In this document: positions 1 to 46,803 of the stretch, one piece after another
Numbering within the stretch: the stretch's first letter is position 1
Layout: every line of letters begins with the position of its first letter
From: a virus
Lineage: Duplodnaviria; Caudoviricetes
Virus record (IMG/VR): IMGVR_UViG_3300012990_000005
Coordinates: 1 to 46,803 of that record
DNA: 46,803 bases
Strand: one strand, 5' to 3'
The notes under the pieces: generated by a model
What the model was told of the DNA's origin: nothing
The model's input: the letters and a program-made list of their open reading frames with translations, nothing else
Database searches by the model: none
Program-made: the position numbers and the translations under genes

Positions 1-1
1 G

Positions 2-47
2 GGTCAAGGTCATGGTCATGGTCAGGGTCAAGGTCATGGCCAGGGTC
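2..47 (+). repeat. GGTCAN hexamer tandem repeat encoding Ser-X dipeptides
   Basis: ggtcaa ggtcat ggtcat ggtcag ggtcaa ggtcat ggccag ggtc; frame 1 reads GSRSWSWSGSRSWPGSL-stop. Confidence 0.9.
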
Positions 48-83
48 TTTATGAACAACGATAAGCTTTTTGAATCTTATTGG
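8..83. repeat. Terminal overlap, left copy (assembly circularisation)
   Basis: 76 nt identical to 46728-46803; the flanks differ by a hexamer repeat unit. Confidence 0.95.
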
Positions 84-425
84 AGAAGCACGTTCGAGGG
101 AATGTCTGATATGGATTTTATTAAGTATAAGAATCTTGGAAAGATTAATGCTAGGTTTTCATTTTTAGCAGCTTGCAAGGTTAAAGATGAGCGCATCAAA
201 GAGCTTGAACAAACAATTCTAAATCAAGAAAAAGAACGCTAAAGGGCAGAGTCTTTTTGGAAAGACAAGCTTTCAGAGTATCAATCCAAAGTTGAGAATC
301 TTGAAAGTGCATTAATGGATTTCCATAAGGTCATCACAGAACTTCACGAGATGCCAGACGTATGTCACCTTGATGACCATTTTGAGATATTAAAGAAACA
401 TGAAGAATTACTTAAGGAGATTTAA
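51..425 (+). pseudogene. Coiled-coil hypothetical protein interrupted by an in-frame TAA at 240-242
   Basis: ATG at 51 overlaps the upstream stop (ATGA). After the TAA the same frame stays open for 60 codons (RAESFWKDKLSEYQSKVENLESAL...LKKHEELLKEI) up to the next gene. Confidence 0.6.
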
Positions 426-427
426 TT

Positions 428-661
428 ATGGATGAAACTAATGACAAAGAAGCTTCTCGCTACATAAGAAAACTCGAAGATGCGTTAAGGGATATGGTGA
501 GTGTGGTTGAGTTTTATAAACCTCAAGGAAAGTATCATGGATATAGTTCAAACAAGTCTGGTGAATGGGAAAATTACCCTGCCGAGATAATTAAAGATAA
601 TGGCGAAAAAGCCAGACAATGCCTCGAACGCAACAAAGAATTATTGGAGGGGTTGAGATGA
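428..661 (+). CDS. Hypothetical protein
   Basis: AAGGAG RBS; 77-aa ORF; ATGA overlap with the next gene. Confidence 0.8.
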   Translation: MDETNDKEASRYIRKLEDALRDMVSVVEFYKPQGKYHGYSSNKSGEWENYPAEIIKDNGEKARQCLERNKELLEGLR

Positions 662-975
662 GATGTCATTGTGGTGCAATGTCTTTTGAACCATGTACTT
701 GCGGATTTATATTTGAAAAGGATAAAACGATAATGGAAGACTTGTATAAAAAGAAAGAGAAAGAAACAGCATTAGATGTTCAAGTAGGTGGTAGTCATTA
801 TAAAAACATGGTGATTCAACCGATTGAGTTTACCCATAAGAACGGATTGAATTTCTGTCAAGGTAACATAATCAAATACGCTACGAGGTATAAAAATAAA
901 AACGGCATTGAGGATTTAAAGAAAGTTAAACACTATGCTGAACTCTTAGCTCAACTAGAATATGGAGAAAAAAAT
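658..975 (+). CDS. DUF3310 (SaV-like / T7 gp1.7-related) domain, open in frame into the downstream lipoprotein
   Basis: QVGGSHYK..IQPIEF...FCQGNIIKYATRYKNKNGIEDLKKVKHYAE motif; GGAGG RBS before ATG 658; no stop before 1593. Confidence 0.85.
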
Positions 976-1593
976 ATGAAAAAGAAGTATCTACTACCAT
1001 TGGCAGTATTAGTCGGAGCGTGCGCGACTCAAATTGAACAGCCACCAGAGAAAGTCGTGGTCACTCCTGCTAAACAAGAGTCGAAGCCAATTCAATTGGA
1101 CTCAAAGACCTGGAAAACTCCTGAATTAAAACTACCACTTGCCCCGAGTAATGAAGTATTGCAGGCGCACAAATACTTTAAAGATTATGCTAACAGTGAG
1201 GAGTTCTATAGTTATGTCAAAGCCAAAGTTCCAAGTAAACTCGAGGGTGGAAACGAGTCTGACCGAGACACAGCGATCACAAAGTTTCGTGAATGTCTCA
1301 ACACTTCTGAACCTATCATTATTCGATGGAAGACTTACTCAATTCTCTATAGAAAAAATACTATCGGAGGGTGGGATGGACAGGCCATTAACCAAAACGC
1401 AAGTTACTCTCTTGATGCGATCGAGCGTGCGGGCCATTGGGTTCATGAGATCACGCACAAGTGCGGATTCACCCATATCCACAACAGTATAACTAGATAC
1501 CCTATCATCAGAAAGTCATGGCCATACCAAGTAGGTTATGCCTTTGAAGATTTCATAACTGAAAAATCTAAACGATCACTAGCAGCGGAGTAA
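976..1593 (+). CDS. Lipoprotein with zincin-like HEXXH metalloprotease motif
   Basis: GGAG RBS; MKKKYLLPLAVLVGA-C lipobox; HWVHEITHKCGFTH zinc motif. Confidence 0.75.
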   Translation: MKKKYLLPLAVLVGACATQIEQPPEKVVVTPAKQESKPIQLDSKTWKTPELKLPLAPSNEVLQAHKYFKDYANSEEFYSYVKAKVPSKLEGGNESDRDTAITKFRECLNTSEPIIIRWKTYSILYRKNTIGGWDGQAINQNASYSLDAIERAGHWVHEITHKCGFTHIHNSITRYPIIRKSWPYQVGYAFEDFITEKSKRSLAAE

Positions 1594-1595
1594 CT

Positions 1596-1733
1596 ATGAA
1601 TCACTGGTATCCTATGGTTTGGTATATACTTGGACTTATCACCTATCACTACTTTGGAGTTTATAGTAAAGCGAGAAAGAAAATATTCCAAGGTGGAGAG
1701 ATCGACTTGATAAGAAACCTAAAGTTTAAATAA
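1596..1733 (+). CDS. Small hydrophobic peptide (45 aa)
   Basis: GGAG RBS; MNHWYPMVWYILGLITYHYFGVYSK...; fills the gap between genes. Confidence 0.55.
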   Translation: MNHWYPMVWYILGLITYHYFGVYSKARKKIFQGGEIDLIRNLKFK

Positions 1734-1797
1734 AGTTGAACGAAGAGGGGAGAGCGAGTAAGTAGTCTGACAAGATTTACTTACAGGAGGAAACATA

Positions 1798-2391
1798 ATG
1801 ACAATCTATTCTAACAAACAAATCATCGAACGCATGGACGAACTAACTCACGAGCAGTTAATTGCTAAAGTCATTCGTATTCTCGCATCACAGGATATGT
1901 CAGAGAGAATGAGACAGCGTATAGCTAACATCATGATGAGCGATGCTATCCAAGAAGAATTAAACCCTAAAGTTCCTATCGACTCACATCGGTTAGTTCC
2001 GGCAGATAAACTCTTTACACTTGCTCACTCTCCGATGATGGAGTACGCCAGAGAAATTATTCAAGCGGCACTAGACCCGAGAGGGCCACACGCCACACGC
2101 GAAATCATGTTAATCGCTGCCACATTAAAAGGTGGAAAAGCTTTCTACATTAAAGCAGATGGCATCAAGCAAGAGTGGAAGAACCAAGTCGGATACATTC
2201 TTTCCATGGCAGGATTTGAAAGAAGAAGCGTCTATAATAAAGAAAGACAAATGCCCCTAAAAGCTTGGAAGTCAAGAGCAGGATGGACAATATTCGACGT
2301 AGATCAAAGACTCGCTGAAGTTGAAACCACCCTAGGCATATACGCCAGTAACCCAAAACAATTACCTTCACTAATAGGAAAATACTTATGA
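1798..2391 (+). CDS. Hypothetical protein, possible winged-helix DNA-binding C-terminal half; ends SLIGKYL
   Basis: AGGAGG RBS; NQVGYILSMAGFERR...AWK resembles the C-terminal wHTH of VirE primase-helicases. Confidence 0.75.
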   Translation: MTIYSNKQIIERMDELTHEQLIAKVIRILASQDMSERMRQRIANIMMSDAIQEELNPKVPIDSHRLVPADKLFTLAHSPMMEYAREIIQAALDPRGPHATREIMLIAATLKGGKAFYIKADGIKQEWKNQVGYILSMAGFERRSVYNKERQMPLKAWKSRAGWTIFDVDQRLAEVETTLGIYASNPKQLPSLIGKYL

Positions 2392-2666
2392 AGAAAAAGA
2401 AAATTAAAGTCGGATTCACTGAACAACAACACCAAATAGTTCATGAGTTCTTGAAGTTCATTCAACCTCAAGCCGAGAAAGAGCTAGTCTCTCCCGTACA
2501 GGTGCGCGTCGATTGGTCAGATCAAAACGATGTCAAAGCACCTCATGTATTCTTAAAAGGAAAAGCGGCAGAGAAAACAATTCTCATTAAAGACATCTTA
2601 GAAGCAGATGATAAAAGAGTTCTTGCCCCACTACATATCGTTAAAGGTGGTAGCGATGTCCACTAA
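2388..2666 (+). CDS. Hypothetical protein
   Basis: ATGA-coupled 92-aa ORF. Confidence 0.75.
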   Translation: MKKKKIKVGFTEQQHQIVHEFLKFIQPQAEKELVSPVQVRVDWSDQNDVKAPHVFLKGKAAEKTILIKDILEADDKRVLAPLHIVKGGSDVH

Positions 2667-2916
2667 TATCAATTGGGATATTGTCACTGAACAAGCAAAG
2701 AGGAAGTCGCAGGAGTTCGCGAAGACCCACGCCAATCAGACACTCGAAGCGGCCTTCTATGCAGGATACATGGAGAACGCAGCGGAAAGAGAATCACTTC
2801 GAGTTATTAAAGAAAGATTAGAGTCGAAGCCAATCTCAGGGCCAGAGTTCGGACATATTGTAAGGACGAAAAACATTGCACCCGAATTACCATCATTAGG
2901 AAGCAAATACCTATGA
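2656..2916 (+). CDS. Hypothetical protein; ends SLGSKYL
   Basis: AAGGTGG RBS before ATG 2656; ATGA overlap with the helicase. Confidence 0.75.
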   Translation: MSTNINWDIVTEQAKRKSQEFAKTHANQTLEAAFYAGYMENAAERESLRVIKERLESKPISGPEFGHIVRTKNIAPELPSLGSKYL

Positions 2917-4319
2917 AGCAACCTCGACCGCACCAATTAGACTTTGCTCACTTCCACAGGCGCACAGGCCCTCACTCGGATAAGCTTAAAGGTCTTCTAG
3001 GATCAGTCGCGTTTCATGGTATGGGACTAGGTAAAACCCTCGAAGGTTTATGGGAAGCACGCGCTCTTATGGGAAACCTTAGACGTGCCGGAGTTCTAGC
3101 CCCAAAGTTCATGGTCATTTGCCCCAAGTCAGCAGTACCTACATGGCAAGTCGAGTGCTACAACGAATGTCGTGACCTCGTAGGCGATATGATAATCGTA
3201 CCATATTCTCAGCTTCATCACGCCATTAAGAAACTAAAGTACATCGACCTTAGAATGATAATATTCGATGAGAGTCACAAGCTTAAAGGTACAGACACCG
3301 ACAGGGTCAAGCAGCTTGCGGCCTTCATGCACGAAGTAGGTACAATCAATAATCAATTTAGCGGTGGAAGAATAATCATGGCGACAGGTACACCACTACC
3401 AAACCATGCAGCCGAACTTTATACTTCATGGGCATTATGTGGATCACGCCATCCGGTAGAAGCAGCAGAAAGATTAGTCGATGAGAAAAGAATTACTAAT
3501 TGGAAGTCTACCTTTGCTAATAAGATTGATATTAATTGGGTCATAGGTAAGAACAAACCGAAGAGTCAGCAACGTATGGGCCATGCTTCTAAACTCGAAG
3601 GGCTAAAGAACGAAGAGATGCTATGGCAGTTACTAAACCCTATCGTTCATTACGTACCAGTGGATAAGGCAAGCCTTCCCCCATTCACCATGCAAACAAT
3701 TAACCTAAACCTTCCGGACGATACGCTCTTAAAGAACGCAGACATCGATCGTCCGGAAGCCTACATGGCATTGGTAGAAAGAATAGCAAGAGCGAAGACA
3801 CCATATTTAATTGATTGGGTAAAGACTTTCATCGAAGGTACTAAAGAGCAGTTAATAGTTTTCTCAATGACCAGACACCCCGTTGATAAATTAAAAGAAA
3901 TGTACCCGAAGCACGTTCGTATGATAGTCGGATCAGGTGAAGGATCTTCCGCAAAAGAAAGGGCGCAGAACCTCGCAGACTTTCAACAAGGAAAGTTTCA
4001 GATACTTGCTATGACCTACGCGGCAGGGTCGGAGTCACTTAACTGTCAGAATTGTATGTACTCTCTTTACAGCGGTTACCCGTGGAATGCAGCAGCATTG
4101 GATCAGGCAATGGCGCGGACGTACCGAACCGGACAGCAGCGGCCAACATTTCACTACTTCCTTACAAGTGGAGAAAATGATCAACATATTCTAGGACTTG
4201 TGAATAGTAAGCGAGAAACAACACAAAGAGTTGAACGACTTCTCTTACAGGGAAGTCAGAACATAACAGAAAAATCTAGCGAAAATAATAATAATAATTT
4301 ACTTGCTAGATACCTTTAG
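2913..4319 (+). CDS. SNF2-family (SF2) DNA helicase
   Basis: MGLGKT Walker A, ICPKS, DESH, TGTP, and QAMARTYRTGQ motif VI. Confidence 0.93.
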   Translation: MKQPRPHQLDFAHFHRRTGPHSDKLKGLLGSVAFHGMGLGKTLEGLWEARALMGNLRRAGVLAPKFMVICPKSAVPTWQVECYNECRDLVGDMIIVPYSQLHHAIKKLKYIDLRMIIFDESHKLKGTDTDRVKQLAAFMHEVGTINNQFSGGRIIMATGTPLPNHAAELYTSWALCGSRHPVEAAERLVDEKRITNWKSTFANKIDINWVIGKNKPKSQQRMGHASKLEGLKNEEMLWQLLNPIVHYVPVDKASLPPFTMQTINLNLPDDTLLKNADIDRPEAYMALVERIARAKTPYLIDWVKTFIEGTKEQLIVFSMTRHPVDKLKEMYPKHVRMIVGSGEGSSAKERAQNLADFQQGKFQILAMTYAAGSESLNCQNCMYSLYSGYPWNAAALDQAMARTYRTGQQRPTFHYFLTSGENDQHILGLVNSKRETTQRVERLLLQGSQNITEKSSENNNNNLLARYL

Positions 4320-4361
4320 GCTAACTTAACGTACTAAATACATCTGAGGGGATGAAAATTT

Positions 4362-5651
4362 ATGCAAACTTTAACGGTAAAAATTAACCCGGCGTTTATT
4401 AGTTTTGTCAGACCATCTGACCACAGCATATTCTCACCAAGCGCAGCCGACCGATGGATACTTGGGTCATGCCCATTCTCAGTGAACTATTGCAAAGACA
4501 TTCCTAACGAATCATCAAAGTATTCTGAAGAGGGAACCTTAGCGCACAGCCTATGCGAAGCTCTTTTCCGTAAAGAGTTTTACATGATGACTATTCCTGC
4601 TGAACTCATGATGAAAATTGCCATGAGTACCGATGACAACGGAACCGAGATGTTCCAATGCGCTCACCAGTACGTCGAGATACTTAGCTTCTGGCTTGCC
4701 AATAAAGAAATAATCGGTGACGTGATCTGGTTCAAACTCGAAGCCCCGACTCCTGTATTCCCTGACAAAGGATGCTTCGGGACTTCCGACTGTATCATTG
4801 TCGGTACGAAAGCAGCAGTCATCATCGACTTTAAATATGGTAAAGGGAAGAACGTCAAAGCAGATACGCTTCAATGTAAAGTCTACGCGGCAGGACTCGC
4901 ACGCTACCTTGAAAATGTTCCAGAAGATTATAAGATTCATATTGTTATCCACCAACCTCGCACAGATATTTACCCGAAAGAACACGTCTACTCTATGCAA
5001 GAGTTGTACCACTTCTTAGGTGTGATATGGGAATCGATCTTAGCTTCGGAGAAACCTAACTTAGTTCCGAACGAGGGGAACCATTGCTATTGGTGTCCGG
5101 CCAAAAGAACTAAACTTCCTTCTAAGTTATGCCCTTCAATCACTCAGAAACAAATTGCAGTAGCAGAAGAAAAGTTCCACGAGTTCCTAGCAGATATGAA
5201 CGCACCAGTTGAAAGTTTAACTGCACCTAATCCAAAGAGAGATCAAGCGATCTTAAAACTTCACACGCTTTTCCCGATCATCAAAGACATAGTTGAATCG
5301 ACGACTGCTGAGATCGAGATGAGAATTAAAAGCGGTGAATATGTTGATGGCTTCTCATTAGAAGATGAAGTAGGAAGACGTGAGATCGTCGGCACTAATG
5401 ATCAAGAGAAAGCGCAAGCAATCTTATCGAAGTTCCCTAATGCACAGGTATGGAAACAAATCCCTGCTACAACAAAGCTTAGAACGCTTTCCGAAATTGA
5501 AAAAGATTTAGGAAAGAATAAGCTTGATGTTGTATGTACGAAAAAAGTTGTTAAAAAGGTTAAGGTACAAGACGAAGCGGCAAAGAGAACGCTTGGTCTT
5601 ATGAACCAATATGCACAAATGATTACTAACGGCAGCCAACAAGGAGAATAG
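4362..5651 (+). CDS. DUF2800 Cas4-like PD-(D/E)XK exonuclease
   Basis: SPSAADRW..C, EEGTLAH, GTSD..IIDFKYGKG, QxxxY, HQPR, and the HCYWCPAK..CP cysteine cluster. Confidence 0.9.
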   Translation: MQTLTVKINPAFISFVRPSDHSIFSPSAADRWILGSCPFSVNYCKDIPNESSKYSEEGTLAHSLCEALFRKEFYMMTIPAELMMKIAMSTDDNGTEMFQCAHQYVEILSFWLANKEIIGDVIWFKLEAPTPVFPDKGCFGTSDCIIVGTKAAVIIDFKYGKGKNVKADTLQCKVYAAGLARYLENVPEDYKIHIVIHQPRTDIYPKEHVYSMQELYHFLGVIWESILASEKPNLVPNEGNHCYWCPAKRTKLPSKLCPSITQKQIAVAEEKFHEFLADMNAPVESLTAPNPKRDQAILKLHTLFPIIKDIVESTTAEIEMRIKSGEYVDGFSLEDEVGRREIVGTNDQEKAQAILSKFPNAQVWKQIPATTKLRTLSEIEKDLGKNKLDVVCTKKVVKKVKVQDEAAKRTLGLMNQYAQMITNGSQQGE

Positions 5652-5654
5652 ACT

Positions 5655-6503
5655 ATGGCTTTCACACAAGAACAACAAAACTTTTTACGGACTGAGTTCG
5701 CTCTTAAAGGTAGGATCATGTTTCCTAATCTTCTAAGACTCAAGAAGAAAGACAAACTAGAAGATCGTGACATCTACGATACTATGTTTGTACTAGACCC
5801 AAGAGAGAACGCTAACACAATTGCACAGATCAATAACTTCATTGCTCAATGTAATCAGATCGCTCACCAAGGAATCATTCCTGCGGCAATCCTTCCTATC
5901 TGGAAAGCTTACGGGGTTCAAGGTTATCCTGATTACGTTAAACAAAATGGTCAGCCTAATCCTGATTACCTTAAAGGTTTCATGTGGGTAAATGCTTCGA
6001 CGGGTAGAGATCTACCTCCTGCGGTTTATAAGCAGACTTCTATGGGCCTATTAAAGCTTACTGAGAATGATGATGCTGAAGTTTATTCAGGTCGTAATGC
6101 TGTCATCAGTATTAACTTCTGGCCCATGCTTCCTAAACCAGAATCGAAGAACCAGAAGCGCGGATACTATATCAACGTGAAGGGCGTTCTATTGCAAGAA
6201 GGTGGAGACAGATTAGGTGGCGCACCTGACCTCGACCCTAACAAAACTTTCGGAAGTTTCCTTCAAGACATGGGCGCGCAACCAAACTTTGGTGGCTTTG
6301 GTACAGCACCTCAAGGCGCACCTCAAGCACCTACCCAACAGCAAGCTCCTCAAGGTCAACACTTCCAACAAAACCCATGGGGCCAAGCTCCTCAAGGTCA
6401 AGGTCTTCCTCCAATGGGTAACGGATTCGCTCCGAACAATGGACAATGGACAAGTTCAACAACAGCAATATCAACAACCAACATGGCCACCAGTAAACGG
6501 TAA
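5655..6503 (+). CDS. Single-stranded DNA-binding protein (DUF2815 / T7 gp2.5-like); tail apparently frameshifted
   Basis: GRIMFPNL, WVNAST..PAV, EVYSGRNA, RG..INVKGV...GDRLGG; Q/P/G-rich tail; synteny with DUF2800 and the polymerase. Confidence 0.85.
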   Translation: MAFTQEQQNFLRTEFALKGRIMFPNLLRLKKKDKLEDRDIYDTMFVLDPRENANTIAQINNFIAQCNQIAHQGIIPAAILPIWKAYGVQGYPDYVKQNGQPNPDYLKGFMWVNASTGRDLPPAVYKQTSMGLLKLTENDDAEVYSGRNAVISINFWPMLPKPESKNQKRGYYINVKGVLLQEGGDRLGGAPDLDPNKTFGSFLQDMGAQPNFGGFGTAPQGAPQAPTQQQAPQGQHFQQNPWGQAPQGQGLPPMGNGFAPNNGQWTSSTTAISTTNMATSKR

Positions 6504-6541
6504 CGGCAATGGTAATAACGGATACTAATAGGAGAATGACA

Positions 6542-7156
6542 ATGTTTAAATTAACAATCGCATTTAATAGTCTTGCAGAACTTTCTTCTTTCGTTAAGAA
6601 GATGGGCGACGAAGTGATCGGTGGGAACATCGAACACGTTCAACCAGTAACTAAAGAAAGCGTTCCTGTTGCTACTGAAGAAGTCGCAGCACCTAAGAAG
6701 AAATCTTCACGCTCAACTAAAGTAACTATGGAGGCTCCCTCTCATGACCTCGCACCAAAGTTCGATGCTGAACCAATCGGAGGATCACCATTCCCTTCAG
6801 CACCAACAAGTTTCACCCCGGGAATTGCAGCAGCACCAGTACATGCTGAACCAGTACATACTCCTGCTCCAACCACAGTACAGCCTGCACCAAGCATCAC
6901 TCCTGTGGCTCAAACTCAAGTCGATCCCGTTAGACAACAGTGGAACGCAGCTTGTGGACAATTGATTCAAGCCTTAGAGAAGACAGGACTTTCTCAAGTG
7001 GACTGCGATCAAATTATCCAAGGTGCATTTGCTTCTGCCGGATGCGCTCCGACTCGTATCACTATGTTGACGGACGCTCAAATCCAATTGTTCTACCCTG
7101 CTTTAGACCAAGCGGTTAAGCAAGTGGCAGCAGGACTGACAGCTTCTAAATACTAA
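6542..7156 (+). CDS. Hypothetical protein with Pro/Ala-rich linker and helical C-domain
   Basis: AGGAG RBS 7 nt before ATG 6542; similar architectures commonly flank DUF2800/DUF2815 genes. Confidence 0.8.
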   Translation: MFKLTIAFNSLAELSSFVKKMGDEVIGGNIEHVQPVTKESVPVATEEVAAPKKKSSRSTKVTMEAPSHDLAPKFDAEPIGGSPFPSAPTSFTPGIAAAPVHAEPVHTPAPTTVQPAPSITPVAQTQVDPVRQQWNAACGQLIQALEKTGLSQVDCDQIIQGAFASAGCAPTRITMLTDAQIQLFYPALDQAVKQVAAGLTASKY

Positions 7157-7161
7157 TATCG

Positions 7162-7179
7162 CTAGGGCCTTCGGGCCCT
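7162..7179 (+). promoter_or_regulatory. Stable intergenic hairpin with cUUCGg tetraloop
   Basis: tagggcc-ttcg-ggcccta with no U-tract, so more likely an mRNA stability or processing element than a terminator. Confidence 0.7.
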
Positions 7180-7196
7180 ACATTCAAGGAAAGAAT

Positions 7197-7517
7197 ATGA
7201 GCATACAATCCTACCTAACAGGTAAACTCTCCGAAGAGGAGATCAAAGAATCAATCCAAGAACATTCTTCAGAATACTATTCATTAGTAACTGAGAGAAT
7301 CCTTCCGCAGATGGCACACTTAATGAAGCTTATCTATGCGGTTAAACCAAGTAAGCAAGTTCAGTTATCACTTCAAGACCTCGAGTCGATTAACCTTCAC
7401 ATGATTAATCTAATCCAACATGGGCCAAAGACTCCGCTTGAAGAGATACCACTCGAAGAATCAGAAGTAGAAGAGGACTTTGAATTTGAAACAGATGAGG
7501 AGAAAGATCATGAGTAA
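7197..7517 (+). CDS. Acidic hypothetical protein
   Basis: AAGGA RBS; Glu-rich C-terminus. Confidence 0.75.
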   Translation: MSIQSYLTGKLSEEEIKESIQEHSSEYYSLVTERILPQMAHLMKLIYAVKPSKQVQLSLQDLESINLHMINLIQHGPKTPLEEIPLEESEVEEDFEFETDEEKDHE

Positions 7518-7638
7518 TTTACCGACACCTTGGCAACAGTTCTACCTATCAGGATTTAGGTATAGACCGACTAAAACTTTTCTAGATGGAAGACCGTACT
7601 ACAAAACTAACAGCCGACCGTGGGCAAAACAGGATTAA
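7510..7638 (+). CDS. Small hypothetical protein (42 aa)
   Basis: GAGGAG RBS; MSNLPTPWQQFYLSGFRYRP...; fills the gap. Confidence 0.55.
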   Translation: MSNLPTPWQQFYLSGFRYRPTKTFLDGRPYYKTNSRPWAKQD

Positions 7639-7643
7639 TAACT

Positions 7644-7880
7644 ATGAGTAGATTTGAATATGTTAAGTTCGATGCAAGAGCAACACGTCAACAAGAAAAC
7701 ATTAAGAACCAAGTATTAGAACTAGAAGCTTTGATCGAAGACCTTAAAGGATCATCGGTTCATGTACTACGTGCAAAAGCTTTGGCCCTAACTAAACTCG
7801 AAGAAGTTTATATGTGGACAGGTAAAGCAATCCGTGATGCTCAGACTGAAAGAACTAACAGAACGAAAAAGAAAAAGTAG
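7644..7880 (+). CDS. Acb2/Tad1-like helical-hairpin protein (putative immune-signal sponge)
   Basis: RAKALALTKLEEVYMWTGKAI matches the R..ALA.TKLEE..MW...A hairpin signature; 78 aa. Confidence 0.7.
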   Translation: MSRFEYVKFDARATRQQENIKNQVLELEALIEDLKGSSVHVLRAKALALTKLEEVYMWTGKAIRDAQTERTNRTKKKK

Positions 7881-7886
7881 GACATC

Positions 7887-8279
7887 ATGGAAAATGAAAA
7901 ATTAAAAGACGTACCGATAACTCTACCTGACGAAACTCAAGTTGTTAAAGGCATGAAGATTTTTTCAGTAGAAAAACTTTCACCTACATCTTATGACCAG
8001 AGGGGAGGAAACTACTACCGTACTCACACAGGTTCAGTATCATCGAAGATAGTGGAGCATACTGTAGTAGCTGTTAATCAGGCAGCGAACTCAAGAAGCT
8101 TTACCATCAGAAGCGATCGAGGATGCGAACATACCTATACTGTTAAGAACTCTTGCCTCCCTCACCTGTACGGTAAGAAAGCAAATGCAATTGCAAAACA
8201 GAAAGAATTTATCACGGAAGATATTGAGGCTCTTAAAAAGAAAACGATCACAGCTTTAAGAAAACTTAAGTATGATTAA
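7887..8279 (+). CDS. Hypothetical protein
   Basis: 130-aa ORF overlapping the polymerase start. Confidence 0.75.
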   Translation: MENEKLKDVPITLPDETQVVKGMKIFSVEKLSPTSYDQRGGNYYRTHTGSVSSKIVEHTVVAVNQAANSRSFTIRSDRGCEHTYTVKNSCLPHLYGKKANAIAKQKEFITEDIEALKKKTITALRKLKYD

Positions 8280-10299
8280 AACAGATTTCCATTTTGATTG
8301 GGAGTCTCTTAGTCGCATTGACTTAGGGACTTTTGGTTCAGTCAATTACGCTTGTCACCCTTCGACCGATACCACTCGCCTAGCGTATGGCTTCGGTCGC
8401 ACGGGTACTATTAAAGTATGGCGACCTCTTACCCAACCAGTACCACAAGAGATCCTCGACGTCGCCTTACACCCAGAGAAGTATAACTTCATCGCGTGGA
8501 ACATTGTCTTTGATTATCTCTTATGGATATGTGTTTTACCTAGAAGAGTCCCAGGTCTTAAACGACCACCACTAGAGAACCTTCACGATGCCATGGCATT
8601 GAGTTGCCACTTCCGTACCGGAGCTTCGATTGAATCCTGCTCTCAGTTTATGGGTATGCCTATGGGTAAAGACCCAGAAGGTAGAAGGATAATGTTGAAG
8701 CAATGTAAGCCCGGACGTGATGGAAACTTTCCTAAGCTTACCGATGCGGAAGAGATTGCTTTCGACCGCTATGCTATCGGTGATGTTCGTATCATGAGGG
8801 ACGCTTACTACCGGATGCCGCCACTTCCTGAGCCAGAAAGGTATGCGTGGTCTTGGACATTCAGAAGAAACATCGAAGGTATTAAAGTCGATATACCTTT
8901 AGTCCTAGAACTCAAGTCAATCGTTGACGAGTCGATGCCTAAGCTTGAAAAAGAATTCGAATCAATCGTCGGTTGTTCTGTGAGATCGCCGAAAGCAAAA
9001 GACTGGTTCAAACAATTCTGGCCTTGGATAGAAGATATGCAAAAGGATACTGTCCGAGATATGTTCCTCGACCCTAAGCCAGTACCTCCACACGCCAAGA
9101 GAGCACTAGAACTTAAAGACCTAGCAGGCTCAACATCAATCAGTAAACTTCAAACGGCCATCGATCACGCATATCTCGGCAGGATTTATGACGTATTAAA
9201 ATATCACTTTGCTCAAACGAAAAGATGGAGTGGACATGGAATCCAAATTCAAAACCAACCACGCGTCGATACCAAGAGGCCAGATAACTTTTTCAATCCC
9301 AAGAAGGATGGGTATATTAAGCTTGAGATTGATCACGATGATCTCGCTTCTCAAGTCAAAGCAATCCGTCATAATCTTCGCGACCCCATCGGATTTGCAA
9401 AGAACCTTATCAGACGTATGTGGATACCTGCGAATGGCAGGAAATTTTTCTGTGGAGATTGGTCGAAGATCGAACCGACAACACTCTTCTGGCTTGTCGG
9501 ACTTGGCCCTATACCGAAGAAGTGGTATGAAGAAATGGCAGCGGAAATTTATAGCAAACCTGTTGAACAGATCAGTAAAGACTCCGAGGAAAGACAAGTT
9601 GGAAAGACAGCAGCTTTATCGTGTGGCTATGGTGCAGGATGGAAGTCGTTCATCGAAAAAACTTATGCGGATACAGGTATCGTACTTACCGAAGAAATGT
9701 CCAAGCAAGTTATCAATGCTTATCGACGAAAGTATCCTCATGTAGTTCAGATGTGGAAAGATCTTGAGTCTGGTTTTCGTTTAGCAATCCATGGCCAGAC
9801 ATCATCAGTATGTGGCGGCAAGGTTCATATCATGCCAATGCAAATGATCACTCCGATGTTTAAAGGTGTCGCGATCCGATTACCTTCAGGCTCATATCTT
9901 TTCTATCATCAAGCGAAAGAAGGGATCATGAACTACATGGAGGAAGTAACTGAGTATCGTAACGGCGTTCCAGTTACGTTCAAAGTACCTAGGCAGAAGT
10001 CCGCACTAATGTATTTGTCGGACGCAGGCAAGGGGAGACTTGAGTGGAAGACAGTGTACAGGGGCCTTTTGTGTGAAAACGTAACGAGTGCCACGGCGCG
10101 AGATATTATTTTACCTTCGACGTTCAACATGGAAAGACGTGGCGTAAACATCTTAGGTCTTGTTCACGATGAGATGTGGGGCGAACATCACGATTTAACT
10201 GAAGATGAATTTAAACGGCTAATGTGTATCAATCCGAGTTGGTGTCCTGATATGGACATTCAAGCGGAGTGCAACGTAGGAGTTCGTTATCTTAAATAA
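8272..10299 (+). CDS. Family A DNA polymerase with 3'-5' exonuclease (APSE/SPO2 type)
   Basis: Exo DWE, AWNIVFD, YAIGDV; motif A DWSKIE; motif B RQVGKTAALSCGYG; motif C VHDE. Confidence 0.95.
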   Translation: MIKTDFHFDWESLSRIDLGTFGSVNYACHPSTDTTRLAYGFGRTGTIKVWRPLTQPVPQEILDVALHPEKYNFIAWNIVFDYLLWICVLPRRVPGLKRPPLENLHDAMALSCHFRTGASIESCSQFMGMPMGKDPEGRRIMLKQCKPGRDGNFPKLTDAEEIAFDRYAIGDVRIMRDAYYRMPPLPEPERYAWSWTFRRNIEGIKVDIPLVLELKSIVDESMPKLEKEFESIVGCSVRSPKAKDWFKQFWPWIEDMQKDTVRDMFLDPKPVPPHAKRALELKDLAGSTSISKLQTAIDHAYLGRIYDVLKYHFAQTKRWSGHGIQIQNQPRVDTKRPDNFFNPKKDGYIKLEIDHDDLASQVKAIRHNLRDPIGFAKNLIRRMWIPANGRKFFCGDWSKIEPTTLFWLVGLGPIPKKWYEEMAAEIYSKPVEQISKDSEERQVGKTAALSCGYGAGWKSFIEKTYADTGIVLTEEMSKQVINAYRRKYPHVVQMWKDLESGFRLAIHGQTSSVCGGKVHIMPMQMITPMFKGVAIRLPSGSYLFYHQAKEGIMNYMEEVTEYRNGVPVTFKVPRQKSALMYLSDAGKGRLEWKTVYRGLLCENVTSATARDIILPSTFNMERRGVNILGLVHDEMWGEHHDLTEDEFKRLMCINPSWCPDMDIQAECNVGVRYLK

Positions 10300-10308
10300 G
10301 GATGCAGT

Positions 10309-10590
10309 ATGACTAAAGAAGATCAAGAGAAATTTTATAAGAAAGTCGGTCGGGCTTTACAGGACGCGAGGAAACGTAGGAACATTAGTGTTTACCAACT
10401 ATCAAATTTAGTAGGTGAACATCATCTCACGATCAAAGGCATCGAAGCCGGAAGACCTCACTCCTTGCACCACGCTTATTGGATGAGAAAACATTTAGGG
10501 ATTGATGTCAACACTATCGAGATTAACAACATGGACGGAGGGGAACATGGGGAAGAAAACAGAGCAGTCAGTCTCAAACACTTCATCTAA
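10309..10590 (+). CDS. XRE-family HTH protein
   Basis: VGRALQDARKRRNISVYQLSNLVG...IKGIEAG. Confidence 0.8.
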   Translation: MTKEDQEKFYKKVGRALQDARKRRNISVYQLSNLVGEHHLTIKGIEAGRPHSLHHAYWMRKHLGIDVNTIEINNMDGGEHGEENRAVSLKHFI

Positions 10591-11092
10591 GAAGGCAGAC
10601 TCAAGTACAGGATCAAAAAAGAAAAAGGTCAATGGTGCTAAGAAAGGTAAGCAATTTGAAAGAGAGATTGCCACGGCACTAGGGCATATCTTTCCAGATG
10701 CGCAGAGAGAGTTAGAATACCAAGCAGCAGGGAATAGAGGGACTGACATATCACACACCGACCTTTTCCAAATTCAATGCAAACGGTATGCCGGATACGC
10801 TCCTATCGGAAAGATCCACGAAATTAAATTAGAATCAGAGAATCATATTCCGGTCTTGGTAACTCAAGGAAACCGGATGGAGTGCATGGCCGTACTTCCA
10901 TTTGATAAGCTTGTCACCCTTATTGAGATTGCGTATGGCCATGCACCTCGTTTTATTAATCCGTACTTAAAAAATCCAAAGCAAGAGATTCAAAAGTTCT
11001 TATCATCACAGGAGCTTCCTCGATTGCCCGAAGCTATTGAAGTCGAGGTCGTTAAGAAAGAAGAACCAGTTTCATTATCAACGTATCTGTAG
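10547..11092 (+). CDS. Hjc-like Holliday-junction resolvase (PD-(D/E)XK); ends SLSTYL
   Basis: KKGKQFEREIA...GTDI...IQCKR; GGAGG RBS before ATG 10547. Confidence 0.8.
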   Translation: MGKKTEQSVSNTSSKKADSSTGSKKKKVNGAKKGKQFEREIATALGHIFPDAQRELEYQAAGNRGTDISHTDLFQIQCKRYAGYAPIGKIHEIKLESENHIPVLVTQGNRMECMAVLPFDKLVTLIEIAYGHAPRFINPYLKNPKQEIQKFLSSQELPRLPEAIEVEVVKKEEPVSLSTYL

Positions 11093-11101
11093 TTAGCAAA
11101 G

Positions 11102-13204
11102 GTGACACTTGTGCAAGATTTAAAAGCAATTCGATTCATGGCCGGACAAAAAATCTCCCACGATTATATGGGTTCGGAAGTTAATACGTTCAGCTACCGC
11201 GACCTATGGGAGAGAGGTATTACTGAAGTAGGGATTCCTTGTAAGCAGAACCGTTTAATAGTTATCGACGTGGACGTAGCAGGAGCCTCCCATCAAAATG
11301 ACGGACGAGAGTATTGGGCAAACTTCTGTCGTGAGTTCGGAGTACCACCAACATACACAATCAAAACAAAGTCAGGTGGATTCCACTTCTACTTTAAACT
11401 TCCCGAGGCAATTAACCACGACACCTTTGCCCCGCCGGGACAATTAGCCCCGGGCGTGGATGTTAAGTGGAACGGGTGGGTCGCCGCCCCTCCAACACCG
11501 GGCTACGTTATCCTTAACGGAAGTCTAGCGGAGATCGCTGATTGTCCTCCAAGCCTTATGGCAGAAATGGCAAGGATCAGGAACGGAAGTTTATCTAAGA
11601 CCTTCGACGTTACTGACCCTAATGCCGTAACGACTCTTCACTCTCCCTTTACTCAGATCCAATTAATTGATCTATCCGAAAAGATTTCTTGGGTTCAACA
11701 GAACGCTTCACTCTCCCGATCAGATTGGAGGGATGGACTCTTTGCTCTTAAAGCAGGGATTGATGACGAAGCGGTACTTGACGAGTTCGTTTGTAGGTGG
11801 ACTCAGAACAAGAACTATCATCCGGGTGATGAAGAGGAAGCTCGTAAGATCGTTGCACGCGCAGATAAGTTTGGCCCGATCGGGCCCGGCTCGATCTTCT
11901 CGATCATCAACCAAGTTAGAAAACTCCAAGGAGTTCCTGACATCGAAACGCCATTTACGATTCAAGAAATCTTAGATCGTTCTCGAGTACATAAAAGTAT
12001 TAAGAAGGATGGCTCTCTTGTCATCGAGGCATCAGAGTCAAACGCAGCCGCACTACTAGGAGCTATCATTGATGAAGAAACTTTATACCATGACGTTAGA
12101 AGTGACCTATACATTTATAAAGGTAGGCCTCACTCGGACGCTGAACTTACTTCGATCTTCTTACCGATGCTTCAATCAACTGCCTTCGGTTTGGGACTTG
12201 AAAAATTTAGGAGGGCAACAGTATCCGCAGGCATCGATGTTCTCATGGCAACAAGAAGGAAAGATCCTCACCGCGTCTACCTACAGTCGCTTAAATGGGA
12301 TGGTATTCCACGCGTGGAAAAATTCTTTATTGATTATGTCGGACTTGAAGACACCCCATATATTCGAGTCGCAGGAAAAAACCTATGGTCATCTCTTGCG
12401 GCAAGAGGACTCCACCCCGGATGCAAGCTTGACTCCATGTTTATCATTGAAGGTTCTGAAGGTATCAGGAAGTCCTCTCTTATCGAAGCTATTGCAGGAC
12501 AATATACGTATGCTCCAAGCCAACGAGATATTGCCACGGACATCGACGTTCTAAGACAGATGCACCAATCGGTAATCACCGAGCTTCCTGAGTTAGTAGG
12601 TATTGTCGGGCAAAACTCAGAGTTTGTTAAAGCTTTCTTAGCTAAACCTTTTGATAACATCAGAAGTCTTTTTGCCCGTAAAGCTACAAGAAACGATAGA
12701 GGTTTTATTATCATCGGTACTACCAATAGTGATAAGTACCTCTCAATGGATATGGGATCGAGAAGGTTCTGGCCAATAGTAATTCCTTCAGGCTGTTCAA
12801 TCGACACTAAGGGAATTATTAATAGCCGTGACCAATTGTTTGCGGAAGGTATCGCTCTCTATAAAGACGGCCACGAATATTGGAATATGCCGAAAGAACT
12901 TCTGAACCCTATCGTAGCTAACAAAGTCGTGGAGGATCCTATCACTAATGCAATTCGCGAGATGGTAGGAGAGTTCACAGGTATCTTCACGATCCTCGAT
13001 GTCTACCGCAAACTTGAGGCAGGAGGCTTTATTAACAGAGGACTCACTACTCAGGTAAGTAACAGGATCGAAGGTGCTTTAAAACGAATTGGCTGCGAGA
13101 GGGACGGGCATGGTTGGAAGACTAAGGCAATCGTCGTCAACCAGATGATCAACACCATGGTACAAGTCGCGAACCAACAGTCATTAATGAGTCAGTATTT
13201 ATGA
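11102..13204 (+). CDS. Primase-polymerase / PriCT / VirE-family helicase fusion
   Basis: GIPC..LIVIDVD, TKSGGFHFYF, GVDVK..GWVAAPP; WDGIPRVE, GCKLD, EGSEGIRKSS, GTTN...GSRRFWPI. Confidence 0.92.
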   Translation: MTLVQDLKAIRFMAGQKISHDYMGSEVNTFSYRDLWERGITEVGIPCKQNRLIVIDVDVAGASHQNDGREYWANFCREFGVPPTYTIKTKSGGFHFYFKLPEAINHDTFAPPGQLAPGVDVKWNGWVAAPPTPGYVILNGSLAEIADCPPSLMAEMARIRNGSLSKTFDVTDPNAVTTLHSPFTQIQLIDLSEKISWVQQNASLSRSDWRDGLFALKAGIDDEAVLDEFVCRWTQNKNYHPGDEEEARKIVARADKFGPIGPGSIFSIINQVRKLQGVPDIETPFTIQEILDRSRVHKSIKKDGSLVIEASESNAAALLGAIIDEETLYHDVRSDLYIYKGRPHSDAELTSIFLPMLQSTAFGLGLEKFRRATVSAGIDVLMATRRKDPHRVYLQSLKWDGIPRVEKFFIDYVGLEDTPYIRVAGKNLWSSLAARGLHPGCKLDSMFIIEGSEGIRKSSLIEAIAGQYTYAPSQRDIATDIDVLRQMHQSVITELPELVGIVGQNSEFVKAFLAKPFDNIRSLFARKATRNDRGFIIIGTTNSDKYLSMDMGSRRFWPIVIPSGCSIDTKGIINSRDQLFAEGIALYKDGHEYWNMPKELLNPIVANKVVEDPITNAIREMVGEFTGIFTILDVYRKLEAGGFINRGLTTQVSNRIEGALKRIGCERDGHGWKTKAIVVNQMINTMVQVANQQSLMSQYL

Positions 13205-13404
13205 AGCATGAAGTTCAAAGGTGCGGAAGCCCTGACTGCTTAAAGTGCCATTGTCAGGAGTGCGAAGTCGCTCGACGATCTATCCATGAGGTAGGGATTG
13301 AAGTAGACATAAGAACTCAGGAAGTTCTAAGTGTTCGCTTTGGTTGGTTCGTTCCTGCTAGTCAATTCATGTTGGATTTAAGAGTCTTAGTGAAGGTAGA
13401 GTAA
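13201..13404 (+). CDS. Small Cys-rich hypothetical protein
   Basis: ATGA-coupled; CGSPDCLKCHCQEC. Confidence 0.6.
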   Translation: MKHEVQRCGSPDCLKCHCQECEVARRSIHEVGIEVDIRTQEVLSVRFGWFVPASQFMLDLRVLVKVE

Positions 13405-13407
13405 GGC

Positions 13408-13480
13408 ATCCGGAAAAGTAACTGCTCGGGATGATCTTATCGAGGGGATGAGACTTTAGGAGGGAGCTACCTTTCCGGAT
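13408..13480 (-). ncRNA. Putative ~73-nt small RNA with a 16-bp closing stem and C/U-rich anti-SD loops
   Basis: Arms 13408-13423 and 13465-13480 pair fully on the - strand (two G-U pairs, which would be A-C mismatches on +); the predicted +1 coincides with the first stem base. Confidence 0.65.
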
Positions 13481-13486
13481 ACAGGT

Positions 13487-13538
13487 AGACTATCAATTCC
13501 TTAAAGCATTAGACAACCGTAAAAATCAACCTTACCAT
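13487..13538. promoter_or_regulatory. Overlapping divergent sigma70-like promoters
   Basis: Minus: TTGTCT(13516-13511)-N18-TAGTCT(13492-13487). Plus: TAGACA(13510-13515)-N17-TACCAT(13533-13538). Confidence 0.6.
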
Positions 13539-13544
13539 TTAATT

Positions 13545-13725
13545 AATCCACGAACTGCTAGACATTGCGTTCTAGTAAGCGTGCTTGATTCCTCTGTGGC
13601 AGTAGCCTTGGGAAACGAGTGCAATCTACACTCTGATTCAGCATCACGGGTGATGTGTCCGCATCCAGAGGGCGGTGAACTCCTGAGTATCCGGTGGCGT
13701 GCTTTTAATCACCCGAGCCACCACT
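13545..13725 (+). ncRNA. Putative ~180-nt structured non-coding RNA
   Basis: No convincing ORF; several hairpins and a multibranch domain closed by CCTCTG/CAGAGG; G-U pairs favour the + strand; lies just downstream of the plus promoter. Confidence 0.5.
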
Positions 13726-14148
13726 TTAAATTTTATCGGTCTTAATTATCCTTGAGAGTTCTTTGGCCCTAGCTCCGACTTGATCTGCCCACTTGGAGAG
13801 TAACATCTCCTGAGAAGCAAGATCGTACTGGCCCTTTGACATTGCGAGGTTAAATCTTTTGAAACCTTTAAAGCGATTAATCCCAAGATTGAAAAGCATA
13901 TTTACTATGACCGCTTTCCTAGCAGGAGATAAGGTATGATAGTAGTTGAGGCTGGAAGCATCCTTGAGGGAAGTCTCAAGGTCGTTGATCAAGAGATGGT
14001 CTGCTTGCTCCTTAGTGATGGTAAGACCTTTCTGTACCTCGGGGCCAGTATGCCCATAGCCGATAGTCCATACCCCTTCCGTGCATTGATAGGCGACGAG
14101 TCTGAGCCCTTCATGTCGTTTGAGCATTGGGAGTAATAGGTTCATCAT
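13726..14148 (-). CDS. Endolysin, GH24 (T4-lysozyme-like) muramidase
   Basis: HEGLRLVAYQCTEGVWTIGYGH (E-x8-C-x5-T), NMLFNLG, SKWADQVGARA. Confidence 0.93.
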   Translation of the reverse strand: MMNLLLPMLKRHEGLRLVAYQCTEGVWTIGYGHTGPEVQKGLTITKEQADHLLINDLETSLKDASSLNYYHTLSPARKAVIVNMLFNLGINRFKGFKRFNLAMSKGQYDLASQEMLLSKWADQVGARAKELSRIIKTDKI

Positions 14149-14276
14149 TTCTTTTTACCACCGGGCTTTGGGATATGCCCTTTGACTTTAGGTTTTGTGC
14201 CAGGCTTAATGCCACGTTCTTTTAATATCTCTTCAAGACGTTCAGTGTTCTTATTTTTTAAAGGTATCTTTGCCAT
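14145..14276 (-). CDS. Small Lys/Pro-rich basic peptide (43 aa)
   Basis: GAGG RBS; MAKIPLKNKNTERLEEILKERGIKPG...GGKKK; stop overlaps the endolysin start. Confidence 0.6.
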   Translation of the reverse strand: MAKIPLKNKNTERLEEILKERGIKPGTKPKVKGHIPKPGGKKK

Positions 14277-14289
14277 CGTGTACCTCGCG

Positions 14290-14628
14290 TTATAGTTTTG
14301 GCATCCTCTTTAGGCCGAAGTTTAAAGTTTTGAACCATGTGAGATCGTCGAAGTAGAGAGTTCTTTTTTCCCACTTCACGCAAAAGATAAATTTCTTCAC
14401 ACAAATTTCTGATTGATATGAAGGTTTAATCTTTCCGTCAGTAGGATCTACTCTTAATGGATAGAAAGCATCTTCAGGATGGAAGGCAATGTCTGGCGCA
14501 GGAATGTCGGTATTACTTTTTAAGACTTCCGTGTTCTCTGATGACAAGCTCTGCGAGTTGTTCGGCATCGAAGCGCAACCGATCAAGTTTAAGGTCGCTC
14601 CAATTATCAATGCCTTTATTAAGTTCAT
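14290..14628 (-). CDS. Lipoprotein, putative outer-membrane spanin
   Basis: MNLIKALIIGATLNLIG-C lipobox, Pro-rich; starts inside the upstream gene in another frame; lysis context. Confidence 0.6.
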   Translation of the reverse strand: MNLIKALIIGATLNLIGCASMPNNSQSLSSENTEVLKSNTDIPAPDIAFHPEDAFYPLRVDPTDGKIKPSYQSEICVKKFIFCVKWEKRTLYFDDLTWFKTLNFGLKRMPKL

Positions 14629-14740
14629 CTTGGTAATCCTTCTCTAGCTTTTGGTATTTCTTTAAGAACCTATCCTTAGTCTGGTCTTGAAAGACTTCCA
14701 GTCCTACTTTAATCAAACCAAGGATAAGTGCTATGTTCAT
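14513..14740 (-). CDS. Putative inner-membrane spanin
   Basis: Short N-terminal hydrophobic stretch followed by charged helices; overlaps the lipoprotein gene by 116 nt. Confidence 0.5.
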   Translation of the reverse strand: MNIALILGLIKVGLEVFQDQTKDRFLKKYQKLEKDYQDELNKGIDNWSDLKLDRLRFDAEQLAELVIREHGSLKK

Positions 14741-14741
14741 C

Positions 14742-15014
14742 TTATGCCTTTGAAGCAGCTACGATTTTCTTAACAAGATTGTAAGAGATGGCCCCAAGCT
14801 CTAAGAGTTCTGCTTGGTCAAGATCTTTAAGCTCGTCGTCGATAAGGTTAATACCTTTACCAGCTTCTAGGATTACTTCAGCTTTCTTGATTAGTTCAAG
14901 AGCTTTAGGTACATCGTCAACACCTAGACCGTCTTTAGCGATCTCAATACCAGATACGGCAACGAGTTCAATTCCTGCTAGTAGTTCTTTAGTTTCTTTA
15001 ATACCTAGTGACAT
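14742..15014 (-). CDS. Hypothetical helical protein in the lysis region
   Basis: GGGAGG RBS before ATG 15014. Confidence 0.75.
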   Translation of the reverse strand: MSLGIKETKELLAGIELVAVSGIEIAKDGLGVDDVPKALELIKKAEVILEAGKGINLIDDELKDLDQAELLELGAISYNLVKKIVAASKA

Positions 15015-15030
15015 AGTCCCTCCCATGGGT

Positions 15031-15252
15031 TTATCTCGTTTCTTTAATAAGAGCTTCTAATTTATCAAATCTCTTATCTAAATGTTTCATGTCTATTTCT
15101 CTGATCTCTTTAACTTCTCTTCTTATGTCACTTCCTTCAGCTTTAACGATTGCGTTTATAGAAAGAAAAGCTGTCCACCCAATCCCTATGAGGAATACTA
15201 CGACTCCTAAGACTGATTTAAGTATCGGAGCTAGGAAAGGTAGTAGTTTCAT
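15031..15252 (-). CDS. Single-TM membrane protein, holin candidate
   Basis: Hydrophobic residues ~13-35 followed by a charged coiled coil; upstream of the endolysin. Confidence 0.5.
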   Translation of the reverse strand: MKLLPFLAPILKSVLGVVVFLIGIGWTAFLSINAIVKAEGSDIRREVKEIREIDMKHLDKRFDKLEALIKETR

Positions 15253-15263
15253 TTTAAATCCCC

Positions 15264-15818
15264 TTATCTGCTCACTTTAACCACTGTAAAATAATTATAT
15301 CCAGTAGAGGTTGATAGTGTTGCAGCACCGCCTGTTCTATTGTTAGTCGCCACAATTTTTATAACACTCCCACTAGATAGAGTGACGGTGTCACATCCCC
15401 CTAATCTAGGATCGATAGTGGTTGTTGCCGTTGCTCTATACCTATCAAGCTCTGAATAGAAACCTCCATCAAGCCAAAGATTTAGGGTTGCAACATCCGC
15501 CGAGGTGTACGCCTGGGCCGAGAAAGATATTTTGGAGCAAACTAAGTAAATCCCAGAGCTTGATGCTGTAAATGTTCCACTAGATGCGATTGATCCGATG
15601 GATGAAATTATACTTGTAGCAAAGGGAATATCAGTATCAGAAGCGGTCACTGAAGTTCCTGCCCTATTTTCTGCTCTTGCGACCATTGAGTCACTGTAGT
15701 TTTGCACTCTTTCAAATGCCATACTTCCTAGCATCCCATTCGCAGGAACCTGATTCGCACCAGTTCCAATGATGGCAAAAGCATTAAACGAGATGAGTAA
15801 TAAAATTAGATATTTCAT
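15264..15818 (-). CDS. C1q/TNF-like beta-sandwich fibre-tip protein with signal peptide
   Basis: MKYLILLLISFNAFA leader; DIPF...GTFTASSSGIYLV...VTLSSGSVIKI...NYFTVVKV C1q-like pattern. Confidence 0.7.
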   Translation of the reverse strand: MKYLILLLISFNAFAIIGTGANQVPANGMLGSMAFERVQNYSDSMVARAENRAGTSVTASDTDIPFATSIISSIGSIASSGTFTASSSGIYLVCSKISFSAQAYTSADVATLNLWLDGGFYSELDRYRATATTTIDPRLGGCDTVTLSSGSVIKIVATNNRTGGAATLSTSTGYNYFTVVKVSR

Positions 15819-18800
15819 CGTGATACCGCCTGAAGTTCTGTGCTAGAAACTCTTTTAGGAAAAAAGTGAATGTACTTAATAGTGTTATTTAGATAGTTTG
15901 AAGCTGCTGCTCTTGAACCAATATAAAGCACGTTGTTTGCAGTTGGGTAAGGTGAAACTACTGTTTGAAGATCAGTTCCATTAACAGTCTGCCATCTTCC
16001 AGCACTTGAAAAAGATGATGATGCTTTGATGTAAGTTGATGGTGTCATCGCTGCGACTGTATTACTTATAGAGTTAGTGTTATCAAAACTTCTCAAGATA
16101 GTTGATGATTGACGATACATATACCAGTAGTTATTACTCGTCCCTGAAATTACTCCCCCGCCATCGGCCTGAGGAGCATTAAAGCCTGTGACAAAAGTCC
16201 CTTCGAGCGCATTAAACCACGAACTAAAATTAGTCCCTGTCATTGATGCTGAGTCAGCTGTTCTATTTACACTTGAGGCGACTGTAGGAATGTATGAGGT
16301 TGGAAATGCGCCTGTTTCGAGTTGTGCGCCCCAGATATAAATTCCAGAAGCATTGTCTCCCAAGTAAGAGTCGGCACCGTTGTAAAGTCTAACTTGCATA
16401 TTTCCAGAAGTTCCGTCAGATGTAAAAGTGATCGAACATCTATACCACCCATCAGGATAAGCTTTAATTGTTCCACTCGTAGCATCGGACACACCTGAAA
16501 CCTGATCAGTTGCTACCGTTCCAGCGCTTAGGTCAAATAATTTACCATAAAGAGTAGTGGCACCACCGACTAAGTGAAATTGTGTTCTTGCATTAGATGG
16601 AGGTACTTTTGCGAAAATTGATAGCGTATAAACAGTAGTGTTTACGATTGTTGGAGTTTGTTGAATTAAATGTGCGCCAGTAGTATTATCTTCAACCAAT
16701 CTGTCGGCAGTTGTTAACCCATTAGGTGCGACTGTATCGTTAGCTATAACAGGCGTTGCGTTTAATCTTGTCTTGCTCCATGAAGCGTTATCAAACTCTT
16801 CACTTCTAAGGATTAAATTTGTCCTCGCCTCCTCAATCAATAACCCAAGACTTTCTAATGTCGTAGGATCATGATCGAACCTAGGTTGATTAATTGCTAC
16901 TGTCTCAATCAATCCACGCTCATTAACTCTTGTCGCTGTGGTTGAACGAGTGAAAGTAATTCTTGGATCAAGAGAGCGTGAATTGGCGAAGTCTAAAAGG
17001 AGTGATGGGCGAATGTTTGGCAGTGTTGTGCTTTCACTGTCTGAAATAAGAGTTGTCCATCCAGTATTTCCCGATCCTGATTCTTTCACATAAAGAGAAG
17101 AAGTGGGTGCTCCATCTGTGCGTGAATAGACTGATCCGACTGGTGCGGTTACCGAGCTTTCAGGAGTACCAGAACCAAATCTTTGATAAAGTCCTTGAGT
17201 TGGAGCAAAGTCACTATCATCGGCAAGTCTGGCATCTAGAGTTGTTGAACTTCTTTTTAGTGATGGAAAGCTTGAAGTAGTTCCACCAAATTGTAATCGG
17301 GTAAAATTGTTTTGAGCTGCGTTTGTTAATCTGAGTATTCCATCCGCTGGACTGGTCATCATTGATCTTGCGCCAAAATAAAGCTTACCGTTATTTCCTG
17401 CCCCGAATGAGTCACCCGCTATGACGTTATTTGAGGATTCAATATTCCATCCGCCAAGCGTATTCAGTAACCCTGTAACCGAGACAGTTCCAGTGAAACT
17501 AGGAGAAGCTAATGGTGCTAAAGAATCCCAAGACGTGCCGTTATACACATTAAGTTTGTCTAGTGTTGTATCGAAAAGAGTCAAACCTTCAACAGGAGAA
17601 ACAATTGCATTTTTCTGAGTCGTCGTTAGTCTTGGAGGTAGTAGGCCTTTTGTGGTTGAGGATAATTCTAGTATTGATGAAGCGTCGGCGTCAGTTGAAC
17701 CTTTTCCTATGGCCACTGCACCTCTAGGATCAAAGTTTACTGATGTTGCCGCAGTCGTTGAACCGCTTGGAGTTGTTGAAAATAGTATCTTTGTTCCTTG
17801 GGCCGAATCAGTCCAAGCTTCACTTGTAAGAACTCTTATTAATGCTCTTGAACCAGAAGAATATCCAGTGGCCCCATATCCACGAAATGAAAGTCCGCCA
17901 ATCTGATCTCCACTAGAAACTGCTGTTGGAGATGCTTGAGTGCCATTGGCCCTTCTAAAGAAAAATCCGTTTTCATTTCCATAGGAGTCCATTGACAGGT
18001 AATTTGTTGAACTATTCGCCCCACTGACATGAAGATTAGTTCCTGTAATTGGTGAGGCAACGCCTGATTGTGCCTTAACGGTTACAGGGCCGTTTAAGCT
18101 AACTGCATTTTTAATTAATGGAGCATCGGCCGTACCAGTTAAATCACCCGCGAGTTTAATAATACCTTTAACAGAAGCAGAAGCTTCATTCACTCCGCCT
18201 GCAACGACTGTGGCAATCGCAGCGTCCACATACTTAGTATTCGCTGCGGCCCCAGAGTTATCTGAACCCGTACGATCTGGAACTGTGACAGTACCAGTAA
18301 AAGTCGGCGAAGCTATATTAGCTTTTAAGTTATCCGCAGTCGTAACAAAGGCTGTGGTCGCCAATTGGGTAGTAGATGTTCCTGCCACGGCTGTAGGGCC
18401 CGAAGGTGTTCCCGTAAAAGTCGGAGAAGCCAAGTTTGCCTTAAGCGCATCAGCAGTATCCACATACGCCGTCGAAGCTATGCGAGTTGAATTGTTATTT
18501 GCTGCTTGAGTGGGTACTGTAGGATTTCCACTGAAAGCAGGGGAAGCACTAAAGACTGCAAGTCCTGTACCTGTCTCATCACTAAGAGCAGCGGCAAGTC
18601 CGGCAGAGTTAGTAAGTGTGCCTTGCTTAGAATTTATTTGAGTTTGTATCGAGCTCGTCACACCGTCGAGTCTTTGAAACTCGGTTGAGCTCACCGATCC
18701 ATCGGCAATCTTAGAAGCATCAATCGCTGCTCCCGACTTTATGTTAGCGTTAGCTATATTTGAAATTGAGTTAAGGTCAGCATCGATGGTCTTGTTTAAA

Positions 18801-19063
18801 AAAGCTGCTGTATCAGTAAGGCCACTTATGACAAAGAAGTTCGTTCCGTCATGAGATAGCTCCCACTTATCGGAAGTATTATTATATCGAAGTGCCGGAA
18901 GTCCTGTACTTAATTTAGTACAAGGAGAGCCACTCACGCACGCCGAATAGTTTACATTCCCTGAAGTCGATCCGAGCATCAAGGTCTGATCAGGGTAAAT
19001 TACTACCGCTGCTATCTTGGTCGATATGATCATCAATATAATTAGTAATAAAAAGTTTTTCAT
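15815..19063 (-). CDS. Long mosaic tail-fibre/adhesin-like protein with N-terminal signal-like peptide
   Basis: ATG 19063 with AAGG RBS right after the upstream stop; repeated KANLASPTFTG units, LELSSTTKGLLPPR and GSGTPESSVTAPVGS fibre motifs, and an FTRSTTAT...GLLIEEARTNL C-terminal lectin-like domain. Confidence 0.85.
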   Translation of the reverse strand: MKNFLLLIILMIISTKIAAVVIYPDQTLMLGSTSGNVNYSACVSGSPCTKLSTGLPALRYNNTSDKWELSHDGTNFFVISGLTDTAAFLNKTIDADLNSISNIANANIKSGAAIDASKIADGSVSSTEFQRLDGVTSSIQTQINSKQGTLTNSAGLAAALSDETGTGLAVFSASPAFSGNPTVPTQAANNNSTRIASTAYVDTADALKANLASPTFTGTPSGPTAVAGTSTTQLATTAFVTTADNLKANIASPTFTGTVTVPDRTGSDNSGAAANTKYVDAAIATVVAGGVNEASASVKGIIKLAGDLTGTADAPLIKNAVSLNGPVTVKAQSGVASPITGTNLHVSGANSSTNYLSMDSYGNENGFFFRRANGTQASPTAVSSGDQIGGLSFRGYGATGYSSGSRALIRVLTSEAWTDSAQGTKILFSTTPSGSTTAATSVNFDPRGAVAIGKGSTDADASSILELSSTTKGLLPPRLTTTQKNAIVSPVEGLTLFDTTLDKLNVYNGTSWDSLAPLASPSFTGTVSVTGLLNTLGGWNIESSNNVIAGDSFGAGNNGKLYFGARSMMTSPADGILRLTNAAQNNFTRLQFGGTTSSFPSLKRSSTTLDARLADDSDFAPTQGLYQRFGSGTPESSVTAPVGSVYSRTDGAPTSSLYVKESGSGNTGWTTLISDSESTTLPNIRPSLLLDFANSRSLDPRITFTRSTTATRVNERGLIETVAINQPRFDHDPTTLESLGLLIEEARTNLILRSEEFDNASWSKTRLNATPVIANDTVAPNGLTTADRLVEDNTTGAHLIQQTPTIVNTTVYTLSIFAKVPPSNARTQFHLVGGATTLYGKLFDLSAGTVATDQVSGVSDATSGTIKAYPDGWYRCSITFTSDGTSGNMQVRLYNGADSYLGDNASGIYIWGAQLETGAFPTSYIPTVASSVNRTADSASMTGTNFSSWFNALEGTFVTGFNAPQADGGGVISGTSNNYWYMYRQSSTILRSFDNTNSISNTVAAMTPSTYIKASSSFSSAGRWQTVNGTDLQTVVSPYPTANNVLYIGSRAAASNYLNNTIKYIHFFPKRVSSTELQAVSR

Positions 19064-19071
19064 TCTTAACC

Positions 19072-19704
19072 TTATGTTGCTGAAGTCGTAGTTGTTCTTC
19101 TTAGTACCCATACGCCTGCCGTTCTTACCTCTAGTACCAAGTCACCATCGGCATTAATTCTTTCTCTCCAAGATCCATTGGTCGAAGGATCCCCCCAATA
19201 CTTAGTCGTAGCTATTTCTAATGCGTCAATTTCTTCTTGAAGTTCTACTGTCGTTTCTTCTAAGGAAACTATGTCTGCTTCTGCTACAACGATTCTATCG
19301 AATAATTCTGTTGTAAATTCTTTAACGGCTATGATTGCCATGCATAGGCGATCTAATGTTTTTTCGAAAATCTCTGGGGCAAATGCTCCCCACTCTCTAC
19401 CCTTCATAGGTTGAGCAGCGTTCTTATTAAATCTGATAATTAGTTTATAGCCTGTCTTAAGATTACCTGAAATGAGCCATACTTGACCTGCGTTCACTAG
19501 AGTAAGTTTAGGGCTAATCCTTCCAATATTTGAAAGAGTGAAGTCAGTACCTATTTCCAAGTCAATAGTATCGTTAGTAGCTATCACTAAAACTTCTGCG
19601 ACTATGTTAGAGTTTTCAAAAGTTGGGAAAGGTATATCAAATTGATTGATAGTACCTACGCCGGGATATTCAACATTGGCCTCTGTATTTAATGCGACTG
19701 TCAT
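19072..19704 (-). CDS. Tail fibre adaptor (T7 gp17 N-terminal-like domain plus short coiled coil)
   Basis: YPGVGTINQFDIPFP...FAPEIFEKTLDRLCM; position immediately after the ejection proteins. Confidence 0.75.
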   Translation of the reverse strand: MTVALNTEANVEYPGVGTINQFDIPFPTFENSNIVAEVLVIATNDTIDLEIGTDFTLSNIGRISPKLTLVNAGQVWLISGNLKTGYKLIIRFNKNAAQPMKGREWGAFAPEIFEKTLDRLCMAIIAVKEFTTELFDRIVVAEADIVSLEETTVELQEEIDALEIATTKYWGDPSTNGSWRERINADGDLVLEVRTAGVWVLRRTTTTSAT

Positions 19705-19719
19705 TGGCGTTCCCTCTTT

Positions 19720-22700
19720 TTATTCTTCCATCCGAGCTAGTGTTTGTTGCTCTTTCCGCATATAAGCTTCATCTTCTTTCTGCTCATCACTCTTAAGGTT
19801 CTCACCCCATCCAACCATTTTACCAATGAGTGAAGTCGGAAGCCCTGTCGTGATGGTGATAGTATCCATTAGTCCGGCTATATCTTTCGCGGACAGGTCA
19901 ACACCTTTACTGATATTCTTACTCGCTTGAATAGATTTAGCAACACTATTGACAGGTTTAGATAAACCCGGTGACGCTGAACCCGATCCAAACTGAATAC
20001 TAGAAGTGACCATACGGACTAAAGGGAATGGAAGCGCGGTGTCAATAGAACCAAGAGCTGCCCTTGTGGTCATTGCTTTCATTTTTCTAGCTAGTGCTTC
20101 ATCCTCATCCTCTTCATCATCTTCCTTAGTAGACTCTGCGAACATGCCATCTATAAGGTTTGGCACGATCCATGCAAGCATACCTATTACAAGAACCGCC
20201 TTGATCTTATTAGCTCTTGATTGATCTCTCATAGTTTCCACTTGCATAAGATTATGCATAGCTATTGGAACTGAAGTGACCATCATTAGGAGTTTATGAA
20301 GATCGTCGCCTCGACTTATGTTCGACATCGAAGATACGTCAGGGGAAGACTGAGAAGCGTTTACCATATCATCGGCATAGTGAACGGCATCTTGTTCAGA
20401 TAAACCTTTCTCTTTTCCAAGTTCGTAGGCCGCGTGCCAAGTACATACATCGACTTGGTTCTGAGTCATCTGGATAAAGAACCATCGGAAGTCGTTGACT
20501 TTCTCCGCTGTCCAACTAATCCAATCGAAGTTCGTATTTATTTTTTCAAAAGATCTCACCATCATTTCCTGAGAGTCGGACATACGTGCTCTCATTACTG
20601 GTGATCTATCGGTCATGAATTTTCTTGATTCTTTACGTGCGCCCATTCCTGTCTTCACGTTAGCGGCAATAAGTCTTCCAAGACCCATGACTCCAAAGCC
20701 TTTCTTATCCAAGCGTGCGGCAGCAGGAAGGTATCCGAAATACTGTTTAACGACTGAAAGGAATCCACCTAAGTACATGGCCGTGTTCACGTTGTTACGA
20801 AGATGTCTGGCCATCGATTGATGAAATCCATCTTTGTACTCAGTGTACTCCTGCATCTTAACGGCATTGAACCATCGAACGATAATACCTTCCTTGGCAT
20901 TACCGATGATGCCGGGTCTTCGTGTTTCTAAAGCACGACGAACTGGTTCCGATTCAATGACTTTACCAAAATCTAATAATGGGTTTCTTAGGTAAGCAAG
21001 GTTTAATGATGCTGAGAGGTACGAAGAAATCCTGCTCATATCGAGGTTTAATGGGCCATAATTCTCGTCACGTTCATTAGTCATGCCTGTATTCATATTC
21101 GGGTAGAGCTCATTAACTGAGTACCCCATTGAATCAACGTTCATCATTGAATCAATTTTTCCGGCAGTCATAATATCTTGGAGCCCTGCGACCGGAACAT
21201 ATCCACCTGTGAAAGTTCCGAGAGAGTTTTTAACTTCCCATGCCTCGATCTTACCCATGTTAAAGTGATCTGATCTTCTCATGGCCTTTTTAACAAGAGG
21301 GTGAATCTCTTCGAAGATCGCCCAGATTCCGTTATACATATCGAAATCTTTCTTAGTTAAGTTACCTTCTGAAATCATCCTCTCAACGAAGGTGTTCCAG
21401 CTTGCATAATCTGGTTCCATGGCAAGAGTTTCTTGGTTGAACTTAGCAATGCCATGGCCAAGAAGGAACTTCTTAGCACCTGACTCTGAGCCCATGAGGA
21501 GCATGGCCATGTGAAGTTCACCTCTGTTCTTGAAGATGAACCCGTTATCACCTAGCTCTTTAGCGATGATCGGACGACTAGACTTATCGACGTAATCCAT
21601 TTTCCAAGTTGAAGGAACTGGAAGACGAGTGACAAGCGGAGCGATGATACCACGATCGATCGAAGCTTCTTTCATTAACGCTGACAAGCGGTCGCGGTAG
21701 CCCATGAGAGCAAGAGTTCTTACTGCTTCAGAGTCCACTACTTTATAAAATACTTTTCCTAGTGCTGATTTTGCAAAAGCTTCAGGAGATGGATAGAGGG
21801 ATTCGAATACTGATCTTAAGTTAAGGGTATCTCTTCTGAGTTTACCACTTAAAGTTTCACTAGAAACATCTACTACGTTACCGTCCTTGATTTCATTCTC
21901 AATGGCTTCAGCGATGTTTACGATATTTTCTCTGCGCTCACCTAGCTCGATTTCTTTTGATTGACGAGCGACTGATTGGATAGTCTTAAGAACTCCACCA
22001 AGGCTCACATATCCTGCGACTGAAGCGTTTCTTCCATATCTTCCGGCCGCGACTCTCTCATAATTATTGAGTCTTGAGTTCACTAGCTCGATCATGTCAT
22101 CGGTAATTCCTGAAAGTTCTGATACATCACTTCTTTCAAGTCTTGGAAGTCGTTGTCCGATTGCCGCAAGTTGAATGATCTGCTTACCGAATGACATCAC
22201 ATCGGTGTCATAACGTCTTGCTAGGTCTTTAGAACGAGCGTACTTGTCGAAGGTCTTGATCCTAGCGGTCGTTTGAGCGATAGCTTTTTGGGCCTTAACG
22301 GCTGTCTTATAGGCGAAGAAGTGAAGTGCTTCCTTCATCTTACTGTCCAAAGCTTCCATGATATTATTCTTACGGAAACTTCTGGCCGCATCTCTCCCGT
22401 GGCGACCCATATCGTCTAGGTACTTCTTAGCTGTAAACTTGAAGGCCCCTGCATCTAGTACCATTCGATTACCTTCTGCCTTAAAAGCTTCCTTAGATGG
22501 TGCTCCAACATAGGCAGGAGGGTTAATTAGCTTCTCGATCAAAGCTTTATATTTGCCCGGAAACTTAGTCATAAGGATCTTAACTTCTTCAAGGAGGAGT
22601 CTTTCCTTCCCTTTACGTTGAAGCTCATTGACTACGACTTCATGAATTTCATCTTCTGTTTTAATTGTCGGGAACTCAGTCTTAATCTTCTGATCAATTA

Positions 22701-25700
22701 GTTCCTCGATCATTGAATCTCGTTGTGCTGTTTCTGTTAGAAGGTCAAGCATCTCGTTTGGTGAAGTAATACCATTCATTTGCATGAAAGCTTCTACTGG
22801 TAGCCCACCTTTCTTCTTACCTGTCATCATTTCACGAGGGACTAATTCTTTAATTTTCTCAGCTAGGGCCATATCGTTATTGCACAGAACTTTAAGAACA
22901 GAATCAAATGAGAGTCGAGGATCAGGAGTGTTACCTTCTGGGTCAGTACGGAACTCATTATAGGCATCTTTAAATTGAGCAAGCATTAACATAGCTCTAC
23001 GTGAATCCACTTCATCGGTAGCTTCTTGGGTAATTCTATCAAGCTCTTTATCAATTAAGACTTCACGTTCACGAATGCTCTTGTTCCATATTTTTGTATA
23101 GCCTCGACCTAAAGCTTCTGACCGAGCGTCTTTAATTAGCTCAATATATTTCTGCCCATCTTTACCTAGCATATCTGCTGAGAATAAAGGTTCAGGGAAC
23201 ATCGGATAAGATTGTTCTTCGAGAGCATTAGAAGCTCCAAGAATACCTTCGAACATTCTTTCGATCTTCGGAGTAATCTTTAAAGGAGGGTATACGCTAG
23301 TGTTAAAGATAGATTTAATACGCTCAATGACTGCGACTACATATTTACGGAAGTCAGAGAGAAGTCTGGCCATTGCCGTATTCTCAAGCTTACCTTCTAG
23401 GAAATAAAGTTCTGCTGTACGAGCAAATGTCTCATGGATTCTTTCTTCCTGAACTGGATCCATGTTAAGTAGCTGGTCAATAGAGTCTAATCCAAAAGCT
23501 TCAGCAGCGATTCTCATAGAATCAAGGTATGCTCTCTGCTGTTCAGTCATGCTTTCTTCAGGGATTGCGGAAACGTATTCATAATCAATCGCCATCTCAT
23601 GAAGATACGAGTGGCCGAACTCATGAATAATAGTTTTAACATCTGCCTTATTTTCACCATCGAAGGTGAAGGCGACTGTATAAGGAGCATCCTTCTTAGG
23701 AAGTGCTGAGAAGGTTCCGTATGCTTCGAGTTTACTTTTACCTGTAGTCTTACCAATCTTTAATTGTTTTGCGACTTCGGTGAAAGGTCTGTTGATAAGT
23801 GTGGCCCTATGTTGCATACGACCAAATTGGATTTCTGTCCATGCCTCGATCATCTGCTCATCAGTATCTTTTGGAAGGGAGCGTTTAAGTCTTGATAGGA
23901 TGGAGAAGAATACTTTCTTTTCTTCATCACTTCTAAACTTGTTATAAAGTTGAACAGGCCGAAGCTTTAAGTTTTGTGGGTCGTTTGGATCAGCTTCGAT
24001 GATCTCAATAGTTCCGCCATCTTCGTTAGGTGCGGCATCGTTTCCTTCTGCTCTTTCGTAGAATTTTTTAACGATCTTCACGTCATCTTCAGTGAAGACT
24101 ACAAAGTTTTGTTTACCTGATTCAAGTCCTTTATAAGTAATTCCGTTGAACCCTTTTGCGGTGAGGGTTATTGCGAACTTCTTATCCTGTTCGTGTGTTA
24201 AGCTGCTGAGCAATAGTCCAAGAGTTACGAACTCTTTATTTATAGGTTCGCCTTTCAAGAATTTTTTAAAGTATTCTGGTTGAGGGTTATATGTCCCTAC
24301 CATTCCCCAAGTCGAGGGTTCTGTCTCCCCTTTGTCACTGATTCCTGCTTCAATTAAAGAGTCTCTTATCGACTTCTCTATTTCTGGTGGAACTGAGTCC
24401 AACGTCGAGTCGAGGTCTACCCATAAACCTTTAGGGAGTTTAACCTCAAAGACTTGGCCTTTCTTTCTATTTTTTGTTTTATCTACGTATTCTTGAATTG
24501 TTTTAATTTGTTCGGCAGGTAGGCTTTCCGCATCCCACGTCTTCTCCCAATTGTCGTCTTGTCTAAAAGCGGATAATGCTTCTACGTGACTGTCAAAACC
24601 AAAGAAGTTATTATCTTCAAAAATTTTATAAACCTCTCCGGGAACAGTATCGGCTTTGATTAAGCTCTTTCTATACCACTCCGCTACGTTAGGATCTGTA
24701 CTAAAGTAAAGCCCATACCCGTAAGCTTGAGCACCTTCCCCTGTACCAATTGCACCTTCTCTGAATCTATCAAAGTCGTGAGGTGAACCATGAAAAGCTG
24801 TACGATCAAAGAATACTGTCGGTTTCTTTTCAACCATCTCGATCTGAGCGTTAGCCTCAAGTCCATTGTATTCGTTGCCATTGAATCGAGCGACTGCATC
24901 GAGTTCAGGTCTGTCTTCAGTTATGAATATCCAATCAGAGATAGGTATAGCTATTGAAGTATCGCTCTCTCTAGCTTGAGCGTATTCTGCTCTTAACGAT
25001 GGAGGAAGCTTCTCGATTACAAACTTCATCGCCTCATCTCTTGAACCAAAGTGTGCTTCAAGTTCTACCGGAGAAATTCTTACTACGTCAGTATTAGCTT
25101 CTCTTACGATCTCCTGCTCTACTGATGGCTCAATAGATTCAGGATCGTCGATGATAGGGTCATTAGGGTTCTCTGATACTGGCTTCTTATTTAATGCTTG
25201 CTTGATTAATTCTTTAGTGGCTTCAGGGTTGTTTTTAACTTCAGGGTTCTTCTCGATCTGCGCTCTAAGTTCAGATACAGCAGCGAGGTCTTCGTTTGCT
25301 TTAGAAGCTTTTGAAAGTATCTGTGCTGTTTTAATCGCACCGTACTTGATACCTGTCATTCCGGCGGCAGGGCCAGTAGAAAGTATCGCTTCGTCCAATC
25401 CCTCTTTATAATTTTCTTCTAAGTTCTTAAGGCCATCGCCTCTATGAAGGTCAACCGCTTGAAGTGCTGCAATCTGAGAAGCACCCTCTTCGACTGCCTT
25501 ACCTCCGACTTCCACTCCTGCGGTAACGACTTTCTGTGCCACCCCAGGTTTTTTCATTACGTGCTTAGATACACCATTACCAAGCTTTCCCCCCACTAAA
25601 GAGAATAAAGCATCAGAAACACCCATAGTTAAACCATAGATGTCTGCTTCACGAATCCACTTCTGAACTCGAGCAGGATCGCTGAAAGCTAAATCAATGT

Positions 25701-27051
25701 TTGGTTTTCCAGTGATTGGATCACGGAAATCATCAAGCTGCTTAGTCATGTGCTCAGAGAAAGACAGGATATGAGAAGCTGTGTAGGCACTAATCGCCCC
25801 TGCGGCCGGGCCTCCTGCCACTGTCCCTGCTAAAGCTGATCCCATGATCGCAGCCGTAGAACCTTGTGACTGTGCCATCACTTGCATAGCAGGCTCAGGA
25901 AACTTAGATACTGCTTTAAGTTTATCTATGAGTCCGGCGTTTTTATCGAAGAATAATTTTTGGAAAGATTGCGATGCCTTCGATGTTAAAGCGTTGGCCT
26001 GTCTTTCTTCGTCGATCTGAGAAAGAATATTTGATGCTTCTGACTTACTTAAATGTCCCGTCATCATTCCTAGATAAGTAAGACTTTCTTTTATCATTAA
26101 TGGGTTTTGGGCTAATGCTTTTTCCCAATCACCTCTTGTATCTGGATTTAACTTCCTAGCTGCGGTTACAGTCTTTGGGGCCCAATTGCCAGACTCTCTA
26201 AGCATCACGTAGTTATTAGGATCGCGGTCTACCCACTCAGCGACTTCAGGGAAGTTCTCAGCGATAAGAGCATGGCCCTGTTCCGCGACTACATCTTTAA
26301 ATGGTTTTAAAGCAAGACGATCTCTTGCCTCTTGATATGACATTCCATATTGATCTGATAATCTTTTAGCTTCATTATGACGAGTGACTTCTTCGACGTT
26401 GGCAATTACTGAAGCGTCCGAGAGTCCTTGCTTTCTACGTTCAGGATCGGCTTCTTGAGCAAGCTCAAAGTTTCCTTCCTCAACTTCCTTAATGGCATTG
26501 GCCACTAAATCCGGCTGATCTTGAGGGGCATCGACTTCTGCTATGGCCTGATCTAAAAGAGCGTCTATGCCTACGTTTGAACTTGAAGCTGCTTGTGCTG
26601 ACTTAAGTTGATCCCACATAGCTTTACGCTTCTGAACTCTTTTCTTTAGCACATCTACTTCGACTTTCATGCCAAGCTTTTTATCAAACGCTTTTGTATA
26701 TGATAAAAGTTCTTGAGAGGCTTCTGCATCTTTTCTTGCATTAACTAGGTCGATGAAGTTCTTCATTCCGCCCGGGCCAAGATTGTAGTGCATATCAACT
26801 AAAGCATCTTGCTGACCTTGAGTTAAATCTTCTCTCTTAACTGTAGAAGATAAGAAGTCTTCTGCTTCTTTAACTCGAAGGCGCATATCACTATCTGCCT
26901 TCTCGCGAGTAACTACTTCATTAGGGTTAGTTGTTTGTTTCCCGAAACCTACTGCCAGTTTACCTGTATTTAAATCTGGTTGAGCTTTTTCTACAAACCC
27001 TTCTTCATTACGTAAGAAATCATAAAACCCTTCTGATGCTTTAATTCCCAC
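19720..27051 (-). CDS. Large internal virion (ejection) polyvalent protein: lysozyme, ADP-ribosyltransferase-like and zincin domains
   Basis: N-terminal EEG..D...GFG, QQDALVDMHYNLG; AFHGSPHDFDRF..IGTGEGAQAYGYGLYFS; TIIHEFGH...HETFAR; 2443 aa in the T7 gp16-equivalent position. Confidence 0.85.
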   Translation of the reverse strand: MGIKASEGFYDFLRNEEGFVEKAQPDLNTGKLAVGFGKQTTNPNEVVTREKADSDMRLRVKEAEDFLSSTVKREDLTQGQQDALVDMHYNLGPGGMKNFIDLVNARKDAEASQELLSYTKAFDKKLGMKVEVDVLKKRVQKRKAMWDQLKSAQAASSSNVGIDALLDQAIAEVDAPQDQPDLVANAIKEVEEGNFELAQEADPERRKQGLSDASVIANVEEVTRHNEAKRLSDQYGMSYQEARDRLALKPFKDVVAEQGHALIAENFPEVAEWVDRDPNNYVMLRESGNWAPKTVTAARKLNPDTRGDWEKALAQNPLMIKESLTYLGMMTGHLSKSEASNILSQIDEERQANALTSKASQSFQKLFFDKNAGLIDKLKAVSKFPEPAMQVMAQSQGSTAAIMGSALAGTVAGGPAAGAISAYTASHILSFSEHMTKQLDDFRDPITGKPNIDLAFSDPARVQKWIREADIYGLTMGVSDALFSLVGGKLGNGVSKHVMKKPGVAQKVVTAGVEVGGKAVEEGASQIAALQAVDLHRGDGLKNLEENYKEGLDEAILSTGPAAGMTGIKYGAIKTAQILSKASKANEDLAAVSELRAQIEKNPEVKNNPEATKELIKQALNKKPVSENPNDPIIDDPESIEPSVEQEIVREANTDVVRISPVELEAHFGSRDEAMKFVIEKLPPSLRAEYAQARESDTSIAIPISDWIFITEDRPELDAVARFNGNEYNGLEANAQIEMVEKKPTVFFDRTAFHGSPHDFDRFREGAIGTGEGAQAYGYGLYFSTDPNVAEWYRKSLIKADTVPGEVYKIFEDNNFFGFDSHVEALSAFRQDDNWEKTWDAESLPAEQIKTIQEYVDKTKNRKKGQVFEVKLPKGLWVDLDSTLDSVPPEIEKSIRDSLIEAGISDKGETEPSTWGMVGTYNPQPEYFKKFLKGEPINKEFVTLGLLLSSLTHEQDKKFAITLTAKGFNGITYKGLESGKQNFVVFTEDDVKIVKKFYERAEGNDAAPNEDGGTIEIIEADPNDPQNLKLRPVQLYNKFRSDEEKKVFFSILSRLKRSLPKDTDEQMIEAWTEIQFGRMQHRATLINRPFTEVAKQLKIGKTTGKSKLEAYGTFSALPKKDAPYTVAFTFDGENKADVKTIIHEFGHSYLHEMAIDYEYVSAIPEESMTEQQRAYLDSMRIAAEAFGLDSIDQLLNMDPVQEERIHETFARTAELYFLEGKLENTAMARLLSDFRKYVVAVIERIKSIFNTSVYPPLKITPKIERMFEGILGASNALEEQSYPMFPEPLFSADMLGKDGQKYIELIKDARSEALGRGYTKIWNKSIREREVLIDKELDRITQEATDEVDSRRAMLMLAQFKDAYNEFRTDPEGNTPDPRLSFDSVLKVLCNNDMALAEKIKELVPREMMTGKKKGGLPVEAFMQMNGITSPNEMLDLLTETAQRDSMIEELIDQKIKTEFPTIKTEDEIHEVVVNELQRKGKERLLLEEVKILMTKFPGKYKALIEKLINPPAYVGAPSKEAFKAEGNRMVLDAGAFKFTAKKYLDDMGRHGRDAARSFRKNNIMEALDSKMKEALHFFAYKTAVKAQKAIAQTTARIKTFDKYARSKDLARRYDTDVMSFGKQIIQLAAIGQRLPRLERSDVSELSGITDDMIELVNSRLNNYERVAAGRYGRNASVAGYVSLGGVLKTIQSVARQSKEIELGERRENIVNIAEAIENEIKDGNVVDVSSETLSGKLRRDTLNLRSVFESLYPSPEAFAKSALGKVFYKVVDSEAVRTLALMGYRDRLSALMKEASIDRGIIAPLVTRLPVPSTWKMDYVDKSSRPIIAKELGDNGFIFKNRGELHMAMLLMGSESGAKKFLLGHGIAKFNQETLAMEPDYASWNTFVERMISEGNLTKKDFDMYNGIWAIFEEIHPLVKKAMRRSDHFNMGKIEAWEVKNSLGTFTGGYVPVAGLQDIMTAGKIDSMMNVDSMGYSVNELYPNMNTGMTNERDENYGPLNLDMSRISSYLSASLNLAYLRNPLLDFGKVIESEPVRRALETRRPGIIGNAKEGIIVRWFNAVKMQEYTEYKDGFHQSMARHLRNNVNTAMYLGGFLSVVKQYFGYLPAAARLDKKGFGVMGLGRLIAANVKTGMGARKESRKFMTDRSPVMRARMSDSQEMMVRSFEKINTNFDWISWTAEKVNDFRWFFIQMTQNQVDVCTWHAAYELGKEKGLSEQDAVHYADDMVNASQSSPDVSSMSNISRGDDLHKLLMMVTSVPIAMHNLMQVETMRDQSRANKIKAVLVIGMLAWIVPNLIDGMFAESTKEDDEEDEDEALARKMKAMTTRAALGSIDTALPFPLVRMVTSSIQFGSGSASPGLSKPVNSVAKSIQASKNISKGVDLSAKDIAGLMDTITITTGLPTSLIGKMVGWGENLKSDEQKEDEAYMRKEQQTLARMEE

Positions 27052-27062
27052 AAACTCCCCTC

Positions 27063-28730
27063 TTATTTAACCTGTGGACGAGAAACGTCTACGCCTTGAT
27101 CTATTAGTTTTTTAATGACGATATTCTTTTGAAGCTCCGTTAAGTTCGGTCTTTTCTTTTGGATCTCATTGAGCCAGTAAGGATGAACCGTCGGAGAGTC
27201 ATCCGGTGCTAGGTTATCGTTTACTTTTTCTTTGACCGATCCTGTAAATGGTACGTCCATCCCAAAGAAATTCATTGGAGGTTTAACTACTTGAACTTTC
27301 CCTTTTTCACGAAGAAGACTTCTCACTCTTACGTCGAGTTCTTCTGATGAAATTTTAGGATTGAAAGACATGATACGATTCACTTCATCCATGGCTGCGA
27401 GTTCTAGCTTACCCCTCTCTTGGCCGTAAACTCTGTTAGCTTTGGCCCAAGACTCTACAGAATTTTGTACAATCTTGAACGCCTGTTGATGGACACGTCG
27501 AGCCTCTTGGTTATCTTTGGTCTTCAGTCCTAGATACATGGCCTCAATTGGCTTCATATCGCTAGGAGAGATTTTACCTCGATAAGACTCGAGAAGATCA
27601 TCCGGAAGCTGGTTGGCACTATAAGCGTTTGAAATACGCTCGGTGAGTTCGGTTACTGCATTAAAGTCAGTCGCGATGGTCTTGCCTCCCTTGGTCTTGT
27701 TGTACCAATCAACCATCTTATTACGTTCTTCACCCGGCTCCATTTGATAAATTAGTTGTTGGACATCACGTCCAAGCGCAGCCTGCTTGTATACCTCGGA
27801 TTCAATAGCTTTAACTCTTATTTCTTTTTCAGTCTTCTTAGCGGTCAGCTTCATATCATAGAAAGCTTTCGCTGCTCTTAGAACCTTATCGTTCCTTGAT
27901 GCTCCTTCAAGAAACGCCTGTGCTTGAGTAGGAGAGTCTTCATAATCGACAAAGGCTTTAGTTGCTAGATCAGAAGCTTCCTTAGTGCCAAGATCATCTC
28001 TTGCTTGATCCATTAGCTTAATAGCTTTAACTCTGTCAGCAGGACTAAGCTCATGGCCATAGTTATCGAATAGTCCTTGAGCATGATCAAACCTTCCTAA
28101 GAAAGCTTGTTGCTCAATTGATCTGCGAATTGTTTCTGAAGTAACTCTTGATACCGCTGCATCTACAAGTTCAGGATCATCGCCGAATTGTCTGCGTGCC
28201 ACTCTTGCGGCTGCGACCTTAACTTTAGGTATGGCCTCAAAAGAAAACTCTTCTGGATTAGCTGAACTCTCAATAGCTTCATTAACTGAGTTCGCTGTGA
28301 AAGTTTTTTCCGATTCAGTATTTGCCTTATTAACTTCCCCAAGAGTATGAGGGATCGCAAACTTATTATATTTGTTTAATTTCTTTTGGTAGACATTCTC
28401 AATATAAGGATGGAACTGTTCAGGAATCTTCGACTTTCTTTTCTCTAATTGCCTTTGAAGCTTCTCTCTTATAGTTATTGATTTATCGAGAGCGTTTAAT
28501 CCGGATGCTTGAGCTAGTTCTGCCCTTGCAGTTATAACATCAAACTCGGCATCATTATCTGCCATGGTTTTAACAGTCTCAAGTTGAGCTTTCCTCATCT
28601 CCTCGACTACACTTGAAGTCGTCTTAAGGAAAGTTTTATCGATCTCCGGAGCGACTGCACCTTGGAATCTAACTGATCCTTGCCTTTGAATATTTACTTT
28701 GGCCATTTCTTGCGGCGATCTTAGTCCCAT
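27063..28730 (-). CDS. Internal virion (ejection) protein, T7 gp15-equivalent
   Basis: 555-aa helical protein; synteny. Confidence 0.65.
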   Translation of the reverse strand: MGLRSPQEMAKVNIQRQGSVRFQGAVAPEIDKTFLKTTSSVVEEMRKAQLETVKTMADNDAEFDVITARAELAQASGLNALDKSITIREKLQRQLEKRKSKIPEQFHPYIENVYQKKLNKYNKFAIPHTLGEVNKANTESEKTFTANSVNEAIESSANPEEFSFEAIPKVKVAAARVARRQFGDDPELVDAAVSRVTSETIRRSIEQQAFLGRFDHAQGLFDNYGHELSPADRVKAIKLMDQARDDLGTKEASDLATKAFVDYEDSPTQAQAFLEGASRNDKVLRAAKAFYDMKLTAKKTEKEIRVKAIESEVYKQAALGRDVQQLIYQMEPGEERNKMVDWYNKTKGGKTIATDFNAVTELTERISNAYSANQLPDDLLESYRGKISPSDMKPIEAMYLGLKTKDNQEARRVHQQAFKIVQNSVESWAKANRVYGQERGKLELAAMDEVNRIMSFNPKISSEELDVRVRSLLREKGKVQVVKPPMNFFGMDVPFTGSVKEKVNDNLAPDDSPTVHPYWLNEIQKKRPNLTELQKNIVIKKLIDQGVDVSRPQVK

Positions 28731-29530
28731 TATAACACCGCCAGTTGAACTGCTGTATTAAGCATAGATCCGCTAACAGCATTTCTACTATTAGTTCCTG
28801 CTTGCGCGACTTGATAATTATACGCTTCCTCTTCGAGTCTATATCCTAGTGCCTCTCTGTAAGCGTTCAGCATCTCTCTTGCTCCCATCTCGTACCCCAT
28901 GGCCTCATAAGACCCTTGAACCTTTTGAGCCCCTGCGCCAGACACATCTTGTCCCTGCGCCGCTAATGCCAAAAGAGCGTCTTGACCAGCGTTATACCCT
29001 TCTGATTGTGAATCAAGTTGCGCCTGTCGTCCACGATATATCGCATCTGAAGCTTGATTTCTTGCTAACATGATATTAATTTGCGCTTGACCCTTTGCGG
29101 CTTGATATGCGCTGTCAGCATTTACAATATCGATGACGAAGTTACTAACAGCTATTGCCTTCTGAGCGTTGGCCCAATTGGTATATTGCTTTTCATTAGC
29201 TGCGATTAGCTTCTCCGTTTCCGTCATAGGAGCAGGAGGGACTTTAGCATCGGTAGGCATTGATAAGCCTTTACCTGCATCAAATACTTGTGAGTCTTCA
29301 TTTTTTAAAATACTAGATGTTGTAGGTTTAGGAGGCCCTACGAATTCTTTCTTTGTTACTGTTGTATCTTCATAGTCCACGTCTAAAGGGGCCGCATTGA
29401 CCTTTGTAACAGGCTTATATTTTACTTTTGTATTTGGTCTAGTGACGTAGTTAGGCAAAGCTCCTTGCCCTTTAATACCAAAGACCTCGTTTGAGTTGTT
29501 TACATTCCCGTCTTTATCAAAAAGTGCCAT
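28730..29530 (-). CDS. Internal virion (ejection) protein, T7 gp14-equivalent
   Basis: A/Q/G-rich C-half (ARNQASDAIYRG...AAQGQDVSG); synteny. Confidence 0.7.
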   Translation of the reverse strand: MALFDKDGNVNNSNEVFGIKGQGALPNYVTRPNTKVKYKPVTKVNAAPLDVDYEDTTVTKKEFVGPPKPTTSSILKNEDSQVFDAGKGLSMPTDAKVPPAPMTETEKLIAANEKQYTNWANAQKAIAVSNFVIDIVNADSAYQAAKGQAQINIMLARNQASDAIYRGRQAQLDSQSEGYNAGQDALLALAAQGQDVSGAGAQKVQGSYEAMGYEMGAREMLNAYREALGYRLEEEAYNYQVAQAGTNSRNAVSGSMLNTAVQLAVL

Positions 29531-29533
29531 AAA

Positions 29534-32173
29534 TTAATCCCCCGCTGTACCTTTAGGATAGATCGAAACTACAGTCATGGGAACAGGGTCGACGTTTTTA
29601 ATTGCGACTTTCCCATGCTTAGTCCACTCTGAAGGTATTAATGGCTCGTAGTATCCATTAATGTTACTCTTCACTTGAGATATATCTCCGTCCTCTCTGA
29701 AAACAAATTCTTCCATCTCTTCAATGTCTCTGTCTGGAACTCCGGCAAATCCACCTCGAGTCTCTAAAAGCCCTAGACCTATTCCTGAAATTAATTTCTT
29801 CGAGTTCGTAAGAGTTCTATTGTCGCCTGTCTCAATGTCCAAAGTTTCCATCTCTGATTCAAATGGAAGGCCTATGTACCCATAAGCATAATAGTCCTCA
29901 AGGTCTACATAATACAGTGAAAGGTCTGAATCATACTGAGTGTAAAATGTTGGTTTATTCGGGTTTAACGGCGACGATAATACTACTCCATCTGCCATAA
30001 CCGATACGGCCAGAGGCTCTTCTGAAAGTTTTAAAATCTCTGCGTGTTCGGCCGATAGGTATGCTTTAGTCGTAGCAGGACACCAGTTGCTTGTCTGGTA
30101 TCTTTCCTCTTCTTCCGATAGACCCATGGCTTTTATATCTCTTAACTCTTCAGGAACTTCTACGTTTATACTAGCAGTATAAGCATCTGGATAATCTGTA
30201 TCCCCTGAAGCTCCGGCCGAAGTTAGCTCCGTCATAAGGAACTGCTGACCTTCACCATAGTAGAAAATTAAATCAGTAGGCATCGGGTCGCCATCGACGT
30301 TATTTACATGAACTGTAATTTCACCACTATCCCATGTCTGTTCAGGTATATTTATGTAAATACTTGTGAAGTAAAACCTTCCCGAAATCTTTACCCACCC
30401 ATGAGTTCCGTTCCTTGCTTTCCTCCAACCAAAACGGCTAAAGCTATCTGCAAAGAATTCTCCTTCTTTAGTTTTGTCGTTTCTCACTTCTAATTGCTCA
30501 ACACACCTAAAACCGTTTTTGATTACATAGGCAAATAGCACATCGTAGTATCTATCAAACTCATCGTTTGAAAATTGATGAACGTACTCTCTTTGAGCTT
30601 TACCTTTATAAATGCTTTCAACGTACCCTTCAGTTTCTACTTCAGAGAATCCGTGAACACCTTCCTCAGAACAAGTCACTCTTACAAGCTTCCCATCCCT
30701 TCGACATAAGTAAACCGTATCCTCTTCTCCTGAAATAACTTCTAATGTATGAACGCCTTCATAAAGAAGGTGGTCGGATAATAAAGAAGCTTCAAATACC
30801 TCGAGGTTTCCATCATTAGAAAAAACAATCCCCATGAGCTTTGTGTGGGCTGCATTTATAAAGTATCCTCTACGTCCGGCCATCTTAGGCTCAACCGTAC
30901 TTGAACACCCTTCATCGCTTATAAGAAGTGGGTTAATCGTCGTTGGAGTAAGAACGCCTTGCTCTCCCCCTCGAACTACATAAACTCCTTTCTCAGTGAA
31001 TATTATAAGCCTATCCATTGATAGTGCGGCCACTGGATCAGTCCCGTCGTTGACAGGTATAGAAAATTGAAAACTTCCTGTATTGCTGTAAATTATTGGA
31101 GCTTTAATCTGAAAAGGGCCACCAAGCTTCGAGGCTATCATATCCCCTGCTTTAAGGTTATCCGAAAGCCCTGACTCCATACCCACGATCAATCTCTGCT
31201 GATAGTATGAAGAAAATTTTGCTCCTCTGAAAACACCGTCAATATACATTGAGCTATCTAAAGGTGGAGTTATAGAAGGGTCGTCTTGGCCATAATCGTG
31301 AAAGGTTATCGAAGTAGCAAGCCCGTTATAAGGGGATCTTCCTGCCAATTTATAAAAAGATGAACCTATGCCTGCTGCCCCTGCTGCTCTGTAAAGCTGA
31401 AAAGACTTAACGGTAGGAGCTGCCCCTGATAAAGTAAGAGTTAAATTTACTGATAACTGAGAGTGAGGATGGACTAGATTACCTACAGGTGCAACCGTCG
31501 AGTTCCATGCTGACGTATATCCTGTAGTTTCAGCATTAGTAACCACGCACTCTCTTCCATCTGTAAAAGTCGCGGTGACTAAATATGAAACAGGAAGGAA
31601 GGGAGCTACCCCTGATATAAAACCTGTAAAACTTGATGCCACTACTAAATATTCACCTAAAGGATTAACTGCATAATCTTTATCTATAATTGCGTTGAAT
31701 GTTTCTGTAGTGTCCGGAGGGTAAAAATCGGTAGGGAATTGTTTTATAATTTCCGGAGTTACAAAAATGTTATCTTTAACAACCGTAAATCTTACCTTAT
31801 GGGGTTCAGTAGGTGAGGTTATCCAAGCAGGATCTCCGGCGGCAGGCAAAACGATCTCAACACCATCGACGTAGAACGCGTACCCACCTCCTGATCTCTT
31901 AGCATACTCTAAAGTCTTCCAAGCTTGATCTTCAACTGACCAGAAAACAAAACCCTTAATCTTAGGGTCATCGCCTTTTGATGGAATATCGACCTGATTC
32001 AAGTGCTTCTTAATGAACTTAAAACCTGAACGATTACTTACACCGCCAGACCTTTTAACAAACATATTTTTCAGTTTTGAAAGACCGTTAGCGTGCGAGA
32101 CTAGATCGCTTCTAAAACGCTGAGAGGAAGATACTTCACCGTATTGAAAAGATAATTGTTTTCCTGATGCCAT
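29534..32173 (-). CDS. Tail tubular protein B (nozzle)
   Basis: QLSFQYGEVS..RSDL..LKNMFV..GGV.NRSG; YYQQRL; YIGLPFES; PVPMTVVSI. Confidence 0.88.
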   Translation of the reverse strand: MASGKQLSFQYGEVSSSQRFRSDLVSHANGLSKLKNMFVKRSGGVSNRSGFKFIKKHLNQVDIPSKGDDPKIKGFVFWSVEDQAWKTLEYAKRSGGGYAFYVDGVEIVLPAAGDPAWITSPTEPHKVRFTVVKDNIFVTPEIIKQFPTDFYPPDTTETFNAIIDKDYAVNPLGEYLVVASSFTGFISGVAPFLPVSYLVTATFTDGRECVVTNAETTGYTSAWNSTVAPVGNLVHPHSQLSVNLTLTLSGAAPTVKSFQLYRAAGAAGIGSSFYKLAGRSPYNGLATSITFHDYGQDDPSITPPLDSSMYIDGVFRGAKFSSYYQQRLIVGMESGLSDNLKAGDMIASKLGGPFQIKAPIIYSNTGSFQFSIPVNDGTDPVAALSMDRLIIFTEKGVYVVRGGEQGVLTPTTINPLLISDEGCSSTVEPKMAGRRGYFINAAHTKLMGIVFSNDGNLEVFEASLLSDHLLYEGVHTLEVISGEEDTVYLCRRDGKLVRVTCSEEGVHGFSEVETEGYVESIYKGKAQREYVHQFSNDEFDRYYDVLFAYVIKNGFRCVEQLEVRNDKTKEGEFFADSFSRFGWRKARNGTHGWVKISGRFYFTSIYINIPEQTWDSGEITVHVNNVDGDPMPTDLIFYYGEGQQFLMTELTSAGASGDTDYPDAYTASINVEVPEELRDIKAMGLSEEEERYQTSNWCPATTKAYLSAEHAEILKLSEEPLAVSVMADGVVLSSPLNPNKPTFYTQYDSDLSLYYVDLEDYYAYGYIGLPFESEMETLDIETGDNRTLTNSKKLISGIGLGLLETRGGFAGVPDRDIEEMEEFVFREDGDISQVKSNINGYYEPLIPSEWTKHGKVAIKNVDPVPMTVVSIYPKGTAGD

Positions 32174-32178
32174 AGACC

Positions 32179-32802
32179 TTATATTTGCCTACAGCTTATA
32201 AATGGAGTAGGCGAATCCTCTTGTTGTGGTTCCATCCCAAGATCGTCAGCGATTGCCAATGTGATCTCGTTCCTCGAGGTCATCATAAGCTCTTGCTTAA
32301 TCTTAGGGAAGTTCGCTGTTATTAATGAAGGAGCTATGTCCAATGCCAATAAATGTGACAGCCCAAACGCAAAATGAGCAGGGAAAGAATAATCCTCATC
32401 GACTCTTAAAGTATATTCAATGTGAGCGTTCGGAACATTCGAATAGATTACGCTATTTCCTGCACCGTTATAAACGTGACGAAACTTTGCCTTCTCTTTT
32501 TCATATTGTTTAAGAGTTGGAAAGTATCCATCCATAGCTATTATTCGAGGTACTAGACAATCGTTTGGAAGGTTGTAAGCAAACTGATAGCTAAGAACAG
32601 GAGTCTCTTCTCGAAGGTTTAAAACCCCAAAGTGAGTCGCAAAACCCCATTCATGCTTCATGAGCATACGATCAAGAGTTGATCTGAAATGCCTACGAAT
32701 TACTTTTGCTTGAACTGTATTCTCAGTAGAGAGATCGAGGACAGTTTGGGATAAACCGAGATGGCCAAGAGCGAGTTGTGCTATATCTGATTTGGTAAGC
32801 AT
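32179..32802 (-). CDS. Tail tubular protein A (head-tail adaptor)
   Basis: DIAQLALGHLG...HEWGFA...YQFAYNLPNDCL...FPAHFAFGLSHLLA. Confidence 0.88.
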   Translation of the reverse strand: MLTKSDIAQLALGHLGLSQTVLDLSTENTVQAKVIRRHFRSTLDRMLMKHEWGFATHFGVLNLREETPVLSYQFAYNLPNDCLVPRIIAMDGYFPTLKQYEKEKAKFRHVYNGAGNSVIYSNVPNAHIEYTLRVDEDYSFPAHFAFGLSHLLALDIAPSLITANFPKIKQELMMTSRNEITLAIADDLGMEPQQEDSPTPFISCRQI

Positions 32803-32828
32803 ATTCCCTCCTGACCATCGAGGTTAAA

Positions 32829-33134
32829 TTAGTTAAGTGGTGGTAAAGCAGGAGCAGCTACAGAAGCATCGACTTCCTTAACCTCCGCTTTCTTTTCTAC
32901 CTTTTTAGCTTCAGCGAGTTTCTTCTTAGCATGTTCAGCTTTCACTTTTTCAAGATCAAACTTCTCATCTACGACTTCCGCCCAAAGAGGGAGTTGTCCT
33001 GCACGGTTAAGACCACCTTCATAAAGGAACTCTTCACCATCTTGGATAATTTTCCCACCATAATAGCCCGGTGAAAATGCTTTCATTTTAACTTTAACGT
33101 AAATAACTTCTTGTTTCTGAACTGGCTTTTTCAT
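32829..33134 (-). CDS. Hypothetical protein (virion-associated?)
   Basis: GAGGAG RBS; GYYGGKIIQDGEEF...PLW followed by a K/E/A-rich tail. Confidence 0.7.
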   Translation of the reverse strand: MKKPVQKQEVIYVKVKMKAFSPGYYGGKIIQDGEEFLYEGGLNRAGQLPLWAEVVDEKFDLEKVKAEHAKKKLAEAKKVEKKAEVKEVDASVAAPALPPLN

Positions 33135-33151
33135 TACTCATCTCCTCTAAT

Positions 33152-33189
33152 AAAAAAGGGAAGGTGGTTTCTAACCCTTGCCTTCCCTT
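33152..33189 (-). terminator. Intrinsic terminator after the capsid and cement genes
   Basis: On -: AAGGGAAGG...CCTTCCC followed by TTTTTT. Confidence 0.75.
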
Positions 33190-33214
33190 CTATGTAAATC
33201 AACTAATACTTAGA

Positions 33215-33637
33215 TTAAACATCACCGCTTGCATCAAGTACGATACCGGCAGTAATTTTTCCGGCAGTTGCGTTCGACCCGTTTACATCGTAATAGATAC
33301 GAACATAACGCTCTTTGATGATCGGAAGTTGACGGAAAGGAACTTTGAACCCTGCGATCAATTCTGCTACAGGAACAGTGATTGCAAGAAGCTCTTTAGC
33401 TGAAGAAAATCCGTCGTTATCGTCAGACTGAATTGCAATCTTAAGGGAAGTAAGAGTCGCAAAGTTCTCTACTACTTGAATAAGAAGAGGGATTTTCTTA
33501 TGACCAACATTGTGCTTAAGCTGTGCGCCTAGGTGAGGAGTAATCCCCAAGGCCCCAAGATCAATCACGTTGGTAGAAGCAGCATCAGCAGTTATGGCCT
33601 GTGCTTCAGAGAATAATAAGCTTTTGTCTAAAACCAT
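33215..33637 (-). CDS. Capsid cement/decoration protein (BPP-1 Bbp16-like)
   Basis: LDKSLLFSEAQAITADAASTNVIDLG...RYVRIYYDV.G..TAGKITAGIV. Confidence 0.88.
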   Translation of the reverse strand: MVLDKSLLFSEAQAITADAASTNVIDLGALGITPHLGAQLKHNVGHKKIPLLIQVVENFATLTSLKIAIQSDDNDGFSSAKELLAITVPVAELIAGFKVPFRQLPIIKERYVRIYYDVNGSNATAGKITAGIVLDASGDV

Positions 33638-33689
33638 TGGAGTATCTCCGGTTACTTGTTTAATTTAATATCTAAGGCCCGGTAGTCTA

Positions 33690-34709
33690 TTAGACTACAC
33701 GAGCTTCAGTGTTAAGGATCGCATCACATTCACGAATCGCGATACCACGAAAGTGAAGTTGTTCTTTAGCGTGAACACCAGACTCAGCAAAAGTTAAGAA
33801 CAAGTTCTTACCAGTTGTATTTCTACATTGATAGTCTAGGTATTTAACTAAAGTTGTATTCATATAAATGAAAGTTTTACCTTTCGCTACACGACGACCT
33901 TTGTGACGGTAGTACATCTCAGTCATAAGTTCTACAATGTCAGCACCGCCATCAGCAGCGTCAACCTTAAGATCAGAAACGTCGATGTTACAAACTCGAG
34001 CAACATATTGCCAGTTACGAACTGTAAGACCGAAGTGCCATCTGAACTCTTCACGGTAAGCCATGAAGCGTTTTCCGTCAGCGTCAGCTACAGCTATCTC
34101 GCCGCAATCTTTACGAGTCACACCCGCTTTAGTCCCTTTAGGGTAGATAAGGTGACAAGCAGTCTTATCCCAAGTGATCATCCAGATTGAAGTATTATCT
34201 GAACCTGTTCCTGCTCCGTCTACGATTTGTGACTTGTTCTCAGCGTTTGTTAAGTCCGAGAAACGTGGGCCAAAACCAGTAGGCTTCTTAGGGTCAGTTG
34301 CAGAGTTGTGGTAGAAAATTGCAGAAGCACCTTCTTGAGCCATGGCTTCCATGTGGCCTTCGCCCTCTTCAACCATAACAGATGCTTTATCCATAGCGTT
34401 TTGGAAATCATCAATTACTCGACAGTCTACTTCTACCGCAGATTCAACAAAACCAGTTGTATCTTTTACAACTTGTCTAGTCCCTTTAGTAGCAGCAATA
34501 CCTTGATAAAGCTGACCCCAAGCTACAGTCGGAAGACCTGTTCTAACAGTAGTCTTATGAGACGTACCATCGTTACACTCGAAAGCCGGAGCATCTTCGA
34601 GGATTGGGTTGTGGGCCGCAAGCATATCAATTACGTCTTTTACTTCTTTGTTATCAGGCATAGAAGCTAGATCGTAAAGCGTGATATAAGATGAATTTAA
34701 AGTTGCCAT
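33690..34709 (-). CDS. Major capsid protein (BPP-1 Bbp17 / epsilon15 gp7-like)
   Basis: NPILED..ECN..HKTTVRTGLP, GSDNTSIW, VRNWQYVARVCNID, FRGIAIRECDAILNTEARV. Confidence 0.93.
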   Translation of the reverse strand: MATLNSSYITLYDLASMPDNKEVKDVIDMLAAHNPILEDAPAFECNDGTSHKTTVRTGLPTVAWGQLYQGIAATKGTRQVVKDTTGFVESAVEVDCRVIDDFQNAMDKASVMVEEGEGHMEAMAQEGASAIFYHNSATDPKKPTGFGPRFSDLTNAENKSQIVDGAGTGSDNTSIWMITWDKTACHLIYPKGTKAGVTRKDCGEIAVADADGKRFMAYREEFRWHFGLTVRNWQYVARVCNIDVSDLKVDAADGGADIVELMTEMYYRHKGRRVAKGKTFIYMNTTLVKYLDYQCRNTTGKNLFLTFAESGVHAKEQLHFRGIAIRECDAILNTEARVV

Positions 34710-34727
34710 ATATTTTTTATCCTTTGC

Positions 34728-34786
34728 TAGATTAACCTAGTCAGACTACATACATTAAGCATCATTCTAGTTAATCTATGAGTCAA
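34728..34786 (-). promoter_or_regulatory. Putative capsid-operon promoter overlapped by an inverted repeat
   Basis: TTGACT(34786-34781)-N17-GATGCT; inverted repeat tagattaacctag(34728-34740)/ctagttaatcta(34767-34778). Confidence 0.5.
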
Positions 34787-34806
34787 CTACTTTTTTAAAA
34801 ATATTT

Positions 34807-35520
34807 TTAGCCCTTAAAAAATCTTGGGTATCTTGCCTTCATCCTCTCCTCATATTCCTTCTGGGCATCCGAGTTTCCATTAGCATGAGCAGTCGATGTT
34901 CCTTGGCCCGGAAGGACTTCAGGCATCAGCATCTTACCGATTTCTTTAAGCATGAGGGCCAGATTCACGTCATACCCATACTCAGGAGATCCTAAAGTTT
35001 TTAGAAGTTCTTCATTCCCGAAAACCTCGACTGCCTTCTTGATGGCCGCGTATGATTCGACTTTCTTTTCCCCAGAAAATTCCGGATGCTCGTTTAACAT
35101 TTTCTTATTAAGCTCAATCTTCTGATTGTAGGCCGCTTCGATTTCACTCTTCCCTCTACTAAAGGCTGACTCTTGCTGCTTAACTAATGCCTGCGCTTCT
35201 TCTTTTGGAAGGTTATACTTAGATGCATAGTCCGCGATCTTCTGGATCTCATCATCCGTTAAAGGAGAATTTTCTTCGATCTCAAGATCATACTCAATGA
35301 CTTCTGGCTCTTTTGGAGTAACAGGAGGTACTTCAACAGGAGGAGTCACTGGCTCCGCAGGTGCAACAGGTGGCACTTCAACCGGAGGGGTTACAGGTTC
35401 CGAAGGAGGATTAGAAGTATTGGTCGCCGCTGAATCCACCGGAGGAGTCTGAGTCGTAAGCGTGTCCGGAGTGGAATTGCTCGAAGATGTCTGCGTCTGT
35501 TGGCTGTTTGGTGTCGTCAT
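34807..35520 (-). CDS. Capsid scaffolding protein
   Basis: Pro/Thr-rich N-terminus with two EPVTPPVEVPPV copies, helical core, directly upstream of the major capsid gene. Confidence 0.75.
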   Translation of the reverse strand: MTTPNSQQTQTSSSNSTPDTLTTQTPPVDSAATNTSNPPSEPVTPPVEVPPVAPAEPVTPPVEVPPVTPKEPEVIEYDLEIEENSPLTDDEIQKIADYASKYNLPKEEAQALVKQQESAFSRGKSEIEAAYNQKIELNKKMLNEHPEFSGEKKVESYAAIKKAVEVFGNEELLKTLGSPEYGYDVNLALMLKEIGKMLMPEVLPGQGTSTAHANGNSDAQKEYEERMKARYPRFFKG

Positions 35521-35788
35521 TCTGTATCCCCTTAGTTGCTTGGTTCTTTGCTTCTGTCATCATTTTAAAATATAAATCTTCTGAAGCATCAGTTGTTATG
35601 CCCGATAAGAAAAGACCAATCTGCCTTCTCCCCACCGACTTTAATATTTGATTAGTGTCACCTTCGAAATCGTGAAAGACTTTGCACTCACCGAGTAGTC
35701 GCCAAATAAATCGACGACCTTGTTCTGTAGACATAACCCAATAAACGTCATCACGTTCTTGGCGTTCTTTCTTTTCTAATTCACTCAT
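35411..35788 (-). CDS. BPP-1 Bbp19-like protein
   Basis: DVYWVMSTEQGRRFIWRLLGEC...GRRQIGL. Confidence 0.8.
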   Translation of the reverse strand: MSELEKKERQERDDVYWVMSTEQGRRFIWRLLGECKVFHDFEGDTNQILKSVGRRQIGLFLSGITTDASEDLYFKMMTEAKNQATKGIQNDDTKQPTDADIFEQFHSGHAYDSDSSGGFSGDQYF

Positions 35789-35802
35789 CCCCTCAAATCC
35801 CT

Positions 35803-37584
35803 TTATCCGTTAGAAGCTTCCATCCAAGTATCAAGTAAAGTTCCTTGGCCCGGTTCCGCTTGTGATAAATCCTTGGCAGTTTTCGCCGCCATGTTATCCA
35901 TTTGTAGTTGTTGCTGTGCTTGTTGTTTAGCTCTGATCTGTTGACGAATATCTTCAATCTCGTCTTCATCCCTAATAAGTTCTGGATCAACACCCAGATA
36001 CTCCATGTACTTACGAGCGAATTTCTCACCGTCAATAATGTTTATAAGCTCAGGCTGTTGAGTCGCTTGAGCAAAACTTGTGAGGAAGTTTGCACCTCTT
36101 TCCGCTGAAGACATCATCGAGGCCTTCGCTGCTTGAGCAAGGATAGAAATATATTCAATCTTAAATTGCTCACCCTCGATCTCTTTAGGCTTCTTAGGCA
36201 TTACCCCTGCCGCCTCGAGGATGATGTTAGCGTTCTCAATAAGCTTCGCGTTCTGGTCAAAATCAAGCTGCCCTAGAGCAGGAGAAACCATACTCATTCT
36301 TTCCGACGACTTCTCTTTAATTTCTTCAACCGATACGTGAGTCTTAGACTCCCCTCGAGAGAATTGTCTGAAGAGGTCAACGAAGAAAGCTTCTTCAACC
36401 GCCATCTGATATTCTTGAGAACATTGAATTAATTCATAAAGTTTTGGATCCATCTGGAACGCAGGCTTAAACCCTGCTAAAGCTCCGGCATCATCGACGT
36501 AAGTAATCCCGCCCGGAAGGATAGAAGATTGATGTCTACGTAAAGATGCGTGACCTACCATAGGTGGTTTTAAAAGTTTATTAACACCTTCAAGACGACC
36601 CTTCTCCATCTCGTTAATTGTCATGATGTCGCCTAAAGCAATCTCGCCCGGAGCATTACAGCCCCATGGTGAATTAGCTCTAACTTCCCATCTAGGAATA
36701 ATCACTGGAAAGTAATCATATCCGCTGACTTTAACAAAAGGTGAATTGGATTTAGTTCCAAACCCTACTTCACTTCTAAAACCTGTATTCGCTTGAGGAG
36801 GAAGATTACCTCCTTGCGTATGAACATAAGTATAGCAAACATATTTTTTATCTTCAGGACGAATAGACTTAGCCGCTTTTGCTGGCCAGTAGTCAGCATT
36901 GGCAACGATCACCTGAGATAGAACGCAAGTCTCTAAGTACCTTCCTGCCTTGTAATGATTCACTACCCACTCAGGGATACCTCCAAAATCAATGCCCGGA
37001 AGTTTCCCTTCGCCACGTTTACTAGCGTAGGTATCGACGATCTGTTTAACCGTCATCTGAATATCACGGTAGAACATATTAGGACTGCCTTCAGCATCGC
37101 AATCAAACCCATACGTACCCATAGCTAGATGGTAAAACCAAAAGCCATAACGGACGTTAGGAAGCATCAAATACGCCGATGTTGAGAATAAACCAACGTC
37201 AGCATAAGCAAGCGGAAGAACCCTGTATAAATTTCCAATTTGAAAATATGAAGTTACAATCTTATCTCGTTGGGAAAAATGCTTTCTCACCACTCCGATA
37301 TTATTCTTCGACTCATTATGAACCCCATGGAGAAACCACGGACGAGCTCTCGGAGTCGCACCATTAGACATACCTGAAGTAAATGTCCTAAGTGACAATC
37401 CGCCCTTATTCTTAATGATGTTTCGGATCATCCTATTCTTATCGCGGTCATCATCTGCCGACGACATAAGTTGATTAGGGGATATGAAATGAGCTAACCA
37501 TCGGAAGGTATCTGCCTTCTTAAGGTAGTTTTGTCTCATTATGTTTCGAAGGTACATGACCTCCGTTAAAGATAATCCGGCCAT
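35803..37584 (-). CDS. Portal protein (head-tail connector)
   Basis: GMSNGATPRARPWF, FPVIIPRWEV, PGEIALGDI, IEYISILAQA. Confidence 0.92.
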   Translation of the reverse strand: MAGLSLTEVMYLRNIMRQNYLKKADTFRWLAHFISPNQLMSSADDDRDKNRMIRNIIKNKGGLSLRTFTSGMSNGATPRARPWFLHGVHNESKNNIGVVRKHFSQRDKIVTSYFQIGNLYRVLPLAYADVGLFSTSAYLMLPNVRYGFWFYHLAMGTYGFDCDAEGSPNMFYRDIQMTVKQIVDTYASKRGEGKLPGIDFGGIPEWVVNHYKAGRYLETCVLSQVIVANADYWPAKAAKSIRPEDKKYVCYTYVHTQGGNLPPQANTGFRSEVGFGTKSNSPFVKVSGYDYFPVIIPRWEVRANSPWGCNAPGEIALGDIMTINEMEKGRLEGVNKLLKPPMVGHASLRRHQSSILPGGITYVDDAGALAGFKPAFQMDPKLYELIQCSQEYQMAVEEAFFVDLFRQFSRGESKTHVSVEEIKEKSSERMSMVSPALGQLDFDQNAKLIENANIILEAAGVMPKKPKEIEGEQFKIEYISILAQAAKASMMSSAERGANFLTSFAQATQQPELINIIDGEKFARKYMEYLGVDPELIRDEDEIEDIRQQIRAKQQAQQQLQMDNMAAKTAKDLSQAEPGQGTLLDTWMEASNG

Positions 37585-37596
37585 GGTAAGCCCCTT

Positions 37597-37986
37597 TTAT
37601 TTTTGCTTAACCTTAACCGCACGCTTTCTCTTCTGATTAGCTTGCTGAAATTGTTCTACATAGCCTTGATATTTTGCAGGATCATTCCCTACGTTTGCCC
37701 AAGTTTGAGCACTCATCGGCTCATTAATATCTACAGGAGCTTCAGGAGCTTTCATCGGTTTAGGCTTAATCGCCTTAACTTTCTGAACCATTTCGTTTCT
37801 TCTTTGTGCCATCTCAGCAGCATCACGATCTTGTGAAAGTGAACCAATATTAGATCCAAGACTGCCCGGCGAATAAATACTTTTTCCGGCATCAATCCCT
37901 GCAAGACTGCCCGGCGAATACATTCCCTCTCCTGCATTTGACAAAGGTGATTTCTTCTGAACAACTTTTTTAACTTTCTTCGCCAT
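37597..37986 (-). CDS. Hypothetical protein with an internal YSPGSL repeat
   Basis: AAGGA RBS; 19-nt direct repeat at 37857-37875 and 37902-37920. Confidence 0.7.
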   Translation of the reverse strand: MAKKVKKVVQKKSPLSNAGEGMYSPGSLAGIDAGKSIYSPGSLGSNIGSLSQDRDAAEMAQRRNEMVQKVKAIKPKPMKAPEAPVDINEPMSAQTWANVGNDPAKYQGYVEQFQQANQKRKRAVKVKQK

Positions 37987-37998
37987 ATAATTTATCCT

Positions 37999-38400
37999 TT
38001 AAAATGTTCCTGATGATGTAATGTTAGAGCCTATAGTCCCTTCACCCATACCCGTACCGACCATGCCCGGCGCATCGTTTCTCTTACCGCCATTCATCGC
38101 CGCCGCATAAGCTAGATTATCTGCTTGCCCCTTAGCACCCATCTCTTTAATGATAGAGTCTCTACGAGCTTTCTCTGCTTCCTGTCTAGCAAACTTAAGA
38201 TCTTCCTGCGCCTGATCTCGGTTAGCTGCTTGATCTCCAAGAGAATAACCCATAGACGCGCCAATAGCTGCGCCCTTCGCTGCTGCTAAAGGGTTACCTC
38301 CGCCCAGAAAAAACCCTGCCGTAGCTCCGGCAGCCGCTCCGCCGAACCTATACGCGTTCTGCTTATCCTTCGATCCTAAAGTTATCCTAACTAAGGCCAT
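37999..38400 (-). CDS. Glycine-zipper protein, probable small virion protein
   Basis: GGAAAGATAGFFLGGG..GAAIGASMG; lies between TerL and the portal. Confidence 0.7.
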   Translation of the reverse strand: MALVRITLGSKDKQNAYRFGGAAAGATAGFFLGGGNPLAAAKGAAIGASMGYSLGDQAANRDQAQEDLKFARQEAEKARRDSIIKEMGAKGQADNLAYAAAMNGGKRNDAPGMVGTGMGEGTIGSNITSSGTF

Positions 38401-38408
38401 AGACTCTC

Positions 38409-40010
38409 CTAACTTAAATGATTAGATTGTCGACGGTACTTGTCAAGCTGAGAATCATCGGCTAAGTGACTTTGTTGATGCCTCGCTTTCCACTTCTCCA
38501 TAAACTCCACGTCCGATAACTTACTATCAGCATCGTAGTTTTGAAACTGAGCACTCGACGAAAAATCCTCAACATCATGGAATGTCTGAGACAAAGCATC
38601 CGCCCTATCCGGCGACCTTCCCAATCTCTTCTTAATATTTTCCTTCGGCTCAAGCTGAAACTTACCACCCGTAAAATAAAGAATCGGCATCATGAGCTCT
38701 TGCGCTAACATCGGGTCATTAGGAATCTTACCTCCACCACGAACCCAATCCCTCATCCGAACCCAATTCTCCGTCCGCTTATTCGCATATAAATTTTTCT
38801 GGTGGGCCGACGCGTTATACATAACCGACACACAATCAATTGAATTAAAAGTCGTAAGGTGATCATAAACCGATGAACCATATCCACCCGTCCCATCCAC
38901 ATACACGCGCTCAACCCCCTCATCCCTTGCATAGAACATCGCCTTACTCGCAAGCTGCGCGCCGAACACGTCCGAACTCACAATCTCATAAGGATAAGCA
39001 ATCTTTCCGCGCCGCTTGAAGAAGACGGTACTATCCGCACCACCTCGAGAGACATCGATTCCTAGCCTACACTGAAAAGACTTCTGCGTTTCAGGATCTA
39101 TCTCTCTCCTCATCGCATCGGCTATCTCCATTTCAGATAAAAGCAATTGATCTGAAGTTCTCGGATACTTACCAAAGACGTTAATCTGAACCCATGGATG
39201 ATCCTCACCATACGTTTTAATCTGCTCCAATGCCCATTTAACCGACACACGCTTGGCTCGCTTAGGATCATTCGGATCAGATGTCACGTTATGAACTTTC
39301 CACTCCTGCTCGGTTTGCCCGAGACTGGCTCGGTAAATCATCCCTGCCGGTCGCTCCGGGTTAGCAGTCACTAGGATCCGACCCTTCTTAGTATCAGAAT
39401 CTCCGGTCGATAACGCCGCATCGGCAGTCGCTAAAACCGCATCAGGTATCATCCCTGCTTCATCGATAAAGAAAGCTACGTTATTAGCATGAAGCCCTGC
39501 AAGGGCTGATGCCATCTGCGACTCATCAGCTTCTTTCGGATAGCTTCGTGCTGAAATAAATGAATACTGCTCATGACCCTTAAGACCAATCTTCGACGAC
39601 CCATCGGTAATCGAAGCAATGAGGGTCGGTGAGCGTGATCGCCACAAAAGCATCTCCGCCCAAAGGTTATCCTTCAAGTGATCACCTGTAATTGAGAGCG
39701 CGGCGCACTTCGGTAAATGGTGCGTACAAAGGAAATGCAGAGCAGAAATCGCAAGTAACATTGTCTTTCCCGGTCCCTTTGACGCGACCGTAGCAACGCG
39801 GTTGTATTTACAATAAGACTCCGTAACTTCCCTCTGCCAATCATCCAAGATCACATCGAACTGATCCTCGTAAAATATCCAAGGACGCTCACGCCAAAGC
39901 TTAATCAACTTATCCGGCTGCGCCGACAATGGCCTATCCTTGAGTCTCTGAATGTTCGGTGCTTGCGGAACCCAGATATTAGGATTCGATGGCAGAGGAG
40001 GTAAACTCAT
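38409..40010 (-). CDS. terL: Terminase large subunit
   Basis: SKGPGKT Walker A, FFIDEAG Walker B, ANP coupling motif, GIDVSRGGADST nuclease, RSPDRADAL. Confidence 0.95.
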   Translation of the reverse strand: MSLPPLPSNPNIWVPQAPNIQRLKDRPLSAQPDKLIKLWRERPWIFYEDQFDVILDDWQREVTESYCKYNRVATVASKGPGKTMLLAISALHFLCTHHLPKCAALSITGDHLKDNLWAEMLLWRSRSPTLIASITDGSSKIGLKGHEQYSFISARSYPKEADESQMASALAGLHANNVAFFIDEAGMIPDAVLATADAALSTGDSDTKKGRILVTANPERPAGMIYRASLGQTEQEWKVHNVTSDPNDPKRAKRVSVKWALEQIKTYGEDHPWVQINVFGKYPRTSDQLLLSEMEIADAMRREIDPETQKSFQCRLGIDVSRGGADSTVFFKRRGKIAYPYEIVSSDVFGAQLASKAMFYARDEGVERVYVDGTGGYGSSVYDHLTTFNSIDCVSVMYNASAHQKNLYANKRTENWVRMRDWVRGGGKIPNDPMLAQELMMPILYFTGGKFQLEPKENIKKRLGRSPDRADALSQTFHDVEDFSSSAQFQNYDADSKLSDVEFMEKWKARHQQSHLADDSQLDKYRRQSNHLS

Positions 40011-40213
40011 CTAACCCTTTCCGGTAAAAGAGTCCTACCATCTCGATGATAAAGCGAATTATGTTTCCACTTCCTCGGAGTATGCGAATACTTCTCATTC
40101 GCCTCCCGATACTCAACGTACTTTCGGATAATCTCCTTGATCTCTGAAACTGTATGACCTCGATCTTGTGAACGCGTATGCTCCTCAAGCTCGTTTATCG
40201 CCTTAATACTCAT
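40007..40213 (-). CDS. Hypothetical protein
   Basis: Stop/start-coupled to both TerS and TerL. Confidence 0.65.
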   Translation of the reverse strand: MSIKAINELEEHTRSQDRGHTVSEIKEIIRKYVEYREANEKYSHTPRKWKHNSLYHRDGRTLLPERVR

Positions 40214-40797
40214 AAATATTTCCCCTCTAAACTATCTTCGGTAGGTTCTGGTGGATTAAGCTTCGCCAGCTCCTTAAGCTCTCGATACTCAGCTTCAATC
40301 TCATCCACCGACTCTACGACCTTATAAGATTTCGTAACAAGATCAGTAAGCGTCACATTCCCATTTATATTCACGTTCTCTACAAAGTCGCCTTCTGACT
40401 TACCTAAAAGCTCTAGGGCCTTTAAACGGTTTGCTAGAGGAATATTTGGCACAGGTAAAGGAATCCCATTAGAGTCAGTCTCTTCCTTGTAATGAGGATC
40501 TTCGTTACGCATGAAGCTAGTAAGAAGTGCCTGACGCTCCTCCCTGTCTGCGATTATCTTGAGCGTCTTTGCCTTGTAACGAGATCGCTCCTTGATAGCT
40601 TCGACGATCAGAGGGTTCGCTAAAAGCTCCTCACCTTTCTCCTGAAGATAGTTAGGCGCACCCTTAAATCCTGCTGCTAACATGGCAGTAATAACATCAC
40701 CTTCATAGGCCTCAACGAAATGCCTATGCTTAGGCGTTAAAGTGTTAAGGGTTGTTGGAGCATTGTTCTTAATAAACACGTCTTGACCTCTTATCAT
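40210..40797 (-). CDS. terS: Terminase small subunit; ends SLEGKYL
   Basis: LTPKHRHFVEAY...AMLAAGF...LLANPLI...RLKALELLGK; start could be GTG 40806. Confidence 0.88.
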   Translation of the reverse strand: MIRGQDVFIKNNAPTTLNTLTPKHRHFVEAYEGDVITAMLAAGFKGAPNYLQEKGEELLANPLIVEAIKERSRYKAKTLKIIADREERQALLTSFMRNEDPHYKEETDSNGIPLPVPNIPLANRLKALELLGKSEGDFVENVNINGNVTLTDLVTKSYKVVESVDEIEAEYRELKELAKLNPPEPTEDSLEGKYL

Positions 40798-40954
40798 TCG
40801 GGTCACGAGGTTTATAGCCGCGCTCGTCGAGCTTACGCTTGATCGCCGACATCATCTTTCTTTCGAAATCAGATAGCTCGTCTTTTGTGATTAAAGCGCG
40901 ATACTTAGCAACTAATACGTAGGTACTCTCTTCCTCACCGACTTGTTTCCGCAT
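40769..40954 (-). CDS. Small basic hypothetical protein
   Basis: GAGGGG RBS; first gene of the late operon. Confidence 0.65.
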   Translation of the reverse strand: MRKQVGEEESTYVLVAKYRALITKDELSDFERKMMSAIKRKLDERGYKPRDPNDKRSRRVY

Positions 40955-40983
40955 CTTACCCCTCGAAGGTTAATGTTTCCTTA

Positions 40984-41013
40984 AGTCTCCGACTTTTAGA
41001 GTAAGAGTGTCAA
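40984..41013 (-). promoter_or_regulatory. Putative late-operon promoter
   Basis: TTGACA(41013-41008)-N18-GAGACT; weak -10. Confidence 0.4.
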
Positions 41014-41297
41014 GCTTTTGGTGAGCGTAGTGTACTGCCTTCGTCAAATACTTTTTTGAAATTTTTTAGGGTACCCCTATTGGTCGTCTTAGAATATACG
41101 CACGTCATGTTTTTAGAAATCGGTACGGATATAAAGGTATTACGATGCAGTGGGTCAGATATGCTCTAAAATTTTCGGAGGGTGGTATACCCCACGGCCG
41201 CCACGGCGAAAAGGGGGAAGCCACCTCCACACGCACGCATTTGCCCTTAAAAAGCGTTTTGACCCTTGACCCTTGATTACCCTAGCTACCACCACTC

Positions 41298-41790
41298 TCC
41301 GAACGCAACGAACGCCAAGCCCGAACGCATCCACCCCATAACCACTACGACCTTTACACTCGCCACGCTCGGAACGCTTCCGCCTCGGAGAGTCTCCACG
41401 CTCGGAACGCTCGGAACGCTCGCCACGCGCTTCCTATCCACCTTCCAAACGCAGGACGCACGCCACGCTCGGAACGCGCAAAGAGCATAGCGACCAATGG
41501 ACGTACTGCACCGTAATGCACCACCTCGCCCCTCGACAATTGTGGTTAGCGGAACGCTTGTAAGTCGGAGAGTCGGAGCGCAGTAGGGTACTGAATCGGA
41601 ACGCGGAAAGTTTTAGAAGTCGAAAAGTTCGGGAGGATCGAAGAAAGCCACTACTAGGAATCGCCAAACGCATATATAATATTTTTTGACGCATAACGTA
41701 TCATATAGTAGGTACGTATATTATATTTTTATATACTAATATAGTAAAATAGAGTAATGGTATAAAAAACTTAAAAATTTACCCTTTTCC
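41298..41790. repeat. GAACGC / CCACGCTCGGAACGC repeat cluster followed by an AT-rich tract (origin or packaging region)
   Basis: The 15-mer occurs at 41363, 41396 and 41463, with further GAACGC cores near 41301, 41310, 41323, 41414, 41552 and 41599; AT-rich at about 41670-41790. Confidence 0.75.
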
Positions 41791-42009
41791 CGAACGTAAA
41801 GAACTACTTGCGCATAGGTGGTAATCGACTCGCTTATATCGTAGAGCAACCAAGTCATTTTAAACAAATTATACACTAAGGATCATACCGACTAGAGATT
41901 ATTAAAATATTTTAATTTAACGCAATCGACCAACGCGCTTGCTTCATGATAGGAACGAGACCGTATCAACCTACGATCATATAAACTTTTCACTACCGAA
42001 TTTTCACTA

Positions 42010-42039
42010 TTGACAGTATCACAGTACCTAGTCTATGCT
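42010..42039 (+). promoter_or_regulatory. Early sigma70-like promoter
   Basis: TTGACA-N18-TATGCT, followed by a cccga/tcggg leader hairpin and the RBS of ORF 42083. Confidence 0.7.
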
Positions 42040-42082
42040 TACTAGACCCGATTAAGTCGGGCACAATCGAGGGATAAAAGCT

Positions 42083-42349
42083 ATGGCAAAGAAGTACAAA
42101 TCGACGTACCAAAAGACTCCGAATGTCTCCAAGTTCACTACGACCTTACTGCGCGCCATTCTCAATGACCCCTACACTAGAGGCATCGACGGGCATGATT
42201 ATGAACCAATGCGTCACGAACTCGAAGAGGAACTCAGGAAGCGCGAGCATAAAGAGCATGAAGAACTCATGAAGCGTCACGAAAAAGAGCAGAAAGAATA
42301 TTTCAAATACCTTGCGACTTCACACAAGCGCAAAACAACAAAGGAGTAA
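42083..42349 (+). CDS. Hypothetical early protein
   Basis: GAGGG RBS; charged helical 88 aa. Confidence 0.75.
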   Translation: MAKKYKSTYQKTPNVSKFTTTLLRAILNDPYTRGIDGHDYEPMRHELEEELRKREHKEHEELMKRHEKEQKEYFKYLATSHKRKTTKE

Positions 42350-42355
42350 GAACCA

Positions 42356-42436
42356 ATGAACTCAAACGACCTTTATCAACTAGCAATATTATTAATCGCG
42401 TTTTCAGGCGCGACCATGTACCTCAAATTCAACTAG
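42356..42436 (+). CDS. 26-aa single-TM peptide
   Basis: AAGGAG RBS; MNSNDLYQLAILLIAFSGATMYLKFN. Confidence 0.55.
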   Translation: MNSNDLYQLAILLIAFSGATMYLKFN

Positions 42437-42448
42437 GAGAACCAAACC

Positions 42449-42790
42449 ATGAGAGATTTTATTAACCACGTTATGACGACCTTTAAAACTTCAGGACTTC
42501 CACTCAAAGAACTTGCCCACACCACAGGCATACAAGAAACTCGATGCCATCGATTGCGCCATGGACTTGAACCCAAGGCAACCGAGATCATCAAAATAGC
42601 CGAAGGATTTAACCTAACAGTCGAAGACTTCCTACAAGTTCAAATTCAACAGGAGAAAGAAAAGGCACGCCTAGAAGCTTTTAAGGAAGTCTACGAACAA
42701 GCAGAAATCAAGATAGCCCAAAAGTACGGTATCACACCTGAACTCATGGACTGGAGGCTTTCCGACCCTAAATTTAATAAAGCCATTTAA
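42449..42790 (+). CDS. XRE-like HTH protein
   Basis: GLPLKELAHTTGIQETRCHRLRHGLEPKATEIIKIAEGFNLTVEDF. Confidence 0.8.
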   Translation: MRDFINHVMTTFKTSGLPLKELAHTTGIQETRCHRLRHGLEPKATEIIKIAEGFNLTVEDFLQVQIQQEKEKARLEAFKEVYEQAEIKIAQKYGITPELMDWRLSDPKFNKAI

Positions 42791-42832
42791 CCACAAAAGA
42801 GCATACCAACCAACTAACACGGAGTAACAAAA

Positions 42833-43273
42833 ATGACCACTAAGACAAAACCCAAGACCCTAACGACCCGAGAAGAAATCAATCTTTCAAGTGAGATCTT
42901 CCCTACCTATAAGAGTCAATCCACCGGAAGCGATAACTACACGCGCCTAAGCCCATTTGTCCGCGACCTCATCGGGACAAGCGGAGTCATACACATGGCG
43001 GAAGAACTTGTCGCGCACTGGTTCACTGACATCGTAGCAAGCTATATGACTGCCATAAAGCGCATAAATGCACGCGACCCAGAACAATCTTTCTTCGTTG
43101 CTAGAATCTCTCTACTCGAAGATAGCAAGGCACTATTTACCCTAGACGATGGCAACGAGGCAGAAGTTCTTATCAAGCAAGAAATCCCCTACACCGACCT
43201 GAAAATGAATCTCAAGACATATCTACAATTCGACGGACAATATTGGTTTCTGATGATGCCAAGTGAATACTAG
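42833..43273 (+). CDS. DUF6876-like protein
   Basis: TSGVIHMAE..AHWFTDIVAS...DDGN...QEIPYTD...MMPSEY. Confidence 0.75.
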   Translation: MTTKTKPKTLTTREEINLSSEIFPTYKSQSTGSDNYTRLSPFVRDLIGTSGVIHMAEELVAHWFTDIVASYMTAIKRINARDPEQSFFVARISLLEDSKALFTLDDGNEAEVLIKQEIPYTDLKMNLKTYLQFDGQYWFLMMPSEY

Positions 43274-43284
43274 GAGGAACAACC

Positions 43285-43638
43285 ATGATTCACATTAATG
43301 TTTATAAATCAACCGAACTCGACGACTACGAAAAAGGATGCCTTGACGGAACGGACTTAGGATTGATTGACACCATGAAGGCAAAAACCATGAAGGAAGC
43401 ACTAAAAAAGATTGAAGAATATTATGGGAAGCCCTACATATTCGACGACCGATTGGAATTTGATAGGACTGAAAACTTGGACGGAGAGAAGCCTACCAAG
43501 GCACAGAATGAAGCATGGACTAATGGAGACTGTGAACTTTACCTAGCCCGATATTCTTTCTACCTAACGGAAGTTACTACCAGAGAAATTAAGCACAACG
43601 AACTCAAAGAAACCTTTTCAAACTTGGAGGAGTATTAA
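43285..43638 (+). CDS. Hypothetical early protein
   Basis: AGGAGG RBS; acidic 117 aa. Confidence 0.8.
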   Translation: MIHINVYKSTELDDYEKGCLDGTDLGLIDTMKAKTMKEALKKIEEYYGKPYIFDDRLEFDRTENLDGEKPTKAQNEAWTNGDCELYLARYSFYLTEVTTREIKHNELKETFSNLEEY

Positions 43639-43639
43639 C

Positions 43640-43840
43640 ATGAGAATCTTATACACGTTCCAGAAACTCTCAGAAACATCAAAGATGAAGGTTTGCTATG
43701 ACTACGCTATGGGATGGAAAGAAACCCATGAAGACGAGGATTTAAGTTATCAGGAGATATTTGAAATTCTTAAAAACAGTGATGACCTTTACGACTATTC
43801 AGGTGAATTAGTAGGTTCACCATTTGGAGTAGGAATATGA
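43640..43840 (+). CDS. Hypothetical early protein
   Basis: GGAGGAG RBS. Confidence 0.75.
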   Translation: MRILYTFQKLSETSKMKVCYDYAMGWKETHEDEDLSYQEIFEILKNSDDLYDYSGELVGSPFGVGI

Positions 43841-44067
43841 AAAAGAAATTTGAACTCGAAGACGAATTCGACAACGAAGAGTTAAACCACTTCACTCACT
43901 ACGACTATTTACTTCAAACGATTGATAATGGTCAGAGAGGCGCGCTTAAGGAAGCATTGAAAGCTATCAGTAACAAGTCGTTGATTCACTTCCTTAAGAT
44001 CATGCCTAAGTGGGATTCATTCGCAGACATTGTAATTTGTGAAATGCTTGAAAGGATGGATAAATAA
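43837..44067 (+). CDS. Hypothetical early protein
   Basis: ATGA-coupled ORF. Confidence 0.75.
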   Translation: MKKKFELEDEFDNEELNHFTHYDYLLQTIDNGQRGALKEALKAISNKSLIHFLKIMPKWDSFADIVICEMLERMDK

Positions 44068-44190
44068 TTCTAAAGCGAAAAATGTATAACAACCATGGAG
44101 AATGTCCTTGATTGACAGGAAAATTAAGGGCATTTCTTCTCTTACTCTCCCTCAAAGATTTAATCTTTTCGGGCATTAAAAGGAAAGACA

Positions 44191-44526
44191 ATGAGTAAAT
44201 ATTTCACAGTGAAAGTTTATGGCAAGACTAGGAAATTTAGATTTATGAAATTGAAATACAGAAATAACTCAGATGCCTTAGAACTCATAGAGTTTAACGG
44301 TAAGTTCGAGGAACCATGGGCAGTTTTGTCCGTTAATACAGGAACTAATCCACCAAAAGATCACTACTGGATTAAGACTTGGAGTGAGAATGAGGAGACA
44401 GTCGAAGCCTTACTTAAGGCAGGATACTTGGAGAAAGCAGCGGAAACAATTGAGTGTGGATACGCGGAAGCCGTTGCAGGAAAACTAACAGACAAAGCTA
44501 AACCATTTACGGAGTCATTAAAATGA
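44191..44526 (+). CDS. DUF4313-like protein
   Basis: YRNNSDALEL...EPWAVLSVN...IKTWSENE...LLKAG. Confidence 0.65.
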   Translation: MSKYFTVKVYGKTRKFRFMKLKYRNNSDALELIEFNGKFEEPWAVLSVNTGTNPPKDHYWIKTWSENEETVEALLKAGYLEKAAETIECGYAEAVAGKLTDKAKPFTESLK

Positions 44527-44696
44527 AAAGAAAACTAACTTACATAGGCACAGTTCTATGCTGTGATTGTGGCACAGGCTATGGAATTTCTGGCCCTCTC
44601 GCGGAATACCAAGACGAGTCAGGCACAGTCATATTATGCGAAGAGTGTGCAGACGAGAGCGACGATAAATCAGACATCGAAGACGAGGAGGAATAA
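44523..44696 (+). CDS. Small CxxC...CxxC zinc-binding acidic protein (57 aa)
   Basis: ATGA-coupled; LCCDCG...LCEECA with an acidic tail. Confidence 0.65.
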   Translation: MKRKLTYIGTVLCCDCGTGYGISGPLAEYQDESGTVILCEECADESDDKSDIEDEEE

Positions 44697-44990
44697 ATGA
44701 GTTATGCAATTTTTTATCGTACCGAACGAAAGAACCATAAAGGTACTAAAGAGTTATTAGTTAAAGCGCAGATAGAAAACGCTTTATTAAAAGGACTAGC
44801 AAGACCCATGGCGGACTACCTATTCGACCATGAACAGGATGACTACTTCGAACAATGTGAAGAAAACAATAAAGACCCATATCTAATCGACCCGAGGGAC
44901 AGATGGCACATTTACATCGACGTTTTACTTTTCGCTAAGTTCTCAGGAGTAGAACTCGACCCTCAATATAAGTTCGGTGACGCGGAGTAA
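44697..44990 (+). CDS. Hypothetical early protein
   Basis: GAGGAGG RBS. Confidence 0.75.
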   Translation: MSYAIFYRTERKNHKGTKELLVKAQIENALLKGLARPMADYLFDHEQDDYFEQCEENNKDPYLIDPRDRWHIYIDVLLFAKFSGVELDPQYKFGDAE

Positions 44991-45069
44991 CGTAGCAATA
45001 TGCTTTTCTTTAGATTACCTTAATGACATTATTTTAAGACAATCTATTTTACTTTGAGGGGAGGTAAAC

Positions 45070-45231
45070 GTGAATTCATTTACATTTGTTTTTAGTTTCT
45101 TTATGTCGGCAATAGTTCTTTGCCTATTCTTTGTTCTTTGTTTCCTTGACGAGATCAAAGAACTCTTAATTGAAATTCAAGAAGAGAACGGAGAGGAAGA
45201 CCTAGACGAAGAGGAGATTCATTTCGTATGA
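45070..45231 (+). CDS. Single-TM protein with acidic tail (53 aa)
   Basis: GGAGGT RBS, GTG start; FTFVFSFFMSAIVLCLFFVLCFL. Confidence 0.65.
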   Translation: MNSFTFVFSFFMSAIVLCLFFVLCFLDEIKELLIEIQEENGEEDLDEEEIHFV

Positions 45232-45362
45232 AGTGCAAAGCTAGAAGATACAGCGACCAGAAAGTATGCCACGACTGTAAGTTAGTATGGGATATTAACG
45301 ACCCTGAACCACCAACGTGCAAGCGAGAGCATGAACAACCACTATATCGGAGCAAGTTATAA
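45228..45362 (+). CDS. Small Cys-rich protein (44 aa)
   Basis: ATGA-coupled; MKCKARRYSDQKVCHDCKLVWDINDPEPPTC. Confidence 0.6.
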   Translation: MKCKARRYSDQKVCHDCKLVWDINDPEPPTCKREHEQPLYRSKL

Positions 45363-45414
45363 ACGCTACCATTCAAAACCTGAAAGCGTACCTTGCCCCA
45401 CAGTTAGGCAACCA

Positions 45415-45501
45415 ATGACTATCATATTAACAATCGCAGTCATACTTTATGCCTTAAAGAAGTTCATCGATTGGTGCGAGAAAGATTTTGAAGGATATTA
45501 A
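45415..45501 (+). CDS. 28-aa hydrophobic peptide
   Basis: MTIILTIAVILYALKKFIDWCEKDFEGY; weak RBS. Confidence 0.4.
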   Translation: MTIILTIAVILYALKKFIDWCEKDFEGY

Positions 45502-45548
45502 AACGATAAAGTCACCTTATGGTGCAAAAACATAACAAGGAGAATTAA

Positions 45549-45761
45549 ATGGGAACAAGAGTAAGAACTAAAATAACTAAACAGAAAACTGAAAAGACAA
45601 AGGACACACTAGACTTTAAAGAAGTGAAAACTGTTTTTACTGATACTGAATGCAATGAACATATTTTAAAAGGCTGGAAGATTTTGCACGTTGGACTATC
45701 TCATGTAGACGCAAATGGTTTCAATGCCAAGAACACCTTTATTCTAGGTCTGGAACGATAA
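45549..45761 (+). CDS. Hypothetical protein
   Basis: AAGGAG RBS. Confidence 0.75.
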   Translation: MGTRVRTKITKQKTEKTKDTLDFKEVKTVFTDTECNEHILKGWKILHVGLSHVDANGFNAKNTFILGLER

Positions 45762-45791
45762 GCTGATTTATCAGGCAGGAGATATAAAATC

Positions 45792-46097
45792 ATGGCACTG
45801 CAAGACAGAGAATCCATTTTTGATACGGATGAAAATGACCAGCTTCATAGTTTAACTTATGACGGTGCAATAGATGAAGATATTATAAATGTCTTGAAAG
45901 AAACAGCATCGGAAGATTTCTGGTACGAAAAAATATCAGAAAGGTTAAAACTTGAACCAAAGTACGTTCAATTAATTCTCCATTACTTAGCAGCTCTGGA
46001 CTTGGTTGACTACGGTACATCTCCAAGGGGTAGCTGGATTTCTCAGAGCGGGGAAAGGTATTTACATTTATTGAAAAACTTTAAGAGCGAGCGATAA
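45792..46097 (+). CDS. Hypothetical protein, winged-helix-like
   Basis: AGGAG RBS; YLAALDLVDYGTSPRGSWISQSG. Confidence 0.7.
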   Translation: MALQDRESIFDTDENDQLHSLTYDGAIDEDIINVLKETASEDFWYEKISERLKLEPKYVQLILHYLAALDLVDYGTSPRGSWISQSGERYLHLLKNFKSER

Positions 46098-46122
46098 ATA
46101 AAATTATCAGGAAAGGCACAAC

Positions 46123-46323
46123 ATGAACAACGAAGCTAGAATTGAAAAAGTTGAAAATGGTTACATTGTCAGAGTAGGCGGTGAAGATTTTAATAGTTAC
46201 AGTGACACTTATGTCTACTCAGACTTTTTACAAGTAGTTCAATTTTTATCAATGAGAATGAATGAATCAGAGTTTCAAGAGAAATTAGAAAACTCAATGA
46301 TGGTAAAAGAGAGTGTAGAATGA
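46123..46323 (+). CDS. Hypothetical protein
   Basis: RIEKVENGYIV beta-hairpin start. Confidence 0.75.
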   Translation: MNNEARIEKVENGYIVRVGGEDFNSYSDTYVYSDFLQVVQFLSMRMNESEFQEKLENSMMVKESVE

Positions 46324-46343
46324 ACAACGATAAAGGAGATTTT

Positions 46344-46697
46344 ATGGAAAAATGTAATGTAGACAATTTAACGTATAGACAGATTAAAGAATTGAGAAAT
46401 CTTTTTGGGTCAAACTCATCTAGCTCAACAATTCAAGATCATCCATTTGAAATTGGTAAAAAGTATCTCATCAGAACAGTGACGATGATTCAGACAGGAA
46501 TGATTAAAGAGATTCGTGGCAAGTTCTTAGTTTTAAAAGATGCTGCTTGGATTGCCGACACTGGAAGATTCTCCGAGGCATTAGAAGACCAAGAGAAAAT
46601 GAAAGAAGTTGAACCATTTAAGAATGATGCAATTGTAAACATGGACACGATTATTGATGCCACAGAAATAAATCTTCTAATTAGGAAGATGAAATGA
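46344..46697 (+). CDS. Conserved phage protein, predicted Sm/SH3-like beta-barrel
   Basis: AAGGAG RBS before ATG 46344; FEIGKKYLIRTVTMIQTG.I...LVLKDAAWIADTGRF...EVEPF...IVNMDTIIDA. Confidence 0.75.
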   Translation: MEKCNVDNLTYRQIKELRNLFGSNSSSSTIQDHPFEIGKKYLIRTVTMIQTGMIKEIRGKFLVLKDAAWIADTGRFSEALEDQEKMKEVEPFKNDAIVNMDTIIDATEINLLIRKMK

Positions 46698-46774
46698 ATG
46701 CTGCAATTCAGAGAGTTGGCTTTAAAGGGTCATGGTCATGGTCAGGGTCAAGGTCATGGCCAGGGTCTTTATGA
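46694..46774 (+). CDS. Ser-(Gly/Arg/Trp) repeat micropeptide MNAAIQRVGFKGSWSWSGSRSWPGSL
   Basis: ATGA overlaps at both ends (46694 and 46771) and an AGGA RBS. Confidence 0.7.
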   Translation: MNAAIQRVGFKGSWSWSGSRSWPGSL

Positions 46775-46803
46775 ACAACGATAAGCTTTTTGAATCTTAT
46801 TGG
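46728..46803. repeat. Terminal overlap, right copy
   Basis: Identical to 8-83. Confidence 0.95.

Follow-up and report, generated by a model that had tools for sequence, protein, structure and literature searches.

Genomic setting of the locus

The window, meaning the whole stretch of 46,803 nucleotides that was analysed, holds a podophage of ~46.7 kb with BPP-1-like gene content, and because the end of the record repeats its start, the record is probably circular. Its capsid protein is at most 48% identical to that of the closest cultured phage, and BLASTN comparison of positions 13200-14000 with annotated phages gave no match. A capsid relative (44% identity) is also found on a Bdellovibrio bacteriovorus chromosome (L281), which is too distant to name a host. 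Two operons converge at the site of two predicted RNAs, RNA-1 and its divergent partner RNA-2, in the following arrangement:

Replication operon, rightward: SNF2 helicase, DUF2800 exonuclease, Enc34/DUF2815-type SSB, DNA polymerase, RusA and primase-helicase
11102..13204, + strand: primase-helicase gene (VapE type), at the end of the rightward replication operon
13201-13404, + strand: ORF of 67 aa, 3' of the primase-helicase gene, its stop 3 nt short of the RNA-1 3' end
13408..13480, - strand: RNA-1, a predicted sRNA of ~73 nt with a closing stem of 16-18 bp around an inner hairpin, its 3' end placed from the stem
13442..13452, - strand: RNA-1 seed, CUCAUCCCCUC
13487..13516, - strand: RNA-1 promoter-like site, TTGTCT-N18-TAGTCT
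13726..14148, - strand: endolysin gene, the last of the virion/lysis operon; RNA-2 ends just ahead of its stop
Virion/lysis operon, leftward (- strand): terminates with the endolysin gene at 13726

Other features of the genome were noted in passing. Better starts, supported by Shine-Dalgarno (SD) sequences, exist at 6542 for ORF 6509-7156 and at 658 for ORF 619-1593. An internal virion protein of 2443 aa (19720-27051, - strand) has an N-terminal lysozyme domain and a weak ART-PolyVal (ADP-ribosyltransferase) match under the Pfam cut-off. The word GGTGACA occurs at the start region of the primase-helicase gene (11095-11110 in the window, and in orthologues) in 12 of 14 genomes. The SNF2 helicase (2913-4319), RusA (10502-11092) and the primase-helicase (11102-13204) carry a common C-terminal tail, which mostly reads L/I-D/E-x-L/F-I in relatives and takes the form L-x-x-Y-L in all three proteins of the window; the SSB (5655-6503) and the product of the next gene (6542-7156) end in related S/G-F-I/V tails. 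Judged from their sequences, these tails look like a co-evolving docking or degradation tag.

A predicted closed-stem RNA with its own promoter-like site

The initial annotation had described a 16-bp stem that pairs fully only on the - strand and includes two G-U pairs. This stem is present, with arms at 13465-13480 and 13408-13423 that enclose 41 nt; it is the longest inverted repeat within 13200-14300 and can be extended to 18 bp (13406-13482). Folding of both strands, one of the checks proposed with that annotation, gave -28.1 kcal/mol for the - strand (z -6.89; 0 of 200 shuffles equally stable) against -26.5 kcal/mol for the + strand (z -2.61). In the MFE fold the apical loop is the CCCUC of the seed (13446-13442), and the 10-mer that matches the DUF2800 leader has a mean unpaired probability of 0.62 in the window, versus 0.38 for the remaining interior of RNA-1.

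The promoter-like site that was expected beside the stem, with TTGTCT at 13511-13516 and TAGTCT at 13487-13492, ends 6 nt upstream of it and is weak in the window alone, being absent from the consensus-scan list and reaching a shuffle p of 0.046. No U-tract terminator was called 3' of the stem on either strand. For this reason the length of ~73 nt was taken from the stem, to which the 3' end would be trimmed back.

The enclosed loop contains UCAUCCC twice, as annotated. The second copy is not a conserved RNA motif, and it was rejected as such, the same letters encoding the last residues of the primase in L001/L004. Within RNA-1, 12 bases (13428-13439, + strand) are identical to these last primase codons and sit in the primase frame, yet outside any ORF of the window; this likeness is a vestige or chance.

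Complementarity to gene starts in the window

RNA-1 is complementary to the following leaders in the window:

4346..4355, + strand: SD region of the DUF2800 gene (4362-5651), which encodes a PD-(D/E)XK-type exonuclease; predicted RNA-1 target
35784..35794, - strand: SD and start codon of the Bbp19-like gene (35411-35788); predicted RNA-1 target
646..660, + strand: leader of the DUF3310 gene (start 658); possible RNA-1 target in the window only, with an imperfect duplex of -24.9 kcal/mol

The first two, complements of 10 and 11 nt, were found exactly where they had been reported. The complement of the 11-mer occurs in the window only at the RNA-1 locus and at the Bbp19-like start, and shortening to the 10-mer adds only the DUF2800 leader. 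Complements of 10 and 11 nt to the seed segment, the part searched, fall only at distant gene starts. Joined by the second AUCCC, the Bbp19 duplex reaches -29.7 kcal/mol in the window. A third complement, to the SD of tail tubular A (32805-32812), exists as described but is not conserved across phages (p 0.61), and this gene was dropped as a conserved target. Among 5000 shuffles of the window's loop in which the core was kept fixed, 4.0% reach a match of 11 nt and 1.6% reach two matches of at least 10 nt. Complementarity within the window alone is modest.

Architecture and strand in related phages

Searches with the primase-helicase returned 22 distinct relatives (44-60% primase identity) with DNA past the end of the gene, making 23 loci with the window. 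Duplicates and near-duplicates were left out (L002, L003, L006, L177, L179, L180, L182-184, L188, L190, L193, L197-199 and L201-213, among others), as were fragments lacking the end of the primase gene (L181, L187, L196) and distant partial matches (L171-173, L214-233).

A common design lies 3' of the primase-helicase gene in 17 of the 23 loci (16 of 22 relatives and the window). It comprises a sigma70-like promoter, a gap of 4-7 nt and an RNA of 61-87 nt with paired ends and an anti-SD seed in the apical loop; retention of the stem in relatives, another of the proposed checks, is seen as a closed-stem design. RNA-1 was not found at this position in G013, G014, L169, L176, L185 and L189. The ends of the RNAs in relatives were placed by eye, guided by an automatic stem scan, and in nearly all loci the predicted fold is a closing stem that encloses a single inner hairpin with a single apical seed. 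In many relatives the 3' end lies 0-5 nt from the primase stop.

Across the family the closing stems have almost no sequence in common and retain their pairing. Because the stem sequence is not conserved, a stem-sequence pattern scan of 120 loci aligned none to the RNA-1 region; in two-motif scans (35 loci), only the L001/L004 group were true homologues among the matches listed. Neither formal pair counts nor a covariance model could be drawn from plain MAFFT alignments of the two RNAs, the quality of which was too low.

Several observations bear on the strand. The 230 closing-helix pairs include 31 G-U pairs on the anti-SD strand versus one A-C. Scored with a weight table, the promoter-like site beats composition-preserving shuffles (p<0.05) in 9 of 14 loci (Fisher 2.4e-8, 11 lineages) and is not significant in the other 5; the lower MFE falls on the opposite strand in 5 of 14. 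Three of the 17 loci (G010, L178 and L195) carry the cassette in inverted orientation; here too the C-rich strand lies downstream of the promoter and folds better. Because the inverted cassettes keep the order of promoter and C-rich strand, it is the promoter that the structured strand tracks, rather than the primase mRNA. The position of the promoter, the bias towards G-U pairs and the inverted cassettes together fix the anti-SD strand as the one predicted to be transcribed.

Co-variation of seed and leaders

Target tests were carried out on 12 near-complete relatives and one fragment, with gene starts called by a simple SD heuristic that places some of them wrongly. The loop seed varies between phages and matches each phage's own DUF2800 leader, over 10 nt in the window, 9 in G001, 11 in G004, 9 in G002, 7 in G005, 13 in G006, 8 in G007, 6 in G008, 7 in G009, 9 in G011 and 9 in G010. 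Own leaders are matched by 8.9 nt versus 6.2 nt for foreign ones (permutation p 1.4e-4, 10 genomes). When the window, G001 and G004, which have the same seed, were collapsed and G010 was added, the values were 8.6-8.8 nt own versus 5.7-5.9 nt foreign (exact p 1.1e-5 to 2.7e-4, 9 genomes), a collapse that controls relatedness only roughly because the primase tree is mostly unresolved. Leaders matched by at least 8 nt number 4.5 own versus 1.7 foreign (p 1.5e-5).

DUF2800 ranked first of 21 gene groups (p 1e-4), followed by the giant internal virion protein (p 8.5e-4) and Bbp19 (p 4.4e-3, or 2e-4 to 1.7e-3 with G010 added); Bbp19 co-varies more weakly than DUF2800. In G010, which was recognised once the test was set up, the top two of 62 leaders are those of Bbp19 (11 nt) and DUF2800 (9 nt), the same targets as in the window. 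The steadiest predicted target of RNA-1 is the DUF2800 exonuclease gene, while Bbp19, RusA, the giant internal virion protein and small ORFs are predicted targets in some phages.

A concern raised at the outset was that such matches might be no better than those of any generic anti-SD sequence. When the 5-nt SD core was kept and the remainder shuffled, the combined Fisher p over 9 genomes was 7.7e-7, and the RNA-1 match therefore exceeds a generic anti-SD. The seed is more unpaired than the remaining interior in 10 of 10 RNAs (G008 left out). A blind scan for promoter and stem gave 69-87 permissive candidates per genome, among which RNA-1 ranks first, alone or in a tie, as complement of the DUF2800 leader in 8 of 11 genomes (not counting a self-overlap in the window), comes second in G009 and falls outside the top two in G005 and G008.

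Agreement is not uniform. RNA-1 of G008 misses its own DUF2800 leader (6 nt, energy rank 52 of 57), and G005 and G009 match theirs by 7 nt only (core-fixed p 0.23 and 0.22). A wobble-polarity test at the edges of the seeds gave no support for antisense pairing (own 17:31, foreign 66:76). In G013 (L265-L267), one extended SD word is repeated in five gene leaders, and neither the blind scan nor a complement search gave a convincing RNA-1 in this record, which is 92% complete; phage-specific SD words may therefore exist without RNA-1. G014 (L270) has a relocated RNA-1-like hairpin at 45683-45745 (- strand), with its own promoter and just upstream of the small terminase gene, that is complementary by 10-12 nt to six leaders of G014. 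As this RNA was discovered via the complement search and had been missed by the blind scan, it was kept out of the tests quoted here.

A predicted second structured RNA in the same cassette

RNA-2 lies on the other side of the shared promoter region and is made up of these elements, listed with its tentative target:

13510..13538, + strand: divergent promoter-like site TAGACA-N17-TACCAT, a consensus match only, whose -35 overlaps that of RNA-1; predicted to drive RNA-2
~13545..13722, + strand: RNA-2, a predicted double pseudoknot with approximate ends
13551-13582, + strand: 5' hairpin, with variable hairpins downstream
13648-13654 with 13708-13714, + strand: long-range helix of 7 bp
13680-13683, + strand: CUCC linker
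From 13685, + strand: hairpin whose loop pairs with 13717-13722, which makes the double pseudoknot
6519..6535, + strand: leader of the gene for a 204-aa hypothetical protein (6542-7156) that follows the DUF2815/Enc34-type SSB; tentative RNA-2 target

The fold was recognised first by eye and then by a descriptor search, which matched 13 of 23 loci (the window, L005, L164, L167, L168, L170, L192, L194, L211, L178, L186, L191 and L195) versus 9 of 920 shuffled regions. G005, L178 and L195 match although they were unused in the design of the descriptor. The 5' strand of the long-range helix begins 29-35 nt ahead of CUCC in 12 of the 13 loci, and three helices of the 3' domain vary in sequence between phages with their pairing kept. 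RNA-2 had no Rfam match in the window or in 15 related loci; likeness to pistol, twister and HDV-like folds was weighed and judged a misfit.

Tested against leaders generally, the RNA-2 linker gave p 0.15 (one count in G011 being a self-overlap). It tracks the leader of the gene after SSB with an exact p of 0.0018 in 9 genomes, this gene having been chosen post hoc and three of its orthologues assigned by position, and the match extends to 14 nt in G009; the leader is proposed as a tentative target. RNA-2 of G008 matches by 9 nt the DUF2800 leader that RNA-1 of the same phage misses. Mutual complementarity of RNA-1 and RNA-2 amounts to 5-10 nt and follows no consistent pattern.

Comparison with known systems

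C4 of phages P1 and P7 is an RNA of ~77 nt with a closing stem, whose loops, pairing in trans, cover part of the ribosome-binding sites; the change of a few bases sets its phage specificity between P1 and P7 (available portion of PMC5320573). Like C4 (RF01695), RNA-1 has a loop complementary to ribosome-binding sites that co-varies in a phage-specific manner. It differs from C4 in having one seed loop, not three stems with loops a' and b', and in that its targets are dispersed over both operons and not confined to the adjacent antirepressor operon of a temperate phage. The phages also differ, those with RNA-1 lacking an integrase and the 62 ORFs of the window including no antirepressor family (PHROGs). 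Since the predicted +1 lies at the base of the stem, RNA-1 would need no RNase P precursor of the C4 kind. An Rfam search, suggested with the initial annotation, yielded no family for the RNA-1 locus at gathering score in the window or in 15 related loci, and the C4 model RF01695 was absent even among four weak matches at E<=10. Of the two analogues that had been named, RNA-1 is predicted to work like P1/P7 C4 without being a member, and it departs from P4 CI.

P4 CI is a small phage antisense RNA that silences P4's own replication genes; it is processed out of the very transcript that it regulates and brings about termination at the flanking seqA/seqC (PMC4825925, portion available). RNA-1, unlike CI, has its own predicted promoter and matches SD sequences 9-23 kb away.

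The nearest described arrangement, as far as the accessible text of PMC3203893 goes, is that of the SAS of cluster K mycobacteriophages, together with its opposite copy. These extended SD words occur at many gene starts, with a single copy in opposite orientation in four genomes, and the binding factor is left open; SAS is one 13-bp word conserved across cluster K, and that text describes no RNA (PMC3203893). In the RNA-1 phages, by contrast, the word varies with the phage, and its opposite copy is located in the apical loop of a closed-stem RNA that is anchored by a promoter.

In RsaE, RNAIII, cuckoo/CcsR and the streptococcal csRNAs, a single-stranded C-rich loop pairs with the SDs of several mRNAs. 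These RNAs are chromosomal and have conserved seeds and terminator ends, whereas in RNA-1 the seed is the part that varies and tracks the targets, and RNA-1 matched no Rfam family. T4 RegA and RegB are phage-encoded proteins that damp the phage's own early mRNAs at SD regions; RNA-1 would likewise damp the mRNAs of its own phage, as an RNA and not a protein. The accessible portions of PMC12197685, PMC2864571 and PMC10690425 do not describe the RNA-1 family, and the seed and DUF2800 strings are absent from the six supplementary files searched for the catalogue of 10,006 RNAs in PMC10690425.

Proposed function and alternative explanations

RNA-1 is a conserved, predicted phage RNA gene, uncatalogued in Rfam, whose product probably acts in trans as an antisense repressor of the phage's own genes. 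The trans-acting antisense reading of the initial annotation, with phage targets, is supported by the architecture of 17 of 23 loci, by the fixed strand and by the co-variation of seed and leader. A host sigma70-type promoter would transcribe RNA-1, and the exposed anti-SD loop would begin to pair over the SD of phage mRNAs. Pairing at ribosome-binding sites would block translation, giving repression and not activation. The purpose favoured here is a copy-number-responsive, dose-dependent damper in lytic growth. Made from a host-type promoter, RNA-1 would build up as time passes and genomes multiply, and its rise would lower the output of enzymes that process DNA and of minor virion proteins while the phage turns to packaging.

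The same antisense RNA could instead confer homo-immunity or a dormant carrier state, that is, an RNA-only superinfection exclusion. We regard this as possible though doubtful; its probability overlaps that of the damper, as the mechanism is common to both and the purpose alone differs. Seeds and targets diverge together here, as does C4 specificity between P1 and P7 (available portion of PMC5320573), replication-operon genes are among the targets and the promoter is of host type. Against homo-immunity, virion genes are targeted as well, and tyrosine integrases and serine resolvases were found in none of the 13 genomes of the group, which makes classical lysogeny unlikely. A close prophage was sought in GTDB and not found: no primase relatives were detected there, and the capsid relatives were only distant (at most 49% identity, versus 53-69% within the phage group).

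An extended reading takes both RNAs together. The divergent cassette would be a repressor-free, RNA-only life-cycle switch of integrase-less phages in which RNA-1 seeds set immunity groups and co-evolve with their own ribosome-binding sites, while RNA-2, through its double pseudoknot, would sense a protein or ligand and uncover another anti-SD seed, directed at the same replication operon. This joint scheme seems unlikely as a whole.

It is rather improbable that the shared words are sites for a phage protein, either an RNA-binding repressor or a DNA-binding one at an operator, with the hairpin copy serving as a sense-strand decoy or operator. Co-variation alone carries no polarity and so leaves this explanation some weight; the negative wobble-polarity test and the repeated leader words of G013, where no RNA was found, agree with it, as do the SAS of cluster K, for which either an RNA or a protein was considered as the bound factor (PMC3203893, text available). 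Promoter position, G-U bias and the three inverted cassettes nevertheless favour the anti-SD strand, the complement of the G005 seed contains no GGA, and a host protein of fixed specificity would not yield phage-specific matches of 9-13 nt. Sponging of CsrA/RsmA by the + strand, offered earlier as an alternative and counted here as a special case of a protein site, is disfavoured by the same strand evidence; RNAs that sequester CsrA/RsmA present GGA motifs in loops, whereas the predicted strand of RNA-1 is C-rich.

A generic anti-SD RNA aimed mainly at host mRNAs, for host shut-off or retuning, is very unlikely. The core of RNA-1 is an anti-SD-like word, and phage sRNAs that act on host mRNAs exist, such as PreS and DicF (PMC12197685, accessible portion); yet cognate complements are over-represented, and not avoided, among the leaders of the phage itself, and the matches go beyond those of controls with a fixed core. 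RNA-1 may still have host targets in addition. Least credible is a terminator or 3'-end protector of the converging replication and lysis operons with loop matches as by-products, which would suit the position of the hairpin at the convergence point and near the primase stop of many relatives, but not its loop of 35-55 nt (41 nt in the window, where an intrinsic terminator has a short G+C stem, a loop of 3-8 nt and a U-tract), the lack of a called terminator-like U-tract, its own promoter, its inversion in three loci and relocation in G014, or the co-variation with targets.

Implications

The phage sRNAs covered in the accessible portion of one review are mostly cis-antisense, regulators of lysogeny or directed at host mRNAs (PMC12197685). 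Here, an RNA-1 family uncatalogued in Rfam lies next to a second structured RNA in one cassette. Because only its architecture is conserved, sequence-based searches miss RNAs of this class. RNA-2, a putative double-pseudoknot RNA that matches no Rfam family, is a structural target in its own right.

If the antisense repressor reading is right, the RNA-1 family would be a case, spread over ~12 integrase-less genomes, in which a trans-acting seed and the ribosome-binding sites of the same phage have undergone compensatory evolution in nature, and its sets of RNAs and leaders would provide ready cognate and non-cognate pairs for a reporter test. RNA-1 may also help to account for repeated SD words that are phage-specific, the SAS of cluster K among them.
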